A stretch of DNA of 64,000 nucleotides from Naegleria gruberi (taxonomy: Eukaryota), in assembly GCA_000004985.1 (NCBI GenBank), contig GG738873.1. The stretch is one strand, 5' to 3'. The translations under genes and the position numbers were made by a program. The notes under the pieces are model-generated. The model was given only the letters and a program-made list of their open reading frames with translations, did no database searches and was not told where the DNA came from. Below, piece after piece: positions 1 to 64,000 of this stretch. How positions within the stretch are numbered: the first letter of the stretch is position 1; the number at the start of each line of letters is the position of its first letter.

Positions 1-1382
1 TCGCGTTCGTTCTGACTACAAGAATTGAAACATGTGGCATCTAGAACAATTACTTTGATATCAAAACCTCTATCTTCCATCATTCTCAATAATGAGATAA
101 TGTTTGACTGGTAAACATGAACCCAAACCATATTAATAATCAAATCATCTCTCAACAATGGAATGATCTTTTCAGAATCTGAATCAATGTTGAACAGTTG
201 ATAATGTGAAACGTAGCCAACATATTGATTTTCAACTCCTGGTAAAGTTGTTTGGAAATTGATTACCATTGTTTGTAATCCCGTCTCTGTTAAATCAAGT
301 GAATTATTCAAAAAATCGAGAGATTTCAACTCGATAAAATTGGAGCTAGAATAGGCTCTCACATTAACTTCACTATTGGAAGGATCGAATATTAGGTGAG
401 CATTCTTTAAAATCATTAACATTCCAAATGATTTGGTATAGGCATCACTTTCAATTGTTAAATATTTGAGAGGAATTTCTTTAGTTCTCTTCAGTAGCCA
501 GTAATAAGAAACGAATCCCAATCCAAAAAAGCCAAAGGTATTAATTGAAATAGTGTCAAGATTACATTTGAATTTGTTTTCCGACTTCATCAAATGATGA
601 ATGAACATGGTATTGGTAACTCTATCAGAACATTCGTGGAATAGATTGTAAATTTTAGAAATGGACGAAAGGCTTCTAAATCCATGATATGTCTTGAATA
701 TTTTCTCCATAAAAGTGTGCATCTTATCATATGGAGCCAATCTAAGAATTGCAATCTCGCCTCTATTTGGCATTGTCAAGTTGCTAAGCCATGAGAAATT
801 CGTAGAATAATGAAGAAAATAGTAGAATCTCTTACAAGTCAAAGAAATTGAGGGAAAATCTCTTGGAAACACTAGAAAGGAAAGGACATGTCCCATTAAA
901 TCATCAATTAGCCACTCTGGCCCAACTGAATACTCTTTCACTAATCTCACTGCATGATTCTCTGGTTTCTTTTCACTCATTTCGGTAATTCTATTGGAAA
1001 TTTCCTCTTCCACACACTCAATACAAATAACAATCTTTTCGTCGGGTGCAAACAAATACATGAGCTCGTCAAGTTTCTCTTTCAGAAAATCGACCAATAA
1101 TTCATTGGTTTCCTTTTTAAACTTTTCCAAGGTTAGCAATTTCAAACTGTTTTCATTTAAATTGAAATAATTATGCAGCACGTTTAATGCCATTCTCCAT
1201 TCCTCTGCATTTGTATATCTATTTAGAAATGCAGTTTCTAGAAAAACCTTCTCCATTGACAACCAATTTTCACTCACAATATCATACATGTTAGATTGCT
1301 GATTGATTTGTGCCAATTCATCATCAATTATTTTCAATAATTCTTGATCATGATCATCAACCACTTCTTCTGCATTTCCCAT
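1..1382 (-). CDS. Hypothetical protein, partial: N-terminus at 1382, C-terminus runs off the window edge
   Basis: The minus strand carries an uninterrupted reading frame of more than 460 codons starting at ATG 1382..1380 (MGNAEEVVDDHDQELL...). It is absent from the ORF track because no stop codon falls inside the window. It contains an F-box-like stretch (LIDDLMGHVLSFLVFPRDFPSISLTCKRFYYFL). No other domain was recognised. Confidence 0.5.
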   Translation of the reverse strand, partial: MGNAEEVVDDHDQELLKIIDDELAQINQQSNMYDIVSENWLSMEKVFLETAFLNRYTNAEEWRMALNVLHNYFNLNENSLKLLTLEKFKKETNELLVDFLKEKLDELMYLFAPDEKIVICIECVEEEISNRITEMSEKKPENHAVRLVKEYSVGPEWLIDDLMGHVLSFLVFPRDFPSISLTCKRFYYFLHYSTNFSWLSNLTMPNRGEIAILRLAPYDKMHTFMEKIFKTYHGFRSLSSISKIYNLFHECSDRVTNTMFIHHLMKSENKFKCNLDTISINTFGFFGLGFVSYYWLLKRTKEIPLKYLTIESDAYTKSFGMLMILKNAHLIFDPSNSEVNVRAYSSSNFIELKSLDFLNNSLDLTETGLQTMVINFQTTLPGVENQYVGYVSHYQLFNIDSDSEKIIPLLRDDLIINMVWVHVYQSNIISLLRMMEDRGFDIKVIVLDATCFNSCSQNER

Positions 1383-2169
1383 TCGATTCCTTCTTCTTCT
1401 CCTACTATGAAAATAATAGAAAATCAATTTATGAATCAACTCGCTCACTAAACGATGACACCGAACACATTTCAATTGTGGCCAACAATGAATTAAACAG
1501 AGGGAGTAGTTTCCGTGAGCACATGGAGGACTATTACAAATGGAACAAGTGTATCGACGTGAACACATTTTTTTGATCTTGTTGAACAGTTTACAATGAT
1601 GCTAATTGAGATGATGCTTCAAAATTATGGTGTTCATCACGAATATTAGTATTGTTTAAAATTCGAAAGATAATATTCGAATTTAGTTCATTCCGAAGTT
1701 TAGTTGTTATTATTGAAAATATAATTTATTTTCAATTCCAATCTGATGTTTCTCAATTCAATACCATATAATCCTCTCTCATTCTCGATATTAATAATAC
1801 TTTAAATCTGTGATGAATTTAATCATAATAATAATATTAAATCTCTTTAAAGTTTTCATCAATGAGAATGAATTATTCTTCATGATGTTCATCATGATCA
1901 TGTCCGTGATAGGAATTTGTAAATTCGCCCAAAGTTTTGAATACATTTGCAACGAGTTGGAAAAATTTAATAAAAATATCGCGCATTGCAGCTAACATTT
2001 TTTTTTCAAACCAAAAATCTCGGAAAATTGTAATATTTATTTCATTTAATTGCTTTACCAATTATCAATAATTATTTTGTGAATAATAACAGGCAAGTGA
2101 GAATGAGTTAGTTGGGTGCACACAACTAGAAGAAAACTTGGCCAAGTTCATTCACCTTCCAAAAAAAAA

Positions 2170-3144
2170 ATGTCCTCTCTCAAAAAGCAGGAAGAAACTC
2201 TTTCCTCATCCGATGAAGAAAAGCTCTTGAAAGCCTTTCGTGAATACTCTGCAACTGTTTCCATCGATACAATCGATGGCCCAGTGGAGGTGATCAAAAA
2301 CGAATATGCCAACATGGTGAACAAAGTGGCACATGAGGGAGAGCTCATGCTACAAATATTACCATATTATTCGGGCTTGTTTGATTACTTGCCATCTAGT
2401 TTGAAACAGGATAATGAGTTTAGGATGGGAGCTGTTAAGATTTCCACTAGTTATGCTCGAAATTTTTATCAGATTGATAATGTGGATATTTGTAAATATG
2501 TGTTGGATCATACGAAAAGAAAAAGATGGGACACTAGAAATGTATTGATGAGTTTTTCAAAAACAGTGTTGGAGAATGAGGATATTTCAAAGAAATTGGC
2601 AAAGAAGTTTCCAATGTTCATTAATCTTTGTCCAAAATTGTGTCGTGATGTAAAATTAGTCAAGATTGCAATTGAGAATGATGGAAGGGCTATTCGACAT
2701 GCTTCGAGGGAATTGTTGAGAAATATTAACAATAGGCATTTGATTTTGACAGCTGTCAAGAATTCAAGAAAGAGTCTTTATTACGTTTTGGATTGTATTG
2801 ACAGATCATTTGCAAAACATCCAATCCTCAGTAATGCTGCATTCATGAATTTCAAAAAGAGATGGTTATGTCACATAATACCAGCTAGCATTGAGGTTGA
2901 AATGAGAAAATTATTCAGAGAAGAATATTCACAAGCTGTGAAAAGCAAAGGAAATTCATATAAGGATCCATTGACACATGGAAAGAGTGGAAAAGCACTT
3001 CCAAAGGAATATTTCGAACAAGAATATGTTAATTTTTGTAATGAAGAGGAACAGTTTTTCAAATCTCATTTTCTCTATTGTCATGATAATTTCTTTGGAC
3101 ATTTTTCTGATCTCTCCATAACAACAACAACAACATTCGAATAA
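2170..3144 (+). CDS. Hypothetical protein with DUF4116-like repeats
   Basis: The ORF 2116..3144 most likely starts at the A-run-preceded ATG 2170 (MSSLKKQEE). It has a repeating 'IAIENDGRAIRHASRELLRN...ILTAVKNSRKSLYYV' pattern that resembles DUF4116 repeats. Single exon. Confidence 0.4.
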   Translation: MSSLKKQEETLSSSDEEKLLKAFREYSATVSIDTIDGPVEVIKNEYANMVNKVAHEGELMLQILPYYSGLFDYLPSSLKQDNEFRMGAVKISTSYARNFYQIDNVDICKYVLDHTKRKRWDTRNVLMSFSKTVLENEDISKKLAKKFPMFINLCPKLCRDVKLVKIAIENDGRAIRHASRELLRNINNRHLILTAVKNSRKSLYYVLDCIDRSFAKHPILSNAAFMNFKKRWLCHIIPASIEVEMRKLFREEYSQAVKSKGNSYKDPLTHGKSGKALPKEYFEQEYVNFCNEEEQFFKSHFLYCHDNFFGHFSDLSITTTTTFE

Positions 3145-3510
3145 GCTGATTTTTCTATCATTGACAACACACTGTAAATAAAACAACAACGAGAAATATA
3201 TTTTACAATTTATTAATCCTAGCGCTAGAGATCTCATTGCTGGTTAAAAAGATTTTCATCACTCCTTACTCCGGGTTAGACGAATCTAATCCCAATTGGA
3301 AACTAATCTTCCTAAACTCTAAGTAAATTGACCACCAAATCCTTTGGATCCAAATGGCCAACTGCAGATGTCATCAGCTTATGACCTCAAAAGTTCCATT
3401 CAAAAAAAACCCGCCAACGGTCACTAAGAGGATAAATTGCTTGGTGCAGAAGAAGAATATATAGTTTAAATAGATTACACTCCAACTCCCTATTATTTGT
3501 TTTTATAGGA

Positions 3511-6500
3511 GTGATGAAAAAGAGTAGAATAATGCTTCAGGATGAGGATGAATACTCCTCCGAATTGGTTCTAGAGGAAATTCCCATTCAGCAAGTGGGT
3601 GCTCCTCAGAAAATGTATAGTACAACAACAATGATTGGAACATCAACAAATAATCAACATCATCATCAGCATAATCATCAACATGATAATAGTAGCAGTA
3701 ACATTGGTAACCATAGTAATATCAATAATAATAATAATAATTATAGTGGAATATTGCAGAGGAAGGAAAATCTTGTTGCATCTCATCATCAAATAGTAAC
3801 ATCTAATTTAATAGAAAATCAATCACAGATGCAGCAAATTCGCACTGTCCATGTCCATGATGAGGCCAGGAATGAAGATTTTTGTGGAAATTCCATCAAG
3901 ACGACCAAGTATGAATTCTGGAACTTTATACCAAAGAATTTGTTTGAACAATTTCATAGATTTGCTAATTGTTGTAAGTTGTTTGATATTTCGAATTTTG
4001 GAGTTGTGAATGGAAATAGATTTCATGGCAATGGCCTTATTGCAGACAATTCCTGGGTTGTCACCAACTGGACGATGGACCTCTTTTGTGCCATTGAGTG
4101 TTGTCTTATTGTGCACAATGATAAAGGATGCCTATGAGGATATAAACAGAAGGATTTCTGATAGAGAAACCAATAATCGAGTGGCACATGTGCTTAGGAA
4201 TGGAGTTTTTGTGGATGTTCCCTGGAAGAGTGTCAAGACAGGAGACGTCATTAAGGTGAATAATATGGAACAATTTCCGTGTGATATATTAATTTATTCT
4301 ATATGCCCAATGGAGAAGAAATCTGGAGAGAATTTATGCTATGTGGAAACTTCACAATTGGATGGGTAGGTATCTCAAAATAATCGTTCTAATTAATCTG
4401 TTTATTATTCACAGTGAAACAAATTTAAAGATTAGAATTGCAAATGCAGAAACGAGCCGATTTACATCACCACTAGATTTTGAAAATAAGAGAATGAAAA
4501 TTGAATGTGAAATGGCAAATAACAGACTGTACAAATTTGAGGGAACATTGACAATGGAAAATGGAAAGAAAATCTCCCTCTCTCCAGACAATATTTGTTT
4601 AAGAGTAAGTTTTAATGAAATTTCTCGAGCATGATAAAATTTCTTTAGGGGTCAAGTTTAAAGAATACTCAGAATATCATAGGCGTTGCTGTATATACTG
4701 GAAATGATACCAAATTTATGAGAAATACCAAGTAAGTACTTTATTAAGTTTATGAACTAACAGAGAAAATTAAGGAAAACTCCACACAAAATGAGCAATA
4801 TTGAACGCCTAACAAATAGATTGGTGTTGATGGTTTTAGGAGTTCAATTATTTCTTGTGACTTGTTGTGATATTGGATTAATGATTTGGACTAGTGAGCA
4901 ACAACCAAAAGCTTGGTACATTTTCCCAAAAGCAAGGGAACATGACATTGGATTTATATTATTTGGTGGATTTAAAGGATTCTTTACAATTTTGATTTTA
5001 TTGACCAACTTGATACCTGTTTCGTTGTACGTTTCGATTGAAGCAACTAAATTGATTCAAGGGTCAATGATTAGTAAGGATCTAGAAATGTACCACGAAG
5101 AAACAGATACAAGAGCAAATGTAAGAAGTTGTGCTCTTAATGAGGATTTAGGACAAATTAATTACATTTTTTCTGATAAGACTGGAACACTGACAGAGAA
5201 TAAGATGAATTGTAAGTTTTATATTATTAACAACAATCAAAATATGTTTACATTCTAAATTTTTTAACATGACAGTATTGAAAATATCAATTAATGGAAA
5301 GGTGTACGATATAACAGATCCACAAATAACAAATGGAAATTGGAGACAAACAGAGGATTCCAATGAAATTTTACAATTCCTATTGTTACTTTCACTCTGT
5401 CATACAGTTATTCCTGAGAGGTCTTCCAAGGAAACGAACGGAGCCCAAGACAATACCATCTACCATTCATCCTCTCCTGATGAGATTGCTCTAGTTAAGG
5501 CAGCCAAGTTTTTAGGAGTAGAATTTCTCGATAAGACCACACACCAAGCCAATGTGAAAATACTCGAAGAATTCACATTGAAATATGATTTATTGGATTG
5601 TATTGAATTTTCAAGTGAAAGAAAGAGGCAATCTGTCATTCTCAGAAATGAGAGAGGTGAAATTATTCTCTACACAAAGGGAGCTGACTCTGTCATGTTT
5701 CCCTTACTTAATCCAGAATCCAATCACTTGCCTAGTACTTTACAACATTTGGATAGATTCGGTTCTACTGGTTTGAGAACGTTGGTGTGCGCAATGAGAG
5801 TACTGGATGAAAATGAATATCAACTATGGCATGAAGAGTATGAAAAAGCTAAAACTTCCCTCGACAATAGAAAGGAAAAGATTGAATCAGTTGCCACAAA
5901 AATTGAAAAGGATCTTTTATTATGTGGAGCTACTGGCATTGAGGATAAGTTACAAGAAGGAGTTGCCGATACTATTTACAATTTGAGATTGGCTGGTATT
6001 AATATTTGGGTATTGACTGGTGACAAAATGGAAACAGCCATCAATATTGGCTATTCGTGTGAACTTTTGGGCTCATCTATGAAATTATTAAAGGTAGAAG
6101 GAGAAACCTATGATGCAGTGGAACGACATCTTACTCACTGCCTTGCACAATTGAAAGAAAGTACTTTTTCCAAATTGGATAATAGCGATGTCATTTCTTC
6201 AGAGTATGCCTTAGTAATAGATGGAGAAAAGATGGAATTGGTTTTTTCGCATCAGAATTTGATAGATTTATTCCTTCATGTCTCAATCAAGTGTAAATCA
6301 GTAATTTGTTGTAGAGTTTCACCAAAGCAAAAGGCAGATATTGTCTTGCTAATCAAGAATAATGTTGAAAGTGTCACTCTGGCAATTGGAGATGGAGCTA
6401 ATGATTGCAACATGATTCAAAGTGCTCATGTTGGCATTGGTATTTCAGGATTGGAAGGATTAGCAGCCGTCAATGTTTCAGATTATTCAATTGCCCAATT

Positions 6501-7493
6501 TAGATTTTTGAAAAAACTTTTACTCGTTCATGGAAGATGGAGCTATAGAAGAGTTTCAAAATTGGTGCTCTATTGCTTCTATAAGAATAGTGTACTCTTC
6601 CTGACTCAGATGTGGTATATTTTCTTCAATGGATTTTCTGGAACTAGTATTCACGACAAGTGGAATATCACCATGTATAATTTACTCTTTTCAGGAATAC
6701 CTATTGTTGTATTTGCTGTTTTGGATAGAGATGTTTCTTCAAAGAGTGCTAACATGTTTCCTGAACTCTACTTCCAAGGAAGAAAGAATAGATTTGTAAG
6801 TAATTTATATTGTTGATAATTAATCCCAATTAGTTCAATTGGAAAGTTTTTATTTCATGGATTGTTAATTCAATTTTCCATTCACTTGTTTGCTTTTTCG
6901 TTCCATACCTGGCCTTTGCAGAGAGTAAATTTCCTGATGGACAAGATATTGATGCACAAACAATTGGTATAGTGATGTATACCTGTGCTGTTCTTGTCAT
7001 TACAATGAAACTGGCCATTGAAACCTCAACTTGGACCTGGATTAACTTTTTAACATATGGTCTCAGTATTGCTTTATGGCCTATTTATTTATTTTTCTAC
7101 GGATCTACCTTCCAAATGTTTAGAAGAAGAGCTCCTATTGTGAATGAGTCATATGACATTTCTCAAAGGTATAGAATTATATTTACTGCTCAATTTTGGT
7201 TGGTTGTTCTATTAGTGGTAATTACTTGTTGCATTAGGGATATTTTCTGGAAGTGGTGGATTAGATATTTCCAAACTAAAAAATTATACTACCTTGTACA
7301 GAGTTTGCAACACGAATCCATTACTAGAGATCACATTGCTCACGAAATGCCATTCATTGATAAGGAAGAAATGAGGCCACCAACTATCTCCCTTAAATCG
7401 AGATCATTATCAACTAGATTATCATATTTTAAGGAGAAGGTATTTTCGTACTTTGGTACAGTTTCAAGAAAAAAGTATTCTGAATTTGAGTAG
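3511..7493 (+). CDS. P4-type phospholipid-transporting ATPase (flippase); 7 exons: 3511-3973, 4020-4365, 4415-4604, 4649-4731, 4775-5211, 5276-6795, 6834-7493
   Basis: Frame-consistent splicing joins the track ORFs. The N-terminus reads TTKYEFWNFIPKNLFEQFHRFANC|YFMAMALLQTIPGLSPTGRWTSFVPLSVVLL..YVETSQLDG|ETNLKIR. The P-type phosphorylation motif DKTGTLTENKMN is split by an intron. The hinge TGDKMETAINIG..GDGANDC and the C-terminal TM10-like 'TAQFWLVVLLVV' are present. Introns are 46, 49, 44, 43, 64 and 38 nt and open with GTAAGT or GTAGGT. Confidence 0.85.
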
Positions 7494-7660
7494 GATTAAA
7501 TCAATTAAACTTTGTTTACAAAGCAAAGATGCACTTATTTAAACTTCTAAATCTCTGATCTTCAGTTAATGCACTGATCATTTTGGATATAAGTAATTAC
7601 AACGTAGTTTAGAGGTACAGAAAATGAACAATTATTCTGAATTAGAGTAGAATTAAACCT

Positions 7661-10600
7661 TTACTCACTGTCATCCATTTCATCTTCTTTTTCCATAATA
7701 ACATCAAAAACATTATCCTCCTCATTCAATTTCTTCTTCCTCTTAATGAATTTTATATCCTTTCTCTCTCTGTGAACACGATAATTCGAATAATAGCCCG
7801 TACTATTCCTATTCTTCATCATCATGTTAGCAAAATAAATTAAATTTCCTTTAAAATAATAGGTTTTCAAGTCTGGATTTCTTTTATCACGTAGATACGC
7901 TCTGTATTTTCTTTCAAGTATGTCACTAGCTTCTTCGTATATTATTGTTGGAGTCTCATTCGATTCTGAGTAAGACCAAATATACTTGCATAATTGCTTT
8001 TTCAAGTGTTTTGGATTTGTATAGGCATCTTGAAAGAAATTTCTTGTATGTGGATGGAAACTTTCATTTGTGTGAATGAATAAATTGCAATATAACTTAC
8101 CTTCCAATTGATTGAGTTGTTGGATTAATGATAATCCATTCAATGTGAGATGCAAGGTTACTGATTGGATTTTTTGTATTCATAATATGTTCAATATCAT
8201 TCAATGAGAATTCAAAATATGTTTTTCTTTTGTTCTTTTTCTGATAGTCAGCAACTGTCTGAAGTTTACGGTAGTAATTGGAGGTTGAATTTGCTCGTAC
8301 AGGTACTTGTCTATAATCATGATCTTCAGAAGGGTCAATCATCTTCATTGTTTTCTCCAAATTGTTTTTACCTCCAATAGATTTAAATACAGCATTCCTT
8401 CTTCTATTATTCTTATAACCATGGATAGTTAGTAGAATTCTTGCTAGTCCAGTAACTTGCTTAATGTTTGCAATCTTCTTCTCCCTTGTTGTAGAGTGTC
8501 TTCTTGGGAAATACAAACTAATCCTATCATAAAGAACACTGTTAGCTAATTTCTTGTCATCGTACCCTGGACATCCTATTCTGAAGCCCCTTAAAGCATA
8601 CTTAACAAGCCTTAACTCAAAAGTTGTAGATTGACGATCAACATCAACCAAATTACATCTTGTAGAAAGAGCAACAACAGCTCTTGGTAAGCAGTAAAGT
8701 TGATTTCCATCAAATCTAATGACATTAAATTGAATTTTCACAACATGTAAAGAAACTTACCCAACACAACAGGTGGGAATGTCGAACCCCATAAGTACCT
8801 CTGCAGGTGATTTGTATAAACGAGTAATTACTTGTACTGCAGGCAAGTTATCAAAATTGAATGTAATGGCATGCTGAGTTCTTGTAATGACAATATTTCC
8901 ATCATTTAAATTCGTTTTGAACAGTTTGTAAAGATAGATTATTTTTTCTTCTGCTTGCTTTTCAGTAATGCCATAAAGAAACAAGTCGAGATCACTATTT
9001 TTCCACTGAGGTGATTTTCTATAGTAGGATTCAATATTAGAATATACTCTCTTTGGTGGTGGGGGCCTTGTACCCAAGTATGGTTCAGTTCTACTACTAT
9101 TAGTTTTAAAAGAGAACTCCTCATCTGAACTAGCTGTAAAATAATCTTCATCTATTTTTTCTGAATTACTGTCATCGCTAGACTCACAGTCATCAAAATC
9201 CCAATAGATTCTTTCTCTTGGTTTTGGCTGTGAAGCATCGAACCAATCAAGAGGAATCTCTAATAAACAAGCCAGAATGCCACCACCTAATTTGTCTATT
9301 ATGAGAAAAATTGAAGAAGAATGAATACATACCTGCAGCAAATACATTACTCCAATCCATATCCTTGAATAAATCTCCTGAAAAGACATTGAACTGAGAG
9401 AAGAAAACTTCTCTCGATTTGCAAACCTTAGGTATAGGTGGAGCTTGCAATCCAGAAAACTCATTCACCAACTCGGAACAATCAATAGGACTTTCAAAAT
9501 CAAACAAGAGAGGAACATTTGGTTCAGTTGGCTCAAACATTTTCCTGGAAATATTCTCGTTGGCAAATACGTTAATCATGTGAAGATAGGGATCATTTAA
9601 AATTGGATTTTCTCTATCAGAGACGAACATTCTCCTCAAGAAATCTTCTTCTTGCTTGATTTTCAAATTATTGGAACCTATATCTTCTACAGGAAATCTT
9701 AAGGGGTCCAAGAAATCGACCAAGGAGTGAATTTTAAATTCAATAGCTTCCTTGTAAATCAACTTTCGTTTAGCAGCATCTTTTGGAATATTGTGAGTTG
9801 TACCATATTGTAAATACTGGAAAATGTGGTGAAATATTTCACCATCTCTGTCAATAAATATTTCACTAGTAATATCTTTCAACTCGGTGAGAATTGATGG
9901 AAAGACACTATCCTTATGAATGAGTAATTTTTCCATGCTGATTGTAAATTTGGTTCCTCTAACATTGAAAATGATAGGAGTCTTTCTAAGTGTAGATTCT
10001 TTTTCTTTTAGAAGTTGATCTTCCCTATTCAATTCCTCCTTCTTTTGCTCTACATAATCTTCCAAGATTTTCTTTTCTTGAATGGTAATGTTTGCAAACT
10101 TGTTCAGCCATTTCTCATCTTGCTCATCTTGATCTGAGCTCATTACATTTCTAATTTCCTTTGTTGTAGTACCTTGTTTGACTACTCCTTCCTCCTCCAA
10201 CTTTTTCAATTCCTTTTGATATTGATTAATGAGTAAGGCAATTCTAGCGCTCAATTTACTAGTTCCAAAAAAGTCAGAATCTCTCAATAACTCTCTCAAA
10301 TGAATAAGTGCACTTTCAGATGCCTCCTCCCACAGACCCACGTAATTAGTAGATCCAGTCCTCAAATGCTCCAACAAGATGGGAAAATAATCAGGATTCA
10401 ACTCGTCCAATACAATAGCATCATGTTCACTCTCTCTATCAATTCCAACACCCGATGACAACATGGTCTTGAGCATATTCTCTCTCTTGTTAATGGTGGC
10501 AAGTGTGGTGATGAACAATTTTCCTCCGACCATCAATTTAATCACTACTTGATCACTATTTTCCAAAATTTCCTTCACAATCTTTTGATGGTGATCACCT

Positions 10601-10977
10601 TGATAGGATGAATCGTCATGTATGGTAGATTTAATTGATGATGACGAAGAATTTGAATTTAAATTATTATTATCACTATTATTATTAATATTGATGTTAG
10701 AAAACTTCTCCAACACTTCCAACTCTCTCCTCCTCAGTTCATTCCTCTCCCGTTCTCTCTCCAGTCCAATCAGTGCATCAATTCTAAACTTTTCCACTTG
10801 TTCCCTCTCCCGAATGTGTTTTGGTGTTTCAATTTCTTCATCATCAGCAGCGGATGATGCGAGTGAGAGCAAACTTTCTTTGGATGTTTCATTGGCGGGA
10901 AAATCTGTAAAGCGTTTTCTTTTGAGTGGTGTTTGTTCTTCTTCTTTAATGTTGGTATTGTTGTTACTGTTGATCAT
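7661..10977 (-). CDS. Protein with two BTB/T1 (KCTD-type) domains and a C-terminal domain of unknown function; 4 exons: 10977-9333, 9295-8761, 8715-8101, 8060-7661
   Basis: Two T1/BTB-like segments are seen (VIKLMVGGKLFITTLATINKRENMLKTML...DELNPDYFPILLEHLRTG and IIFNVRGTKFTISMEKLLIHKDSVFPSIL...FIDRDGEIFHHIFQYLQYG). Four track ORFs in different frames are joined by three short GTAAGT/GTATGT..AG introns of 37, 45 and 40 nt with exact phase continuity. The N-terminus has poly-N/S stretches. The C-terminal domain (..IPTCCVGFDGNQLYCLPRAVV..) was not recognised. Confidence 0.6.
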
Positions 10978-11405
10978 AGGATGGATTTCAAATATTGTGT
11001 TTTTGATTTTTTTTTGATTTGAAATTCTAATGGAAAGTGGAAGTCATTGATAATGTGTGAATTTTTGTAAAACCTAAAGTTTGGGAACAACAAAACTGTA
11101 GACGAAACTGTACTTTTGATATTCGAAATGCGGGTTGTATGGAGGAATTAAGGAATATTATTCGCATGAATCCTGAAATTATAACTGAGATTGTAATCAT
11201 TGAAAATTCACATTCAAATAGAAAACCATCCCACCAAAAACATGCCAAGATTTCCTTAGCACCATCAAAAATCAACATGAAATACCACAAACAAACTTGA
11301 TTATAATAAAGCACACACCATTACAATCATGCAGCTGTCAAACGTAATGACATTCGACATATCAGAAAGATCACTACTGGCAGGAAACCTCATCATTAAA
11401 AAAAA

Positions 11406-12177
11406 ATGTCCAAAACTTTAATCTCTCTCTTCCTCGTTATTGCTTTTGCTTTGGTTGTTGCATGCGTGGATGTTACTCCTGAAGAATTGAAAGCAATATT
11501 AACCAACGTCCCAAAGGCCAAGGTCACTAACTATGCTCAATACATGAATGATGCCATGGATGAAGGTGATATTGATACCTGTTGTGAAATTGCTGCTTTC
11601 ATTGCTCAAGTAGGTCATGAAAGTGGTGATTTGAATTGGTTTGTTGAATTTGCCTCTGGTTCTGCTTATGAAGGTAGAAAGGATTTGGGTAATACTGTCA
11701 AGGGTGATGGTGTTAGAGTAAGTGTTATCTTTTAACTGTTTGACTCTTTACACTCTATTCAATTATTATCAATATTATTAATGTATTATTAATCAATCGA
11801 ATAATAATATTATAGTATAAGGGTAGAGGTCCAATTCAAATTACTGGTCGTGCTAATTATCGTGCTGCTGGTAAGGCTTTGGGTGTTGATTTGGAAAATA
11901 ATCCACTCCTTGCTCAAGAACCAGTCATTGGTTTCAAGACTGCTGTTTGTAAGTTGTTTTTTCGCTAAATTTCAGTTTGTTGTAATATTAATATTAATAT
12001 CATTATTAATATCTCTCGTTTTAAATAGGGTTCTGGAATACTAGAAGTTTGAACAAGTATGCTGACTGTTCTCAAGCTAACTTTGATATCATTACCAAGA
12101 GAATCAATGGTGGTTTCAATGGTAAGGCTGACAGAGATGCCAAGTTTGCTAAGGCCAAGAAGGTTTTGAAGTGTTAA
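11406..12177 (+). CDS. Secreted glycoside hydrolase family 19-like lysozyme/chitinase; 3 exons: 11406-11717, 11816-11948, 12029-12177
   Basis: Exon 1 carries a signal peptide ([20 protein letters not shown]) and '[20 protein letters not shown]...YEGRKDLGN'. Exon 2 carries '[15 protein letters not shown]...GFKTAV'. Exon 3 carries 'WFWNTRS...INGGFNG'. These are the hallmark GH19 catalytic-core motifs. The introns are AT-rich GTAAGT..TAG, 98 and 80 nt, with the phase conserved. Confidence 0.7.
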
Positions 12178-12446
12178 ATAAATCATTTTTAATTCTTTCA
12201 AAATAATTGAAAATGCATATCTGTTTCACAAAATGCATTCCATTTCAATCAATTAGGAATTGGAGTTGCATTCTTAATCATAAATGCAAAAACAAACAGC
12301 ATGCATCCAGTTTGGTACATCACACTCTTAATAATTGAGAGTAATTAATCAAGAAGAAATGTTTAATGATGGAAGTAAGGTTCTGCAAACTTTCAATTAA
12401 TTTTTTTTAGTTTTGAAAAAAAGATTTAAAGGCGGGATTAAATAGT

Positions 12447-15400
12447 ATGCAAAAGGTTTTCAAGCGAGTTGAAAAATTCATCTCAACACCCCATTCCGAT
12501 GATGATCGCTCAATGGTGGATACGGTCACTGAGAAATTGTATGAAGAATTGAAAAAGTGTTTGGAAGTGGTGGCGAAAACAAATGGTGATGATGGATTAA
12601 AGTTTGTAAAATTAATGATAATTTCAATGATTGCTCATCAGAGTGGTGATGGAAATAATCAGAAGAATAATAATAGTAATGGAAGGAAGGAATTAATAGG
12701 GAATTTAATGACGGAATTTGTGAAGAATTGTTGTAGGATTGAATTGAGAAGTGTAGGTAAAACACTCTTATTTGATGTGATGATAATATTTGGTTGGTTA
12801 ATAATATTAATTGGAAAAGAGGATTGAAAATACATTTAGAAAATTAAATAATAATTGGGGAAATAATTCGAATGGGGAGAATCAAGAAAAAGTGGTGGGG
12901 AAATTATTGATGGATCGATTGAGTAGTCAATTGATTTTTAATTCGGCCAAGTTTCAGTCTTTGAATTTCTTATTGGATGAGTAAGTGAGTTGGAGTTTAA
13001 ATTTATTGACTTGCAAAGTTCCAATTATTTATTATCATTATATGTGTATTTTCAAAATTTAATAGAGACAGATGCGAGTGTAAATATAATTCCAAGAGAT
13101 TTGAAAAGTAGTTTTCAATTGTTGGAACAGTATTGTGAAAAATTTCACAATGCAGAACTGATTAATATATTGTACAAATTAAAAAAAATAGCTGAAGAAC
13201 AAGAGTTGATAGAGTATTCACATTTGACAATTATTGAAACAGCCAAGATGGAGTTAGAGTGGAAGGAAATGAATGACAGGAAATCATCCTCTCAGAGGAA
13301 AATGGAAATACTTTCATCCTTATTTTCCAATGTAAATAGTAATTATTCGGACGATTCATTTGAGGAATTATTTCAAACTTTTGAAAAGATATATAGACAA
13401 GCAATTAGAAAAATAACAAAGAGTCAACCCACGAAAATTAATGAAAATTTGAAAAAGGGAATACTGACATTTGATTTCATTCACAAAATGGCTCAACATT
13501 CCATTCCATTTATCTCGGTAAATCAAGGCGAACTAAATTTATCCAAAGCAGAGGTAAACCTAGAGTTTGAAGAAGAGGATGAGATCAATAATTCTGATTT
13601 TATGACCAATCTCGGTGATACAACTCTACAGGTGTTATCAAATATAGAATCATACGTTGGAACGTCATTTCTCAACTATGAGAAAATATCTCCTGCCATG
13701 AGTGCTCACTTAAAACACAAATTTCTTTCCCAAGTTAGTGAAGCTTTAAAATATGAAAAGGTCAACCCTACACTTGAAAAGACACTTCCCTCAATAAGAG
13801 AGAAAACAGTGAAGAAGATACAGGACTCATTCCATGTCGATCCAACACTGAGCTTTGTTTTTGGAACACCCTCGACCGACAAGGATGGCAAGTTAATTAC
13901 AAATAACAGTAGGAAAAATTTATTCTTAAAGAGAGACGATGTGAACACTTACTTGGAACTAGTGGACAATACCTTTATACAGGAGAATTACTATTCTATT
14001 GAAAATGATTCGATTATTGGAGAAAGCAGTAAGGAAGATTTGCTTGATTGTTGGAGAGCCGAATTCAAAACACGGCAACTCCATAGTATACCAGCAATCC
14101 AAATGAAAGACGTACTCTTCACTTCCTCCTTATTTATGGATCCTTTGAATATTGAAATGCTCATATCCTCGAACCTTGAACCAAAAAATCCAATTCTCCA
14201 ATTAATTCAAGCTCAAAGTATATCAACACATGAGGATTACATTGGAAAATTGAAAGGATTATTCAAATATAACAACTTACAGTGGATGGGAACATATCAT
14301 TCACAGTGCCTACGTGATTTTTTTGGAACTGACTTGATTGATGTTACTAATGTGAATAATGCACGATCTCTCAGCATGTCCATAGATTTGGATAATCTCT
14401 CAAGTATTGCATACTCATTTCTCAAAATCTCTGAAAATCACCGTAGCTTGTGCAATCAGGTATTTGAAGAAAATAATTCGAGCGCTCTATGGAGAGACTT
14501 TTACCTTGATAATTACCAAGTTCTAAACCCTATGAAAGATCTATCAGAATCCATTCTAGAAAATAGTATCCAGCACACAACTTCATTGAGAATTTTAAAA
14601 GAGATTGGAACCCACCAAAGTAATAATGAAGTGAGCAGTAATTGTGATTGGATTTCTCTAATGAAGTCTATAGCCAACAAACTCCATTTTAACAAATCTA
14701 TATTCTGTAACTTTGTGGATGAATTGGATAAAGCAACAGTGAAGTCTAATTTTTTGGAATTATCATCAATAATAATGAAATTCTATTACTCAATTCATCA
14801 AGTAATGACAGAATTAGTTGAGATTTTGCAAACACAATCCATAAGCGAATTATTCATTGTTTTATTGTTAATATCCTCCATTGGAAACAAAACATACTCT
14901 ATTATTGATTTCAGCTTTTCTAATGCGCTGAAATCTCGATATTTTCATACTCGGTTTGTTGAATTGATACTGCATCTGCTGCACCAACAAGATGATGAGT
15001 GCAAATTCCAATCAATAGCTAAGGACATTCAAATGTTATCATTTCTGAATGTATGCTTGATTGGATTTAGAGATGGTCTCTTCCTTTCCAAGATTAAAAT
15101 TGCTAGAGCCATTTCTATGGAACTAATTTCCAATACTCAATCAATCAATAGATCATATTTAGAATCTCCAATTTTAAATATTTGCAAAATACGAATAGGA
15201 AATAATTACATGCTCTCAAATAGAACCACTGCAAGGTTACTAGTTTATAATCACTTGAAAATTGTGAATGAAAAGTCAAAAGAAATGAAATCCATTGAAG
15301 ACAAACTACTTTTGGAAAATATGTTTGTGGAAAGCAAAACTCATGAATCTAAAACTACGAAAAGCGACAAGAACACTTTAAAAGGCGTAAATTTGATATC

Positions 15401-16859
15401 CATCAAGGATCAACAAGTTGTGAAAAACTCTTACAAATTTTTGGATGATCAGCTTAAAGAAATTATTCATGAAATGCGACCAAAATCACAAAAAAGTCAC
15501 CAACCGATTCTAAATGATGAGAAGGATGACTTTGAAGACATTCTGGATAGTTTATCATCAGTTTGTGAAGTTATTATTGTACCCTCTGAAGATTCTGAGA
15601 CTCTGACACGCTCTCCATCAAAAGTGAAGAAAATGCTATTGGAATCATTGCCCTCATTACTTTTTGAGATGTTACACACTTTTCCAGACTCTGTAAATCA
15701 TTGGCTTTCCTTCATTGTGCAACAGACCATGTCATTTCTTAAAACTTTAGAGTGTTGTCAAATAATTTCACTCAAATTCAAAATTCATGGAGAAAAGTCT
15801 GTACAATTAACCAGTAGAAAGGTTAGCTTTGTGGACATTTCCATGTTCTTGGCCATGCAATGCGCAAACGCTTTATTTCAAACCATACGGAAGAATATTG
15901 AACCTTTTAGCAAGATTTTATTCGAAATGTGCCTCATTGTCGAAAACTTTCTCATTCCAGATAATGAAGCCAACAATGCCTCCCAAAACATTCAATCCTT
16001 GAAGGCCAAACTAGAGAAATACGCTCTCACAATCCAAGAAATACTGAAACCAGACTCTCATTACATAATTCAATCAATAAGAAATCAAGTTGGTCAAGAA
16101 GAATTCATTGATATTATCAATCATTTACAAGTGGAAAATGAGGAAGGCCTTTCCCAAATATTGGAACATGAAATATTATCCTTCACCAAACAACACATTA
16201 TACAGGAACGTTTATTGGACTATCACTTGTGTATGAATCAATTTTATGGAGAATATTTGGAAAATATGATTCCTCTTGGTGAAACTATAGAGTATTTGAA
16301 ACTTTCAATATACGAAACAAATATTCCAATGCCAAATCGTCATTATTGGAGAGAACAGCTCTTTTTGAGTTTGGATTTTGAAGAGTACGCAGAAATACTC
16401 CAACAAGTACTTGATAGCTGTCCTAAGGATTTGGATGAGAATGCAGAATCGAGTACATTAATTCTACTCCAACAATTAATTCTCGTGTTGGGTAATTATC
16501 CATTTCACAAGCTACTCACATCTACTGAGAATGATAGTATTCCCTATCTTCATCCGATTATTCATTCGTCAGTGATATCAAAAATTGCCTCTGATCCTCT
16601 CATTCAACAAGAAATTACAAACATGAAACCTTCACTCAAAGTATTGGTGGGAAAGTTATTTGATGCCTTGATTAGAAAGTGTTGTCAAGCCAAAATGGAA
16701 TTCAACATGAACTATATCAAATCTGTCAAGCACGAATTAATCAAATCCTTACATGAATCACACAATTTAGCTGAAAACTATCGTGCATCCAATATGGTTC
16801 TATCAGATAAGTTACACAATTTTCTAATTAAAAACTATTCAAGAGGAGGAGAGGAATAA
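12447..16859 (+). CDS. Large hypothetical protein; predicted exons 12447-12752, 12820-12980, 13019-16859
   Basis: The 1289-codon ORF 12990..16859 has no recognisable domain. Upstream ORF 12447..12827 and an open intermediate frame (KLNNNWGNNSNGENQEKVVGKLLMDRLSSQLIFNSAKFQSLNFLLD) can be joined through two phase-consistent introns: GTAGGT..AAAAG (67 nt) and GTAAGT..AAAG (38 nt). The 5' exon assignment is an inference. Confidence 0.45.
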
Positions 16860-17265
16860 ATGCCTCTCTATTTGCCATTATCGTATTACCATTGCTTATT
16901 AAATAACATATTTTTTATACATGCCTTTTGGAACTTGTGTATTGGAAATGGTTTAAGGGAAAATGCATTAAGACCAAATTAAGGAAGCCTTGTCGTGACC
17001 TAAGAGGATCGACCCTCCTCTTCTATTACAGTGTTTTTATGAAGATATTTGTGCGTGTTAAGGATCATTTTAGCAAAGGAATACTGAAAGTCCATCCTTT
17101 CCAATTGAACCAATGGTGCAGTTTGCAGAAGAACAAAACCTTGAGCAATTGATGGTAAATTTTGTTTATAATTTCACATTCTCACATTCACTAATCATGA
17201 TCATATGTGCGTATGATGCTTCAACACTAAAATCTGGTTGATAGAATGAGAATTGAGCCATCAGA

Positions 17266-18264
17266 TTAATAGGAAACCATTTTAGAAAGACCTTGTTGCA
17301 AATAATGTGGATCATTGCCTCTGTAAAGTTGAAGCAAGTCCTCCTTAACAGGGCTCTTCAAAGGGAACAGTCTCTTTCTCTTTGACTTTCTGACATCAGT
17401 CGAGAGAGCAGAGAGAGCTTCCAATTTTTGAATGAGACCATTATTTTCATCTTGTCTTGAAAGGATGGCTTGCAAAACGCAAGGATAAGATGTTGATTCC
17501 TCCTCTTCATAAACAATAGAATCATTCGATGAAGTATTGATTTTTGCTGATTCCTTCTTGATGGCACCTTCATTTGAAGGGAGAGCATCCTCATCTTCCT
17601 TGATATCTGTAGATTGCAATTTGTTTTCCTTACTCGTTCCTTTGTGGATTCTGTGGGCCAAGCTCGATGAGCTTCCACTGCTTCCAGAGGAAGCATAACC
17701 ATTAAATGCAGTTTCTTGCATTTCTAAATGAGGTAAAGTATGAGATGATGCTCTGCCAGTATTACCAGATTCATTCAAAGCAGGTGATGAAGTTTCAAAT
17801 GAACGATCGTCAGCAGATTGTTTCTTTGCAACAATTGGCTTTCTATTGCTACTGCTGCTATGATTACTCAGCTTTTCTTCATCACTCTTTTCCTCTTCTT
17901 CCTCCTCCTCTTCTTCTTCTTCAACTTCAATTTCTTCTTCTTCCTCATCTTCATCCTCTTCATCATCAGATGGTACTCTTCTCTTTACACTTGGTTTTGA
18001 CTTTTTTCTCTTTGAGAAGGAGGTAGTCTTTTTCTTTCTCTTTCCTTGTGAACTCTTTGATCCACCTCCTTCTTTCTGTTTACGATGCTTGTACCATAAT
18101 CTGTAGCATCTATCACATAATTCTCCTTGTGACAAGTCTCTTTCAAAGAATGAACAGAGCACATCTACATTCTTTGGGTGGACTTTGTATCTGCAGCTGA
18201 ATATAGTTGGTGGGTGTGTTCGCGAGCACACAACACACATGCGATCTTTATGAGCCTTAGACAT
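17266..18264 (-). CDS. Hypothetical acidic nuclear-type protein with an N-terminal Cys-rich (CxxC...CxxC) zinc-finger-like motif and a poly-Glu tract
   Basis: Complete 332-aa ORF. N-terminus reads MSKAHKDRMCVVCSRTHPP..LCDRCYRLWYKHRK. It has a lysine-rich basic stretch (nuclear-localisation-like) and an E/D run (the GAA repeat at ~17880-17960 is coding). No specific family was recognised. Confidence 0.5.
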   Translation of the reverse strand: MSKAHKDRMCVVCSRTHPPTIFSCRYKVHPKNVDVLCSFFERDLSQGELCDRCYRLWYKHRKQKEGGGSKSSQGKRKKKTTSFSKRKKSKPSVKRRVPSDDEEDEDEEEEEIEVEEEEEEEEEEEKSDEEKLSNHSSSSNRKPIVAKKQSADDRSFETSSPALNESGNTGRASSHTLPHLEMQETAFNGYASSGSSGSSSSLAHRIHKGTSKENKLQSTDIKEDEDALPSNEGAIKKESAKINTSSNDSIVYEEEESTSYPCVLQAILSRQDENNGLIQKLEALSALSTDVRKSKRKRLFPLKSPVKEDLLQLYRGNDPHYLQQGLSKMVSY

Positions 18265-18765
18265 TGTTATCTATCTGTTCATGACGATGATGATTTTGAT
18301 TTGGTGTTGTATGGAATTGATTTAATGCATTAAACATTGAAATCCATCATTAGAACATTAAAAAGATATGCAATACCTACATGATGATCAATGGTAATAG
18401 TATTAAACAACTTTCTCTCGTAATATACAATAATATCTCTCGAATATAATGCAAAATGCAAATGCTATACAAAAAAATCTATCTACAAATTCTACTTCTT
18501 CTTCAAAAGACGTCTTTCCCTTTGAGTTGTATCAGAGCAATATAACACAATAGCAATCCACTGTATATGAAATGTTACTTGTTCTTCAGCGCGTTTCTAT
18601 CAACGTGTGAGGGAGACTCCAATTGTGTCTTTTTTTTAATGATGATTTTGGCTAATCTGGGATGATTTGGTGTGTACCTCTGAATTGCTGAACAATTTCG
18701 CTGCAAGCGCGCTCTTCTCTCAGCTAAGTTTTTCTCTCGGCGCACCAAGTTGTTGTTGTGTTGGA

Positions 18766-19400
18766 AATGCATTTTGCATGATGGTTGTTGTGTTGATGGC
18801 AAAAAGCATCAATTTACAAACTTACACGGATCGTAAAGTTGTTATAATTAGCCATTTTTAAGACGCTACACGCACCTTTATCTCCTAAAGATTTCATCGA
18901 AAATTTGATGGCTGCAGTTAGACTAGAAATTGGTGCAGCATAATTGTTGCACACAGTTGATATCAGAAAATGCATTCCAGTTGAATGGATAACAAAATGC
19001 ATTTCTTGTAATTTGGATTCTTGGAGAAAGAAAAGTTCTCGGATTGAATTTTGGTCCGGCCTAATTGTTTTGCATGACAGGTTGGAAATTTCAATGGAAA
19101 TAGTGTCGTTTTGAAATTGTTGCTTGCATTTTCAATGCATGACTTTCACTGCATGATAAATATCCATATGCATGATTCGTTCGTCCTCTTCTATATTGTA
19201 TTAATAGCAGTGATGCACTCATTTTGATTATTAAATGGAGTTGGATAATTTGCATTTCAATGGAGAACCAATCAGGTAATCATGCAGGAAATTTGGAAGT
19301 TTTCAGAGTGGTTCACATTGCGAAATATTCTCAATGCATTTCTTAACTGTTGTCATGCATACCAATCTCCAATTCACAATCAACAAACAACAAATGCATG
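18766..19400. promoter_or_regulatory. Upstream region of gene 17266..18264 enriched in ATGCAT / TGCATG-core motifs
   Basis: About 15 occurrences of the TGCAT core within ~650 bp, for example aatgcattttgcatgatgg, aaaatgcattcc, aaaatgcatttc, ttttgcatgac, caatgcatgactttcactgcatgataaatatccatatgcatgattc, caatgcatttc, tgtcatgcatac and caaatgcatgacg. This is far above what AT-rich background would give. Function is inferred. Confidence 0.3.
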
Positions 19401-19761
19401 ACGATTTTTGAATTGTGGCCAGACCTCGCTTATGGGAAATTCCAATACCGTATCCTTTAGTTTCTTTTTTGGCAAAATATTCAAAATAGTTGTCAAAAAT
19501 CAATTTCGGCAAATGACCTACAATATAATCAATCTCTCATGTGTCTCACTGTTAATTTGGAAAACTAAAAGCACAACGCGTAACCATGTGAAATCGTTAG
19601 TATTAATCAAAACAATCATACAAAAACGAAGAGCCTGGTATTATTATCTTTCTCACTTTTAAATGATTTATGTTTAATGTTGTCCTTGTCATAAATGTAA
19701 TTTTAAATGTTCGGAAAAGATTTATTTACATTTCAACAGAAAACAATCATCATTAAAAAAC

Positions 19762-22700
19762 CTAGTTGGTTGTTGCTTGAGGTTTTTGCATTTCAACATC
19801 TCTGGTCACTGAAACAGTTGAAGCATTGGATGCAGCCTTGTTAGAAGTACACTTCCACAAAACAATAACAACAATCAATGCAATCACCAACACTACAATA
19901 ATTGCAAAACCAACCACTGATGCAATAATTGCTCCAATATCTCCTGGAGTTAACGTAACACCAGTATTATCAGCATTCAAAGCTCCGGTTGCTTGGGCTT
20001 GCAATGGTTCGGGAATGAAGATGTGAGTTGACAATTTGGTGAACATGACTCTTTCCTTCTCAGTTTCAAAGTTTGGATAAATAGGAAGCTTAATCTTCAT
20101 AGTTTGTGGATTTTCGAGGACAACCTTGTGCTTATTAAGAGAAACACTATATGAAAGCATTGGAAGAATGATATTATTCCAGTTGGAGTGTTCTTCTTGT
20201 GTCTTGATACTGTTAATGAACTTGACAAATGAGTTTGCATTTCCAATATAGTGTTGATTGAAAGTATATTGAGCATCATTGACAAGGACACAGAGGTAAA
20301 TATTGTGTTCCTTTGTCAAATCAGAGAATTCCAATTCATCAGTATATTTTCCTTCATTATTGGTAAACTTGATTGAAACAGTAATGTTTTCATTCTTTAG
20401 TTCACTAAAGTGAATAGTTCCAGAGACTGTGTCTTGTAAGTTTCTCATGACAGCCCTAGATTCTACACGCATATAGACGGTTCCTTCCATGAGACCAGTA
20501 TTGGATTGCTTTGAGAAGCCAAAAACATTGGTTCTACTCGACTTGGAAGTGTAGAGACTTTCCAATTTGTTTTCTTCAGACTGCAACTTATAGCCAATAT
20601 AACCTTGAGTAGAATTTTCCATACCAATAACCATACCTAGACTACCGAAAGAGTTTCCTCTGTCTATGGCCAAACCAAATGGTGAAAGAGTTGAGTATTT
20701 GAATGACGTGTCAGCAGTTAAATCTAATTGATAGATTTCTAATGGTTCAATAAGGAGTTCTAATTCTGCAAATGATCCCGACACTTCAAGGTAAATAACC
20801 TTTGGAATGGAATTCAATGAGTTTCCAGTCTTTGACAAGGTGACAGCACTGGTCATGGCAATCATTGATGCAGTACTAAATGATGAGCCAGTCAACATTT
20901 TAATGGTAACATCAGCATTCTTAGGTAAGATTGGTGTTACGACAAATGAATGGAGGGATTGAGAAATTCCAGTATTTGGAACATACATGATAGCAGTTCT
21001 GGATTGAACACCATCAAAGACATGTCTAACAGTCTTACCACTGTTACCCTTATAGACTGGGAAGACAGTAAGTGTAGAATCGCTTCCAGTATAAGTGAGG
21101 AATAATGGGAATGAATTGGCTTTAACTTCCAAAAGATTTCCAACAAGAGTTCCATCATTAAGAGTGAGTTGACCAACTGATAAGCTAAATGACAAATAGT
21201 CTGGAACAATAGAAGGAATATCAATCAAAATGAGACCTGATCTAATCTTTACAGATTTTCCGAATTGAATAGAACTTCTATAATAATTGAAATTGACTGA
21301 AACTTGCTCTGTTTCTTCCTTACTGATAATGACCTTAACAATGTTAGTATTTTCAGCGACAAGATTTTGGAATGGAATTTGAACACTTTCTTGAGAAATT
21401 TCATAAGAAACAGAACCATAAGAAATTTGACATGCAACGGTAAAGCCCAAATTCAAAGTAATGCCATCATAGTAATCAAAGTTATCGGCGGCAATTGAGA
21501 TTTGTCTGGCAACAATTGTTGAATTATCAGTGATAGTTTCAACAATATTCTGCATTTCACTCACATCATAGATATAATCAATAGCCATAGTGTTTTCAAT
21601 GGATCTTCTTGACTTTTTCAAGCAGATACCACACAGTGAGCTAATGGCAGTTTCAGAAACAATTGGAAAGTCGTAAGTATAACCGTCCCATATGGTATAA
21701 TCATACAATTCAATTTCATCAATACCAACTTCACCATCAATACCCCAATAGACATTCATACCAAGTTTACAACCTGATTTTGGATTAGTTTGAGTTTTGA
21801 CATTAATGTATGGATTAATCTTAAAAATAATTGGGAATAATTCATAGAATGTAATATATAGAGTTGGTTCAAGAGTTGCCTTAGCTTGAGTTTGAAGAGA
21901 AAGATATTCACTCACTCTGAGACCACCACTAACTGATCCACTAGTTGTAGTCTTTTTATGGTTTCCCTCAATATATTCAAAACCTGCAGAGCCAGATCTT
22001 GTATAATCGCTTGTAAAGCTGACAGATGCACTGGCCTCCAAGTAGATTTTCAAACCGACTCCCATTCCAATTGCCATCTCAACAGGCAAAGGTCCAACAG
22101 CAAAGGCAGCAGTGTAAAAGTCCTTCTTCTTCATCAACTCAAATTCTCTTTCATATTTGCCTGTGGCCGTAACCTTCAAAGTTGGAAGTGTAACTCTCAA
22201 GGCATAAAAACCAGTACCTCTAGCAGTGTCTAGAATTTCCCATGGCATGTCAGTTTCAATGTATATATAATAACCAGCATAGAAACTAAAGAAACAATTG
22301 GTACATTCAAAGGTAAGGAATGAATAGGACATTGTAACTGACGATTGATCATAGGTAGGAATATTATTTGTGTAGAGAATCTTTCCCTTGCTATCTCTTT
22401 TCACATTCCAACCAATTTCAAATGCCTTATCATTGCTAGCAGAGCCAGAGAATCTTCCATTCTTGGCAACATAACCTAGTGGTCTACTCTTTAATAATTT
22501 GAGTTTTGAAAAGACTTGGAGGAGGGATAATTTACCAGTTTCTAATTGGAAATAAGTAATGCCATTCTCCTTGTTGTAAATCAACTCTGATTTGGTGACT
22601 AATCTGTAGAGAACTTTTTCATCAGTCTCTGCTTGATCATTGAGAGAGTGATCATAACAGGCAAAACTCTTCTTGCTTGAAACAAGCAAATTTCCAACAG

Positions 22701-23118
22701 CAAGATGATTCTTCATCATTTCAACATGATTTGGAACAGAGGCATCTGGTCTAATATACAAAATATTCCTAGTACAACCAATATCCATCACATATGGGTG
22801 ATAGTCAAGATTGTAGGTATCAAAGGCTAAAACAGCATCATACATGAATTGCTCAGAGCTTGGGGTTTCTTCAGTGTAACGAGCATTCCAAGGATTCTTA
22901 GAGGTAAAACGTTGCTGGGCCTTATTAAGATAGGGAATACTTTGAGGATTTCTCTTCGAAATAGATGGTAATGTTCTACCATTCTTGATTCTGAAGAGGA
23001 AATAATCTGAGGGTGTTTCAAAGTTTGGTCGTGTTGTCGTGCTTTCAGCTATTAAGAATCCCACTAAAAAACAAGTTATCCACACAAAGAGGATGGATTT
23101 TAGTAGAAGCCTAATCAT
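19762..23118 (-). CDS. Large type-I membrane glycoprotein, hypothetical
   Basis: Complete 1118-aa ORF with an N-terminal signal peptide (MIRLLLKSILFVWITCFLVGFLIAES). A single C-terminal TM segment (IGAIIASVVGFAIIVVLVIALIVVIVLW) is followed by a short tail. It is Ser/Thr/Asn-rich. No known domain was recognised. Confidence 0.55.
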   Translation of the reverse strand: MIRLLLKSILFVWITCFLVGFLIAESTTTRPNFETPSDYFLFRIKNGRTLPSISKRNPQSIPYLNKAQQRFTSKNPWNARYTEETPSSEQFMYDAVLAFDTYNLDYHPYVMDIGCTRNILYIRPDASVPNHVEMMKNHLAVGNLLVSSKKSFACYDHSLNDQAETDEKVLYRLVTKSELIYNKENGITYFQLETGKLSLLQVFSKLKLLKSRPLGYVAKNGRFSGSASNDKAFEIGWNVKRDSKGKILYTNNIPTYDQSSVTMSYSFLTFECTNCFFSFYAGYYIYIETDMPWEILDTARGTGFYALRVTLPTLKVTATGKYEREFELMKKKDFYTAAFAVGPLPVEMAIGMGVGLKIYLEASASVSFTSDYTRSGSAGFEYIEGNHKKTTTSGSVSGGLRVSEYLSLQTQAKATLEPTLYITFYELFPIIFKINPYINVKTQTNPKSGCKLGMNVYWGIDGEVGIDEIELYDYTIWDGYTYDFPIVSETAISSLCGICLKKSRRSIENTMAIDYIYDVSEMQNIVETITDNSTIVARQISIAADNFDYYDGITLNLGFTVACQISYGSVSYEISQESVQIPFQNLVAENTNIVKVIISKEETEQVSVNFNYYRSSIQFGKSVKIRSGLILIDIPSIVPDYLSFSLSVGQLTLNDGTLVGNLLEVKANSFPLFLTYTGSDSTLTVFPVYKGNSGKTVRHVFDGVQSRTAIMYVPNTGISQSLHSFVVTPILPKNADVTIKMLTGSSFSTASMIAMTSAVTLSKTGNSLNSIPKVIYLEVSGSFAELELLIEPLEIYQLDLTADTSFKYSTLSPFGLAIDRGNSFGSLGMVIGMENSTQGYIGYKLQSEENKLESLYTSKSSRTNVFGFSKQSNTGLMEGTVYMRVESRAVMRNLQDTVSGTIHFSELKNENITVSIKFTNNEGKYTDELEFSDLTKEHNIYLCVLVNDAQYTFNQHYIGNANSFVKFINSIKTQEEHSNWNNIILPMLSYSVSLNKHKVVLENPQTMKIKLPIYPNFETEKERVMFTKLSTHIFIPEPLQAQATGALNADNTGVTLTPGDIGAIIASVVGFAIIVVLVIALIVVIVLWKCTSNKAASNASTVSVTRDVEMQKPQATTN

Positions 23119-23332
23119 TTTTTTTTAATTGTTAAATGATGAACTTGATGAGGAAGAGACTGATTGGCGCGAGTTTGAACCGTAACGATAATTAATCTTG
23201 TTTGTAGATGAAAATATTATTAAGGAAGAGCAACAATATACCGTGGTAAAACTACCAACTAAAAGGCATAATGTTTGATGGAGACATTATTGAGAAGTTA
23301 ATGTTTGACAATGGAAAAAAGGAATATGTTTA

Positions 23333-26300
23333 TTAGTGAAGGAAAAGAGTAACTATAAGTACAAACAATAATGCTATAATATTACAATAGTAAGACAAGC
23401 TAGCTTGAGAGATGATTGTTTTCTGCTTGACCAAAGTTGTGAGTGTGTAGGCACCAGTACTGCTAATATCTGCAACAACAGAATCTTTAACAAAGGTTCC
23501 AACAGTACATCCAGAATCTGTACTGAACACATCCTTGCTATCGTCATACTTTTTACAGATGAGCTCTGTATTTTGAGGAAGGGAAGTTTCATTCTTCAAA
23601 GTTTGCATTCTCAATTTTACAAGGTTGGTATTTGAAAGCTTGAATGGAGAATAGCTATTTTCTGGAACAATGTTAAACTCAATTACCTTGGTGAACATAT
23701 CAAAGTCAGAGCCGAGAGAGAATTTAGAGACAGCATTTCTCTTGTCATAGATCATAAATCTTAAACTGGCGGATGCAACGTTTGGAATCAACTTGGAGAA
23801 TGTAGAGGAGAGTGTGATGGTATTTGAATTGTAGAGAATGTCATAGAAATTATTCATACTTGGGGAGGAGAGCTTTCTACTATATCCAACAACTCCATTA
23901 CCAATCACAACAGAGGCAGGCATATCTGGAGCATTATTCTTTGTTGAGGCTGCTACAATATTAGTGTAAGTAACGCCTAAATTCTTTAAATCATCATCAG
24001 TGAACAAATTCAGAGATCTTCTACGAGTTGATACATATCCAGAAAGAGCATTAGTGGCAGCAATAACACTAGAAATAGTGTTTAAGTCAAAGTTAACACT
24101 TTTAACAGAGGCTACAGTCTCAGTCGTAGATGCAAGTGTGGAAATGATAAGAGAGGTTGTCTTATCTGTAATAAAACCTCCAGTGACAGCTGGAATAGCA
24201 TTTGAAATAACAGAAGCTGTTGAGATTGCAGAGTCGCTTGTTTCCGGAACGAGACTACTTTGAGAGGATTTGGTGGAGATTACAGCCGAAACTAAATTAT
24301 TGGCTGCTTGTGAAATCTTCTCCTTTTGAGTTGCATCCAGAGAAGAGCTTGTTACAGATCCAATTACCAATAATGCATTTGATGCATCAGTGGAGGAGAT
24401 GGTGGCAACTTGTGAGCTGATAGAGCTCAAAACTTTGAATGTTTGCTCGACTGACAAGTTTTCCACTTTAACCTGCAGGATAGATTCTGTTGAGGCACCT
24501 TTGGCATCTGAAACAACAACCTTAACTGGCACCTTGTAAGAATTTGAAGAAGATCCAGAGGCCAGTCTCACACGAATTGATTTCAAATCAACAACTTTTT
24601 CCGATAGAGGTTTCCAATAGGTGCCATCATTGAAGAAGTATTGATAAGAAAGAGGGGCTTGAGGATCATTCCATCCGTTACCACACTTTAAATCAAATTC
24701 GTCCAAAGAGTAGCCACTTTGTGGGAAAACCTCAAATACACCTCTAGTTGGTGGGAAATTGACAGTGAAAGAGATTGATGCAGAACCATTCTTATTTCCA
24801 TCAGTAATCAACAAATCAAGAGAAATTGTTAAACCTGGAACAAGACTACTCTTTGGAATGATAATATAACTGAGACTTGTCTCCAAATTTGTTAAATCAA
24901 GGTTAGAAGATGTCCATTTGTATGATGGGTTGGATAAGGAATCCAAAAGGTTAGAGTTGAAAATTACATCCTGACTGCTGTCAACTGCCGATAAGTCAAT
25001 ACTTTGAGAAATACCTTGAGGCTTGGCAGAAATAGAAGCCTTGATAATCTTATCCTTTGAATCTGATAAAATTGTAACCAATAACACCTTTTGAATGCTT
25101 CTTGAACCTTTAGAGTAGGTTGCAGTGAAAGAATATTTTCCTGGCTGAAGGAGTTGACTGAATGGAGAACTCACAGAACCACAACCAGTATTGGTGGAAA
25201 TCTTAAAACATGCAATTGTGAGTGAATCAGAATCAGAGGTTGCACTTGGATCATTCTTAACAGCAGAAAACGAAACAAGTTCGTCGTAACCTTGAGAGAA
25301 GTCGGTTACATTGAAAGATAATTCTAATGGTTGACTAATTGCCTTTACAAGGAAAATTACACTAGTTTCAAGAGCTTGATCGGCAGTAACGGTTGCCTTA
25401 AAATAATAATTTCCTTCCTTCTTAATTGAAGTATAGCCAGAGCCAAAAATGAGCATTCTATTACTTGTGGAAAGTTTGAGAGAGGTGTCTACAGAGTTCA
25501 ACTCAACTGAGTAGCTAACTTTCAGCAAGCTAGAATTTCCGCTGTAACATGATGGGAAAGTGATAGATGGGACAATAATGGAAGAGCCTCCAATTAACAC
25601 TTGAACTTCTTCTGGAATATTTATGAATGGAACAACTGTAGTAACAACAGAGAAGGACAGAGTTTGATTGGAAGAATAACCAAATTGATTTGTAACCTTA
25701 ACTACAACTGAGTAACTTCCAACATTGAGTGCATTTGCTTGTATTGTAACAACAGATGTTTTAAGAGAATTGATCATATTGTTCAAAGTGGCAGAAGATG
25801 ATGACCAAGAATAGGTCAAAGCTCTTCTATCAGAAGATGAAGATGAGGAAGCGTCAAAAGATACCTTATCACATGTTGAAACAATGGACTTATCAGACTT
25901 CAATACAGCATCTGGCGGATTAGAAACAAGTGAACCAGTGGAAACAATCACACTAACAAAATTAGTTTTCTTTAGCAAATCAGAATAGAACATTAAGGTA
26001 CTTCCAGGAACAATTGTTGTACTTGAGCCTAAAATTATTTGGAATGAATTTTCAGAACTGGTATAAAGACAAGAAGCATCACTACCACCAATCAATGGAA
26101 GACTCTCTGCTGCAATGAAATAAGAGCATTCAAACTTTGTACTTATTGGAGAGTAAACTGTACCAGTAATTACATCTCCGTTCTTATTGAAGGAGAAAGA
26201 AGAAACACTCACAGAATAGTCACAATTTTCTCCATACCAACCAGTTTGACAAGATGAACAAGTTTTTCCAGAGAAATGACCAGAGCAAACACATTCTCCC

Positions 26301-28360
26301 ATAGAATTACAATTTCCATGAGATGAGCAATTACGGGCAGGAGTACAAACATTATCGCAATTAGATCCAAAATATCCTGCTGTACAGTTTGTGCAAAACT
26401 CGCCCGAAAAATTATCAGAGCAAATACAATTCTTATTGCTGCCACAAGTTCCTCTTCCATTACATGTTTTTTCAGCACTGCATGCTGCTTCTGTGCAATT
26501 AACCCCTGAAAAGCTTGGATTACATTCAGTACATTGTGAATTTCCATTCCAGTTGGAAAGGCAAGAGCAAGTATCTACAGCAGTGCAAGAACCATGGCCT
26601 CCACAAACGCTAGATGAACTCTTGCTGATTCCATAGCATTTGAATGAATTGCATGTTTCACCTTCGAATCCAGTTTTACATTTACATTGATTTGGAGAAA
26701 TACATTCACCTTGACCACTGCAAACATTCTTATCACTTGATGGAATATCAAAACACAGAGGAACTGCACAATTAGAGCCATAATAACCAAATACACAAAC
26801 ACATCCAGAATCTGTGCAATTTCCTTTAGAGTTGCAAACACTAGAATTATCAGAGCTAATCCCATTACACACATATTTTGGAGCTGATGGGGATGAATTA
26901 TTGTTTGAGTTAGTGCTATTTTGTGGAATTGTTGAATTTTCATAAGTTGAGCTGTTTGTTATTACTGTGCTGTTGTTGACAGTCGTATTAGAGTTATTAG
27001 AGCTATTGTATACATTAGTATTATTTTGAATTACTGTTGAGTTATCTTGGATTGTATTGTTCCCATTGGTTGTGCTATTGGAAGAATTTGTGCTATTAGA
27101 TGTAGAATTTCCTGATGAGGTATTGGTAGAATTGTCAATGCTTGTATTATTCCAAGTGGTACTATTGTCTGAAACTACAGGATTGACTGGATTAGTGGTA
27201 TTGCTGTTATCTGAAACGTTGTGATGTACAGTGTTGTTATTAGAAATATCAGTATTGTTGGTCAATGTACCATTTCCATTTAAGGTACTATTATTGGTGG
27301 TTGCAGAGTTGTTTGAGGAAGTCAAACATGTGCTACCCGAGAATCCATCATTACAGACACAAGTATTAAAATCAGTACATGCCCCATTTCCATTACACAC
27401 TTGGCTACTAGTACTTGCTACCCCAAAACATGAGGTCACATTACAAGAAGCTCCTGTAAACTTGGAAACTTTCAAACCCATTCCTGATACATCAAAGGAA
27501 AGAGGGCCACCAACTGCAATAATAATACTCCATTGCTTGATGAAAATACCAACCTTGTCATAAACTGTTGTTGTTGGAACTGTTCCATAGTGAATCCAAT
27601 CAGTTCCAGTGGCAGTCTTGTAATAAAACTTGTAACCTAATGGATTCTTTCTAACAAGAAGAGGTGCATGAGTTTGAGAAGATGAAAATGTGAAGGGACC
27701 ATCTGAATAGTGATTAATCAAATCTTCAGGGAGAACATCACAATACTTTTCATTATTGACAGCTATTGTCAACTTTGATGTATCGGTTGGACCACTTCCA
27801 ATGAAATAGTTGGCATTATTTGGATTGAGGCTATTATTTCTCCATACAACCACACCAATATGAGTTAGGCCTCCTCTAGCTTTCATGTCAATAACAGCTT
27901 CATAGGACCATTCATTGAAAATGCTTCCATCTACATTTCTTGGTACATCATTAAGGATTAATTCACCTTCCATTCTGTTACACCACCACATATCTTGTGC
28001 CTTATTCTTAGTTGAAATCGATATGTTTGGATAATTTCCTTGAATCCTATTCATTTCATAACTATTGAACAATGTGTTTGGGCTTGGATCATAGAATCTC
28101 ACTCCCCAACCAGAATCAAAGTTTTGAAGATAATCGACAGCTTGAGATGAATTTGTTCCCATACAAGAACAAACATCTTGAGAAATACACGATCCCCTTC
28201 CTGAGCAAACACTTGAATTGGAGGCTGCAATACCATAACATGAAATCTCTGTCGATTCAACAACCTTAATATTATTGAATATAATAAAGCCAAGAAGGAT
28301 ATTTAGCAAGGTCACGAAGTTAAATAATAACCTAAAAGAACCAGTTATTCTTCCCTTCAT
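23333..28360 (-). CDS. Giant surface glycoprotein with tenascin-type EGF-like repeats, an N-glycan-rich low-complexity region, repeated Ig/PKD-like modules and a C-terminal hydrophobic anchor
   Basis: Complete 1675-aa ORF with a signal peptide. It carries multiple 'C..S...VCSG.G.C....C.C..G..G..C' modules (CYGIAASNSSVCSGRGSC, CNGNGACTDFNTCVCNDGFSGSTC, CSGQGECISPNQCKCKTGFEGETC and others). A ~150-aa N/S/T-rich tract (~26880-27320) holds dozens of N-x-S/T sequons. A C-terminal TM/anchor segment YYCNIIALLFVLIVTLFLH is present. Confidence 0.65.
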   Translation of the reverse strand: MKGRITGSFRLLFNFVTLLNILLGFIIFNNIKVVESTEISCYGIAASNSSVCSGRGSCISQDVCSCMGTNSSQAVDYLQNFDSGWGVRFYDPSPNTLFNSYEMNRIQGNYPNISISTKNKAQDMWWCNRMEGELILNDVPRNVDGSIFNEWSYEAVIDMKARGGLTHIGVVVWRNNSLNPNNANYFIGSGPTDTSKLTIAVNNEKYCDVLPEDLINHYSDGPFTFSSSQTHAPLLVRKNPLGYKFYYKTATGTDWIHYGTVPTTTVYDKVGIFIKQWSIIIAVGGPLSFDVSGMGLKVSKFTGASCNVTSCFGVASTSSQVCNGNGACTDFNTCVCNDGFSGSTCLTSSNNSATTNNSTLNGNGTLTNNTDISNNNTVHHNVSDNSNTTNPVNPVVSDNSTTWNNTSIDNSTNTSSGNSTSNSTNSSNSTTNGNNTIQDNSTVIQNNTNVYNSSNNSNTTVNNSTVITNSSTYENSTIPQNSTNSNNNSSPSAPKYVCNGISSDNSSVCNSKGNCTDSGCVCVFGYYGSNCAVPLCFDIPSSDKNVCSGQGECISPNQCKCKTGFEGETCNSFKCYGISKSSSSVCGGHGSCTAVDTCSCLSNWNGNSQCTECNPSFSGVNCTEAACSAEKTCNGRGTCGSNKNCICSDNFSGEFCTNCTAGYFGSNCDNVCTPARNCSSHGNCNSMGECVCSGHFSGKTCSSCQTGWYGENCDYSVSVSSFSFNKNGDVITGTVYSPISTKFECSYFIAAESLPLIGGSDASCLYTSSENSFQIILGSSTTIVPGSTLMFYSDLLKKTNFVSVIVSTGSLVSNPPDAVLKSDKSIVSTCDKVSFDASSSSSSDRRALTYSWSSSSATLNNMINSLKTSVVTIQANALNVGSYSVVVKVTNQFGYSSNQTLSFSVVTTVVPFINIPEEVQVLIGGSSIIVPSITFPSCYSGNSSLLKVSYSVELNSVDTSLKLSTSNRMLIFGSGYTSIKKEGNYYFKATVTADQALETSVIFLVKAISQPLELSFNVTDFSQGYDELVSFSAVKNDPSATSDSDSLTIACFKISTNTGCGSVSSPFSQLLQPGKYSFTATYSKGSRSIQKVLLVTILSDSKDKIIKASISAKPQGISQSIDLSAVDSSQDVIFNSNLLDSLSNPSYKWTSSNLDLTNLETSLSYIIIPKSSLVPGLTISLDLLITDGNKNGSASISFTVNFPPTRGVFEVFPQSGYSLDEFDLKCGNGWNDPQAPLSYQYFFNDGTYWKPLSEKVVDLKSIRVRLASGSSSNSYKVPVKVVVSDAKGASTESILQVKVENLSVEQTFKVLSSISSQVATISSTDASNALLVIGSVTSSSLDATQKEKISQAANNLVSAVISTKSSQSSLVPETSDSAISTASVISNAIPAVTGGFITDKTTSLIISTLASTTETVASVKSVNFDLNTISSVIAATNALSGYVSTRRRSLNLFTDDDLKNLGVTYTNIVAASTKNNAPDMPASVVIGNGVVGYSRKLSSPSMNNFYDILYNSNTITLSSTFSKLIPNVASASLRFMIYDKRNAVSKFSLGSDFDMFTKVIEFNIVPENSYSPFKLSNTNLVKLRMQTLKNETSLPQNTELICKKYDDSKDVFSTDSGCTVGTFVKDSVVADISSTGAYTLTTLVKQKTIISQASLSYYCNIIALLFVLIVTLFLH

Positions 28361-28684
28361 GATGATGAATATGTATTAATCTTGAGGGTATTTTTTACTT
28401 TTTTCTGGTTGTTATGATGACGCCTTAACGTTCATTGGTGGGAAACGAGAGAGAGGAACTCTTCATAAGAACCGGAATTATTTAACATGTTTGTAAAATG
28501 GTAAACAATTAAGGGTGGGCGAAGAGGTTTTATCATACGCACTTCATTGTGAGAATCTTTTTAATGGCATGCAATCATGATATATTATAAATAATAGTTA
28601 CTTTTGTTTTTATTTGCCTTATACTATATAATATATTAAATACTACCACTCTCACAATTATACATTCCGAACCAAATGGAAGAA

Positions 28685-29242
28685 TTACAAATCATCATTA
28701 TTTAATTGTGAATATTGTGATGGTGATGAAGAACCTCTTGAACGAGCAGTTACAATAATTCTATTCAATCCACAACAACAAAGAGGCAATAAACAGAACA
28801 ATAAAATAGCTCCACTAGCTCCAATCCAAGATCCGATAATAATCTTTTGATTTGTTGACTCCTCAGTGTTACTGTTAGGCTTCTTGATATTCTCACTCAG
28901 AGCCAATGAATAAATAACAATCAGTGCAATGGTTGCTCCCATCGAAATTAAAATCCAAATCATCCAATGGAAAGCACAACCAAGTAAATATTTGGAGAGT
29001 TTTCCTGGTTCATTTCCGAAACAGTCAATCACAGAAGCAACACCAACTACTCCAGTCAAGATGAAAACAGAGAGTGCAACATAGGTGAGAATGGTGAAGG
29101 CAAGTTCTCCACCTTCTGGGTGATAGCCATCTTTCACTTGGAGAACAATTTGAGCAATTAGATAACCCAATGATGGGAGTAAAAGACCGATTGAGCCTAT
29201 CAGTGTGCAAATGATGGATGCTGCAGAGGAAGAGACGGCCAT
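28685..29242 (-). CDS. Small four-transmembrane membrane protein, hypothetical
   Basis: 185-aa ORF with four predicted hydrophobic helices and a CCCG motif in the last helix. Family not recognised. Confidence 0.45.
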   Translation of the reverse strand: MAVSSSAASIICTLIGSIGLLLPSLGYLIAQIVLQVKDGYHPEGGELAFTILTYVALSVFILTGVVGVASVIDCFGNEPGKLSKYLLGCAFHWMIWILISMGATIALIVIYSLALSENIKKPNSNTEESTNQKIIIGSWIGASGAILLFCLLPLCCCGLNRIIVTARSRGSSSPSQYSQLNNDDL

Positions 29243-29514
29243 ATTGTGTTTTTAATTTTTTGATTGTGAAAATAATTGGCTGTCAGATGTTATGATTATC
29301 ATAATCGCAACGAACTTCTTGTAGAGATATTCTTTGAAAAATCCTGCTATTATTAACATAATCGCACTTTTGAGGCATGTAACAATTAAAGAATTTGTAA
29401 AACATTTAATTATTATTTATTGGAATTCTTCTAAAGGTTTAGTTTTGCATTTGGTGTTTATTAGTTTTGCAACAGTCAACAGAACTGGAATGGAACTCAT
29501 CATTCACAGTAATA

Positions 29515-30672
29515 TTACAATGAATATTGACTACAGATTGGCTCACAAAAATCAATAAATGATTTTTGAAGGATCTTATTATTGGCAACTGCACTTGGAT
29601 TCACTGGACGGCAATCATCAAAATAGCTACCAGAGATGGATTTAACATCTGGGGAGCATGCCAAATGAATAGTGTTTTGAGATCCTTGTTTAACATTCTT
29701 GAAGAATAATAATTCAGGAATTCCCAAAAGCAAATTAATATAGAGTGGGGCCTCCCTTGTAAGCTGACTGGAAATGGCTCCAGGATGACAACAATTAATG
29801 GTTACCTTACAATTAGGAGTATTCTTAATTCTCTCATTAAAGTGATAGGTTTGATAAATGTTGAACAATTTGGACATGCCATATTGCTTGTTGGTATCTA
29901 GAAGGTTCATTGTGGAAAATCTTTTGGTTGGTTTGATTACTCGATCTCCCATTGTGTAGGTATTTTGTTCCTTATCGAAAAAGTCAGCATCACTAACAAA
30001 TGAATGAGCCAATGAGGCAACAATTACAATTCTTGCACCATTTGGATTGCTATTCAAATTGTTCCACAATAGCTCAATCAGTAAGTGATGTCCCAAGGCA
30101 TTTGATTGAAACATTTCCTCATATCCTTGCTTGGAAAATCTCAATCCAAGTGCAACACATCCAGCATTATTAATCAACAAATCCAAAACCTTTCCCATTT
30201 GAAGAAATTCCTTAGCACATTCTCTAACACTTTCCAAATCATTGAGATCCAATCGGATGAAATTCAATGAACCTCCTTCTAATCTCTTCTCTCCAACAGT
30301 GTCTTGAATTTGTCTGATTACTTGTTTGGTTTTTTCTGCATTTCTACATGCCAAGTAGACACAAGCTCCCTGTCTGTACAATACTTGTGCAGTGTAAACT
30401 CCGATACCAGAAGTTGCTCCACTGTGATCATCAAATGATCATACATTATAATAACTGTTATTAAATAATCAATATATTACTGTATAAACTCACGTAATCA
30501 TAACAAGCTTTCCTCTCATGTCAACTTGTTCACCATTTGTTGAAACACCATTCACTACAAAATATTTAAGAGCAGAGTAGGAGGCCAACAGGGCAAGTGA
30601 TGAACTGAGCGCGATAGGATGTTGAGTCCACAATGATTGAATGGAGGAGGTGAGAGTTTCAAGTAGGGACAT
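29515..30672 (-). CDS. Short-chain dehydrogenase/reductase (retinol dehydrogenase-like); 2 exons: 30672-30494, 30421-29515
   Basis: Exon 1 ends ..GKLVMIT and exon 2 begins GATSGIGVYTAQVL, which rebuilds the Rossmann TGxxxGIG motif across a 72-nt GTGAGT..CAG intron. The NNAG motif and the catalytic YGMSK (YxxxK) are present. An N-terminal hydrophobic anchor is present. Confidence 0.8.
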
Positions 30673-30767
30673 TTTTTTCTGATTGGTTGACTTGCTATTG
30701 CGCTAGCATTAATATTGAGGACTATTATTGGCAAAATATGATATCGGTAGTGGTCAATAGTAAAATT

Positions 30768-30859
30768 TGATGAGAGTGGGATTTGAACCCACGCCCTTGC
30801 GGAACACGGCATTAAATCATACCTTAACGTGTCGTCTTAGACCACTCGACCATCTCACC
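30768..30859 (-). tRNA. tRNA-Leu(AAG), class II, with a 12-nt intron
   Basis: Minus-strand sequence GGTGAGATGGTCGAGTGGTCTAAGACGACACGTTAAGG[TATGATTTAATG]CCGTGTTCCGCAAGGGCGTGGGTTCAAATCCCACTCTCATCA. The 7-bp acceptor stem has one G-U pair. The D-arm is of Leu/Ser type. The anticodon loop UUAAGG(C) gives anticodon AAG, and the intron sits after position 37. A long variable arm and the T-arm GTGGGTTCAAATCCCAC follow, with discriminator A and no encoded CCA. Confidence 0.8.
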
Positions 30860-31016
30860 CTTATTGATGTGGATTAAGGCACTTTTATCGTTCACAAATC
30901 ACTAAATTTATTTTTAATTATTCCTTTCTTAATTTTTCTAATTATTAATTATTCCCTTTCTTATTTATTTTATTAATTATTTAATTAATGTTATAAATTT
31001 TATTAATTTTAAAAAA

Positions 31017-32054
31017 ATGGGTCAAGGATCAAGTCAATCAACACCTCGTCTCGAAGACATTCTCACCTCTCCCTCACAATGGTTCTACTTTCGTGATTAT
31101 CAGGCTCATGCAACATGTTCTGAAAAGATTCGCCTCTATAAAGAGTTGAACAAACTTGTTGATTTACGAAGTGGTGTTGATGGTGATGAAGAGTTTCATG
31201 ATGATGGTTCCGACGCACATAAAACATATCATAACAAATCTGTAAATAATTTATCATCGGAGGAGAAGAGAAAAAGTAATCAAAAATATGAACAATTGAA
31301 GGATTTAATGTTAGAGAATGCATGTGTAATGTGTCAGACATTTTCGGGAAGGATTGAGGAAGTGGAGAATGAAAATAAGTTGAGAGAATGTTTTGGTGAT
31401 GAATTGGTGGATTGGAGTCAAATGAAGAAGAGGAATAATGAGGAAAAATTTAATGAAGAGGAACAATTGTTGAGTTTACCAATTTTACCTTTGGATTATG
31501 ATAGATTATTATATTGTTTTCAAAGTAATAATGCAACGATACCAATGTTTGATGCATTGGCCAAGCACAAATCATTCCTGACACAGAGAGGATCTTTACG
31601 AGAATTATTTCCACACATTACCAATAATTTGAGAGAACAAAGGCCTATTGCTGAATTATTTTCGATTAAGAATACACCAGAACATAACTTTTCATTGTTG
31701 AAAGACTTGTCTAATAAGCAAGCTTCTAAAGAATTTCAAGTTTTAGATAGTTGTATCAACAAGTCAGAAGCTCAGGTCAATCCAAACAGTACAAGCTGTT
31801 TGGGTGAAGCTTTAATTTATTCACATGCAGTCACACCAAAATTTTGCCAGAGACAAATTAGAGATTGTCTCGAGCGAAAGATTCCTTCGTTCGTTGTCAA
31901 TGGTTTGGATGATGATGAAGCTTGGGAACACTTGTCAGTCATTGACTATACACAATGTTTGTTGAATAGGTCTAAGAGTATGACCTTAAATGAGGCTCAT
32001 GAATGTTTCGATAATGTGATGGATTTTATGGGTGAACAAATATTGAAAGAGTAA
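31017..32054 (+). CDS. Hypothetical protein with an N-myristoylation-type start (MGQGSS)
   Basis: Complete 345-aa ORF. The ATG is preceded by a long A/T run. No domain recognised. Confidence 0.45.
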   Translation: MGQGSSQSTPRLEDILTSPSQWFYFRDYQAHATCSEKIRLYKELNKLVDLRSGVDGDEEFHDDGSDAHKTYHNKSVNNLSSEEKRKSNQKYEQLKDLMLENACVMCQTFSGRIEEVENENKLRECFGDELVDWSQMKKRNNEEKFNEEEQLLSLPILPLDYDRLLYCFQSNNATIPMFDALAKHKSFLTQRGSLRELFPHITNNLREQRPIAELFSIKNTPEHNFSLLKDLSNKQASKEFQVLDSCINKSEAQVNPNSTSCLGEALIYSHAVTPKFCQRQIRDCLERKIPSFVVNGLDDDEAWEHLSVIDYTQCLLNRSKSMTLNEAHECFDNVMDFMGEQILKE

Positions 32055-32092
32055 ATATTAATTTCACAAACATTTCCATCACTAAATGTAGT

Positions 32093-35000
32093 TTATTTGA
32101 ATAATTGAACAGTTGTCATTTCTCTGGTGGCTTGAACTTGCTTGATAATTCTAAATTCCTCTGTCAAAACAAATCTAGAATAGGTATCCATCAAATTGTA
32201 AACAATATCCGTCATTAGATCCATAATAACCTCATTGGTGGCAGTCTTTAACTCGGCAACTTCGCTTCCATTGAGAGTATTAATGTTAGTATTGAGAAGA
32301 GTATTGTGGAGAATCAAGTACTTTCTTCTCGTGATTGAATTGATATTGACAGACATTTCAGAAGAGGAATCAATGTGAGTTTTGAAAAGTTCATCCATCT
32401 CTGTAACAACCCTGTCCCATTCCCCAATATTCGCATTTGAAGGAGAAATGACATCTGAAAAATCTTGCTTGAATTTTTCCAAACGAATCCAAATAATATA
32501 ATTCTCCAAACTCATCTCAGTTTTGGTGTATTGACGGAATAATTTCAACAAGTACTTGTTTTGTTTGAGAGTCAAAACCTCAAATTTTTCATCAAACTCT
32601 TGGAAGGCATTGGCTTGCTTTTTAGTGAACCATCCTCCCTTAGTAAATTCAGTCTTGAGAGCCCAAACAACAACAAATCCACCAAATGCAATAATCAAAC
32701 AAATAGTCATTAAAGTTTCAAACAAGAATATAACACTATCCATCATGTCAACTATGTCGTTATTGGTAGAGTCGCCAGAGAATCTCAAACTCAAAGTTGA
32801 AAAACCAACCAAGTAAGAAACTATAAAGAAAAGCATTGCTGCCAAATAAAAGATAACCTCCGTTCTGAACATTAGTACATCATTTGAAATGAATGTTTTG
32901 AAAATGGATCCTAGTAATCTACCTCCTTTTGCAAGCTCCTGAGAAAAATTATTCTTGACGAGTGCTTGTTGGGAATTAGCAGTTGAAGAATCGATTACTA
33001 ATGAATTCATTTCCTCAGCAATATCAACAACTTCATCTGACATTTGTTTGTTTGACTTTTCGAGAACTAGATCAGTAACATAAATAGCAATAATCACCAT
33101 AGTCATTATTATCAACAAGATGAAAATAGATACCGTTGAAGCAGTTGAGAATTGAGCAGTGGTAAGTGAGCTATCTCCTCTTAAAATAACAAAAATGGAA
33201 AAGTAGATGAGAAAAAGTACTCCAGTAATTATGCTAGTAACGACAAGGACAGTCTGCTTTTTCAAAATATTCAGATACTTGACCATGGAATCCTTCTTGT
33301 TTGTTTCTATTGCTTTCATCATCCACTCATAAAAATACCTGTGAACTAGATATCTGAGTGACATTATCATGTAACACCAAATAGCAGCAGCTCTCATCGA
33401 TGTAGAAATGACAGTGCAAATAGAAACCATTAAATCCAATCTCAATGAAGGGAAATATGAGTAATGGAGCAGGATTGATTTGGAAAATATTCCAACAGCT
33501 AAATTTTCAATAAACAGAGAGGCAAGAGCCAAATGTGGGGTAATGTATCTGGACTTGACAGGTTGTTTCTTCCTTAATATAATTAACAACGCAAATATTA
33601 TGCCAATAACTACAAGAAATATGGAAGAAATGGCAATATTAGCAGTGGAGAGAGAATCATGAATACTCCTATCATTCCTCTTATAGGGAGCTTCTGAGAA
33701 ATCGATAAATGCTGAGAACCTTGTTGTGTGATCACAATAGCATGTCACCGTTCCATTACTGTATGAGGTACTACAACCGTTTTGAAGCCATTTCATTTCA
33801 GTTTCATTCCAATATCTACAGACATAGGTCTTGACAATCTCTGGGTTCGAAGAGTTACTGTTAAGTGTGGAATTGATTAAGGTTTCATTGATAGTCCCCT
33901 CATCAATGGTAAAAGTTAGGGTGATATTCTCAGATAGATTGTTGAGTGGAACATAGGTACCACTTACTAGGGTCTTGAATTGTAAAATTTTGGCACCAGG
34001 AAAAGAAATAGATTGATCAGTGAAAAACTGTTCAGGAGAGGATTCAAATCGAACAATGCCAAAACTAGTAGCAGAAGGTCCCAACGCAGCACCAATAGTA
34101 GAGGGAATAGCCACACTGTGAGAGGCATCAATAGGGCTACTTCCTCTATTCTCATCTAAAACAACGAGTACTACAAAGTTTTTCGTTTCAACTTTGACTG
34201 GTTCTTTTTTTCCCTCATTCTTATTGGAGATTGCAATAGCAGAGAGTGAGCTATCAATGGCCTTTTGCATTGTTTTCAATTCGAGTGACAATTCCACAAG
34301 GTTAGAGGCAATTAGTAATAAATTAGTGGAAATATTGTTGATGATGATGGTAGCCGAATGTAATTTTTTCAAAGTGTCTGAGAAATCATTCACTGTTTTG
34401 GAAATAGCTTCCTTGCCAGCTTCTGTGAGATAGTTAGTATAGACAGAGTCGGTAATAACCAATAGAGTTTGGGTTAAAAAGATACTCTGTTCAGTGGTAA
34501 TGTTTGAGGTCTTGTTTGTGAGGGTACTAGCTATAACCTCAATCAGTTCTGTCTTGTTGGTTACATTTTGTAGATTGTTAGCAATTTGATTAATAGATCC
34601 AATATCTAGCTCTTTAATCCTACTTGGATTATCCGTTACTTGTTTTAGAGAGAAAACTGATATTGACCTTGATTGAGAACTATTACCAACAATGATATCA
34701 TAGTTTCTATCAATAATTGTGGCTTCAATTGAATATTCTCCAACAGTTAGAAGTGGCAATTTCCAGGTTAGAGAGGTTGTGTTTTCAGAGTAGAAATAAT
34801 TGCCATTCCTAATTGTAAATGTTATAATCAAGGATTCCTTCTTATTGTAATAGGTTGTAAAATTAGAGTCTGCAAAGCTTAAAATAACATGAGTGTTGTT
34901 GGACTGAGTATCCAACATGGAGCTATCTGTCAATGAGAGGATTACGTTCTCACCAGCTATTAACAGTGCTCCACAATCAAAACCATCGCTATTAGAATTG

Positions 35001-35860
35001 CAACTACAAACATCTAAAATCTGGCATTGGCCCTTTCCTTGACAGACATCTGAGCTATTGGACAATATCGAAAAACAACTAGTCAACCCACAATTCGATC
35101 CAAAATGTCCTGCAGAACATGAACAAACATCTGGAAGTGTGCAATTACCTCTCCCAGAACAAACCAATGAGCTCTGATAATCCACAGAGAAACACGAATA
35201 GGATGAACAATTAGAATCATAATATTCACTCTGACAAGTACATGAACCATTGGCCGTACAATTTCCACGTCCAGAACAAACAAGAGGTGATTCCTGTGTC
35301 AATGAATCACAAACATACAAGTTATTGCACTTATTTCCATAATAACCAACACTACATGAACAATTGTTCTTGGAAATGCACTTTCCATGACCAGAACATA
35401 CAGAAGAACTTGATGAAGACTGTCCATAGCATTTGTAATTATCACCATCATCGTCGTCATCGCCTTCATCGTCATCACTCTCGTCTGATATCGAACGGGA
35501 GTGGTGGGTCTTGTCTCGATAAATTATGTTGTTGTTGATGGTGGGTATTTCTTGGCCCTGTACCAAAATTATCCAATTAGAATTGTGTTTGAGAAACCTT
35601 CTCGGTGATGGCAACACATTATTATTATTATTCGAAATTAATAGATTCCAATAATTACTATTCGAAAATACATCCGATGAAATTAGCAAAAAGCAAACAG
35701 ACACTATGAAAATTAGAACAACACATAAGTTCCTCCTCGCCGAATAATTCCAACATAATTTTAAAACTGATGATATGTAATTCTCCTTCCGCATACATGA
35801 TAATTTCCCCTCCAAAATACAACAAGCATCATCTTCCGTATTACTTCTAACAAGTAGCAT
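32093..35860 (-). CDS. Adhesion-GPCR-like receptor: signal/anchor, four tenascin-type EGF modules, extracellular region, GPS motif (~33694-33826), 7TM domain (~32830-33640), C-terminal RGS domain (~32140-32610)
   Basis: EGF modules include CYGQSSSSSSVCSGHGKCISKNNCSCSVGYYGNKC and three more. The GPS signature is C-x2-W-x6-W-x3-GC-x10-C-x-C-x-HTT-x-F, seen as VCRYWNETEMKWLQNGCSTSYSNGTVTCYCDHTTRFSAFIDF, immediately ahead of seven hydrophobic helices. The C-terminus has RGS signature blocks: FRQYTKTEMSLENYIIWIRLEKFK, EMSVNINSITRR and IMDLMTDIVYNLMDTYSRFVLTEEF. Single 1255-codon ORF. The true start is probably MRKENY ahead of the hydrophobic LCVVLIFIVSVCFLLISS. Confidence 0.7.
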   Translation of the reverse strand: MLLVRSNTEDDACCILEGKLSCMRKENYISSVLKLCWNYSARRNLCVVLIFIVSVCFLLISSDVFSNSNYWNLLISNNNNNVLPSPRRFLKHNSNWIILVQGQEIPTINNNIIYRDKTHHSRSISDESDDDEGDDDDDGDNYKCYGQSSSSSSVCSGHGKCISKNNCSCSVGYYGNKCNNLYVCDSLTQESPLVCSGRGNCTANGSCTCQSEYYDSNCSSYSCFSVDYQSSLVCSGRGNCTLPDVCSCSAGHFGSNCGLTSCFSILSNSSDVCQGKGQCQILDVCSCNSNSDGFDCGALLIAGENVILSLTDSSMLDTQSNNTHVILSFADSNFTTYYNKKESLIITFTIRNGNYFYSENTTSLTWKLPLLTVGEYSIEATIIDRNYDIIVGNSSQSRSISVFSLKQVTDNPSRIKELDIGSINQIANNLQNVTNKTELIEVIASTLTNKTSNITTEQSIFLTQTLLVITDSVYTNYLTEAGKEAISKTVNDFSDTLKKLHSATIIINNISTNLLLIASNLVELSLELKTMQKAIDSSLSAIAISNKNEGKKEPVKVETKNFVVLVVLDENRGSSPIDASHSVAIPSTIGAALGPSATSFGIVRFESSPEQFFTDQSISFPGAKILQFKTLVSGTYVPLNNLSENITLTFTIDEGTINETLINSTLNSNSSNPEIVKTYVCRYWNETEMKWLQNGCSTSYSNGTVTCYCDHTTRFSAFIDFSEAPYKRNDRSIHDSLSTANIAISSIFLVVIGIIFALLIILRKKQPVKSRYITPHLALASLFIENLAVGIFSKSILLHYSYFPSLRLDLMVSICTVISTSMRAAAIWCYMIMSLRYLVHRYFYEWMMKAIETNKKDSMVKYLNILKKQTVLVVTSIITGVLFLIYFSIFVILRGDSSLTTAQFSTASTVSIFILLIIMTMVIIAIYVTDLVLEKSNKQMSDEVVDIAEEMNSLVIDSSTANSQQALVKNNFSQELAKGGRLLGSIFKTFISNDVLMFRTEVIFYLAAMLFFIVSYLVGFSTLSLRFSGDSTNNDIVDMMDSVIFLFETLMTICLIIAFGGFVVVWALKTEFTKGGWFTKKQANAFQEFDEKFEVLTLKQNKYLLKLFRQYTKTEMSLENYIIWIRLEKFKQDFSDVISPSNANIGEWDRVVTEMDELFKTHIDSSSEMSVNINSITRRKYLILHNTLLNTNINTLNGSEVAELKTATNEVIMDLMTDIVYNLMDTYSRFVLTEEFRIIKQVQATREMTTVQLFK

Positions 35861-36148
35861 GATGATATTTTCTACTTGGGAATGCGTGATAATTATTTTG
35901 ATATTGTTTTTTTTAGTGAACTTGAAAAATTATGGAAAGGAAAACCAAGGATGGATCTAGAAAGCGTAGTGACATTGATAACTGCAGTAAATTGTTTCAT
36001 AACATGACTCTGATATTATTGATATTATTAATAGAATTTTGATATCTTGAAATTGGCCTATCTGATTTGAAATTTTCAAAACTTGCATTCTTGGTCTTGT
36101 ACATTATCTTCAACAGAATACAACTGTCATAAGTCAAACATCAAAAAA

Positions 36149-38291
36149 ATGGGCAATGAACAATCAGCACCAACTTCATCAGTACCAGCAGGTACAGAAT
36201 TAGCTACAATGCCAATTCGTCGTAACACAACTAACTATGCTTCCACAGCTGGCAGCTCATCCATCACAGCCTCCTCCACAAACAACAACCTTCTCAACAA
36301 TAGTACTACATCCAACAATCACGATCCTAACAATAATTCAAATAATCAAAATAATGGAAATTTCCTCTCCCTCCTCACCACCTCCCAAACATTAATTTAT
36401 GGCTATGCAAACAATGCCTCCCATCAAGTTGATCCATTCCGATCCAATGTAAAACAATTGGCCGATTTAATCAGACCAAATGCTCTTCAACTCGCTCCTC
36501 AGGAAGGCTTCTTTCATATCAGCGTCATGTTGGATGAAATCTGCAAGACTCACGAAGACATTTTAAATAACTATCGTAAATATTTGCCACTGGTAGAGTT
36601 TGCATTGAGCGGGAAAACTGAGAACAATGTATTGTTTGGATCAGGTGGTGGTGGGAGTATTTTTGGCGCCACTTCTTCATCTGCCTCCTCTTCAAAGGAA
36701 GCCTTTGAAAAATTGTTATTCTCTCTAAAAAATCACATTAACAATACGAGGAATGCTATTGAGGGATTGGTTGCTGCTTCGGAGAGTTATGAGAGGAGAA
36801 GTTTAAAGGCTAGTAATCAATCGTCGCATTCTCAGACTGCTTCAATGGTTAATTTGTTACCAACTTCGGGAATTACTTCGTTTGATTGGTCGACAATTGC
36901 TAATAAGAAGGTAAATTTTGATTTTAATTGATGATTAATAATTTTAATAATTATTCAATAATAATATATATATTATATTATACAAATTTAATACAAAATT
37001 TTGGAATTGTTATTGAATGGATAACATACAAATATTAAATTATATTGATTGGAATAATTATTTAATATTTTAGAAATATTTTCAAATTAAGGATGAAATT
37101 GAAATATTGCTAACATACCACTTGGAAGAATTACGTGGATATAAAGAAATTGTGGAAAAGGCTAATGCAAAAGGAGATACAGAAGTTAATGTAGCAACTA
37201 TAATTTCTGATGAATTTGCTGCAGAATTTTGGAAAACTAATTGTGGAGCTAATGTATTTTCTATTGATAAGGAAGCATTTATTGACTTGTTGGATGCTAA
37301 CTTTCAGGGTTGGTCTAAACGTGTAAAAAAAACATGGGTTGAGGAGATATCAGAGCTCATAGATCCAACCTGTGACAGTGTTGTTTCCATTGTAGATTTC
37401 AAAACTGTTTTACAATGGTTCGGTCCTTTCACAATTTCCTTCTTTACACCTATGGACAGTTTTTTAGCCCAGAAACATTTTTGGGGAAGTATTTCATCCA
37501 TGGAAGCTCAACACTTACTTGATTCCCAGGAGCCTGGTACTTTCCTCATTAGATTTTCTGAAATTGAAGCTGGTGCTTTTTCTATAAGTGTTGTAGAACA
37601 AGAGAGTGATGACAATTTAGGTCTCTCAGGTGGTGAATCTACCATTTTCAAGCAAACTTCTCACTTTATATTGAGAAGGAAAAAGGAAGACCAAAAATTC
37701 CTCTTTATTCTTTGTGAAAATGATACTGAATTCAAATGTGAAACTGTTGATCAATTAATCAAACAATATCGTTTGACATTTAAATATCCATTCACTGATG
37801 AAACTCAAAAATTAGAAGTTAAACAACAAGAGGACGAGTTGGACTTTTTCAATTTTATGAAATCAACAGCTGCTCTCAGTGCTCTTGACGATGATGAAGA
37901 AAACTCAAACTTTGTAAAATTCAGAGGAAGAATTGTTGACAAGTCCATTGCCAAGCAAAATGAAAAAGTTCCTCCAAACTCTACCAAAAAGACACCAACT
38001 TCAGCCACACTCAGCACTCCAAAACCATCTGGTCACAATAGAGTTCTCTCAACAGCTAGTAGTAGTGGAAATTCTTCTCCAGTACCAAATACTCCAACTA
38101 CCATTGCTGTAGCTTCACCGACAACCACTCCTTCTACCACTCTTCCATCTGATAAGAATATCACTACACCACAACCAGCAGCATCATCATCATCTGCAAC
38201 AGTTAGTAGTAGTGCCAATTCTACCACCAGTAGTAGTAGTACACCATCAATAGATGAAAATAATATTGCTCTTGAGGAAAAGAAGCAATAA
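36149..38291 (+). CDS. Cbl-type TKB-domain protein (4-helix bundle + EF-hand + variant SH2) with no RING finger and a Ser/Thr-rich tail; 2 exons: 36149-36910, 37074-38291
   Basis: N-terminus MGNEQSAP fits a myristoylation consensus. The EF-hand/SH2 stretch (IISDEFAAEFWKTNCGANVFSI...DPTCDSVVSIVDFKTVLQWFGPF...FWGSISSMEAQHLLDSQEPGTFLIRFSEIEAGAFSISVV) aligns by eye with the c-Cbl TKB region (ITKADAAEFWRKAFG...[23 protein letters not shown]...[20 protein letters not shown]). No C3HC4 pattern follows. The intron is a 163-nt AT-rich GTAAAT..TTTAG. Confidence 0.65.
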
Positions 38292-38575
38292 TTTCAAGAT
38301 TAGTTTGATTTAATTGAATCATTAAATCTTTAAATTATTATCCACCATTTTATAACTTTTCTACAATTTTAGAAATGAAATCAATCTGGATTCATTGGTA
38401 ATACATCATAAACAAGCTAAATATGCTATTTGAGTATTTGGTTTATTTCAAGAAATCACCAAACAACTCAACATACCATAAATGGTTATTCATTACAAAA
38501 AGTAATTCATTTAAATTTAAATTTGCTTTAAAACCAGAGAGTCACCATCCACTTGAAAACAATAAGAAAAAAGAA

Positions 38576-39202
38576 ATGAAAGTTTATTTTGCGCTTTGCA
38601 TTGCAGTAGTTTTGTGCCTTGTCAATTTTGGAATCTGTCAAGGGGATCGTTACATTCCAAGTCATCCACTCGATCAGTACAACAAGCCAGCAGACAACAA
38701 ACATCAAGCACCAAATGCGCTTCCATACTATCCGTACATGCCAATTTACATTCCACAATTTAAGGCACCAGAATATAAAATTCCTGAACCTCCAAAGTAT
38801 ACCATTCCAGAAGCTCCTAAAGCTCCTCAAGCTCCATGGAATTATCTTCACAATGCTCCAAGTTACTATGCTCAACCATTTAATTCAGAAGAATTTAAAA
38901 AGTACATGCCAGATTGGTTAAATGCCAAACCACTCCATGCTCAACAACCAAAGGATTTCCCTAAATTCCCTCAATTCCCTCAATATGCTGGAAATCAACA
39001 TCAATATGGACAACAATATGCCTCGCCTTATGCTCCACAAGATTGGAATGAATTCTTCAAGAAGCAATACCCATGGACTGAACAATACAATGCCTTCCCT
39101 TGGAGCACTCAAAAACAAGGTTTTGCCAAACCATTGAAATCTGTTGGTTCCATTTCAGAGTCTGACAATAATGTTAGTGGAGATGAAAGCGAAACCATTT
39201 AA
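38576..39202 (+). CDS. Secreted Pro/Tyr/Gln-rich low-complexity protein
   Basis: An internal ATG at 38576 begins a classic signal peptide (MKVYFALCIAVVLCLVNFGICQG). It is followed by PxY/PKxP-type repeats (PYYPYMPIYIPQFKAPEYKIPEPPKYTIPEAPKAPQAP). The longer track ORF starting at 38423 is probably 5' leader. Confidence 0.5.
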   Translation: MKVYFALCIAVVLCLVNFGICQGDRYIPSHPLDQYNKPADNKHQAPNALPYYPYMPIYIPQFKAPEYKIPEPPKYTIPEAPKAPQAPWNYLHNAPSYYAQPFNSEEFKKYMPDWLNAKPLHAQQPKDFPKFPQFPQYAGNQHQYGQQYASPYAPQDWNEFFKKQYPWTEQYNAFPWSTQKQGFAKPLKSVGSISESDNNVSGDESETI

Positions 39203-39570
39203 AGATATTATCGTAGTGATTAATGAACAATTTTGTTAAATAAATTAACCTTAAATGTTTGTGATTGAAATGTTAAAGCTTTTTCTTTAATATGTTATAG
39301 CATCCTCAAAACAAGTACCGCTGGAACATATATAGTATAGGCCTAACTGTAACAACCTAACTTTATTTGAACTTGATCAATACATTATTGGTCATCATCG
39401 CTCTGTTCGTTCTGGGATGTCAAGTTGAACGTTCACAAAGTGAATTGCTTAGTAATCATTGTGATGCATACTCTCAAAAACATCACTATTATACCTCAGA
39501 GGTTTATGTTTGCTCGAACATTTGTCTGCCTTATCAAAATTGTTGACAATTTCTTATCAATGTTGCTTTT

Positions 39571-40383
39571 TTACACTTCGTCATCAACATCATTTAGCTC
39601 CATTCCATTGGAATGTTTTGGTTGGGTTGGTTGATAAAAGTTACTAGTAACATCTTGATTCTCTGGATTAGTAATGCATAGAATTGGAATTTCACAAGCA
39701 AGAAAATATTCTGATGAGGTGGAGCTTACACAATCTGGATCAGAATTACAATTCTCAGAATCTTCTTCTAAACGAGTTAATGTGTGATCAGTTTCATCAT
39801 TAAAAGAAAACGTACGATCTTCTTCGATAGTCTTAATAGTCAACGCTTGTGAACCAACAGTAGACAATGTTGTTGTTGTAGAAAAGAGAGATGAAGTTGA
39901 TTGTGGATAAACCTTATTATCTGACTTGTTTCTGAGAGATCCTAGTCTTGGCATGGAGAGACCTCTCTTTGGTTTTGAAGGTAAATTATCAAGGGAGGAT
40001 GTGGTGGAGTGTGTTGAAGAGATGGTTCTAGCAGTGGTGGAAGTACTAAGGAGAGATGAAGTTGGTCTATAACATGTGGATGAGGTGGAAAGTGTTCTCG
40101 AGGTGCTATTAGTAGCAGTATGTGTTGTAGCAGAGGAAATGGTTGAAGAGAGTGAATTAACCTTAATAAAGAAGGCAGGCTTGGCACTTGGTTTACGAGT
40201 CAGTATATCGACCAGTTTGTTTCCACTCTTACTAGTTTCATCATCCTTCTTCAAACTCTTCTGACTTGTCTTTTTGAGGCTTGATGATGACGACGATGAA
40301 TCACTTAGGACGGTTACTGTCGTCGAGGTTGTATTTGAATTTACAGCTGAGTTTCCCATTTTCCTTAGTCGAGAGAGAAACAA
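39571..40383 (-). CDS. Ser/Thr-rich hypothetical protein
   Basis: 270-aa ORF dominated by S/T runs. No domain recognised. The start could instead be the internal MGNSAV. Confidence 0.4.
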   Translation of the reverse strand: MFLSRLRKMGNSAVNSNTTSTTVTVLSDSSSSSSSLKKTSQKSLKKDDETSKSGNKLVDILTRKPSAKPAFFIKVNSLSSTISSATTHTATNSTSRTLSTSSTCYRPTSSLLSTSTTARTISSTHSTTSSLDNLPSKPKRGLSMPRLGSLRNKSDNKVYPQSTSSLFSTTTTLSTVGSQALTIKTIEEDRTFSFNDETDHTLTRLEEDSENCNSDPDCVSSTSSEYFLACEIPILCITNPENQDVTSNFYQPTQPKHSNGMELNDVDDEV

Positions 40384-41562
40384 TGTTATATGTCTATTAA
40401 ATATTTACACGAGGTTGAGAGGTTTGTTATTTTTGAACGTTTACGTTACGAGTATATGAAGTAAACGTTGTCGAGGAGGTTCTTGTGTTGTTATTTTTTT
40501 CTTAGTGGGAGTTTGCCTGCCCCAAAGGGAAGCATGTGCTCTTGTTGAACGCAAGGCGAATTGCATTGATCTCTTTTTGAGGTTAAATAGCTTGAAAAAA
40601 GAGATTTTTTACTGCAACGAATAAGGAGTCGAATACAGTGATTTTATAAAAGAAGCTAAGGAAGATGAATAAGGTAAATGCAAGGAATTGTTTTCGCTCT
40701 CGTTATTTTTTTAAAATATTCGGTAGAGTTTGTTATTCGTCCAAGTTTGGGTCTGTGAGAAACAAACATGTGAATGATGGCTCATCAGCTCAAAATCCAA
40801 CCTCTGCAATTGTTGAATTATTCTTGTTGGTGAAGATATTGATGATGAATTAATAATGTATCCATCTCCTTAAAGTTAGTTAGCTTGTTCCAAAGAATCA
40901 AAAGAATAAATTGCTCAGAATCATCTCTGTAGTGTGGCTCACAAAAGCTGTATTGATTTTTACAGTTTCTGTTGAGGGGTTTGAGGAAGGTCGTAAATGG
41001 AACGAGCACAAGAAAGTAAAGAATTTTTTCGATAATCTCTTTTTACCTTGTTTGAGTGAATATCACGCGCAGCTCAATAACAGAGATTTTTCTGTATTAT
41101 GTACAACATTGTTTTCAAGGCGAACAAAAGGTTCATTTGTAACAACTCGCTCAATTCATTGGTCATAATTTGAATTCGGGGAATACTCTTCAAAAATTAG
41201 TTTTCAAATCTAGAAACATTTTCACCTGGTGCCCAACTCTCAATATATTTAACATAATTTTGAAAGGTGAAGGTAAGAGTTATAACTGTAAATAAACTGT
41301 AAACAATTTTTTTTTCTTTCCTTGTCGAATAGTATCACGCCAATTTATCCATTACCTCCATACCACAAGGTATGCACATTCATTGTAAACTTTTGAAACC
41401 CTACATTGTAATTTCTATCTCAGAACAAAATTATTGTCCTAATCCTCTTCCAGGCCTGATAGTTGACCTGAAAATTGAAATGAATCTTCAAACAAAACTC
41501 CGCAACAGAAACTTTGTGCTTCTCAAAATCAGCGCCTTGTTTCAACAAACACAACAAAAAAA

Positions 41563-43014
41563 ATGCAACATCATACCGTCAGATTATACTCGTTGCTGCT
41601 CATGTTGTTGGTTAGCACAGCGTTGATATGTTCGACATGGACTTTTTCAGCAGCTGTAGAAGGATCAAAACTACCAAGAATAACAACAACAACTATGGAT
41701 TATACTCCATTATTTATGCACTTGGCATTTACATCAGTGCCGACTGAGATGGTGGTTTCATTTCATACCAATGATTATGATGAAAAGATTTTGGGTAAAC
41801 CTTTTGTAAAATATGGAAAGGAGGATACATTAAAGATTGGAGCTAAAGTTTCGTGGATTGGAGCTGTGATTACTCAATATGGTGATGTGAAACATACTGG
41901 ATACGATTTTAATATTTTAATGAAGGATTTGGAATATCAAACCAAGTATTATTATCAAGTTGGGTTTTTGGGAAGTAATGTAACTTCTGGTGTTTATAAT
42001 TTCCATACCAGAACTGATCCAAGATCAATTGATAGTTTTGAAACTACAGTTGTCATGTATGGAGATCAGGGAACAACCAATTCAAAGTATGCCATTGCTC
42101 AAGTTGAGAATTTTATTCATTCTTTTTACAATGACAAGTCGGCAAAGAATATGTTTATTTATCATTTAGGTGATATTTCATACGCTGATGATTGGCCTGG
42201 AATTTTATATCAAGTAATCTGGGCTCGTTATTTAGACATGATGTCAAACATTATGCCATTTGTATCTTACATGACCTTGCCTGGAAATCATGAAAAGGGA
42301 CCAAAAATTCCACCTTATCATTCCTACGAAGAAGGATTTGTTGCTTACAATCATAGATTCTTCATGCCACTCAGAAATGATTCTCGCTTTGGACATAACA
42401 TGTGGCACTCTTTCCAACATGGTCCAATTACCTTTGTGAGTATTGACACCGAAACCAATTTCCCTCACAATTTCTATCCTGAGTACGATTTTAAGGGAGA
42501 TCAAATGAAGTGGTTAGACGAAACTTTGAGCAAAATTGATAGAAAGGTAACACCTTGGGTTATAGTTTTAGGACATAGACCAATTTATACTTCAAAGCAT
42601 GGATTTAGTAATGCTGAAGGTATTCCAGAAGGTCAAGCCATAATTGTCCAAGATGCATTTGAAGAAATATTGTACAAGTATCATGTTGATATTGCCACAT
42701 TTGGGCATGTTCACTCGTATCAGAGAACTTTTCCTACGTACAAGTTACAAGTAGAAACCAAGACTAATTATCACAATTTAAGATATCCTATTCACATTAT
42801 TAATGGAGCTGGTGGTTGCTTGGAAGGAATTACTATTTTCATGCACAAATATTCACCTTGGAGTGCAAAAATTTTCAATGAAGATGAAGCATATGGAATT
42901 TTGAGAACCTCCTATAATCCAACAACCAGAGTACACAAGATTACCTTCAATTTGCATGCTGCTAAAACTAATGAAATTGTAGACACTGTAACAATAACCA
43001 AAGATGCCTATTAA
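41563..43014 (+). CDS. Purple acid phosphatase (calcineurin-like metallophosphoesterase), secreted
   Basis: Signal peptide present. The conserved metal-ligand motif series is there: GDQG, GDISYAD, GNHE, VLGHRP, GHVHSYQR. Single-exon 483-aa ORF. Confidence 0.85.
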   Translation: MQHHTVRLYSLLLMLLVSTALICSTWTFSAAVEGSKLPRITTTTMDYTPLFMHLAFTSVPTEMVVSFHTNDYDEKILGKPFVKYGKEDTLKIGAKVSWIGAVITQYGDVKHTGYDFNILMKDLEYQTKYYYQVGFLGSNVTSGVYNFHTRTDPRSIDSFETTVVMYGDQGTTNSKYAIAQVENFIHSFYNDKSAKNMFIYHLGDISYADDWPGILYQVIWARYLDMMSNIMPFVSYMTLPGNHEKGPKIPPYHSYEEGFVAYNHRFFMPLRNDSRFGHNMWHSFQHGPITFVSIDTETNFPHNFYPEYDFKGDQMKWLDETLSKIDRKVTPWVIVLGHRPIYTSKHGFSNAEGIPEGQAIIVQDAFEEILYKYHVDIATFGHVHSYQRTFPTYKLQVETKTNYHNLRYPIHIINGAGGCLEGITIFMHKYSPWSAKIFNEDEAYGILRTSYNPTTRVHKITFNLHAAKTNEIVDTVTITKDAY

Positions 43015-43160
43015 TATATTTACTGAACTAGTTTCATCTCTTTTTGATGAACAAGTAAATTGTCAATAACTTTATTTTGTATTGATTTTTTTTGTGATAG
43101 GTTCATGATCTTAAACATCTTGTCTCTCAAGTAAATCTTTCTAATTTAAAGTACTATAAT

Positions 43161-43842
43161 TTACTTTTGCAATGAATCCAACTCTCTAATGTAGTCATCA
43201 ATTTGACTGAGAATAATTTCCTTTTGTCTTCTATCCATAGGTCCCAACTTTTCCATATGTTCAATAAATTGAACTCTCTCATCAATTTCCTCTTGAACTA
43301 TTTTTGATGGAATGAATGTATTGAATATTATACTTGAAATAACACTTACTCTCTTCAAACCTGGATTTTTGTTTAACCACAGGCTTGTTGGAAGGAACGA
43401 TTTGCTTATCAATTCTTCCTTTGAGTACTGCTTGAGGCACATTCTTTCGTCCTCCAAATTCGTTATAGGTGGCCAAGATATTCTTCTCTCTATCTCTATC
43501 TACAGTTGGGGAAGGTCTAAACACTTCCTTCTGAAAGAGAGACTCCTCAAACATTTTCTTCTTTGTTGTAAATTTCCCTCTATTCGTATCAGGGAATATA
43601 TTCTCCTCCTTCTGTCTCAACTTGTAAGACAACATGGCATCATCAATAGATTTTTGTTTCGAGACGGCAATCCCAGTGCTCGGAAGTGATGATTTATACT
43701 TGTAAGACTCCATAATTTCCTTCTTTTGAAAATGACTCAGCTTGGCATCACCCACCATATCCTTGATCAACTTTTCCGTATCATATTTCGATTGCATCTT
43801 GGAGGAGGTCGTTGATGATTTTGTTCCCTTAGAGAATGACAT
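43161..43842 (-). CDS. Hypothetical basic protein; 2 exons: 43842-43350, 43297-43161
   Basis: Two overlapping track ORFs in different frames are joined by a 52-nt GTAAGT..AATAG intron in exact phase (..SRFEE|IQEEIDERVQFIEHMEKLGPMD..). No domain recognised. Confidence 0.45.
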
Positions 43843-44364
43843 TTTTTTTAATTGATTTTTCTATCAAAAAGCAGTACAATTTTGGCGGGAAAGAAATGCC
43901 TCATTACCATTAACCTCAACGCTTAACTATTCTCATGAATGGAACAATTCAACTCATTAGCAATACCACACGAACTTGTAAACTTCATATTAAAAAAAAC
44001 AATCCAATCCCTGAAATTTCAGTTGACTTCAGTGCAACATCCACATGCCCTTCCAATTTTTCATCAACAGAAAAAATGATTGACATTTGAAATTTAAAAA
44101 AAAATTAGCAGCAAAGAGAGCCATTTTTCCTTCGAGCCTGCTGCTACTCGCCTCAAACACAAAAAAAACCCGCGCCTTTTTATTTCCAAGAGAGTGAGTT
44201 CTCAGAGCAAATCCATTTTGGTCCGTACTAATACAACAACAAACCAAACAAACAAACAAACAACAACAACACATTATCAACAGCAAGGTTTAAAAATTAC
44301 CTTCCCGTGAACAATTCAACTCATCAACTCATCAACAACAACTAACTTGTAAAAAACCAAGAAA

Positions 44365-45626
44365 ATGGGTTTAGTAAATAGTCGTCCAGAACATCCGCAC
44401 AATCCACCAAGTAAACCACCATCCAGAAAGAATAATCATCTATCTGATGATGATATGGTCATTAAGAAACTCAAGAAGGGTAATCGTCAAGCACAGAATA
44501 TGCCAGAGGAGGAATTGAGAGAGTGGGCACGTTCATTGTGTAATGAAACTGATTTGAAGGAGTGGTATCTGAATCCGGAATTTGCTACCACTGTTGAACA
44601 TTATGAAAAGTTGGAAAAGGTTAATGCTGCTGCAGTCAATGCTAATTCATCGTCAACTGGTGCAAGTGTATTTTCAAGTACGAGTGAATCAGCCGAAACT
44701 AAACCAACTGAAAATGGCGAAGCTTTTAATTTGGACGATATTGATTTTGATTTGGAAGATATTAGAAAGGATGCTGCTCAACCATTTATGCAAATCGGAA
44801 AGAAAATTAAGATCAAATTGATCATTGCTGAAATTTGTAAATCTGATACACAAAAGGCTTTGAGAAAAATGTTGAGTCCAATTTTGACTAAATTGGATTA
44901 CCAACAACAATTTGGTATGTTCCACTCTGCCCTTGTTATTGGTCCTTGGTATTTAGAGGTATAGTATTTATTCTAATAGTTTCTAATAATATTTTTTGTA
45001 TTCGATTCTTGTCATGAACATATTAATAATAATAATAATAACAACAATGAAAATAGTGGAACAACTCATCCTTATGTATTCCTAGAAAGTGTTATAGTAG
45101 TGCTGCCATGATTGCAGCTGATTTGGAATATCAAGGTGTTGCAACATTTGACTTGACGACAACTATTGAAAAGATTAGTAAGGTTATTATTGATTGGAAT
45201 GTAAATAAGGAATATGACCAACAAAATGCAAATTGCCAACAATTTGTTGATGACATTATCAAAGCTTTGGATGTTCCTGTTGTTTTTACTGGTGTTTTAG
45301 GAGAATATTTGAATAACTTGAGATCAAAGGGTGAATGTAAAATATTCTTCCCAGTGAATGAAAACTTGAGAGAAAAATTTGGTATCAAGGAATCTCAAGT
45401 TGGATTCAAGACCCATGCCGAATTGGATAAATTTGTCAAGGATTTAATCGACAAGGAACCATTGTTTGAACAGGATTATCCTGAGGAATGGAACTTGTTG
45501 AAGAGTTTCGACAGAGCTTTCTGGTTACGTCACTTCCGTCACGATAAAGATCCAACATACCAACCTCATGAATGTCCTTTCAATGATCCATCTGTGACAG
45601 CCAGCTTTAAGAAAGAATGGTTCTAA
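44365..45626 (+). CDS. Hypothetical protein with an MGLVNS start and a possible LRAT/NlpC-P60-like His...Cys (NCQQF) domain; 2 exons: 44365-44958, 45057-45626
   Basis: A 98-nt AT-rich intron (GTATAG..AATAG) joins ..GMFHSALVIGPWYLE|WNNSSLCIPRKCYSSAAMIAADLEYQ.. in frame. The His in 'FHSALVIG' and Cys in 'NANCQQFVDD' have spacing compatible with LRAT/PLAAT-type thiol hydrolases. This is a weak inference. Confidence 0.4.
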
Positions 45627-45872
45627 ACAATGTGTAACATTGCACGTGTTACTGAGCTTGCTGTTCCCAATTTCATTGTACTACTGTATTTATATCAAGT
45701 AAATAAACATTAACCTCAATAATATTTCTTTACCTAAGTTGTTACAAAAATATTCTTAAATGGATGATGCAAATTGATATAGTGATTTGATACTTTGATT
45801 AATGGTGATTGATGCCGCAACCGGTAGTTATCTTCTTTCAAAACAACACTACAAAAAAATAACTGTTCTTCT

Positions 45873-46987
45873 ATGAGGATTTATTGCAGCTGTTACCATT
45901 ACTTGATCTGTCTAATTTTTCTTAGTTCAATATTAAGGAGCTCAAAACTGTCATTAGTCGATTGCCAAGTGACACCCAACAAAAATTTTGTTAAAGCAAT
46001 TGATGTTGCCACTGCCATCTATACTCGTTCTGATGAATGGAGAAGAACATTGGAGGATTATAAAATCATATTCAAAGCACCCGAATGTTCATTGACTGCA
46101 AAAGATTTTCCATCCAATTTAAACTTTTCAAGAAATTACATGACAGTTTGTGGAGAAGTTGAGGCAATATATCCCTGGAAATATGTTCATCATGTTTCGG
46201 GTGAGCTACTTGTAAAAACAATCAGGGAACAATATAAACTTCCCAAACTGGATATGGTATTCCTTAATATCAATACAAGTGAGGGTTATTTCTATTCAAT
46301 GAGAAGGGCTGTCGATTCAGGTAAGTAATTATCATTATCAGCGATATTAGAAGCTCTGATTCAAGGATATTGTGACGTGGCAGTGGCTTCAACAAATTGG
46401 GATTCAGAAAGAGCCAAGGTAGTTCATTTCCAATGTAAGTTTTCCACTTCAAGTTACTAATCACCATGTCATATTATTAATAATATTAACAGGTGCATAC
46501 GCCAGTTCATATTTTGGATTTGTTCGTTCTGAGTTAGATCCACAAATTAAAGTAAGAAATGAAACTGATTTAAATAGACCTGGCTTCAATGTTGTTGTTT
46601 CGATAGGAACAATAACAGACACGTGGGCCACAAACAATCTCAAAAAAGCAAACATTATAAGGCTCACTACGTATGAGGAAGCATTTCAAATGATCCTACA
46701 GAAACAAGTTCACACCTTCATTGCTGATTCACTCGATATGTTTTTGTGGTTATCTCAAAACAGGAACAATTGCTCCACTTGCTATGGTAAGTCTCACTCG
46801 ATTAGCTGATCTGTTAACAATCTAATGATTGAAAGTAAAAGCATTTGGTGAGAATTTGCCATTGGGCTCCTTTGTATCCAACAATTTGGTTGATACATCA
46901 TTTGCCTCAACAAATCAGACAAGTATTTTCCTTCCTCTCTTCTTCATCATTCTGACCACCATAACCATTAAATTTATCACTTACTGA
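45873..46987 (+). CDS. Secreted periplasmic-binding-protein type II (SBP_bac_3 / iGluR ligand-binding-domain-like) protein, copy 1; 4 exons: 45873-46320, 46366-46434, 46493-46786, 46836-46987
   Basis: Signal peptide present. The reconstructed protein ..RRAVDSG|GYCDVAVASTNWDSERAKVVHFQ|CAYASSYFGFVRSELDPQIKV..GFNVVVSIGTITDTWATNNLKKANIIRLTTYEEAFQMILQKQVHTFIADSLDMFLWL..CY|VKAFGENLPLGSF.. follows the SBP family-3 pattern (G.vDa.ia..t.T.eR...vdFS.PY...; GT..e.y; a...L..G.vDA...D). It has a C-terminal hydrophobic tail that may be a GPI signal. Introns are 45, 58 and 49 nt. Confidence 0.6.
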
Positions 46988-47138
46988 TGTTAGTAAACAT
47001 GTTGGGCATTTAATTTTAAAATACCTCAATACTTATCTCTAAAATCCCATTAGTTTTGACAAATTTAATTAATGGTGATTGATGGCTCATACAATTGCTA
47101 TATCTTCAAACTAGCAAAAAAAAATCCCAATATACTAA

Positions 47139-48254
47139 ATGAGGGTTCATTCTAATTTCATCTATTTCGTCATCATATTTTTTCTTAGTTCATTATTAAG
47201 GAGCTCCAAACTGTCATTAGTCGATTGCCAAGTGACACCCAACAAAAATTTTGTTAAAGCAATTGATGTTGCCACTGCCATCTATACTCGTTCTGATGAA
47301 TGGAGAAGAACATTGGAGGATTATAAAATCATATTCAAAGCACCCGAATGTTCATTGACTGCAAAGGATTTCCCATCCAATTTAAATTTTTCAAGAGATT
47401 ATATGACAGTTTGTGGAGAAGTTGAGGCAGTATATCCCTGGAAACATATTCATCATGTTTCGGGTGAGCTACTTGTAAAAACAATCAGGGAACAATATAA
47501 ACTTCCCAAACTGGATATGGTATTCCTTAATATCAACACGAGTGAGGGTTATTTCTATTCACTGAGAAGAGCTGTCGATTCAGGTAAGTAATTCTCATTA
47601 TCAGAAACAACAAGCATATCTTTCCTATCAAAGGATACTGTGATGTGGTAGTGGCTTCAACAAATTGGGATTCAGAAAGAGCCAAGGCAGTTCACTTCCA
47701 ATGTAAGTTAATATAATTGTTAATTCCTCTAATTTCAATAGGTGCATACGCCAGTTCATATTTTGGATTTGTTCGTTCTGAGTTAGATCCACAAATCAAT
47801 GTAAGAAATGATACTGAAATGGACCGTGCAGGCTTCAACGTTTCTGTCTCAATAGGAACAATAACAGACAAGTGGGCCACAAACAATCTCAAAAAAGCAA
47901 ATATTATCAGGCTTAGTGGATATGAGGAAGCCTTTCAAATGATCCTGCAGAAACAAACGCACACCTTCATTGCTGATTCTCTCGATTTGTTTTTGTGGTT
48001 ATCCCAAAACAAGAACAATTGCTCCACGTGCTATGGTAAGTCTATTCAAGTACAAAACTATATTAATATTATTAAATTAATAATTAATGGTTAAATTATT
48101 AAAATTAGTAAGAGCTTTCGGAGTGAATTTTCCAATCGGTTCCTTCGTATCCAATAATCTAGTTGATACATCATCTGCCTCAACAAATCAGACAAGTATT
48201 TTCCTTCCTCTCTTTCATGTCTTGATCTACATCACTCTCATCATTTGCTTTTAA
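47139..48254 (+). CDS. Secreted PBP-II (SBP_bac_3-like) protein, copy 2 (tandem paralogue); 4 exons: 47139-47583, 47634-47702, 47742-48035, 48109-48254
   Basis: Exon 1 and its 5' flank are near-identical to copy 1, and all four intron positions are the same. Exon 4 (the C-terminal tail) has diverged. Confidence 0.6.
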
Positions 48255-48400
48255 ATCATTTTTTTAATTGAAAAGCAAAAACATTAAATTCTTCCATGTA
48301 AAAAATTGAATGAATTGTCCTTATATGTAATCATTATTACATAGATTAAGCTCTCTTCTTAATAGAATCATGATAATTGAATTTGGATTTAGTTTAAAAA

Positions 48401-49651
48401 ATGGAAAAACAAGCATTTGTGAATGTGCAAGCAAATTCACTCGAATTTCTTGCTAAATATTTGGAGGAAAACAGACAAACTCCAATGGATCATGTAATTA
48501 TTAATAATGAATTATATTCAATTATAGCATCGGGAGGAAATAGAGGGTGCACCATTTACAAAACAACTAATTTTGAAAGCAGCACCAAATGGCAATCCAC
48601 CTTGATCGGAGAATTTGAATTAATTAAAGAGAATCAATCTGATGATGATTTATCCCAAATGTATTGCCTCTCTATTGATAGGAATATTTATATAATTACC
48701 ATCTCTAATAATTCAATGAGTCGTATTCATCGAATTTCTATTCAAAAGTCTGATGAAGAGGAAAATTATGTGGAAACCTTGTTTGAGGATAGTGGTGGTG
48801 ATTTTATTGGAATTGATCCAGGGCTGATTGCAGATTCAAAGAGGAATTGTTTATATTTCATGTTTGGATTGACTGTGGCTGATTCGGCCAAGAAGAATAT
48901 TACCAGATTTGATATTAATACTGGATCTTTTTCTGTTATTGGTGAATTGGATAGGGAATTCTACTGTTTATCCTCAACATTTTGGAAAGATAGATATATA
49001 ATCTTAGTTGGAGGTCTAACAAATTTGACACCTTCATCAGATATTTTGGCTTTTGATGTTGAACAAGGAATTTGGAAGCAAATCTATAGAGCTAAATCAA
49101 TGCCAGTAATTTATCCACGATACATGTCAGGAATTACAATGGTTTCCAATAATTATGCATCTCAATTTCATCCTGAAATTCCAAAAGATTCCAATACTGA
49201 TACGATATTTATTTATGGTGGATTTTTGGATTATGAAGTGGAAGTTAGTGACCATTCAAGATTTTTCATTAGTAGACCCTCTCACGAAGTCATTCTCCAC
49301 TATTTGAAAGAAAGTGAATGGATCGATAATATGGAATCTGATTGTGAGAAGAGAATCCCAATCAGTTTGACTGATATTTGTACACCAGAAGATAGAAAAC
49401 TTGAGAAACTACACATAAGAAGAATAAAAAGTGGCATAGAGGATGACGATGCAGAAGACAGCAATGAATTCAAGATTTTACCCACTTGCACATTTTCCAC
49501 AATACTCCCTCTGAAAATTAGAGGAAGGCAGGAATTATTAATTTTCAGAAATACTGAACAAGTCTTAAAAATTCAATTATTCCACAATAATCCATTCCAC
49601 AGAGAGTCGATGAATAAGAACCCAGATGTCTCAATTCTTTTTTCAGAATGA
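48401..49651 (+). CDS. Kelch-repeat-like beta-propeller protein, hypothetical
   Basis: 416-aa ORF with Kelch-type blades (YIILVGGLTNLTPSSDILAFDVEQGIWKQI; TIFIYGGFLDYEVE). Single exon. Confidence 0.45.
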   Translation: MEKQAFVNVQANSLEFLAKYLEENRQTPMDHVIINNELYSIIASGGNRGCTIYKTTNFESSTKWQSTLIGEFELIKENQSDDDLSQMYCLSIDRNIYIITISNNSMSRIHRISIQKSDEEENYVETLFEDSGGDFIGIDPGLIADSKRNCLYFMFGLTVADSAKKNITRFDINTGSFSVIGELDREFYCLSSTFWKDRYIILVGGLTNLTPSSDILAFDVEQGIWKQIYRAKSMPVIYPRYMSGITMVSNNYASQFHPEIPKDSNTDTIFIYGGFLDYEVEVSDHSRFFISRPSHEVILHYLKESEWIDNMESDCEKRIPISLTDICTPEDRKLEKLHIRRIKSGIEDDDAEDSNEFKILPTCTFSTILPLKIRGRQELLIFRNTEQVLKIQLFHNNPFHRESMNKNPDVSILFSE

Positions 49652-49705
49652 ACATTGTACAACTTCCGTGTTGTAATGTTGGAACTAGGAAAAAGCCAAA
49701 AAAAA

Positions 49706-50719
49706 ATGTCTTTACATGATGATGATGAACCTGTTACACTTTTCCTAATTGATTTTAGATCGAGAACATTGAATTATTGTATTAATAATTGTGATTATGC
49801 CGATGCAGATGAAAATAACAACATTGCACTCATTCAACAAGAAATGGAATGGTTAAAGAAAAGCTTTAGAAAGCCAAAAACTTTATTTTCCTATCAATTC
49901 GAAAATCCTCCACGAATTTCCTTACCAGAAACTGAGCTCCGATTTGATGTTAAAATTTCATATAGATACGATTGTTTGATTGTTATTGCATCAGACATTT
50001 ATGTTTTTGATCGAAAGTCGAAATTATTGATCAATTCTTTTAAATTTGCAAATGTTGTGCTATCAACTTTGGATGATGAACATGATGAACTGTACGTCAT
50101 GATACCAGACCGAACAAATTACAAAGTTGAGAAGTATTCATTAGGACAATTTATCAGAAGCAAGGAGAAGGAGAAAGCACAACCAATTTGGTCAGTAACT
50201 GCATGCTCTAATCCGTATGGTGCTGTTGTGTTTAATGGTTTGGAGCACAGATATTTGATTATACTTGATAACTCCAGTGATGAAAGTAATTTGATAATAG
50301 TGGATTGTGAGGATGGATCCTTAATTGAAAACACAATTTTTACAGTTCCTCCGAATGGCTATTCGCTAGGAATGATCTCAAGGAAGGAAATAATTGTTGG
50401 GTGCTCAGATATTATTGGAATTTATGAAATTGATGAGAAATCATTTGGTGCCACAAGACAAGCTCTCAATTTGATAGTTTCTGCATCTATGAAGGACGCC
50501 ACAGAATTCTATTCAATTATTCATGACGAATTGAATCGAAAGATTATCCTTTCAAATGCTGATAGTAACTCAATTACAGTTATGAGGAGAGACAATTTAG
50601 AAACAGTACAAACCCATAATTGTGAGGGCTCTGTACGGGGTGTTTCAGGATTGTGTTTGGATGAATATACGGGAGAGCTTTATGTATGCTTTTCAAATGG
50701 ATTGTTAATATACAAGTAG
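49706..50719 (+). CDS. Hypothetical protein
   Basis: The track ORF starting at 49655 most likely begins at the A-run-preceded ATG 49706 (MSLHDDDEPV). This is only 54 bp after the stop of the preceding gene. No domain recognised. Confidence 0.45.
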   Translation: MSLHDDDEPVTLFLIDFRSRTLNYCINNCDYADADENNNIALIQQEMEWLKKSFRKPKTLFSYQFENPPRISLPETELRFDVKISYRYDCLIVIASDIYVFDRKSKLLINSFKFANVVLSTLDDEHDELYVMIPDRTNYKVEKYSLGQFIRSKEKEKAQPIWSVTACSNPYGAVVFNGLEHRYLIILDNSSDESNLIIVDCEDGSLIENTIFTVPPNGYSLGMISRKEIIVGCSDIIGIYEIDEKSFGATRQALNLIVSASMKDATEFYSIIHDELNRKIILSNADSNSITVMRRDNLETVQTHNCEGSVRGVSGLCLDEYTGELYVCFSNGLLIYK

Positions 50720-51162
50720 ATCAAGTTAAACCCCTTATATCTGATAATCTTTGTTTCTACATTTCCAAAATAACCTCTCCTGCATTTCTCTTTCAAATTG
50801 TTTGGGTTTCCTATTGCCATGCAAGAGACAAGGAGAAATGAACGTATTTTTCGAATTATGATCTAATTATTACAGAAAGGACATTCCATTAATTTGGCAT
50901 GAGCTGAAGAAGATGGTAAACTCTATTGTTTCATATTATTTGAATTTCGCCTCTCAGGTTGATAACGACTCCTGTTGCTGACTTTCCGATAGATGGACGC
51001 CATTTTAAAGATATTTCGAATTTGATTGATACAATCAGTTCTAGTTCGCATACTTGAGTTTACTAAGATTACAACAATTATAAAACAACAAAGGAACACA
51101 GACACTGCCTGTAGCACATCAGAAGCATGATTGATTCTCTGAGACAACATTAATAATTAGGT

Positions 51163-51411
51163 TTATGGCAAACCAGGCCAATCCTCTACATATTGGATCT
51201 TAAAATCTGGCCAATCTTCAACAATTTGAATCTTATAATCAGGCCAATCTTCAACAATTTGCCACTTTCCAACACTATCTGGCCAATCATCAACTTGTTT
51301 AACCTTGAGATCTGGCCAATCTTCAACAATTTGAACTTTGTAATCTGGCCAATCTTCTACGAATTTGATTTTGCCATAGATTTGGGCAATTTGATCTTTG
51401 GAAATGGTCAT
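51163..51411 (-). CDS. Small protein built from about 6 tandem 11-residue repeats, K[IV]Q[IV]VEDWPD[YFL]
   Basis: The 82-aa ORF reads MTISKDQIAQIYGKIKFVEDWPDYKVQIVEDWPDLKVKQVDDWPDSVGKWQIVEDWPDYKIQIVEDWPDFKIQYVEDWPGLP. It is encoded by a 33-bp tandem repeat (…ctggccaatcttcaacaatttgaa(t/c)tt(a/g)taat… on the plus strand). Strand and coding status are inferred from the ORF and the preserved amino-acid periodicity. Confidence 0.35.
   Translation of the reverse strand: MTISKDQIAQIYGKIKFVEDWPDYKVQIVEDWPDLKVKQVDDWPDSVGKWQIVEDWPDYKIQIVEDWPDFKIQYVEDWPGLP
51180..51385. repeat. 33-bp tandem repeat, about 6 units
   Basis: The unit 'aatctggccaatcttcaacaatttgaatcttat' recurs with few substitutions. It is not CRISPR-like: there are no unique spacers. 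Confidence 0.8.
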
Positions 51412-51529
51412 GATATTGATTGTGAAATTTGATCAGAGCTAAAAGCGAATGGAAATGTTATCAAGTGAACGACCTTCCACAATTTTTTTTAAGTAATTTA
51501 TTTGGAGAAATGTTTTCTGATTCAATTGT

Positions 51530-52077
51530 TTACAATGAATTTATTTTTAAAACTACCCGTGCCTGAACAATACGCCCTTGAATTGTGTATGGAAATAATC
51601 TGTCGTATCTGTTTGGAATTTTGTAAAAATCAACAACTTCCTTATCAATTTCTATTTTGGATTCATCTTCGAGTAATTCTATTGCTGATGGTCTCTTATC
51701 AACTTCCTCTTCGAGCATTAAAGGAAGAACTCTTTTGATGGTTTCATTTTCAATTTCAAGTTCGTTCAAGCATTGAACTACATTCGAATGATTTTCTAAA
51801 TTTCTTACTCGTTTTCTAGATAAAACTTCCAACATTACTAATCCTAATGAGTAAATGTCACTTTCCGGAGATTCAACAATTCTGGTTGTCATTAAATAGA
51901 TAAAAAGACTACAGCACCACAGGTTCCCAAGTTGTCTCCAACCTCAGTACTGATGTGGCTCGACGATGCTTAACTTCTCAAATCGGACGGGATGAGGTGC
52001 ATTCATCGTGATATGGCCGTAGCCATTCATAATCTTAAATTAAGGTTTATTTATCGTTTTTCAGCTTTGTGTAGACA
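51530..52077 (-). pseudogene. Protein-kinase remnant: intact C-lobe ORF (51530-51892) behind a frameshifted, decayed activation-segment region
   Basis: ORF 51530..51892 encodes only kinase subdomains VIII-XI (TTRIVESPESDIYSLGLVMLEVLS...KRPSAIELLED). Upstream, in another frame, is a degenerate DFG-like 'EVGDNLGTC' ending at a stop. The N-lobe would have to overlap the same-strand 14-3-3 gene, which starts 185 bp upstream, so the gene is truncated. Confidence 0.45.
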
Positions 52078-52999
52078 CTAATCATCATCTGGTCCAATTT
52101 CAGTTTCACTCGACCACAAAAATAAATTATCCTTCAACAATTGTAGTATCAGTACAGCATCCCTTTCATCACCATATTCATCTTGCTTTTCCAATAATTC
52201 CTCAATGTGTGTCATGGCTAGATCGAATTCTGGACGTGCAATACTAATTGCCTTTCCAACATCAAACATTATGTCAGAATAAAAATATGAATAGTTTAGA
52301 ATAAGCCCCAATCTAATAGAATTCGTGCAAGGTAAGAGATTGATCAGCTCATATGATTTTTCATAACTTTCCAAAGCTTTAGCTTTCCAATCTGAAATTC
52401 TAAATCTATAATCCACATTGTAAATATATTTGAAAAAATCTCCTTTAACTTTCCAATAAAAAACAGAATCCACCAATGACAAACTTTCCACCTTCAAAAC
52501 TTGATCAATAATCTCATTAATTTCATAACAATAGTGCTCTGTTTTTTCCTGAATTTCTTTCACAAATCTTTCACACAACCCAACTTGCCAATCTTCTCCC
52601 TTATTCTCATGTCTACTCTGCACATTCACAACACTTCTAAAAGCCTTACTATAATCATATAATACATTTTTATAGGCAACCACTAATAGAGATCGTTCCT
52701 CAATTGTGGGAATGGGTTCATGAACCGATTGAATAATTATTTCCAAGATTAAACTCTTCATTTCCGAAACCATATCTTGATCATCAATATCATCAAATAT
52801 ATCAATTATTATTATCATCATCAATTATTATTAATAATAATAATTAATAGCAATGATGATGAATTATTATTATATTGGATGTTTAAATATCATCAAACTC
52901 ACCTTCATAACGACCTGCTTGTTCACATAATTTTGCATTGAATAATTTCTCATTCCGAGAGGCAATGAAAGGTTGTTGTAATGATGGTGATAAAGACAT
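52078..52999 (-). CDS. 14-3-3 protein (divergent); 2 exons: 52999-52903, 52775-52078
   Basis: Exon 1 reads MSLSPSLQQPFIASRNEKLFNAKLCEQAGRYE and exon 2 reads DMVSEMKSL...EERSLLVVAYKNV...FYWKVKGDFFKY...NSIRLGLILNYSYFYSDIMF...LLKDNLFLWSSE. This rebuilds the 14-3-3 signature AKLAEQAERYDDM...EERNLLSVAYKN...RLGLALNFSVFYYEI...LRDNLTLWTS across a 127-nt GTGAGT..CAAG intron. Confidence 0.8.
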
Positions 53000-53433
53000 T
53001 TTTTTTATTAATATTTTGTAAAGAATTGAAATTACAATTGCAAACATTTTCAAACAATCAAGAAAAATTGTAAACAGAAAATACACATGTTAAAGTTTAG
53101 TATTGAATTACAATAATATTAAAGAATGTTACAATTTGCATCACAAAGTTTGCCATTGAAGGAATTTACTCCTTCAGCTAGTTCTATTTTACAAAATGGA
53201 ACCTCATGATTGAATTTTATTAATTTTTTAAAAGGAATCTTAAAAAGTAATTCAATAAAATTTAGTCCTTAATCTTAAAATGGAATTTCGAATAAAAAGT
53301 AAACTAAACTTTTTTCCAACAATTTTTTCTCAATAGTACCTAGGTAGTGACAATCGGAGCCTTTCACCTCCATTTATTCTAAATCTGGCATAAAACTGTT
53401 ACACTCCTGTCAAAATTCAACGTTAAAAAAAAA

Positions 53434-56400
53434 ATGTCAACAGTAACCAAAGTCAACTCTCTGTTGCTTTGGGCTCAGAATGCCACAAAAAACTACGACA
53501 ATGTAGAAATTAAAACCTTCTCATCGCCTTCGTTTGCTAATGGCTTGGGTTTTTGTGCTATTATTCATCACTTTCGTCCGGATTTAATTCCCTATGGTAA
53601 GTAGTGATGATTTTTTGTATAAACCAAGTTGTGTTGATTTTTGTGATGATTTTTTGTGTTGATTTTATTTGAAATGGTGATTTTGTGGTGTGATTGGGTG
53701 TGATTCATTTCGGATAACACTTTCGAATATGTATTGTTTCGAATACAGATACATTGACCACTTTGAATGCCAAACACAATTTAGATTTGGCTTTTAGAGT
53801 AGCAGAACATGAATTGGGATGTACACAATATTTGGAAACAGAAGATTTGTTAAATTGGTTAGTAATCAACATCATCATTGTGAAAAGTATTAACAAACTT
53901 TGGACGAAATTAATTCGAAACTTGGGGAAAAAAACAGTGCTCGACCAGAACCAAAAACCATTCAAATGCAACTCAATGAATATCGAAGAGTTTTAGGAAG
54001 TGCCAATGAAATTCATAAAAAGAATTCTGATTTTGGAGATTTAGTCAAAGATTACGAAGATGCACAATCATTGAAGAGATCGGCAACAATGCCACCAAAG
54101 AGTTTTGAAAATCCGAATACTTTATTGAATTCTTCATCGTCTTCCTCTCCTCAGGGAGCTTCATCTGCCAATTTGGGAAGCAAACTTTCAATTCAATCGA
54201 GTGGTGGCAGTTCAGATGATCCAAAGAAGGGAATTGTTGCAAGACAGAAAGAGGCCTATTTGCAAGAAACTAAACCATCGATTACCATTACGAGTAGCTC
54301 ATCTCAATTTGATCAATTAAAGAATATGGATGATGCCAAGAAGAAAATTAAAGAATTATACGAACAAGTGTCCAGTTTGAGAGATGACAGTGATAGTATT
54401 AGAAGGGAGAATAGTGATTTGAGTATGAAATTCAGGGAAGCTCAACATTTGAAAGATGAAACTGAATTGGTATTTAAACAACAAAATGAAAATCTCAAAA
54501 AGAAAATTTCACAACAACGTCAAGAAATTGAGGACGAGAAAAATTCCAAACTCTCACTGGAAACATCAATTACCAAATTGAAACAAGAATTGGAAACTTT
54601 GAAAAAGGAAAGCACTGAATACAAGAAGAAGATTGAAACTTTGGAAAAGTTACAAGAATCTAATAAGGAAAGTTCTAAATCTGCTTCAACTGATCTTCAA
54701 AAACAAGTTGCCGAGCTCAATAATCTACTCAAACAAAAGGAACGTGTCATTTCTCAATTCGAAACTGAAAAAATTTCAACTTTCAAGGATTTACAAAACA
54801 AACTTGCTGAAAAGGAAAAGGATATTCAAAGTTTGAAGAATTCTCTTAAAAACCTAACAGAGGAAGCTGAAAAGACTAAGATTGAAAAGGAATCTTTAAT
54901 GAGTGAAATGAGTCAACAAGAAGGACTTTCTGGTGAGCTCAGCAAATTACAAGACTCACTGAAACAAATTACAATGGATAAACAAATTGCCGAAAGAAAA
55001 GCTCAAGACGTTGAAATGCAAAGAAATGATATTACCCAAAAACTCACTCAAGTACAAAAAGAACTTGAAGACTCCAAAAAGAACCTTTCTACCAAGTTGA
55101 CCGAATCTCAAAAATTAGAACAAGAATCAAAGAGTTTGAAAGAGCAAAATTCAAAACTCTCTCAAGAAATTTCAGAAAAAAACAAGTTACTCGAAAAGGA
55201 AAAACTCAATTTGAAGGAAGGTAACGAAAAGGTTCTCACTGAAAAACAAAAACTTGAAAAGGAAGTTGAAGATTTGAAAAAGCAAATTGCCAAATATATT
55301 GAAACTTCAAAGGAATTGGATAAGGCCAACAATGAAACCAAGAAATTCAGTGATATGGTCAACAAGCTCACCACCGAAGTTTCCACACTAAAGAAGGAAA
55401 AGGAAACTCTCAAATCAGAAAAGGAAAATGTTGAGCTCTCAATGAAACGTCAAGCAACTGAACTAGAGGAAAAGTATCAAGAAAAAATCGATCAATTTTT
55501 GGAAAAGAACAAAATGTCCTCAAAACAACAACAATCAGTTCTTGATTTACAAATTGAAGATCTCAGAGATCGTATTGAAGACCTCAAGAGAGAGAAACAA
55601 CTCGTTAAAGATGAGCTTAATCAAGTAGAAAGTGCCAAGAATCATGAGATTACAGAATATAAGAACAAGATTAGTCAACTTGAATCAGATCTCTCTAAAA
55701 AGTCCTCTGTCTCTCCATCCGTTGCCAATTTACCACAACTCATCGAACAAGAAAGAAAGGAAAGATTTGTTTTGGATCAATCCATTCTCTGTTTTGAAAA
55801 TTGCACATTCTCTAACCAAATTCCAACACCAGTCAAGTCCATCTATCATGCTCTCAATTTCTGGTTAGAATCTAGTGAAACATTTGGAGTCAATCTTGTC
55901 AATTCTCTCAGTTACAAGTTTGGTTCTTACATTACCTATGATTTACAAAAATCTGCTTACTGGCTCAATGTCATGATTAGAATTTTACACTTGTTGAAGA
56001 ATGAATCAGAATATGAAAAGAAGATCAAGTCCATTCTCAAGAATAACATTAACGAAAAGCAATTTACTGCCCTCACCACTAACGAATCAATTACAAAGAA
56101 ATCAGAATTCCTTGTACTTTCTCATTTCTCACTTTCTAATGATGGAAAAGTTCAACAACCATCCATTGACAAGTTTTTAATTTCTCTCTCACAACTCATT
56201 TATGATTCCTATTTTGAAATTATTAAGAGTATGCTCTTGAAGGCCAAACCTTTGATTTTAGAGAAATTGTTTGGTGTTACAAAGAATAATCCAACTCCAA
56301 CCTTAGGTAAAGTTAGTGGAGATGTCAAGATTGATGTAATTGTAAAGAATATGGCTTCATGGATGGATCAAATTAAGGATAGTTATTTGGATGCTCGTTT

Positions 56401-57231
56401 GATTATTCACATGTTTGAATCTTTGGCTAACTTGATGGATTCTTACATCTTTAATCAATTTATTACTTTTATCAGTTCTGAGAAGGAAAAGACAAGAAAT
56501 GCCAATCAATTAAGAGATTCCACTATGAATCATGCCATTCATCTCAAGATGTCTGTTTCATTCTTGGAAAGTTTCTTCTTTGAGGAGCATTTGACAGCTG
56601 GTCTTGATATTCAAAATCTTTTCCATCAAACAAGAGTATGTATTTATTTCAATATCATTATTTACAATTAATTCCAAAAAATTAATAGGAAGCTGCTGAT
56701 GTTTGTGTACTAGGTCAAAAAGATTTACTTCAAAAAGGAAATGATTTACGTGAAATTGTCTGTCCTCATTTGGTTACTTCACAAATCTCTGTCTTGCTAT
56801 TGGAAAGTACAACTAGTGCTCAAAACTTGGTTGTTCCAACTCTGGCACCATGTGGATTTACTGACCCAACTACTTTTGCTAAACAAACATCACCACTCTT
56901 TGATTTTGAATCCAAATTTATGACAATTCAATCCTTACAAACAGTTCAATATCCATCCATTTTTGATAAGAACAGACAAGAGTATCCATTCCTGTATCAT
57001 TTGGCAAGGAAGAGTTCAACATCTTCTTCGACAGCAACAGAAGAAGAGGACGATGTCAGTAATTCGTCATGGACTTCTCCATCCAAACAAAACATTCTCT
57101 CCAGCAGCAGTTCAGCAACATCATCCACCAACTCATCTCCTTCCTCTTCTACAAGTCAACAAGAAAAGAGAAGAGGTCAAAGAATGGAAAGATATCAGAA
57201 ATTAGATATGAATAATGGACTTTTCGAATAA
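53434..57231 (+). CDS. Calponin-homology domain + long coiled-coil + C-terminal DIL (dilute) domain protein; 4 exons: 53434-53596, 53749-53857, 53938-56635, 56689-57231
   Basis: Exons 1-3 give a CH domain ([44 protein letters not shown]|[36 protein letters not shown]|[18 protein letters not shown]). About 500 aa of heptad-rich E/K/L/Q sequence follows. The DIL-like region (..[18 protein letters not shown]...[29 protein letters not shown]|[40 protein letters not shown]) spans the last intron. Introns are 152, 80 and 53 nt. Confidence 0.6.
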
Positions 57232-57325
57232 ATTTGATGTTAACATAAATCTCAGGTTCTACTATTAAATCCTAATTTAAATATTAATCGAGTGGAATGA
57301 TTATTTACAAGTATTTGAAAATGAT

Positions 57326-58110
57326 TTATTCTTCTTTCTTTTCTTCTTCCTTCTTTTCCTCCTTCTTTGGATAGGCCTTTTGGGCTTCTTCGAACTTGGT
57401 CTTGAATTCTTGAGCAACTAGAGGAATTGTTAATAAAACAATTTAAACATGAGAGAAACTTACTTTCACTAGTTTGGAAACGAATGGCAAAAGTTTCAAC
57501 CTTTTGTTCGTTATCGGCAAAATCAGCTGGGGAAGTATAAACCCAAGCCTTGTCGCTACCAACATTAGGAGACAACTTGATTTCTGGGAAGATCGTATGG
57601 TTAGCACAGATAGTCATGATCTTGTCTCTTCTCATCAAAGCTCTGACTCTCTTGTCAACCTTGTGTTGGAGGAATCTCATTTGACCAACACCACGTTCCT
57701 TCCATTCGTTGGCTTCACTGTCGAATCTGTAAAGCTTAGCACGACTAGTAAATTTCAAATCCAAAATTTAATTTGTTGTTGTGTGATGAATAACAAAATA
57801 TTAATAATGTGATCATATTGTTCAGGTTATTGTTGTTGTATAATAGTAATAATATAAATAAAAAGTAATCGTATAATATTATTATTATTAAATTTGTTAT
57901 TCCGTATAATTCATCATCCACACGATTAGCACACACAAAGGCTTCAAAAAAAACTTACACATTATAAATTTCTTCTTCATCATCATTCTTTACGGAGACA
58001 TCAACAGTTGGGAGGGCATCCTTGTCAACCAAAGGAGTGAAATGAGCCTTGCATTCTTCTTCCTTGGCGAATTCAGTAGTTTCTTGTGAGTTATCTTCAG
58101 TATCAGACAT
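57326..58110 (-). CDS. Ran-binding protein 1 (RanBD); 3 exons: 58110-57959, 57744-57464, 57417-57326
   Basis: Exon 1 reads MSDTEDNSQETTEFAKEEECKAHFTPLVDKDALPTVDVSVKNDDEEEIYN. Exon 2 reads VRAKLYRFDSEANEWKERGVGQMRFLQHK..IMTICANH..GSDKAWVYTSPADFADNE..FAIRFQTSE. Exon 3 reads IAQEFKTKFEEAQKAYPKKEEKKEEEKKEE. This follows the RanBP1 consensus (HFEPIV..RAKLFRF..KEWKERGTG..LAIRF.N.ENAQKFK.KFEE). Introns are 214 and 46 nt and are phase-consistent. Confidence 0.8.
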
Positions 58111-58334
58111 GGTGGTGTTGGAATATTTTTTAAAATGCTGCAAAAATATTTCGTGTTCCTTCAAAATTAAAAAGGAGGGAAAATTTTATTGCTTGTTCCC
58201 TGCAAGAGAATTCCGAGCAAAGGTTGAAATTTTTAATTTTTCAATATGAACAATAAGGAAATTTATTAAGAATGATGAAAATTATGTTATTGAATAATAA
58301 GAGATGGAATAATATTTAGTTAATTTTAATAATC

Positions 58335-59270
58335 ATGATGAAGAATTTAATATTTAAAAAAATGATCAAAAACAAAACATCACAAAGATTGCTGTCGGAA
58401 ACTCTTCATGATAATCAAAGTTTGCAACAGACAAGAGATGAGGAAAGGAATGAAATATTATTAAAATCACATGAGGATTTCCTATCGGAAATGAAGGTAA
58501 ATCAAGGATTGGGAGTATTCGATTTTTGGCAAACTTGTTTGGAATGTGTTGCCATTGCTTTACAATTTACTTGTTGTTGTTTATTTTGTATTATATTCTA
58601 TATAATTTATAATATCGAGCCGTATGGAAATTATCAGGATTTGGAAATGACTTTGTTGATTGCTAATTTCATATTAATTTTACCTTTTCTCTATATTCAT
58701 CATTCAAGGAAGAATCAGAATGGCAGTAGAAATTCATCATCATCGTCATCATTTGTTTATTCGATATTTAATTGGATCATTGTAGTGTTGATCTTGTTGG
58801 GTGCAGCACCCATTTTGAGAACACTCACTCTCCTCTATTCACAAGATACCATTATTGCATTGGTTTTCTTTTCATTCCTTATTCACTTATTTACTCATGA
58901 TTATTACTTTGTGAATGGAAAATCGAAAAAGTATAATTGTTACTTGTCGCTGAATTGTGTGATTTTTGTGAGTGCATTGTTGGCTTCTCGATTGAAATAT
59001 TCATTGGATGCCTTTGTAATTTTAATCATTGCCATTCAAATATTTCTATTATTTCCATTCTTGAGATTTGAATTGAGAAAGGAGGGAAGAAATTTCGCAT
59101 ACGTTTCAATTTTTATTGTAATTGTTGCAGTGACAGGAGTTTGCCTCTTTTACTTTGTTCAATCCATTTTCCTCTTCTTTACCTTTATCCTAATCAATAC
59201 CATGTTGGTTTTCATAATGCCTTACCTGTTTGTTCTCTCTCAAACCAATTACAAAAGGTATGTTACATAG
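58335..59270 (+). CDS. Multi-pass membrane protein, hypothetical
   Basis: 311-aa ORF with about 8 hydrophobic helices. A phase-consistent 56-nt intron (GTATGT..ATTAG at ~59257-59312) would add 44 aa (VISGPWDEAVVAPQEYEKLEQYL..REGSE) and move the stop to 59440; this is uncertain. A PIG-C/GPI2-like topology is possible but not verified. Confidence 0.4.
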   Translation: MMKNLIFKKMIKNKTSQRLLSETLHDNQSLQQTRDEERNEILLKSHEDFLSEMKVNQGLGVFDFWQTCLECVAIALQFTCCCLFCIIFYIIYNIEPYGNYQDLEMTLLIANFILILPFLYIHHSRKNQNGSRNSSSSSSFVYSIFNWIIVVLILLGAAPILRTLTLLYSQDTIIALVFFSFLIHLFTHDYYFVNGKSKKYNCYLSLNCVIFVSALLASRLKYSLDAFVILIIAIQIFLLFPFLRFELRKEGRNFAYVSIFIVIVAVTGVCLFYFVQSIFLFFTFILINTMLVFIMPYLFVLSQTNYKRYVT

Positions 59271-59495
59271 TATTCCAATTTTTCACATTCGAAATTTCTT
59301 AAAATCATATTAGAGTTATATCTGGACCTTGGGATGAAGCTGTTGTAGCACCTCAAGAATATGAAAAATTAGAACAATACCTTTCCACAATTACTCCAGT
59401 CAATATTCAAGACTTACCTCAGAGAGAAGGCTCTGAATAATTTGCAAAGCCTTTTTATGATTAATTTCACAAGGCTTTTTTTCATTTACAAAAAA

Positions 59496-61028
59496 ATGTC
59501 TTTAAATCATCAACAGCATTATCGGAAAGGAGAAATCATCACTAACAAGAAACAACAGAATAATAGTAGTACTAATTCATCAGTCTCTTCTCGGAAGAAG
59601 AGAAACAAATTATTAAAGAATTTATATTATCGATCAATAGATGGAAAATTCCAGGCTAGATGCAGTCCCTACAATGTAGGAAAGTCAGTCATGCAAGTAC
59701 CTATTAAATTGTTGGAAGATGAGGAGAAGATTCTGAGGAGGAGTGTTTCTCTTGGATTCACGAGGAATGGTAATCATTTGGTTGCCTATAGATTGGAGGA
59801 TGATATTTATGATCAGGAAGATGATATGATTGAAGAGGCTAACAAGCTGCTCTATTTGGTATTCTTTAAATTCGAGGTTGGAAGTTGTTTGGCTATTGAT
59901 AGCTGTTTCCAGATTGTCACAAACAATGTGAAAGATCTACTTTTTCCTCGATATGAAGGTAATGCTAATGAAGTAACAGTTAAAGTTGATAGCATGGGTC
60001 AGTTACTGTCAAATCCAGGAAAGAGAAGAATTGTAAATAATAGATCAGTTTCATTGGATGATTTTATTCCAAAATTTATTGTTCATGATGTACATTTTCA
60101 TTTCACAGAGACGATTGGTGAGGATGTTTTTCTGGTCTACCAGTATGCTAAAATGACTGCTGAAAAAGTTTATTTCATGTCAATAATGCCAAATGTATTG
60201 AATGTGAGAAGAGGAAATATCTACTCCTTGGCTATACGGTACAATGCCTCTACCGATGTGAATATCAGCATTTTCAACGCAAACTTGAATTTGGCATCTC
60301 TAGAAAATAACAGGCACTTGATATCTATTCTCACTCCAACAACTGTGGAATTATTTATTTTCGAGAGTATGATAATTGAGGAAAAGTATGAAGTGTTGGA
60401 CCCTTTTGAGATGAGTAATAATAATGAGGATGAATTTGGATCAATTCGCAAAGGACTCAGTGAAACTATTTCACTTAGTTATATACCAATTATCAAGAGA
60501 AGTGACGACTTGAGGACGACTTTTATCAGGACTAGCAACTTTTACCATCTCAACATTGAGGAATTTCTCTCATGTCAAATAGATCGAGATCAACGAATTA
60601 ATGACTATAGCTTTAAGGTAATCAAATGTGAGGATGTATCAGGGAAAGTATTCCTCCTTATAGCAGCCGACATTGCCAGATATCAACACATGCAAAGGAT
60701 GATCTATCATTGTATCATTGAGCCTGTTGACACTACCAACAACCAAAGACCATCCCTTAAAATCATCAACAAGCAATGTGTCATCGTTGCCACCAATTCG
60801 CCCATTCACCAACTCGTTCAAAATCTGTGTTTCATCTATTTGAAAAAAGAAATTCCCAAAGCTCACATCTACTCTTGCTTTAACAATGAGAATCTATTCA
60901 CAACAGGAACATCCACTTCCATTCTTTGTAATCCGCTTCTTCCCATCTGCCTCACCAACACTTCTTTTACCTCAACAAGTAGTAACAATCCACCAATCAA
61001 CAACATTCACAGAATTTCATCTCAATAA
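59496..61028 (+). CDS. Hypothetical protein
   Basis: Probable start at the A-run-preceded ATG 59496 (MSLNHQQHY) within track ORF 59442..61028. No domain recognised. Confidence 0.45.
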   Translation: MSLNHQQHYRKGEIITNKKQQNNSSTNSSVSSRKKRNKLLKNLYYRSIDGKFQARCSPYNVGKSVMQVPIKLLEDEEKILRRSVSLGFTRNGNHLVAYRLEDDIYDQEDDMIEEANKLLYLVFFKFEVGSCLAIDSCFQIVTNNVKDLLFPRYEGNANEVTVKVDSMGQLLSNPGKRRIVNNRSVSLDDFIPKFIVHDVHFHFTETIGEDVFLVYQYAKMTAEKVYFMSIMPNVLNVRRGNIYSLAIRYNASTDVNISIFNANLNLASLENNRHLISILTPTTVELFIFESMIIEEKYEVLDPFEMSNNNEDEFGSIRKGLSETISLSYIPIIKRSDDLRTTFIRTSNFYHLNIEEFLSCQIDRDQRINDYSFKVIKCEDVSGKVFLLIAADIARYQHMQRMIYHCIIEPVDTTNNQRPSLKIINKQCVIVATNSPIHQLVQNLCFIYLKKEIPKAHIYSCFNNENLFTTGTSTSILCNPLLPICLTNTSFTSTSSNNPPINNIHRISSQ

Positions 61029-61139
61029 TTTTGATTGGCATTCGCTTATCCAATTTGACCTCAAAATGTCAATAAATAGAACCAACAATGTATTGTAAAT
61101 GGATTGGATGTTAACTCTTCCAATCAATAACAGAAAAAA

Positions 61140-62625
61140 ATGCTACAACACAAGTTCATCCAATCTTCCAAGAATTTGATCAGCAACAATCGTTCCCCAT
61201 CACTGTTGCTCTTCGGAAAGAATATTGCTTTCAAGAAGGATCAATACAATTTGATTGATCAAAGCAGAGGATTTCAATCATGTTTGTATCGTTCTAATGG
61301 TGTTTCTCCACTTCCAACAGCTGTTGCACCAACAACCTCTTCACCAACAACAACAAATCCTCCGGCTATTGCTAATGCTATTAGTACTGCAACACCAACA
61401 GCACCAGTTACTGTTGTGCAGACATCAGTGGTCGATGGAGTTGTTTCATCTACAACTACATCATCATCAGTGATCTCTTCAAGTAATTCACAACCTAATG
61501 CTGCCACTATTGTAATTATTCAACAACAACCAGCAACATCAACAACAAATGGAACAAGTGATGGTGTTACATCTGTATCATCCGATCAATCACAAGGAGT
61601 TCTTCCTTCCACCAGTACCAGTCAACAGCAAACAATTATTCAAATTGATACTCAAGTATTTTCAAAGCAAATTGAACAAGCTGTCAAACAACAAATGAAA
61701 CAAAGTCTTTCTAAACATGCTTATGAACCTACTGGAGAGGAAAGTTTTGAAATTATGGAACATTTGGAAAGAGAAAGATTGTATGAAGAAAGTAAAGGAA
61801 AAGGATTGATTTATCAATTTAGAAGATTTATGAAAAAGAAGACGTCCTTATTGACAAATTTATTGGCAATTGGTAAAATTTTACCAGCAAATGCCATCAT
61901 GTCTCTCTTCTTTTCATTCCACAAAATGGAACAAAATTATAAGGAAAGAATTTTTGCTCAAAGAATTACAGCAAGTTTGAATTTCATTGACAAGAAGTCA
62001 AACACCTTCAAAATTAGAAATATCTTCTGTAAAAACTTGGATGAAGTTGTGTTAAATAATCAAGCAGTAGTTCAGGTCATCCAAGAAGCAGCTTCCAAAA
62101 CCAATAAGGAAGCACCAATTGTAATTTTACCCGATGAAGGTAAGCATTCATAATTATTAGAAATAATTCATTAATATTATCGAAATGCATGTGAAATTAT
62201 TTAAAAATCAGATAAGTGGTTTATTTTGAACCTTGTACAATCATGTATTTCACAAAATGTTGCTTCTGGATATTTCAGACAAGATATGATGCTCAAACAT
62301 CACAGTGAATGGTACGTTTAGTTTCATTTTGTCTAACAGTATTAATTTTCTCATTCCTTTCAGGTATGTTTTTGCCATCACCAATGAGACAGATGTGAGC
62401 ATTAAAAAGATGAGAGTTGTCATTGCGCAAGAGAAACTCTTAAAATCAATTCATGATGGAACTGTAAATCAACCAGAATTTGGTATGTACTCAATTCATA
62501 ATAATGGAATCATATTTAAACTTCTCAATATAGAACATGTTTATGGTGAAATTAGATGGAATACTGTGAAATTAATGTCAAAAATGTATCATGAACAGTA
62601 TGACTCGATTATGGAAAGTAAGTAG
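61140..62625 (+). CDS. Hypothetical Ser/Thr/Gln-rich protein; predicted 4 exons: 61140-62139, 62212-62311, 62364-62482, 62534-62625
   Basis: Long exon 1 (track ORF 61140..62153) is followed by three small exons joined in phase through introns of 72, 52 and 51 nt (GTAAGC/GTACGT/GTATGT..AG). This links ..ILPDE|DKWFILNLVQSCISQNVASGYFRQDMMLKHHSEW|YVFAITNETDVSIKKMRVVIAQEKLLKSIHDGTVNQPEF|EHVYGEIRWNTVKLMSKMYHEQYDSIMESK*. The splice model is inferred. Confidence 0.4.
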
Positions 62626-63083
62626 ATTCAAATTTCACAAATAGTGACATGACACTCTATTCACACAACAAATTATTTTACAATACTCTTGAATATGAAA
62701 CTTTGTGTGTTTCAAACAAAGTCTTTTGTATTAATTTGCTTGTCGTAAATTTTGCTTTCCATTGCTGGAAGATGTCTCTTCGGGGGTTTGGTTGTCAAAT
62801 TAAACATGACACGAGACAATGAAAAGTGTGCACGCAAAGGCGCAAATATGATGTGGAAAATTCTTTTGAAAGACGTTAAAATGGTCCAAGCACTTATTCG
62901 AAACCCTTACTACTGGTTAAGGAGGCAATGAATTGTCAGCTTGTCAAACCGTTTGGTAAGGTTTGGCTTTTGCGTGATGGATCGTTTTGCATATTATGCG
63001 AATAACCATTCAAAAAAGAAAATCTCAAACACTTCCACTCAAGGTTTTTATTCGAAACTAAACTTCTACCGACTCGACACAAT

Positions 63084-63740
63084 ATGAAGAGAAACAAGGA
63101 ATTTTTTCAAACTCTCACCAACGACTTTCTTTCACCTGGCACATCTTCGGCAGCCAGCAAGACGAAACCTAAAAACTCTATCGAAAAGCAAATCTTTACT
63201 TTCGAATTGAATAATAACAATACCAGTATTTCGAATAGTATCGAACATGTTGATTGTACAACAATGGTCGATAGACTCTCCATGCCATCATCTCCTTCCA
63301 ACTCTAGCTCTTCATCATCCTCACCTAACTTTAAAAGCTATTCGAAACTTAACAAGCCAAAATTAACACATTGTCTTTCTAACTCACCACTCTTACAATC
63401 TCCACAATCACCAACTGTGAAATCTCCTGCTTCTACAAATAGCCCTTCGAATAACAGCAATTCTTCCAGTGATTGGAAGTGGAAATCAGAAGATGGTATT
63501 CGAAAGAAGAAGAAATCAAGAAAAGATTCATGGGTGCAAATGGCATCTCGAGTGATTGTTCACCAAGAAGAAAACAAATCAACAACATGTTGTTTAAATA
63601 ATGTACATAAGAAAATGGAAACCTCACCCCTCTCTAATTATATAACAAATGACATGTCAATTGAACCACCAACTATTGTGATAACAAAACCAAATAGAAT
63701 TGTAAGAACATCAATAAAAATATCAGAACTGTTGAATTAA
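63084..63740 (+). CDS. Hypothetical Ser-rich protein
   Basis: Complete 218-aa ORF with poly-S/N tracts and a basic KKKKSRK patch. No domain recognised. Confidence 0.4.
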   Translation: MKRNKEFFQTLTNDFLSPGTSSAASKTKPKNSIEKQIFTFELNNNNTSISNSIEHVDCTTMVDRLSMPSSPSNSSSSSSSPNFKSYSKLNKPKLTHCLSNSPLLQSPQSPTVKSPASTNSPSNNSNSSSDWKWKSEDGIRKKKKSRKDSWVQMASRVIVHQEENKSTTCCLNNVHKKMETSPLSNYITNDMSIEPPTIVITKPNRIVRTSIKISELLN

Positions 63741-64000
63741 AGGTTAAAAACTTTGAATTATTATGAAATTACACAATGTACTTATATTGTATGTCAATTC
63801 TCGAACTTTTAAAACTAATTCGAGCTTATTCTCAAGTATTAATCAAAGAACATAATAGAAATGATCTTTGTTTTCCTTAGACATTTAATGACAAATATTG
63901 TAAAAAACAGAGATGGGGCAAGAATCTGGTTTTTTATTAACGGATTATTAAAAGTACTTTAGACTCTATTTACAACAAGATTCCAAACAATGCCAAAACA

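Follow-up and report, generated by a model that had tools for sequence, protein, structure and literature searches.

NAEGRDRAFT_68539 of Naegleria gruberi is predicted to encode a small putative muramidase of the GH19 endolysin subfamily. The enzyme was probably acquired from a bacterium or phage. It may be secreted or delivered to the phagosome and would help the bacterivorous amoeba to kill or digest its prey. This reading, to which we assign a probability of roughly 0.68, draws on sequence comparison, structure models and analogy to characterised relatives.

The gene occupies positions 11406-12177 (+) of the window, the whole stretch of 64,000 nucleotides that was analysed, and runs exactly from the ATG through the TAA stop. 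The spliced exons total 594 nt, or 197 codons and the stop. The features are:

11406-11465, + strand: signal peptide, codons 1-20, predicted from hydrophobicity, homologue alignment and AlphaFold pLDDT
11406-11717, + strand: exon 1, codons 1-104, with an 11-residue helix motif, the predicted general acid E72 (11619-11621) and the predicted general base E81 (11646-11648)
11718-11815, + strand: intron 1, 98 nt, phase 0, GTAAGT..TATAG, GC 0.19, between R104 and Y105 (GDGxR/YKGRG)
11816-11948, + strand: exon 2, codon 105 to base 1 of codon 150, with a 15-residue motif that includes the predicted water-positioning T114 (11843-11845)
11949-12028, + strand: intron 2, 80 nt, phase 1, GTAAGT..AATAG, GC 0.21, within the W150 codon (T/GG)
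12029-12177, + strand: exon 3, remainder of codon 150 to codon 197 and TAA, with WFWNT, RINGG, C162 and the C-terminal C197

The spliced product is identical in every residue to a "predicted protein" of N. gruberi NEG-M (EFC43444.1, XP_002676188.1, UniProt D2VI28), so the first gene model was correct. It has been public in GenBank and UniProt since the release of the N. gruberi genome. A 2026 paper includes it by name under the label "GH19 chitinase" and considers a lateral origin possible (PMC13231604). The original prediction had spread the GH19 motifs over three exons, and they are found in this arrangement: QVGHESG lies in exon 1, the 15-residue motif in exon 2, GFKTAV/WFWNT across intron 2 and INGG in exon 3.

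GH19 subfamily and predicted substrate

Membership in GH19 was borne out by Pfam PF00182 (E=3.4e-20, 73.3 bits, above the curated gathering threshold of 25.5), in agreement with homologue and structure matches. The Pfam match spans residues 53-158 only. The endolysin profile PHROG 181 covers residues 20-195 with E=2.8e-56 and 193 bits. A profile search of NCBIfam with the protein gave no match. The best entry in a sequence search of the PDB was 9ms7 (8e-35, 43% identical along the entire mature domain), and 9eoi, 9ms6 and 4ok7 were also retrieved. Four of the top five entries are endolysins or lytic enzymes; the third-ranking 9hnv is deposited as an N-acetylmuramoyl-L-alanine amidase. The first chitinase-type entry ranks sixth or lower. 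The AlphaFold model of D2VI28 (pLDDT 93.7) has the bilobal alpha-helical lysozyme-like fold of GH19. Foldseek placed five GH19 endolysins of the PDB first, 9ms7 (TM 0.91, rmsd 1.7 Å) and then 9eoi, 4ok7, 8p8e and 9ms6. Chitinases came after the endolysins, with TM values of 0.5-0.7 and 22-31% identity. The 50 PDB matches at E<=1e-3 comprise GH19 endolysins, GH19 chitinases and chitinase-like proteins, together with the T6SS effector TseP (8xcl) and a putative bacteriophage protein (7r6s).

The GH19 Engineering Database (GH19ED) provides residue criteria which separate the endolysin (ELYS) from the chitinase (CHIT) subfamily (PMC8547705). ELYS enzymes have the catalytic residues E49, E58 and T130 and the specific positions I33, R109, G118 and L/Y173, of which three are enough for characterised members (PMC8547705). 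CHIT enzymes have a catalytic Glu pair, E67...E89, about 22 residues apart, and a Cys97-Cys105 disulfide in loop 3, with the two cysteines in 93% and 91% of CHITs (PMC8547705).

The counterparts in D2VI28 of the reference endolysin's E49, E58 and T130 are E72, E81 and T114. They are invariant or nearly so in both alignments. The two Glu and the Thr are retained in 117 of 120 aligned relatives, these being the 120 best matches, all at least 52% identical. The spacing between E72 and E81 is nine residues, as in endolysins, versus 22 in chitinases. All four endolysin-specific positions are present: I56, R91, G102 and L157 stand for I33, R109, G118 and L173. For I33, G118 and M/L173, the equivalents were taken from the HMMER alignment with 4ok7. 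R91 was equated with R109 by the Y-x-x-R motif common to 9ms7, 9eoi and 9ms6; the local HMMER alignment to 4ok7 puts D93 there. The Cys97/Cys105 pair of CHIT has no counterpart, as no cysteine lies between Y88 (CHIT Y96) and G107 (CHIT G113), and CHIT loop 3 is absent in D2VI28.

Because the endolysin-specific residues and the Glu spacing of nine are present, the Cys97/Cys105 pair is missing and the closest profiles and structures are endolysins, we assign D2VI28 on sequence and model to the endolysin branch of GH19 and not to the plant-type chitinase branch. The label "lysozyme/chitinase" given at first is thereby supported and narrowed to the endolysin-type (muramidase) subfamily. A missing GH19 profile match or missing catalytic Glu residues had been named as grounds for rejection; the profile matches, and E72 and E81 are both present in the alignment.

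We infer the substrate, the cellular destination and the physiological role as follows. The signal peptide would lead the protein into the ER and from there along the secretory or endolysosomal route. In its GH19 cleft, the mature domain would hold a peptidoglycan glycan strand and hydrolyse the beta-1,4 bond between MurNAc and GlcNAc by the inverting mechanism of the family. E72 would serve as general acid and E81 as general base, and T114 would position the water. Breakage of the wall of bacterial prey would result in its killing or digestion by the amoeba. A muramidase substrate is favoured because paralogues bear SH3b domains, because of the biochemistry of the Trichomonas GH19 enzymes and because phage homologues are annotated as endolysins.

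A true chitinase is an unlikely alternative in view of the four endolysin-specific positions, the missing cysteine pair and loop 3, the Glu-Glu spacing and the endolysins as nearest structures. Such an enzyme would have chitin as its substrate and could, for example, remodel the cyst wall of the amoeba itself during excystment or break down material from fungi or arthropods. Chitin probes reportedly bind to Naegleria cyst walls, which would favour this activity; a literature search on chitin in the Naegleria cyst wall yielded nothing usable. The name of PF00182 is "Chitinase class I", and the label GH19 chitinase was given to the gene together with conserved catalytic residues (PMC13231604). 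Sequence is no reliable guide to the substrate in GH19, where specificities overlap: one characterised enzyme of the endolysin subfamily takes chitin, and several chitinases take murein (PMC8547705). A rotifer protein that clusters with a close relative at 90% identity is fused to a chitin-binding type-1 domain. In the heterolobosean copies, however, SH3b, a domain of the peptidoglycan-binding type, is the sole accessory domain, and no CBM18, CBM5/12 or other chitin-binding module was found in any of them. The product of NAEGRDRAFT_68539 itself has no SH3b domain, and SH3b-less GH19s of Trichomonas might act on chitin according to a speculation of their authors (PMC12612818). The laterally derived eukaryotic GH19s that were assayed gave no chitinase activity (PMC12612818).

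Signal peptide, cysteines and putative role against bacteria

The predicted signal peptide is evident as a hydrophobic stretch of residues 1-20 that phage and bacterial homologues lack. An uncharged hydrophobic run of 18 residues follows K3; the highest Kyte-Doolittle mean over 12 residues is 3.3. Phage and bacterial homologues (174-176 aa) begin at the equivalent of residue 21, and the phage endolysin 9ms7 aligns from residue 21. In the AlphaFold model, residues 1-20 have a pLDDT of about 59, the rest of the chain one above 96. Judged by sequence, residues 1-20 are a eukaryotic signal peptide with n-region and hydrophobic core, added relative to the bacterial and phage kin. Cleavage is predicted after A19 or C20. 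The N-terminus is hydrophobic in each of the eight named heterolobosean copies.

Cysteines occur in D2VI28 at positions 20, 59, 60, 162 and 197 only, and the mature protein has exactly four. None of these four was present in the bacterial and viral relatives examined. They probably form two putative disulfides. Cys59 and Cys197 are found together in 38, one alone in two and neither in 80 of the 120 aligned sequences, counts that are not phylogenetically independent. The mature protein has a size of about 19 kDa.

With a pI of 8.3 the mature protein is basic, like many antibacterial lysozymes. This would also suit antibacterial defence or symbiont control, in which the same biochemistry would be directed against competing, invading or intracellular bacteria and not serve feeding. 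The evidence from the signal peptide and for a muramidase applies equally to this role. The Trichomonas GH19s were interpreted as microbiota-targeting tools (PMC12612818), and other laterally acquired eukaryotic wall hydrolases are reported to serve immunity. The results fit both defence and digestion. Digestion is the simpler role because N. gruberi is a bacterivore, and we consider a primarily defensive enzyme quite improbable. A literature search with the gene identifiers found no activity, expression or localisation data for D2VI28 in main texts. The N. fowleri "lysozyme" of the literature is an i-type lysozyme and unrelated to the GH19 gene, and no N. fowleri protein is among the 120 best matches to D2VI28.

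Native gene and probable lateral origin

The gene is native to N. gruberi, as had been claimed from its AT-rich introns. The introns have a far lower GC content than the exons (0.39-0.41), in a window that is AT-rich itself (GC 0.30-0.38). Six long open reading frames of the window are residue for residue deposited N. gruberi NEG-M proteins (EFC43518-43523, EFC43449, EFC43452), on one scaffold of 461,873 bp. The flanking genes are eukaryotic: the one at 9247-10977 (-) encodes a BTB_2 protein, and a P4-ATPase fragment lies upstream. A tblastn search of the 64-kb window with the protein detected no second GH19 copy; the gene itself was the sole match.

The two predicted introns agree with the deposited gene and with comparisons to other strains and species. 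A metagenome contig of a related strain is 94.4% identical across 1.5 kb. Its exons show one substitution in 594 nt and not a single indel; in introns and flanks, about 890 aligned nt contain 38 substitutions, and there are 62 gap columns. The introns of this strain are 94 and 59 nt long, versus 98 and 80 nt in N. gruberi, and have retained GT..AG. All four N. lovaniensis homologues have introns. The position of the phase-0 intron 1 (GDGxR/YKGRG) is common to the N. gruberi gene and three of the four N. lovaniensis paralogues. Intron 2 has no counterpart in the four N. lovaniensis copies or in the copies of Willaertia, and the three W. magna copies have no introns. The N. lovaniensis orthologue has 75% identity and pairs with the N. 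gruberi gene at 99.5% bootstrap. Against this orthologue, dN/dS of the mature domain is 0.155, with a saturated dS of about 1.5. Orthologues and paralogues in N. lovaniensis and W. magna are situated in eukaryotic context. The shared intron position, the low dN/dS and the near-invariant exons between strains show a native gene that has been under selection from before Naegleria speciation.

Two artefacts could be suspected, contamination of the assembly by bacterial or phage DNA and a transferred gene decaying as a pseudogene, given nearest non-eukaryotic relatives that are bacterial and viral sequences of about 60% identity and a family otherwise typical of phages. Both were excluded, with a negligible residual probability, by two canonical spliceosomal introns whose removal restores the reading frame, flanking genes that match N. 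gruberi proteins exactly on the 462-kb scaffold, relatives in eukaryotic context with an intron position common to paralogues, purifying dN/dS with all catalytic residues intact, and exons near-constant between strains while introns and flanks vary.

An ancient lateral transfer had been proposed, and the relatives support a bacterial or phage ancestry. Among the 120 best matches, the closest named non-eukaryotic proteins come from myxobacteria and Blastocatellia (Acidobacteria), with 57-62% identity. A viral contig of 44 kb in IMG/VR encodes a copy with 62% identity; the search for a lysis cassette around it by PHROG annotation of the neighbours matched nothing beyond GH19 itself. Homologues of up to about 51% identity occur in 1,652 cultured-phage records, mostly annotated as endolysin, for example the endolysin of Myxococcus phage Mx1. 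The donor would have been a bacterium or a phage, and the recipient an ancestor of Naegleria, probably of Naegleria and Willaertia. After acquisition, the gene would have gained a signal peptide, four cysteines and, in Naegleria, spliceosomal introns. Duplication would have led to a small family, with an N-terminal bacterial SH3b wall-binding domain in some members. Most simply, one transfer would have preceded the divergence of Naegleria and Willaertia, consistent with the SH3b architecture common to both genera. N. lovaniensis has two SH3b-GH19 genes in tandem, and the form is also present in W. magna. It exists in N. gruberi as well (PMC13231604).

A phylogeny had been suggested as a check of the lateral origin. 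The neighbour-joining tree with 200 bootstraps united the eight named heterolobosean sequences in a clade, with a support of 31% that establishes neither monophyly nor the number of transfers. In the same tree, 33 of the 38 sequences with the Cys59/Cys197 pair cluster with about 1% support. Represented among these 38 are Naegleria and Willaertia, bdelloid rotifers, the transcriptome of a ciliate and numerous metagenome proteins whose signal peptides are eukaryote-like. Four long metagenome contigs were inspected and are eukaryotic, with neighbours including Arf, RGS, GRIM-19, UCH, NPC1_N, RWP-RK and split HSP70 and Pyr_redox genes. The best full-length named matches of the Arf neighbour are from Heterolobosea (Acrasis 70%, Willaertia 68-72%, Naegleria 67-68%), although Arf is too conserved for a firm placement. 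Accessory domains follow the cysteines. The bacterial SH3b domain was found in 12 proteins among the 120 best matches, all within the Cys-pair set, and LysM or PG_binding_1 in 26, all without the cysteines.

These sequences may represent a largely eukaryotic ELYS clade that has gone unrecognised so far, a proposal we make tentatively, at slightly less than even odds. Its marks would be the Cys59/Cys197 pair, Cys60/Cys162 in Heterolobosea, signal peptides and, in about a third, SH3b in place of LysM or PG_binding_1. Its members would occur in Heterolobosea, bdelloid rotifers, one ciliate and several soil protists, as digestive lysozymes that bacterivorous eukaryotes derived from phage lysis enzymes. 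If true, it contradicts both the confinement of ELYS to phages and bacteria and that of SH3b-GH19 fusions to Trichomonas.

Comparison with known systems

The use of a laterally acquired GH19 muramidase by a protist is of a kind already established in Trichomonas (PMC12612818). The present analysis adds an ELYS assignment, based on sequence and model, that is at odds with the "chitinase" label and with ELYS as a subfamily of phages and bacteria only. It also adds the intron history, the eukaryote-associated cysteine pairs and SH3b-GH19 fusions beyond Trichomonas. No major concept is altered; eukaryotes are well known to have captured lysozymes by lateral transfer. Should D2VI28 be a muramidase, a free-living amoeba that feeds on bacteria would digest or kill its prey with the catalytic domain by which phages burst bacteria. 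The "chitinase" label of four N. gruberi GH19 genes would then be corrected and ELYS extended into eukaryotes. A small, putatively disulfide-stabilised and secretion-competent enzyme of the endolysin type may also be a starting point for enzybiotic engineering.

Phage GH19 endolysins such as 9ms7 ("PWe2" from a soil metagenome), 9eoi (P. aeruginosa) and 4ok7 (Salmonella phage SPN1S) share the fold, the catalytic triad, the subfamily residues and the size of about 175-180 aa with D2VI28. Unlike them, the Naegleria gene is nuclear, has introns and encodes a cleavable-type signal peptide and four extra cysteines. The SPN1S endolysin has a three-helix peptidoglycan-binding insertion, which D2VI28 lacks, with only seven residues between E81 and Y88. 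A nuclear gene with introns and signal peptide has no role inside a holin-endolysin lysis cassette. D2VI28 thus has an endolysin-like catalytic domain, yet is not a phage endolysin in the functional sense. The ELYS subfamily is said to be confined to phages and their hosts (GH19ED, PMC8547705).

Secreted bacterial GH19s of Cystobacter, Corallococcus, Hyalangium, Archangium and Blastocatellia have the same catalytic core and show 57-62% identity to D2VI28 in alignments that span about 88% of it. In contrast to the heterolobosean proteins, any accessory domain they bear is LysM or PG_binding_1 and never SH3b among the 120 best matches, and they have neither Cys59/Cys197 nor introns. The CHIT chitinases of plants and Streptomyces (4j0l, 2baa, 1wvu) are GH19 enzymes with the bilobal fold and a conserved core of 26 positions, including the Glu pair and a Ser/Thr. 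They differ by the Glu spacing of 22 instead of 9, and by their disulfide and loop 3, which are missing in D2VI28, as is any chitin-binding module. Other lateral lysozymes in eukaryotes, such as GH25 muramidases (e.g., TvGH25) and NlpC/P60 enzymes of Trichomonas, are likewise captured bacterial or phage wall hydrolases with a signal peptide that are reported to be used against bacteria. Their folds and catalytic mechanisms are unrelated to GH19.

A close parallel is offered by the Trichomonas GH19s of lateral origin. Class A and an SH3b-bearing class B were identified by HPLC/MS as muramidases and not chitinases (Mol Biol Evol 2025, PMC12612818). The enzymes are induced by E. coli, and SH3b-GH19 fusions were described as unique to Trichomonas (PMC12612818). 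In both systems, nuclear genes of a bacterium-eating protist derive from prokaryotes and encode proteins with a signal peptide and a conserved pair of catalytic Glu, and the family has short catalytic-only forms and long forms with N-terminal SH3b. They differ in the host lineage, Metamonada there and Heterolobosea here, and in the presence of introns in the Naegleria genes. The long forms of Naegleria and Willaertia have one SH3b match, whereas those of Trichomonas have two in tandem. The acquisition in Naegleria was probably independent, because no Trichomonas protein is among the 120 best matches, all of which are at least 52% identical. If D2VI28 is a muramidase, it would represent a second, probably independent protist domestication of GH19 wall hydrolases beside that of Trichomonas.

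Cysteines and catalytic residues

The 197-aa product of the GH19 gene has four cysteines with no counterpart in its bacterial and phage relatives. Codons for Cys59 and Cys60 lie at 11580-11585 of the window, for Cys162 at 12066-12068 and for Cys197 at 12171-12173. Among the 120 best hits of the protein search, Cys59 occurs together with Cys197 in 38, each either eukaryotic or eukaryote-like. The combination of Cys60 and Cys162 is confined to the eight heterolobosean sequences. The four cysteines probably pair as two predicted disulfides, gained as an adaptation to the secretory pathway.

The catalytic residues are Glu72, Glu81 and the water-positioning Thr114 (pattern E-E-T). A Naegleria lovaniensis paralogue (P0004, C9374_001808) has a cysteine in the alignment column of Thr114, replacing the water-coordinating threonine (E-E-C). 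Two metagenome relatives have the patterns E-E-N and A-E-T. It is possible that activity is altered or lost in these three sequence variants.

Introns and gene copies in Heterolobosea

All three GH19 genes of Willaertia magna are free of introns (L003 4001-4600, L006 3001-3924 and L007 3001-3660). The four genes of N. lovaniensis (loci L002, L004 and L005) all have introns, two to three each, at five distinct positions in total.

Intron positions in the N. lovaniensis GH19 genes
Between SAFL and AQLAHE, phase 1, three of four genes
Between GDGxR and YKGRG, phase 0, three of four genes
Between LG[IV]D and LEN, phase 2, two of four genes
Between EGRK and DLGN, phase 0, one of four genes
Between EGRR and DLGN, phase 1, one of four genes

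Because the Willaertia copies are intronless and the N. lovaniensis copies contain two to three introns, gene structure suggests either that introns were gained in the Naegleria lineage after the transfer or that they were lost in Willaertia.

Four GH19 copies were reported for N. gruberi (PMC13231604). N. lovaniensis also has four, each the sole member of its 90% cluster. No protein of its sister species, the pathogen Naegleria fowleri, was among the 120 best hits; N. fowleri may have lost the GH19 family, or the genes may have been left unannotated.

An environmental metagenome contig (L001; ENA ERZ929261, run ERR1078381, PRJEB11402) shares 94.4% identity with window positions 11057-12573. 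Its introns measure 94 and 59 nt versus 98 and 80 nt in the window, and the encoded protein differs in a single amino acid, E26D. The contig derives from an amoeba of the N. gruberi species complex living in the wild.

Genes beside GH19 in the window and at prokaryote-side loci

The GH19 gene of the window is flanked by the following open reading frames:
9247-10977, (-), upstream, 576-aa ORF, Asn/Ser-rich BTB_2 (KCTD-like) protein
12447-12827, (+), downstream, 126-aa ORF
12990-16859, (+), downstream, 1,289-aa ORF

No exact match to the 576-aa ORF exists in the protein collection; its deposited model is therefore probably different. Neither downstream ORF had a Pfam match; they may be exons of a single gene.

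The closest two prokaryote-side loci are L056 (IMG/VR UViG_3300043184_000101) and L008, from an 'uncultured Clostridia' MAG. They share a gene order around GH19, with ORFs of ~570, 322, a small one, 175, 268 and 144 aa. The GH19-neighbouring genes had no matches to PHROG families. The shared region resembles a phage, or a phage-like element, of an uncharacterised kind, and L008 may owe its Clostridia label to a binning artefact.

Relatives in other eukaryotes

Long 'metagenome' contigs with Cys-pair (Cys59 and Cys197) GH19 genes (L101 and L102, JGI 3300062347; L103 and L104, JGI 3300062135) are eukaryotic and gene-dense. The top full-length named matches of an Arf gene near GH19 on these contigs are from Heterolobosea (Acrasis, Willaertia, Naegleria). 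The contigs probably represent unsequenced soil heteroloboseans.

The bdelloid rotifers Rotaria, Adineta and Didymodactylos (P0074 cluster) encode close relatives with 53-56% identity and the Cys pair. One member, P0137 of Rotaria sordida (256 aa), is recorded as 'Chitin-binding type-1 domain-containing protein'. By its name it would be a GH19-CBM18-like fusion, a hint of a different substrate in rotifers. As for published statements, PMC8547705 describes endolysin-type GH19 enzymes as restricted to phages and bacteria, and PMC12612818 describes SH3b-GH19 fusions as peculiar to Trichomonas; the heterolobosean genes conflict with both. The GH19s of Diplonema papillatum were grouped with those of Naegleria in a 2026 study (PMC13231604).

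Follow-up and report, generated by a model that had tools for sequence, protein, structure and literature searches.

Analysis of a 64,000-nucleotide window of Naegleria gruberi DNA (contig GG738873.1) revealed that NAEGRDRAFT_49726, judged from its sequence, is a genuine single-exon gene for a receptor that joins EGF repeats, a GAIN domain with a GPS motif, a seven-transmembrane (7TM) domain and an RGS domain. We interpret its product as a member of the heterolobosean 7TM RGS family in an adhesion-receptor-like sub-form, and as a putative receptor-tethered G-alpha GAP regulated through its ectodomain, a reading to which we assign a probability of roughly 75%. The complete ORF occupies positions 32093..35860 of the minus strand, on which all features given below also lie, and encodes 1255 aa plus a stop. 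Its translation starts at an ATG and contains zero internal stops, which confirmed the continuous frame of 1255 codons reported in the preliminary description. The product matched XP_002676267.1 (EFC43523.1; UniProt D2VI36) with 100% identity along its entire length, so the public gene model consists of this same single exon. This record is entitled 'predicted protein [Naegleria gruberi]', and a scan of the protein against NCBIfam gave no match, as expected for a eukaryotic protein.

The combination of EGF, GPS, 7TM and C-terminal RGS features in one polypeptide, as originally proposed, was supported by profile HMMs, a confident structure model, fold comparisons and the co-linear layout of a large family; chance matches are excluded as the source of these features. 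The AlphaFold (AF2) model used here was built from a 41-sequence MSA and reached a pLDDT of 82.9, whereas an earlier model from a 4-sequence MSA (pLDDT 50.8) was too poor for use. The 41-sequence model contained GAIN subdomains A and B, seven transmembrane helices and a helical RGS bundle. Foldseek comparison with the PDB returned inactive CD97, including its GAIN and 7TM parts (1.1e-8), and the GAIN domains of BAI3, BAI2 and CELSR1 (about 1e-7).

EGF repeats and the GAIN/GPS unit of the ectodomain

Near the N-terminus, a hydrophobic segment (aa 39-68; 35657..35746) with a Kyte-Doolittle peak of 2.68 represents a putative signal peptide or signal anchor. Cysteine spacing and Pfam both identified four tandem six-cysteine EGF modules of tenascin/teneurin type (aa 144-296; 34973..35431), in agreement with the four tenascin-type modules noted before. 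These modules are consecutive and identically spaced (cysteines 144-178, 184-218, 223-257 and 262-296), and the whole protein matched EGF_2 (E 7.9e-11), EGF_Teneurin (E 5.4e-6) and also EGF_TEN. The following ectodomain module (aa 300-400; 34661..34963) is predicted to be beta-rich from strands in a first, low-confidence AF2 model (pLDDT 55-75), and gave no Pfam match in a sub-sequence scan.

The GAIN domain consists of two predicted subdomains. Helical subdomain A (aa 405-549; 34214..34648) was delimited by AF2 helices (model residues 6-150) and by Foldseek, which matched it to the GAIN domains of BAI3, BAI2 and CELSR1 and to CD97 (E 1e-8 to 4e-7). Subdomain B (aa 555-723; 33692..34198) is a beta sandwich that contains the GPS motif and the last, Stachel-like strand, RFSAFIDFSE. 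The GPS motif (aa 681-715; 33716..33820), with a putative scissile bond at H711-T712|T713, reads CRYWNETEMKWLQNGCSTSYSNGTVTCYCDHTTRF and exactly matches the cysteine/tryptophan pattern that had been written out for it. Pfam GPS (PF01825) was absent from the whole-protein hmmscan output and was recovered by re-scanning the sub-sequence, with 33.9 bits and E 4.5e-8 (gathering cut-off 22.5), so that the claim of a canonical GPS was borne out by both alignment and profile. Comparison of 41 family members revealed invariant C, W, G, C, C, C, H, T and F positions in the motif. The GAIN domain with its GPS sits directly N-terminal to TM1, the placement by which an adhesion GPCR is recognized. In the structure model, the GAIN/GPS half is demonstrably bona fide and of adhesion-GPCR type.

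GPS motifs are usually cleaved at H-L|T/S. NAEGRDRAFT_49726 retains both the catalytic His (-2) and the Thr nucleophile (+1), which are invariant in the family; P1, which is Leu in metazoan adhesion GPCRs, is Thr in this protein and in nearly all family members (H-T|T). Self-cleavage, which we only infer, is uncertain, because H-T|T stands in place of the usual site. The sequence TRFSAFIDF resembles the Stachel consensus T-x-F-A-x-L-M and is conserved in the family as T-x-F-(S/T/A)-x-F, and the AF2 model places the Stachel-like strand as the final beta strand of the GAIN domain.

Seven-transmembrane domain and its class

The 7TM domain (aa 728-1077; 32630..33679) includes a long ICL3 (aa 937-997). 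Hydropathy downstream of the GPS showed five strong and two weaker segments, and the AlphaFold model placed seven helices at aa 728-761, 774-800, 808-852, 858-895, 901-936, 998-1026 and 1032-1077; together these bear out the seven hydrophobic helices originally described after the GPS. The charges of the loops, read from the sequence, follow a positive-inside pattern, which fits placement of the N-terminus outside the cell and of the RGS domain in the cytoplasm.

Pfam matches above threshold supported the expected EGF, GPS and RGS domains, but not the expected 7tm_2 domain: PF00002 gave no match in scans of sub-sequences of NAEGRDRAFT_49726 or of 18 7TM crops. Local hhalign detected no link to class B2 in comparison with 11 GPS-bearing sequences, an ad hoc and crude set, or with a Danionella adhesion GPCR, and a 7TM-only profile searched against all PDB sequences revealed no sequence similarity to any solved GPCR. 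The bundle as modelled thus folds like a GPCR, yet no sequence relationship to the class B2 7tm_2 family could be detected; metazoan adhesion GPCRs (such as CD97/ADGRE5, BAI/ADGRB, latrophilin/ADGRL and ADGRG6), in contrast, belong to class B2. Because the 7TM domain shows no class B2 sequence similarity, we describe the receptor as adhesion-GPCR-like rather than as a demonstrable adhesion GPCR.

One alternative is a genuine G-protein-activating adhesion GPCR, in which T713-RFSAFIDF would act as a tethered agonist after cleavage or dissociation of the GAIN domain and the 7TM domain as a GEF, while the fused RGS domain would only sharpen or end the receptor's own signal as a kinetic scaffold. 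We consider this rather unlikely. Compared with metazoan adhesion GPCRs, NAEGRDRAFT_49726 differs in its tail, an RGS domain of predicted GAP type, whose biochemical output would be the opposite of that of a GEF.

RGS box and proposed mode of action

The predicted cytoplasmic RGS box (aa 1094-1254; 32099..32581) was identified by Pfam (PF00615), profile matches to the PDB, Foldseek and BLASTP to RGS4. PF00615 scored 23.1 bits on the whole protein, 0.8 bit under the gathering cut-off of 23.9, and rose to 28.6 bits (E 2.1e-6) when only the last 195 aa were scanned, so that a profile HMM did call an RGS domain on the tail; a paralogue scored 37.9 bits. All three RGS signature blocks noted previously, including EMSVNINS, were present, and the structure prediction for the C-terminus yielded the anticipated helical RGS bundle. 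A PDB search with the family profile hit RGS2, RGS5 and RGS8 (E about 4e-6), and Foldseek aligned the bundle with RGS8, RGS16, RGS1 and RGS4 at TM 0.67-0.73. In the BLASTP alignment to RGS4, the G-alpha contacts S85, E87, N88, N128, L159, D163 and R167 were conserved at seven of seven positions, which predicts S1117, E1119, N1120, N1172, L1223, D1225 and R1229 as the contact residues of NAEGRDRAFT_49726. Four positions (E1115, E1119, N1120 and N1172) were invariant in 41 family members, the last three being the equivalents of RGS4 E87, N88 and N128. By profile, modelled fold and contact residues, the domain thus classifies as a catalytic R4-like RGS domain.

The marginal full-length Pfam score, an insertion of about 30 residues that RGS4 lacks between alpha-6 and alpha-7, and the loss of GAP function in some RGS domains (de Mendoza 2014) would be compatible with a scaffold devoid of catalysis, like the domains of GRK, axin and the RGS-homology (RH) type, on an adhesion or matrix receptor that binds G-alpha or other partners without GAP activity. 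This reading appears improbable, since all the RGS4 G-alpha-interface residues are kept, including the equivalent of the key Asn128; the equivalents of E87, N88 and N128 do not vary in the family; the nearest structures are R4-type catalytic RGS domains rather than RH domains; and paralogous N. fowleri domains are reported to be active GAPs (PMC9283941). As described in that report, RGS domains of Nf 7TM RGS2-4 speed GTP hydrolysis on Nf G-alpha and bind its AlF4- state, in a transition-state-selective manner, and the GAP activity of N. fowleri RGS domains is sensitive to a switch-I G-to-S mutation.

Under the preferred reading of a receptor-tethered GAP, the N-terminal ~720 aa, comprising four EGF modules, the beta-rich module and the GAIN domain with its GPS, would be extracellular; seven helices would then span the membrane, and the C-terminal RGS box would lie in the cytoplasm adjoining membrane-anchored G-alpha. 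The RGS box would serve as GAP for at least one of the many Naegleria G-alpha proteins, some with spontaneous nucleotide exchange, and would hold it in the GDP state. A ligand, surface or force acting on the ectodomain may alter the conformation of the 7TM domain, or the localization or endocytosis of the receptor, and GAP action could be either relieved or enhanced by such engagement, in the manner proposed for AtRGS1. The GAP activity of NAEGRDRAFT_49726 and the control of its RGS box by the ectodomain are points that we only infer.

AtRGS1 resembles NAEGRDRAFT_49726 in layout, with a catalytic RGS box on the cytoplasmic side after seven transmembrane helices; however, AtRGS1 has essentially no ectodomain, whereas about 720 residues of NAEGRDRAFT_49726, including the EGF modules and GAIN/GPS, are predicted to be extracellular. 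The regulatory mechanism of AtRGS1 is debated. Receptor-GAPs of 7TM-RGS type have been described in plants (Arabidopsis AtRGS1) and in Trichomonas (Urano 2012, Bradford 2013, cited in PMC3971589 and PMC9283941). In the GPR158/GPR179-RGS7-Gbeta5 system of class C orphan GPCRs, the RGS protein of GPR158 is separate and recruited non-covalently, whereas the RGS domain of NAEGRDRAFT_49726 is part of the receptor chain itself, in cis, and the analysis detected no sequence relationship to this system.

A further proposal, which we put forward tentatively and regard as doubtful, is that Heterolobosea coupled GAIN/GPS to a non-class-B2 7TM domain, either independently or in a very ancient ancestor, and that H-T|T with T-x-F-x-x-F forms a working autoproteolytic tethered ligand. 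If this ligand became exposed, for instance once force had pulled away the N-terminal fragment with its EGF modules, the fused RGS GAP would be turned on or off. If true, the receptor would be an 'inverse adhesion GPCR', with tethered-ligand or mechanosensing control of G-protein deactivation instead of activation, and GAIN-7TM coupling would extend outside Amorphea.

The 7TM RGS family in Naegleria

The preliminary description regarded the fusion of an EGF- and GPS-bearing 7TM receptor with an RGS domain as a combination not known before. This claim of novelty fails, because Bosch, Jeck and Siderovski (J Biol Chem 2022; PMC9283941) had already reported 28 7TM RGS proteins in the sister species N. 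fowleri, some of which bear EGF repeats, lectin domains and GPS motifs. Like NAEGRDRAFT_49726, the Nf 7TM RGS proteins have a complex ectodomain with EGF and GPS, seven transmembrane segments and a C-terminal RGS domain. NAEGRDRAFT_49726 is otherwise a paralogue of the kind to be expected in this described family, to which it belongs by sequence over the 7TM and RGS domains. The available text of that study mentions GPS 'motifs' and contains no GAIN fold model or test of 7TM class (PMC9283941). The present analysis sharpens this point left open by Bosch et al. 2022, since the modelled GAIN/GPS is bona fide and the 7TM domain has no detectable class B2 affiliation. The Naegleria 7TM RGS family therefore becomes a natural test case for whether GAIN/Stachel regulation operates on a different 7TM scaffold and whether it can control GAP output. 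The adhesion-receptor-like 7TM-RGS architecture of the pathogen N. fowleri also occurs, in multiple copies, in N. gruberi, a non-pathogenic laboratory model, which offers a safe organism for its study.

Word-indexed homologue searches returned mainly EGF-only proteins and few true relatives, and an exhaustive HMMER profile search over 1.84 billion representatives, clustered at 50% identity, was needed to reveal the family. The GPS-7TM-RGS profile retrieved 87 clusters at E<=1e-30, most of which cover the stretch from the GPS through the end of the RGS domain. The ten clusters sampled came from N. gruberi, N. fowleri, N. lovaniensis or metagenomes; four members from N. gruberi could be named, and a weaker 7TM-RGS relative was found in Acrasis kona. 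N. fowleri also has a syntenic orthologue, FDP41_001840, with 35-38% identity over GPS-7TM-RGS and without EGF repeats.

These results bear on whether the fusion could be an annotation or assembly artefact, that is, a neighbouring receptor gene and RGS gene read through as one ORF. No observation speaks in favour of such an artefact. From the end of TM7 (aa 1077) to the start of the RGS box (aa 1094), the frame runs on without a stop or shift. This co-linear order is repeated across the 87 clusters, mostly over the GPS-RGS span, as well as in three named Naegleria species, and FDP41_001840 has the same GPS-7TM-RGS layout on independent assemblies. In addition, Nf 7TM RGS genes were reported to have been amplified from genomic DNA, with expression by RNA-seq (PMC9283941). 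Because of the family-wide co-linearity, we reject the two-gene read-through as extremely improbable.

FDP41_001840 was considered as one of the four proteins studied by Bosch et al. and rejected, the published primers being absent from its locus. The FDP41_005437 cluster (P0030/P0172), retrieved by the GPS-7TM-RGS profile at E 5.9e-132, contains the peptides encoded by the published Nf 7TM RGS1 primers and thus corresponds to Nf 7TM RGS1. Another hit of this profile is a protein whose tail is the one specified by the reverse primer for Nf 7TM RGS2/3.

Domain architecture and predicted fold

NAEGRDRAFT_49726 (window 32093..35860, minus strand) comprises a single frame of 1255 codons, running from an ATG to a stop without internal stops, and encodes, in order, a signal anchor, four EGF modules, a beta module, a GAIN/GPS region, a 7TM domain of GPCR fold and an RGS box. 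The public gene model is the identical intron-less ORF (XP_002676267.1/EFC43523.1/UniProt D2VI36; 100% identity across the full length), labeled 'predicted protein [Naegleria gruberi]' and otherwise unannotated; the window is accordingly nuclear DNA of N. gruberi, with a GC content of ~34%. All elements proposed in the preliminary description were located where it had placed them. The four EGF modules are consecutive six-cysteine units with equal spacing (aa 144-296; Pfam EGF_2, E 7.9e-11). The GPS motif CRYWNETEMKWLQNGCSTSYSNGTVTCYCDHTTRF (aa 681-715), likewise claimed to precede the helices, was absent from the Pfam output when the whole protein was scanned; the region scanned alone scored 33.9 bits against PF01825 (cut-off 22.5), with a hydrophobic stretch on its C-terminal side. 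The claimed RGS domain scored 23.1 bits in the full-length scan, under the 23.9 cut-off of PF00615, and 28.6 bits when the last 195 residues were scanned alone.

AlphaFold modelling of aa 400-1255 from a 41-sequence family alignment attained a mean pLDDT of 82.9, an initial four-sequence run having proved unusable (pLDDT 50.8). In this model, aa 405-549 form a helical bundle and aa 555-723 a beta sandwich, the final strand of which, RFSAFIDFSE, lies immediately past the putative H711-T712|T713 site. The seven long helices anticipated from hydrophobicity follow (aa 728-1077), the third intracellular loop being long and in part disordered, and aa 1094-1254 fold into a compact helical domain. The top Foldseek match in the PDB was inactive full-length CD97 (E 1.1e-8, 568 aligned columns), followed by the GAIN domains of BAI3, CELSR1 and BAI2 (E ~1e-7) and then by the catalytic RGS8, RGS16, RGS1 and RGS4 (target-normalised TM 0.67-0.73), so that structure prediction also bore out the C-terminal RGS assignment. 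Because the helix count is odd and the cytoplasmic loops are positively charged, the RGS box is placed inside the cell. Foldseek also returned two chains of the human and bovine axonemal doublet-microtubule 96-nm repeat structures, 8j07_k3 (E 1.5e-6) and 9fqr_Hn (E 4.6e-6), in alignments of ~330 columns that presumably cover the GAIN region.

Family conservation and the adhesion-type half

Searched exhaustively with HMMER, a set of 1.84 billion cluster representatives gave 1276 matches to a GPS-7TM-RGS profile at E<=1e-3, of which 87 reached E<=1e-30. Most of these strong matches cover the whole stretch between the GPS and the far end of the RGS box, the proteins being 1000-2700 aa long; that the fusion is an annotation read-through is extremely improbable. 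Of the family members, ten were looked up, and all belonged to N. gruberi, N. fowleri, N. lovaniensis or metagenome contigs; ten weaker 7TM-RGS relatives, mostly shorter, included seven from metagenomes, one from N. fowleri and one from Acrasis kona. The family signature consists of C..W..W..GC..CxCxHTT|xFxxF in the GPS, a strongly conserved RKxQPVKSRxxTPY in the first intracellular loop (ICL1; aa 762-775), (N/D)DxLxFRxE ahead of TM6, FGG within TM7, and E.S.EN, VNI and NL.DT.SRF in the RGS box. The ICL1, pre-TM6 and TM7 motifs, noted for window 33440..33481 (minus strand; region of aa 794-807), are among the best-conserved family positions, exceeding most of the TM core, and may serve in G-alpha or RGS docking.

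The GAIN/GPS half is adhesion-type and passed all tests applied; a three-sequence GPS-7TM-RGS profile matched ADGRF1 in the PDB over the GPS, Stachel and TM1 (3.8e-6). The putative cleavage triplet is H-T-T (aa 711-713; window 33722..33730, minus strand). Almost every one of some 80 family clusters inspected shares it, with H-A-T in one. In contrast, the metazoan GPS consensus has Leu at P1, and the adhesion GPCRs from the same search carry H-L-T. Given Thr at P1 in nearly all members, the protein is best described as adhesion-GPCR-like, and only in part, rather than assigned to class B2. That it is a true adhesion GPCR of the GEF type carrying a self-limiting RGS is an unlikely reading. Residual interest lies in the joining of a 7TM with no detectable class B affiliation to a bona fide GAIN, with H-T|T in nearly all members and a Stachel-like strand; these features leave room for a GAP gated by a tethered ligand, although such a mechanism is rather doubtful.

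RGS box and proposed receptor-tethered GAP activity

BLASTP alignment of the RGS box with human RGS4, whose residue numbering was checked, revealed counterparts of all seven RGS4 positions compared, which contact G-alpha-i1 in the published RGS4-Gi-alpha-1 complex: S85 (S1117), E87 (E1119), N88 (N1120), N128 (N1172), L159 (L1223), D163 (D1225) and R167 (R1229). E1115 and the E87, N88 and N128 equivalents were invariant in 41/41 aligned family members, and the three-sequence profile also matched RGS2, RGS5 and RGS8 in the PDB (E ~4e-6). Judged by its residues, the RGS box looks catalytically competent; that it is a non-catalytic scaffold is very unlikely.

The best-supported reading (probability about 0.75) is a receptor-tethered GAP, in which G-alpha subunits at the membrane would be switched off by the RGS box, under regulatory input from the large adhesive ectodomain; the GPS may also be cleaved. 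The analysis itself establishes the architecture, fold, interface residues, family membership and synteny, whereas GAP activity of this particular protein and its control by the ectodomain are inferred. This model is analogous to AtRGS1, the Arabidopsis receptor-GAP, and to that proposed for the N. fowleri (Nf) 7TM RGS paralogues, for which others have shown GAP activity. Of the four RGS domains purified, the three from Nf 7TM RGS2-4 sped up GTP hydrolysis by several Nf G-alpha subunits, self-activating ones included; the RGS2 and RGS4 domains bound the AlF4- transition state, binding by RGS3 was not detected, and a switch-I G-to-S mutation abolished GAP activity in both G-alpha subunits tested (Bosch et al., PMC9283941). 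Several of these proteins bear EGF-like repeats and lectin domains (PMC9283941). Nf 7TM RGS1 corresponds, by peptides encoded in the Table S1 primers of that paper, to the FDP41_005437 cluster (5.9e-132 in the profile search). The features described for the N. gruberi protein are confirmed and their structural reading is supported. The combination of a GPS receptor and an RGS domain in one polypeptide, initially taken to be unknown, had thus already been published for the sister species, and the N. gruberi protein is another member of a described kind.

Synteny and neighboring ORFs

The syntenic orthologue is N. fowleri FDP41_001840 (1421 aa, 'GPS domain-containing protein'), which matches only aa 286-1255 of the N. 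gruberi protein in tblastn and has none of the four EGF modules. The same genes flank both receptors: a short-chain dehydrogenase (SDR) on one side and a 282-aa ORF and an SH2 protein on the other, collinear between window 29515..38291 and positions 1546..10155 of the N. fowleri locus, L001. Relative to these flanks the N. gruberi receptor gene is inverted, and a 345-aa ORF (window 31017..32054, plus strand) has no counterpart within the N. fowleri locus. The ectodomain of the family is evidently undergoing reshuffling, and the receptor locus suggests local rearrangement tied to ectodomain remodelling. The SH2 ORF (window 37107..38291, plus strand; 394 aa), whose counterpart (55% identity) adjoins the receptor gene in N. 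fowleri, carries a Cbl_N2 EF-hand-like domain (27.5 bits) and, after it, an SH2 domain (42 bits), a Cbl TKB-like module.

Pfam matched neither of two further long ORFs, at 12990..16859 (plus strand, 1289 aa) and 19762..23118 (minus strand, 1118 aa), at E<=1e-3; the latter has a signal-like N-terminus and a lone TM helix near its C-terminus. At a distance of about 4 kb from the receptor, a 1675-aa ORF (window 23333..28360, minus strand) lacked a GPS-like CxCxH motif when searched for one. It encodes a heterolobosean surface protein of polycystin-1/REJ-like type, with EGF_2, DSL (Delta/Serrate ligand, 26.3 bits) and REJ (E 1e-30) domains between a signal-like N-terminus and a single C-terminal TM anchor.

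What the first reader, a model, noticed from the sequence alone, without database searches (positions are those of the whole stretch)
36149..38291. Cbl-like TKB-only protein: 4H/EF-hand/SH2 with no RING, an N-myristoylation motif and a mucin-like tail
The EF-hand and variant-SH2 segments align motif-by-motif with the c-Cbl tyrosine-kinase-binding domain (AAEFW.., D.TC...S...F, GTFLIRFS). The ORF then runs for ~230 residues of S/T-rich sequence with no C3HC4 RING pattern and stops. A RING-less, membrane-targeted TKB protein (MGNEQS start) would act as a phosphotyrosine binder that cannot ubiquitinate, much like a natural v-Cbl-type dominant negative.
Basis: partly seen in the sequence, partly recalled or inferred. 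Interest (0 to 1): 0.55.

Follow-up and report, generated by a model that had tools for sequence, protein, structure and literature searches.

The report
RING-less, myristoylated Cbl-type TKB adaptor
This Naegleria gruberi gene encodes a probably membrane-anchored phosphotyrosine-binding protein whose core folds like the substrate-binding (TKB) domain of the Cbl ubiquitin ligases but has no ligase (RING) part. It belongs to a conserved RING-less family in heterolobosean amoebae and is not a broken Cbl.

Summary
The observation largely holds. The window is Naegleria gruberi. The two-exon gene (36149-36910 and 37074-38291) translates to a 659-aa protein identical to the public entry "SH2 domain-containing protein".

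- **Domains:** Pfam finds a Cbl EF-hand-like domain (Cbl_N2) followed by a generic SH2. It does not find Cbl_N or Cbl_N3.
- **No RING:** The protein has no Zn-ligand pattern. The downstream intergenic DNA has no usable exon. Orthologues in N. lovaniensis, N. fowleri and Willaertia stop after the same C-terminal motif.
- **Myristoylation motif:** The MGxxxS/T start recurs in 15 of 19 family N-termini.
- **Tail:** The S/T/P-rich tail is about 113 aa, not about 230.

The "v-Cbl-like dominant negative" reading is only partly supported. No RING-bearing Naegleria partner was found, though this was not tested exhaustively. The RING-less clade is separate from the RING-bearing amoebozoan CblA clade. 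I read the protein as a membrane-tethered phosphotyrosine reader or adaptor, a new variant of a known module. Interest is moderate.

The parts
36149..38291 (+). Whole coding region (two exons plus intron) of the 659-aa SH2 domain-containing protein
   Evidence: The spliced translation is 100% identical over 100% of its length to the public N. gruberi protein P0001.
36149..36910 (+). Exon 1, aa 1-254
   Evidence: ATG at 36149 in an A-rich context. The exon ends before a GTAAAT donor.
36911..37073 (+). Intron, 163 nt, GT..AG, phase 0, AT-rich. It interrupts the region coding the start of helix D of the four-helix bundle.
   Evidence: Removing it restores the frame and reproduces the annotated protein.
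37074..38291 (+). Exon 2, aa 255-659 plus TAA stop
36149..36169 (+). N-myristoylation motif M-G-N-E-Q-S-A (Gly2, Ser6)
   Evidence: It fits G-{EDRKHPFYW}-x2-[STAGCN]-{P}. Of 19 family N-termini, 15 start MG and 12 fit the full pattern.
36170..36433 (+). N/S/T-rich low-complexity linker, aa 8-95, between the lipid anchor and the folded core
   Evidence: Composition of aa 1-84 is N 21%, S 17%, T 15%. It is not conserved between Naegleria species.
36434..37172 (+). Four-helix-bundle region (aa 96-287; helices about 96-108, 122-148, 185-223, 253-287). A G/S-rich disordered loop lies between helices B and C. The region spans the intron.
37191..37466 (+). Cbl-type EF-hand-like domain, aa 294-385
   Evidence: Pfam Cbl_N2 26.7 bits, cut-off 22. 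PDB profile hits are to Cbl and Cbl-b.
37362..37397 (+). EF-hand loop D351-P-T353-C-D355-S-V357-V-S-I-V-D362. Positions 1, 3, 5 and 12 are invariant among the five closest sequences and align with the c-Cbl [14 protein letters not shown] loop.
   Evidence: Invariant columns. Alignment to PDB 1b47.
37473..37796 (+). SH2 domain, aa 388-495, with a roughly 20-aa acidic/Gly insertion between strands C and D
37551..37553 (+). Codon AGA for Arg414 in GTFLIRFS, the beta-B5 arginine that binds phosphotyrosine in SH2 domains
   Evidence: Invariant in the family and at least 90% conserved across 70 relatives. It aligns with the FLxR motif of SHP2 and Src.
37797..37949 (+). Conserved post-SH2 region, aa 496-546: a helix (about 497-517, containing the DFxxF[MIL]K motif) and an FxxF[RK]G[RK] motif (534-541)
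   Evidence: Conserved across the heterolobosean family. Model pLDDT is 91 at the start of the helix, falling to 61-74, and about 90 at the FRGR motif. The helix contains no Tyr.
37950..38264 (+). S/T/P-rich low-complexity tail, aa 547-651
   Evidence: S+T+P is 53% of aa 547-659. The sequence is not conserved between species, but a tail of this composition is present in each.
38265..38291 (+). Conserved extreme C-terminal hydrophobic-acidic motif IALEEKKQ plus stop codon
   Evidence: The same ending occurs in N. lovaniensis (IILEEK*), metagenomic relatives (IILEEKQ*, IVLEEN*) and Willaertia (IKLIEEK*, IQLVEE*, IVQIEE*).
38292..38566 (.). Intergenic spacer before the next + strand gene. It holds no exon that could encode a RING.
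   Evidence: All three + frames carry many stop codons and no Zn-ligand pattern.

Best explanation
The gene encodes a stand-alone, RING-less Cbl-type tyrosine-kinase-binding (TKB) module that works as a membrane-tethered phosphotyrosine reader or adaptor. It is not a ubiquitin ligase.

Proposed mechanism:
1. Gly2 is N-myristoylated and holds the protein at a membrane through an ~85-aa flexible linker (inferred from a conserved motif).
2. The four-helix bundle, the EF-hand and the SH2 form one integrated TKB-like unit. The EF-hand keeps the residues at the positions of the c-Cbl EF-hand loop (shown at the level of confident structure prediction and profile homology).
3. The SH2 pocket, with its invariant beta-B5 Arg414 and beta-D4 His451, binds a tyrosine-phosphorylated partner (inferred).
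4. The conserved post-SH2 segment, the disordered S/T/P tail and the conserved C-terminal hydrophobic-acidic motif recruit or present other factors (inferred; partners unknown).

The protein is the N. gruberi member of a family conserved in Heterolobosea. That family is a branch of the wider protist 'Cbl_N2 EF-hand + SH2' cassette, of which the RING-bearing Cbl/CblA ligases are another branch.
For: **Identity and gene model**
-.

**Domains**
- Cbl_N2 and SH2 both score above their Pfam thresholds.

**Homology to Cbl**
- A heterolobosean-only EF profile has Cbl and Cbl-b chains as its 31 best PDB hits, the only ones below E = 0.01 (best E = 3.7e-4).
- An EF plus N-terminal-half-SH2 profile aligns c-Cbl in one stretch (profile positions 4-133, E = 3.5e-10).

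**Fold**
- The AlphaFold model has pLDDT 85.6 and pTM 0.86.
- The Foldseek top 50 are all Cbl-family TKB structures, with TM-score up to 0.72 normalised to the target.

**No ligase part**
- No RING or Zn-ligand pattern is present in the protein, the window or the orthologue loci.

**Conservation of the architecture**
- Full-length relatives are in N. lovaniensis, N. fowleri and Willaertia magna (three paralogues), with a more distant MG-start, RING-less relative in Pharyngomonas.
- Of 19 family N-termini, 15 start MG.
- The C-terminal motif is conserved.
- Arg414, His451 and the EF-loop residues are invariant.

**Separate lineage**
- The RING-bearing relatives form their own clade with 100% bootstrap support, excluding this family.
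Against: - Nothing here is biochemical. Myristoylation, Ca2+ binding and phosphotyrosine binding are all inferred.
- The four-helix bundle has no sequence-level match to Pfam Cbl_N. It rests on an AlphaFold model built from only about 17 sequences in that region. AlphaFold was trained on Cbl structures, so the domain packing could be partly recalled.
- The alpha-A2 arginine of many SH2 domains is replaced here (Met in N. gruberi).
- Naegleria is reported to have no conventional tyrosine kinases, 3 PTPs and 5 SH2 domains (PMC4342544). The writer of the presumed ligand is therefore unknown.
- Myristate alone is a weak anchor, and no second membrane signal (Cys or a basic patch) is evident.
- N. 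lovaniensis has Pro at position 6 of the motif.
Confidence: 0.6

Rival explanations
1. Natural decoy. The protein competes with a full-length, RING-bearing Cbl-like ligase of Naegleria for the same phosphotyrosine sites and protects them from ubiquitination, as v-Cbl does against c-Cbl.
For: It has a TKB-like fold without a RING. RING-bearing EF-SH2 proteins exist in other protists.
Against: All RING-bearing relatives that carry an organism name are dictyostelids (Acytostelium, Heterostelium); the rest are unnamed metagenome or transcriptome sequences. None of the named top hits is a Naegleria RING protein. The RING-less architecture, with its own conserved N- and C-terminal motifs, is retained across Heterolobosea, which suggests an autonomous function. 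The family is not nested in the RING clade. The N. gruberi proteome could not be searched exhaustively.
Confidence: 0.1
2. Substrate receptor for a ligase supplied in trans. The TKB binds a phosphoprotein, and the conserved post-SH2 helix, FxxFRGR motif or C-terminal motif docks a separate E3 or sorting machinery. The outcome would still be down-regulation of the bound target, in the manner of SH2-plus-SOCS-box proteins.
For: The ~50-aa post-SH2 segment and the extreme C-terminal motif are conserved although the sequence between them is not. The FRGR motif is modelled with pLDDT about 90.
Against: No Pfam domain (SOCS box, F-box, U-box) is found there. No partner is identified. No RING or BTB gene is functionally linked. 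The BTB gene at 9247-10977 is 25 kb away and unrelated.
Confidence: 0.15
3. The SH2 no longer reads phosphotyrosine. The module binds phosphoserine/threonine or unphosphorylated ligands, as the SPT6 SH2 does. This would fit an organism that lacks conventional tyrosine kinases.
For: Naegleria is reported with 0 group-A tyrosine kinases (PMC4342544). The alpha-A2 Arg is absent (alignment).
Against: The beta-B5 Arg and beta-D4 His are invariant. Cbl itself lacks the alpha-A2 Arg (general knowledge). Three PTPs are reported in Naegleria. Dictyostelium runs SH2/STAT signalling with TKL kinases only (PMC4758236).
Confidence: 0.1
4. Annotation or assembly artefact: a truncated Cbl gene whose RING exon was missed, or a pseudogene.
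For: None beyond the absence of the RING.
Against: The stop follows a C-terminal motif conserved in at least 6 orthologues and paralogues that also stop there. Stops fill all frames downstream. No RING pattern lies within +-4 kb in two other Naegleria genomes. The core is 46-64% identical between species with invariant functional residues, which indicates purifying selection.
Confidence: 0.02
5. STAT-like protein: a coiled-coil plus linker-SH2 factor that dimerises through pTyr-SH2 and acts in the nucleus.
For: GTFLIRFSE resembles the STAT SH2 motif (from memory). Dictyostelium STATa (1uur) aligns from the second EF-hand half into the SH2 (E = 2.3e-9).
Confidence: 0.03

Closest known systems
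Metazoan Cbl family (c-Cbl, Cbl-b, Cbl-c): N-terminal TKB domain
   Different: It has no linker-helix tyrosine and no RING, so no intrinsic E3 activity. It has no proline-rich or UBA tail. Identity to c-Cbl is only 13-16%. Pfam Cbl_N and Cbl_N3 do not match, and the SH2 scores as a generic SH2. It adds an N-myristoylation motif, a long CD-loop insertion, a conserved post-SH2 FxxFRGR motif and a C-terminal acidic motif.
Dictyostelid CblA-like proteins (P0030 Acytostelium, P0038 Heterostelium 'RING zinc finger-containing protein'), relatives of D. discoideum CblA
   Same: They are among the closest named RING-bearing relatives of the EF-SH2 unit (E about 1e-18 to 1e-16 against the Naegleria profile). 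They carry Cbl_N2 plus SH2. They are protist proteins from organisms without conventional tyrosine kinases.
   Different: They end in a C3HC4 RING (PF13920, 55-56 bits) and lack the MG start. They form a separate, 100%-supported clade. Similarity to the Naegleria family covers only EF plus the N-terminal half of the SH2.
v-Cbl (retroviral Gag-fused TKB-only fragment of c-Cbl)
   Same: It is a TKB domain without a linker or RING, so a phosphotyrosine binder that cannot ubiquitinate (general knowledge).
   Different: v-Cbl is a recent truncation of a ligase and acts against the full-length cellular protein. The Naegleria protein is an ancient, conserved, independently elaborated architecture with no demonstrated full-length counterpart.
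STAT linker-SH2 unit (Dictyostelium STATa, PDB 1uur)
   Same: A helical EF-hand-like linker is directly fused to an SH2. It is detectable by sequence profile (E = 2.3e-9). The GTFL[IL]RFSE motif is shared.
   Different: It has no DNA-binding domain and no C-terminal tyrosine. Its overall fold match is to Cbl, not STAT.
N-myristoylated kinase-less pTyr adaptors of animals (SLAP/SLAP2, FRS2): functional analogy only
   Same: They combine a lipid anchor, a phosphotyrosine-binding module and a tail that recruits other proteins (general knowledge; SLAP2-Cbl complex 6xar appears).
   Different: Their domain types differ (SH3-SH2 or PTB). No homology is implied.

Membership tests
Cbl-family RING E3 ligases (TKBD + linker helix + RING; definition as in PMC5015263) | C3HC4 RING finger C-terminal to the TKB | tested here: not met
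   There is no RING Pfam hit. The protein has only 5 Cys and 11 His, with none but H575 after residue 476. No RING pattern lies downstream or in the orthologue loci.
Cbl-family RING E3 ligases | Linker helix region with the regulatory tyrosine (c-Cbl Tyr371) | tested here: not met
   A helix follows the SH2 (aa 497-517), but the last Tyr in the protein is Y492.
Cbl-family RING E3 ligases | EF-hand-like subdomain (Pfam Cbl_N2) | tested here: met
   26.7 bits against a cut-off of 22. Cbl and Cbl-b chains are the only PDB hits below E = 0.01 for the heterolobosean 4H+EF profile. However, 53 of 75 diverse protist SH2 proteins with other architectures also carry this domain, so it is not diagnostic on its own.
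Cbl-family RING E3 ligases | Four-helix bundle (Pfam Cbl_N) by sequence | tested here: not met
   There is no Cbl_N hit at E <= 1. Profile positions 1-140 stay unaligned to Cbl chains.
Cbl-family RING E3 ligases | Variant SH2 (Pfam Cbl_N3) | tested here: not met
   Only the generic SH2 model PF00017 matches. Fourteen of 75 more distant relatives do hit Cbl_N3.
Cbl-family RING E3 ligases | E2-dependent ubiquitin ligase activity | not testable with these tools
   This needs an in vitro ubiquitination assay. It is not expected without a RING.
TKB domain as a structural module (4H + EF-hand + SH2 packed as one unit) | All three subdomains present in order and superposable on a solved TKB | tested here: met
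TKB domain as a structural module | EF-hand loop residues at the positions of the c-Cbl loop | tested here: met
   D351, T353, D355 and D362 occupy loop positions 1, 3, 5 and 12. They align with the D, T, N and E of the c-Cbl [14 protein letters not shown] loop and are invariant among the five closest sequences. That these are Ca2+ ligands in c-Cbl is general knowledge. Metal binding itself was not tested.
Phosphotyrosine-binding SH2 domains | Beta-B5 arginine in the FLxR motif; beta-D4 histidine | tested here: met
   R414 and H451 are invariant or nearly invariant. R414 aligns with the FLVR Arg of SHP2 and Src.
Phosphotyrosine-binding SH2 domains | Measured pTyr-dependent ligand binding | not testable with these tools
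   This needs peptide-binding experiments.
N-myristoylated proteins | Met1-Gly2 with a small or uncharged residue 3, Ser/Thr at 6 and no Pro at 7 | tested here: met
   MGNEQSA fits the pattern. Of 19 family N-termini, 12 fit it fully and 15 start MG.
N-myristoylated proteins | Actual attachment of myristate by NMT | not testable with these tools
   This needs metabolic labelling or mass spectrometry.
STAT transcription factors | DNA-binding domain between the coiled coil and the linker; C-terminal phosphorylatable Tyr | tested here: not met

The most novel reading that the evidence does not exclude
The integrated Cbl-type TKB module (four-helix bundle + EF-hand + SH2) is older than, and independent of, its fusion to a RING. 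Heterolobosea (Discoba) would carry an ancient, vertically inherited lineage of N-myristoylated, RING-less TKB adaptors. Either the module dates back to near the root of eukaryotes, or it crossed between Amoebozoa and Heterolobosea early. Either way, membrane-proximal phosphotyrosine reading would exist in a lineage that lacks conventional tyrosine kinases.
Probability: 0.3. Interest if true: 0.65.

Novelty: new variant of a known kind. Interest (0 to 1): 0.45.

Why it matters
The TKB domain is treated as the hallmark of the Cbl ligases of animals, with one Dictyostelium homologue. If this reading is right, the same three-part module serves as a lipid-anchored, ligase-free adaptor in Heterolobosea, a distant eukaryotic supergroup that includes the pathogen N. 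fowleri.

- It would separate the origin of the phosphotyrosine-recognition unit from the origin of the E3.
- It would add a concrete, testable reader to the very small phosphotyrosine toolkit reported for Naegleria (0 conventional tyrosine kinases, 3 PTPs, 5 SH2 domains).
- It would give a natural RING-less TKB for asking what the module does by itself.

The protein is already in public databases as a generic "SH2 domain-containing protein". I found no paper in the searchable library that discusses it.

Tried and rejected
- **First AlphaFold run** on a 5-sequence alignment gave pLDDT 42 and was discarded. The 70-sequence alignment was needed.
- **Single-sequence phmmer** of the 4H+EF region against PDB found only low-complexity noise. 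Profiles were needed.
- **The search for homologous proteins** with the full protein or with alignment A3 was swamped by low-complexity words, returning 5 and 7 hits. With a clean EF-SH2 core it returned nothing, not even the query itself. I therefore could not list all N. gruberi paralogues or prove the absence of a RING-bearing one.
- **afdb50 fold library** was unavailable.
- **Key SH2-evolution papers** (PMC4255630, PMC3415846) are not held.
- **A bootstrap using Kimura distances** produced NaNs from saturation and was discarded. It was redone with Poisson distances.
- **Missed RING exon:** considered and rejected.
- **STAT-like identity:** considered and rejected.
- **Secreted mucin:** considered and rejected. 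There is no signal peptide; the N-terminus is a myristoylation motif and the core is a cytosolic signalling module.
- **RING partner in the window:** no RING gene is present. The single regex match at 29031-29156 (-) lies in a 185-aa ORF (28685-29242) with no Pfam hit.
Full report
**Where we are.** The window is AT-rich eukaryotic DNA (about 34% GC). The gene in question comes from Naegleria gruberi. Exon 1 (36149-36910) is joined to exon 2 (37074-38291) across a 163-nt GT..AG intron. The result is a 659-aa protein that is 100% identical, end to end, to the public entry "SH2 domain-containing protein [Naegleria gruberi]".

**Checking the observation: domains by sequence.**
- Pfam finds two domains above their curated thresholds. 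These are the Cbl EF-hand-like domain (Cbl_N2, 26.7 bits against a cut-off of 22, aa 299-374) and a generic SH2 (41.4 bits, aa 390-486).
- Cbl_N (four-helix bundle), Cbl_N3 (Cbl-variant SH2) and every RING model fail to match, even at E <= 1.
- Single-sequence searches of PDB see only ordinary SH2 domains and the linker-SH2 junction of Dictyostelium STATa.
- Profiles built only from heterolobosean relatives are more informative. The N-terminal-plus-EF profile has Cbl and Cbl-b chains as its 31 best PDB hits, the only ones below E = 0.01 (best E = 3.7e-4). It aligns AAEFW..FGE and IDpTCDxxVSxxDF..WFGP with c-Cbl AAEFWRKAFGE and [23 protein letters not shown].
- A profile of the EF-hand plus the first half of the SH2 aligns c-Cbl in one unbroken stretch (E = 3.5e-10). 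STATa aligns over a shorter span (E = 2.3e-9).
The GTFLIRFS motif is that of a canonical SH2 rather than the Cbl variant.

**Checking the observation: the fold.**
- A first AlphaFold run on five sequences was useless (pLDDT 42).
- An exhaustive profile search of 1.8 billion representatives supplied 568 relatives. A 70-row alignment then gave a confident model (pLDDT 85.6, pTM 0.86).
- The model has four long helices with a disordered G/S loop between the second and third. These are followed by an EF-hand-like helical domain, an SH2, a further helix and a short conserved segment.
- In Foldseek against PDB, the top 50 hits are all c-Cbl, Cbl-b or Cbl-c TKB structures (prob 1.00, TM-score up to 0.72 normalised to the target).
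- EF plus SH2 account for only about 175 residues, so the alignment must include most of the four-helix bundle.
- The "4H/EF-hand/SH2" claim is thus supported, but for the 4H part only by predicted structure.

**Checking the observation: no RING, N-terminus, tail.**
- The protein has five Cys and eleven His in all, and only His575 lies after residue 476.
- The 275 bp before the next gene are full of stops in every frame.
- No ORF scanned in the window has a RING domain.
- In N. lovaniensis and N. fowleri the orthologous genes end the same way, with no RING-like pattern within 4 kb.
- The stop codon follows a short hydrophobic-acidic motif: IALEEKKQ here; IILEEK, IILEEKQ, IVLEEN, IKLIEEK, IQLVEE and IVQIEE in relatives. 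This shows it is the true, conserved C-terminus.
- MGNEQSA fits the N-myristoylation consensus. Of 19 family N-termini, 15 begin MG and 12 fit the full pattern.
- The S/T/P-rich tail is 113 residues (53% S+T+P), not about 230. The 50 residues after the SH2 are conserved and partly well modelled.

**What the relatives say.**
- Full-length relatives are other Naegleria species and three Willaertia magna paralogues. A more distant member in Pharyngomonas kirbyi also starts MG and also lacks a RING. Several unnamed environmental sequences complete the set.
- No family member carries a RING pattern.
- Beyond the family, similarity shrinks to the EF-hand + SH2 cassette. That cassette is widespread in protists, and the named examples are Amoebozoa.
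- Of 75 such proteins, 72 have an SH2, 53 Cbl_N2, 14 Cbl_N3, 10 a protein kinase, 7 a C-terminal RING, 3 RhoGAP and 2 RasGEF (examples).
- Two of the RING-bearing proteins are dictyostelid CblA-like proteins (Acytostelium, Heterostelium).
- In a rough neighbour-joining tree of the cassette, all RING-bearing proteins, plus the Synstelium protein P0047 in which no RING pattern was seen, form one clade with 100% bootstrap support. The heterolobosean family forms another with 67% support.
- The Naegleria protein therefore does not look like a CblA that recently lost its RING.
- Cbl_N2 + SH2 alone is not enough to call something a Cbl.

**How it most likely works.**
- Shown at the level of sequence and confident prediction:
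  - a conserved Gly2 myristoylation signal;
  - a flexible low-complexity linker;
  - an integrated TKB-like unit whose EF-hand loop keeps the residues at the positions of the c-Cbl loop (D351, T353, D355, D362);
  - an SH2 that keeps the phosphotyrosine-binding beta-B5 Arg414 and beta-D4 His451;
  - a family-specific post-SH2 helix and FxxFRGR motif;
  - a disordered tail ending in a conserved short motif.
- Inferred: the protein sits on a membrane, binds a tyrosine-phosphorylated partner through the TKB, and uses its C-terminal parts to bring in or hold other factors. It cannot ubiquitinate by itself.
- Naegleria is reported to have no conventional tyrosine kinases, three PTPs and five SH2 domains (PMC4342544). 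Dictyostelium shows that TKL kinases can drive SH2 signalling (PMC4758236).
- I put 0.6 on this adaptor model.

**Rivals.**
- Trans-acting E3 receptor: 0.15.
- Decoy against an undiscovered Naegleria RING-Cbl: 0.10.
- Non-pTyr ligand: 0.10.
- STAT-like factor: 0.03.
- Annotation artefact: 0.02.

**Comparison with what is known.**
- The Cbl family is defined by TKBD + linker helix + RING (PMC5015263).
- This protein meets the TKBD criterion structurally and the EF-hand criterion by sequence.
- It fails the RING and linker-tyrosine criteria, and the Cbl_N and Cbl_N3 sequence criteria.
- It should therefore not be filed as a Cbl ligase. It is a TKB-type module in a different architecture.
- v-Cbl is the only well-known TKB-only protein. 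It is a viral truncation, not a conserved cellular family.
- Functionally, the nearest analogues are lipid-anchored, enzyme-less phosphotyrosine adaptors such as SLAP/SLAP2 or FRS2. This is analogy only.

**Novelty and limits.**
- The protein has been in databases since the genome release, and its Pfam domains are precomputed.
- I found no paper in the searchable library that discusses a Cbl-type TKB in Naegleria or Heterolobosea. Two key SH2-evolution papers could not be read.
- The main gaps:
  - there is no biochemical evidence;
  - the four-helix bundle rests on AlphaFold with shallow coverage;
  - I could not enumerate all N. gruberi SH2 proteins to exclude a RING-bearing paralogue.
- I rate it a new variant of a known kind, with moderate interest (0.45).

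Noticed in passing
window 32093-35860 (-): The neighbour transcribed divergently from the SH2 gene is a 1255-aa receptor-like protein. It has EGF repeats, a GPS-like CYCDHTTRFSAF motif, hydrophobic stretches that look like several transmembrane segments, and a C-terminal RGS domain (23.1 bits, just under the 23.9 cut-off). The N. lovaniensis gene next to the SH2 orthologue carries a Pfam GPS hit, so the adjacency is at least partly conserved.
   Followed up: partly
window 23333-28360 (-): A 1675-aa ORF carries EGF, DSL and REJ (polycystin-1-like) domains.
   Followed up: no
window 38265-38288 and family C-termini (P0002, P0003, P0005, P0008, P0009, P0010, P0015): The extreme C-terminus is a conserved hydrophobic-acidic motif ([IVL]x[LI][EQ][ED]..) placed after a non-conserved low-complexity tail. 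It looks like a short linear docking motif. Its partner is unknown.
   Followed up: partly
window 37797-37949 (aa 496-546): The family-specific post-SH2 helix and FxxF[RK]G[RK] motif are absent from Cbl. The motif is modelled at pLDDT about 90. Model coordinates could not be inspected, so what it packs against is unknown.
   Followed up: partly
relatives P0022, P0026, P0027, P0053 and others: The Cbl_N2 EF-hand + SH2 cassette is a general building block in protists, and the named examples are Amoebozoa. It is often duplicated in tandem and is fused to LRR-TKL kinases, RhoGAP, RasGEF, copine/C2 and other domains. A Cbl_N2 Pfam hit alone is a poor indicator of a Cbl ligase.
   Followed up: partly
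Willaertia magna P0008 (ABK040_009153) and P0009 (ABK040_009156): Two family paralogues lie three gene numbers apart on the same 159-kb contig, which suggests a local duplication. A third paralogue (P0015) lacks the MG start.
   Followed up: no
window 39571-40383 (-): An S/T-rich ORF with no Pfam hit has an internal Met that would give MGNSAVNS, another possible N-myristoylation start. The true start was not determined.
   Followed up: no
window 38567-39202 (+): The gene immediately downstream encodes a small protein with a hydrophobic, signal-peptide-like N-terminus. It is rich in P, Q and Y and has no Pfam match.
   Followed up: no
window 41563-43014 (+); 9247-10977 (-); 5269-6816 (+): Ordinary neighbours: a purple acid phosphatase, a BTB_2 domain protein, and a P4-type phospholipid flippase fragment (multi-exon).
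   Followed up: no

Follow-up and report, generated by a model that had tools for sequence, protein, structure and literature searches.

The 33-bp periodicity at positions 51163-51411 (minus strand) of the window, by which we mean the whole 64,000-nucleotide stretch of Naegleria gruberi DNA that was analysed, is probably the footprint of a leaderless Septknot gene that resides in the N. gruberi nucleus, derives from a bacterium by horizontal transfer and has been kept by purifying selection. What is new is an unannotated Trp-variant Septknot gene in a eukaryotic nuclear genome, a modest novelty which adds no new kind of system. Two structural studies (PMC10840475, PMC9278004) describe bacterial members of the family only, and full-text searches of the literature turned up neither a report of the family from Naegleria nor any functional work on it.

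A repetitive reading frame on the minus strand

The feature is an intact ATG-to-TAA open reading frame, assigned as a leaderless Septknot (PF19647) domain gene from homology and the frame itself, and its 82-residue product is MTISKDQIAQIYGKIKFVEDWPDYKVQIVEDWPDLKVKQVDDWPDSVGKWQIVEDWPDYKIQIVEDWPDFKIQYVEDWPGLP. The protein has a mass of ~9.9 kDa, a pI of 4.2 and seven Trp residues, contains five DWPD tetrapeptides and a terminal DWPG, and has no leader and no Cys pair. Tandem Repeats Finder gives its top score in the 64-kb window to a period-33 array at 51176-51368 (5.6 copies, 72% matches, score 162), and the six-unit, 33-bp repeat in an open minus-strand frame that a sequence-only reading of the window had described is confirmed. 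The six units are 11 codons each and follow the pattern K-x-Q-x-V-E-D-W-P-D-x. Each corresponds to a predicted β-strand and the turn that follows it: unit 1 (KIKFVEDWPDY, 51340-51372) to strand β1 (AF2 strand E13-17) and the first DWPD turn, unit 2 (KVQIVEDWPDL, 51307-51339) to β2 (E24-28) and its DWPD turn, unit 3 (KVKQVDDWPDS, 51274-51306) to β3 (E35-39) and its DWPD turn, unit 4 (KWQIVEDWPDY, 51235-51267) to β4 (E49-52) and its DWPD turn, unit 5 (KIQIVEDWPDF, 51202-51234) to β5 (E59-63) and its DWPD turn, and unit 6 (KIQYVEDWPGL, 51169-51201) to β6 (E70-74) and a terminal WPG, the equivalent of the family’s terminal FPG. A two-codon VG insertion between units 3 and 4 (51268-51273) creates an irregular PDSVGKWQ junction, which appears as PDxxGxW in bacterial homologues from many phyla.

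The units differ from each other mainly by synonymous or conservative changes, as the sequence-only reading had proposed: pS is 0.59 and pN is 0.20, and the ratio of 0.35 speaks against neutral evolution of the units. Unit-to-unit nucleotide identity is 73%, as against 71 ± 1.7% expected (P = 0.07) for the same peptide back-translated with the codon usage of the neighbouring genes. Because the peptide and codon bias together account for the observed identity, the DNA repeat is a by-product of the repeated peptide and not a satellite or a recent expansion, and the earlier view that the peptide rather than the DNA is conserved holds. Recent gene conversion among the units was considered and rejected, the same-codon fraction of 0.67 not differing significantly from the 0.56 expected (P = 0.07). 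Recent tandem expansion was likewise rejected, since the PDSVGKWQ junction and the terminal WPG occupy identical places in bacterial homologues from many phyla. The seven TGG codons, each a single mutation from a stop codon, are kept in an AT-rich genome.

That the array is a non-coding satellite, a recent DNA-level expansion or a by-product of coding on the plus strand is barely conceivable. The detection of a period-33 array is what such an explanation would lead one to expect, and a 79-codon frame, which reads as WPIFNNLN repeats, is also open on the plus strand across the repeat. However, thousands of homologues match the minus frame and have the same six-unit architecture, so the plus-strand frame is unsupported and the minus strand is the coding one, as first proposed. 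Furthermore, the synonymous sites of the units are nearly saturated, the identity between units is that predicted from peptide and codon bias, no further copy of the 33-bp unit exists in the window, and neither the number of units nor the irregular junction varies within the family.

Ahead of the ATG lies a 118-bp spacer (51412-51529, minus strand), presumably the 5′ UTR and promoter region. It contains an in-frame TGA at -24 from the ATG, and no AG follows this TGA before the ATG is reached; splicing could therefore not add an upstream exon, for example one for a signal peptide, to the frame ahead of its ATG.

Family membership and predicted fold

The sequence-only reading recognised no repeat family in the motif; database searches place it in Pfam family PF19647, “Septknot” (7_1 septoil knot domain, formerly a DUF), which comprises more than 2,700 sequence clusters. 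A phmmer search of a 5.8-billion-protein collection returned 18 matches (E = 2e-26 to 1e-13, 47-68% identity, length ~107-128 aa), and PF19647, labelled “Septknot” in a contig look-up, is precomputed on all 18. An exhaustive HMMER scan of 1.84 billion representatives gave 1,086 hits at E ≤ 1e-3 and 548 at E ≤ 1e-10, and no representative among those scanned is more than 68% identical to the Naegleria protein. A profile search detected at least 2,780 clusters (90% identity). The sole significant sequence match in the PDB is UU089.1 (Q9PR55; PDB code 8iwa and related entries; E = 1e-6 with the single sequence), and a profile built from 107 members, the query included, matches 8iwa with E = 2.9e-16. 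The protein also matches phrog_6462 (function unknown, E = 7e-22), and searches of NCBIfam and PADLOC gave nothing meaningful. A local Pfam hmmscan did not report PF19647 for the query, nor for six proteins on which PF19647 is precomputed; since known family members were missed too, the miss is an artefact of the library or filter.

The hallmark of the family is an SFPD tetrapeptide in every inter-strand loop (PMC10840475). Judged by its sequence, the Naegleria protein is a full-length family member in which DWPD is a Trp variant of SFPD. In an alignment with bacterial members, its six strands, the irregular PDxxGxW junction and the terminal xPG fall in the same columns as theirs. Two conserved positions lie outside the repeated structural set: G48, which never varies in either family alignment, and W50, which does not vary among the 19 closest sequences. 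All others belong to that set, which is made up of the core Val, the Pro-Asp turn and the loop aromatic. The residue preceding the aromatic is 82% identical between repeats within a protein versus 47% between proteins, which points to a loop crown that co-varies symmetrically. Phe, Tyr and Trp are all found as the loop aromatic in bacterial members; Trp is a minority state, occurring 23 times in the first 168 sequences examined, against 770 times for Phe. The family falls into two subtypes: a Cys-type (C...PDxCGxW), whose examined members carry a signal peptide, and a Cys-free type (DVSKIYGK...PDSxGKWQIV), in which a leader may be present or absent. The Naegleria protein is of the second type. 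One further protein, P0070, for which no contig was found, begins MGCASSQ and continues into a Septknot domain.

Q9PR55 (PDB codes 8iwa, 8iwb, 8iwc, 8jrm and 8w68) comes from the mollicute Ureaplasma, whereas the Naegleria protein comes from a eukaryote, and the two are 29-35% identical. Q9PR55 has five loops in a pseudo-fivefold arrangement, with Phe as the aromatic and a degenerate third loop (SSFCEE), whereas all six loops of the Naegleria protein are regular and carry Trp. Bacterial six-loop members such as P73136 from Synechocystis share the six units, the PDxxGxW junction and the terminal xPG. Members from Verrucomicrobiales, Rhodothermales, Flavobacterium and Pseudomonas are 60-68% identical to the Naegleria protein. 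The Naegleria protein has neither the N-terminal signal peptide of most bacterial members nor the conserved Cys pair of many; the loops of bacterial members read S/H/N-FPD, in contrast to the DWPD of the strongly acidic (pI 4.2) Naegleria protein.

Two groups of bacterial proteins each share one of the distinguishing features of the Naegleria form. Leaderless proteins of 79-84 aa, a length similar to that of the Naegleria protein, occur in Flavobacterium, Spirochaetales and Verrucomicrobia (L023, L047, L060, L082, L056 and L054). They have similar N-termini (MTKDQISKVYGKIKFV in Flavobacterium sp. HTF and MTISKDQIAQIYGKIKFV in Naegleria) and are encoded in low-GC genomes (29-34%), but they have Phe loops and are 56-65% identical to the Naegleria protein. 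Trp-type proteins (P0028, P0030, P0034 and P0206, from Bacteroidales and others) show xWPD in every loop or almost every loop and are 57-65% identical, but they carry a signal peptide and a Cys-type PDxCGKW junction, whereas the Naegleria protein is leaderless and Cys-free. The grouping of these Trp-type proteins with Naegleria in a neighbour-joining tree depends on the Trp columns themselves.

The structure prediction of the 82-residue peptide that the sequence-only reading had called for yields a best AF2 model with a pLDDT of 92.4 (85.8-92.4 across five models) and a layout of six strands, each followed by an aromatic-Pro-Asp turn. On the strength of this model, we have high confidence that the Naegleria protein would adopt a small twisted antiparallel β-barrel superposable on Q9PR55. 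Residues 14-72 align to residues 26-86 of the Q9PR55 chain, spanning its published knotted core (27-83), and the Naegleria protein has one extra C-terminal strand and turn beyond the Q9PR55 fold. The crystal structure of Q9PR55/UU089.1 shows a monomeric twisted antiparallel β-barrel with a 7_1 knot (J Biol Chem 2023, PMC10840475). The protein does not change in 7.2 M urea and strongly resists ClpXP, and the side chains of its loop Phe residues point outward (PMC10840475). Predicted knots differ within the family, being 5_1 for P73136 and 7_1 for Q9PR55 (PMC9278004), so the knot type is not fixed by homology alone. The backbone of the Naegleria protein likely contains a deep torus knot, for which a positive 5_1 or 7_1 would be expected and, in view of the additional strand, 9_1 is conceivable.

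Host context and copies in other eukaryotic DNA

Five ATG-started open reading frames in the window correspond exactly to proteins of N. gruberi NEG-M (EFC43446, EFC43449, EFC43452, EFC43518 and EFC43519; 461,873-bp scaffold). The 82-residue sequence is absent from the annotated N. gruberi proteins and from the protein collection, and there is no gene call for the frame on record, de novo calls on public read assemblies included. The Septknot gene is a Naegleria nuclear gene that the reference annotation overlooked. Its GC content is 36.5% and its GC3 is 29%, within the 27-32% GC3 of its neighbours; the closest bacterial gene examined has a GC content of 65% and a GC3 of 90%.

Reading along the minus strand, the gene is preceded by a 14-3-3 gene (an apparent first exon followed by a GTGAGT intron; Pfam E = 3.5e-42), a dispersed 5S rRNA gene (51906-52024; Rfam, 105 bits), a kinase fragment (51530-51892; a 120-codon frame) and the 118-bp spacer, all in the same orientation. 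The Septknot frame starts exactly 118 bp past the kinase fragment's stop codon, as the sequence-only reading stated. Its description of that fragment as decayed is also fair: The match covers only the kinase C-lobe (profile positions 175-260 of 263) and its 18.5 bits are below the Pfam threshold of 31.7, so on its sequence the piece is a truncated remnant.

A second copy of the locus, from an N. gruberi-like strain, is found on a 3,589-bp contig (L106) of an unrelated metagenome assembly (ENA ERZ929261). This contig is 97.05% identical to and syntenic with positions 48116-51738 of the window, carrying a Kelch gene, a homologue of EFC43453, the 82-residue frame and the kinase fragment, and this synteny excludes contamination and assembly artefact as the source of the gene. 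The frame is intact in L106, with one synonymous change, one K16Q substitution and no indels; Gln is the residue of most bacterial homologues at that position. The 118-bp spacer shows one substitution and no indel, and a neighbouring 443-bp intergenic stretch shows seven substitutions and 51 indel columns. The comparison is consistent with constraint on the frame, although its two substitutions are too few for a statistical test on their own.

A more distant copy (P0038; MTPDVSKIFGKIQIVEDWPDYKVQVVDNWPDLKVQKVDQWPDSIGKWQIVEDWPDFKIEFVDHWPQG...), also leaderless and Trp-type, is found on a 4,242-bp contig of 38% GC (L002; ENA ERZ27315067). It adjoins a GCV_H gene and a Strumpellin gene split into three open reading frames, neighbours which identify the contig as eukaryotic, and its genomic context is unlike that of the window. 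The copy is 83% identical to the Naegleria gene at the DNA level over 173 nt, and across 58 codons pS is 0.40, pN is 0.125 and dN/dS is 0.24. It has five loops, and its frame runs on without a stop after the domain, where either an intron at the GTAAAC that follows ...HWPQ or loss of the stop codon may be responsible. From the retention of family-invariant residues, the dN/dS against L002 and the intact L106 copy, the Naegleria gene is apparently under selection.

A scan of JGI metagenomes for further eukaryotic copies returned only Pseudomonas-like secreted forms, and these Pseudomonas-like Septknot proteins have mixed Y/W loops. The contigs encoding P0033 (26% GC; gene called with TAA = Gln) were considered as ciliate DNA, an idea that found no support: With the standard code the gene gives a normal 82-residue leaderless Flavobacterium-like form.

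Distribution, origin and possible role

All named members among the more than 2,700 clusters are bacterial. Of 185,579 bacterial and archaeal species in GTDB, each scanned through one genome, 402 carry a relative; those that match best (59-67% identity) belong to Verrucomicrobiales/Akkermansiaceae, Pirellulaceae/Planctomycetota, Holophagaceae, Rhodothermales, Flavobacterium, the Pseudomonas fluorescens group and Bacteroidales. The eukaryotic carriers found, in an unsystematic sample of eukaryotic genomes, are N. gruberi and the L002 contig. Because the family is overwhelmingly bacterial and patchy in eukaryotes, transfer from a bacterium to a eukaryote is the likeliest direction, and horizontal acquisition from a bacterium is the parsimonious reading of the gene’s origin. 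In a neighbour-joining tree of 74 columns, Naegleria and L002 are sisters in 5 of 60 bootstraps and no donor clade emerges. With the Trp columns masked, the identity of the Naegleria protein is flat (68-74%) across unrelated phyla, and the leaderless bacterial forms are not singled out as its closest relatives, which leaves donor status for them as only a possibility. Still, the donor form may already have been without a signal peptide, like the 81-84 aa Flavobacterium forms; the existence of leaderless bacterial proteins means that loss of the signal peptide after transfer need not be assumed. If the donor was a low-GC, Flavobacterium-like organism, the host-like codon usage of the gene says little about how long it has resided in Naegleria.

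A route by phage or giant virus was rejected: tblastn found no match in GenBank phages and only eight IMG/VR contigs (38-57% identity), and viral carriage of the family is rare and distant in these collections, the PHROG match notwithstanding. Bacterial neighbourhoods (80 loci, 465 neighbouring open reading frames) contain no gene that is shared across phyla and therefore give no operon clue to function. Synteny of Septknot genes is seen only within lineages, with genes that are aldolase-like, radical-SAM-like and dihydroorotase-like by sequence in Verrucomicrobiales and with ABC-transporter genes in Pseudomonas.

We considered other accounts of how such a gene could come to lie in this DNA. 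It is unlikely that it is a neutral relic, a transferred bacterial Septknot gene that is unexpressed, slowly decaying and still open by chance. The frame is unannotated, the truncated kinase and the dispersed 5S rRNA gene next to it give the region a rearranged look, the two substitutions relative to the second strain are too few to test, and the L002 copy has no proper stop after the domain, all of which would fit a relic. Yet every family-invariant residue is kept despite at least 26-32% divergence from any bacterial homologue, the dN/dS against L002 is low, the frame is free of indels while the flanking intergenic DNA has many, none of the seven stop-prone TGG codons has been lost, the codon usage is entirely that of the host and AF2 folds the sequence (pLDDT 92). 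Bacterial contamination or a chimeric assembly has a negligible probability. The overwhelmingly bacterial distribution of the family is what brings it to mind, but the frame is 51 kb into the window on a 462-kb scaffold with N. gruberi genes on both sides, its GC3 equals that of its neighbours, the junctions on both sides are reproduced by the independent L106 assembly, and the flanking 14-3-3 gene with its intron, kinase fragment and 5S rRNA gene are eukaryotic.

Quite improbable, too, though less remote than contamination, is a different history of the eukaryotic copies: an ancestral eukaryotic gene with many losses, transfer from eukaryotes to bacteria, or independent acquisitions or passage between eukaryotes. 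In its favour, the leaderless Trp-type form and a PDS[VI]GKWQIVEDWPD junction are common to both eukaryotic lineages, their genes have 83% DNA identity even though nothing in the database is close to the L002 Strumpellin, and the tree cannot place the two copies. Against this stand the disproportion between two eukaryotic lineages and 402 bacterial species with more than 2,700 clusters, the occurrence of both Trp-type and leaderless forms in bacteria, and the different genomic contexts of the two eukaryotic copies. We favour the reading in which a bacterial Septknot gene would have entered a eukaryotic lineage by horizontal transfer and purifying selection would have retained it since.

As for what a retained Septknot protein might do in Naegleria, it would probably act in the cytosol, since it has no signal peptide. 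By analogy with Q9PR55, we suggest with low confidence that it would fold by itself into a deeply knotted mini-barrel that resists denaturants and the pulling of AAA+ unfoldases and proteases. The conserved residues are all repeated structural ones and offer no candidate catalytic site, and for this reason the role would most likely be non-enzymatic; we conjecture, with equally low confidence, a very stable binding or scaffold module. Its functional surface could be the six exposed Trp residues, which form a ring with acidic residues on their flanks, again a conjecture.

For the family as a whole, the searches indicate roughly ten times as many members as the ~150 homologues given in the structural paper, in both secreted (Cys-pair) and cytosolic forms. 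For Naegleria genomics, the locus is an overlooked small gene and a clean candidate for bacterium-to-amoeba transfer. To students of knotted proteins, nature here supplies a eukaryotic, leaderless, six-loop version of the 7_1-knot family with Trp in every loop, which has a built-in fluorescence probe and is a test of the proposed “aromatic linchpin” role. To our knowledge, no protein knot solved so far is more complex than that of one Septknot member. We propose tentatively, at a little less than even confidence, that Naegleria and at least one other microbial eukaryote have domesticated a bacterial Septknot as a cytosolic, deeply knotted protein (five to seven or more crossings) in which the six linchpin Phe residues are replaced by Trp. 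If so, the family with the most complex protein knot known would for the first time have a member at work in a eukaryotic cell, where it would have to fold with neither periplasm nor disulfides and would meet the 26S proteasome instead of ClpXP.

Minus-strand neighbours of the Septknot ORF

The ORF upstream of the Septknot gene is a truncated kinase remnant. It comprises 120 codons (51530-51892, minus strand), and its match to the Pkinase profile is confined to positions 175-260 of 263, within the C-lobe, with a score of 18.5 bits that lies below the Pkinase cut-off of 31.7 bits. There is no space for the N-lobe because 5S rRNA and 14-3-3 genes lie directly upstream. The 5S rRNA gene is complete (51906-52024, minus strand; Rfam RF00001, 105 bits, E=2e-23) and has a T-run after it. 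It occupies the gap from the 14-3-3 stop codon to the ATG with which the kinase fragment starts, and apparently represents a dispersed 5S copy at a rearranged site. The 14-3-3 gene (52078-52999, minus strand; Pfam E=3.5e-42) seems to comprise two exons. The first (MSLSPSLQQPFIASRNEKLFNAKLCEQAGRYE, approximately 52903-52999, minus strand) has a GTGAGT donor at its end, and the second, on the same strand, runs up to the stop at 52078.

On the plus strand, the open frame at 49655-50719 has 354 codons counted from TTG, but the N. gruberi annotation gives its protein, EFC43453, a length of 291 aa. The gene call for its counterpart on L106, the independent and syntenic metagenome contig, gives 356 aa. 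The reference model of EFC43453 may be truncated.

Septknot copies on other eukaryotic and viral contigs

The second eukaryotic Septknot copy is located at 1183-1779 of contig L002 (ENA ERZ27315067 k141_1107272), on which the Strumpellin gene is found as three separate ORFs. The sequence GTAAAC, which follows ...HWPQ in this copy, is a candidate splice donor. Just five WP loops are present in the copy and no stop codon follows its domain, past which the ORF continues for ~130 codons, antisense towards the GCV_H gene. It may be spliced, it may be fused, or it may be decaying.

Septknot proteins are also encoded by eight IMG/VR viral contigs (loci L107-L114), with identities of 38-57%, and the family is present in PHROGs as phrog_6462, where it is annotated as being of unknown function. 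A tblastn search of 50,697 GenBank phage records returned no Septknot match.

Loop uniformity and further family members

Across 94 aligned family members (loci L009-L088 and the homologous protein hits), loop residues are alike within one Septknot protein and unlike between proteins: individual proteins display, for example, HFPD, SFPD, NFPD, NWPD or DWPD six times over. The residue that precedes the aromatic shows 82% identity among the repeats of one protein, but only 47% between proteins. This uniformity is a product of concerted evolution or, alternatively, of symmetric co-variation in the loop crown.

P0070, a 186-aa protein from the representative library, begins with MGCASSQ, which resembles a eukaryotic N-myristoylation/palmitoylation signal, and carries a Cys-free Septknot domain at its C-terminal end; it may be a further eukaryotic member. 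The gene for the homologue P0033 is found on contigs of 26-27% GC (L006-L008; Logan SRR14751587, Logan SRR14751619 and ENA ERZ27272062). As called with TAA read as Gln, it encodes 127 aa, whereas translation by the standard code yields a leaderless 82-aa Septknot protein that ends directly after the domain. Many bacterial proteins of ~200 aa (P0026, P0176-P0199) contain two tandem Septknot domains, and if both domains fold, these would be potential double-knotted proteins.
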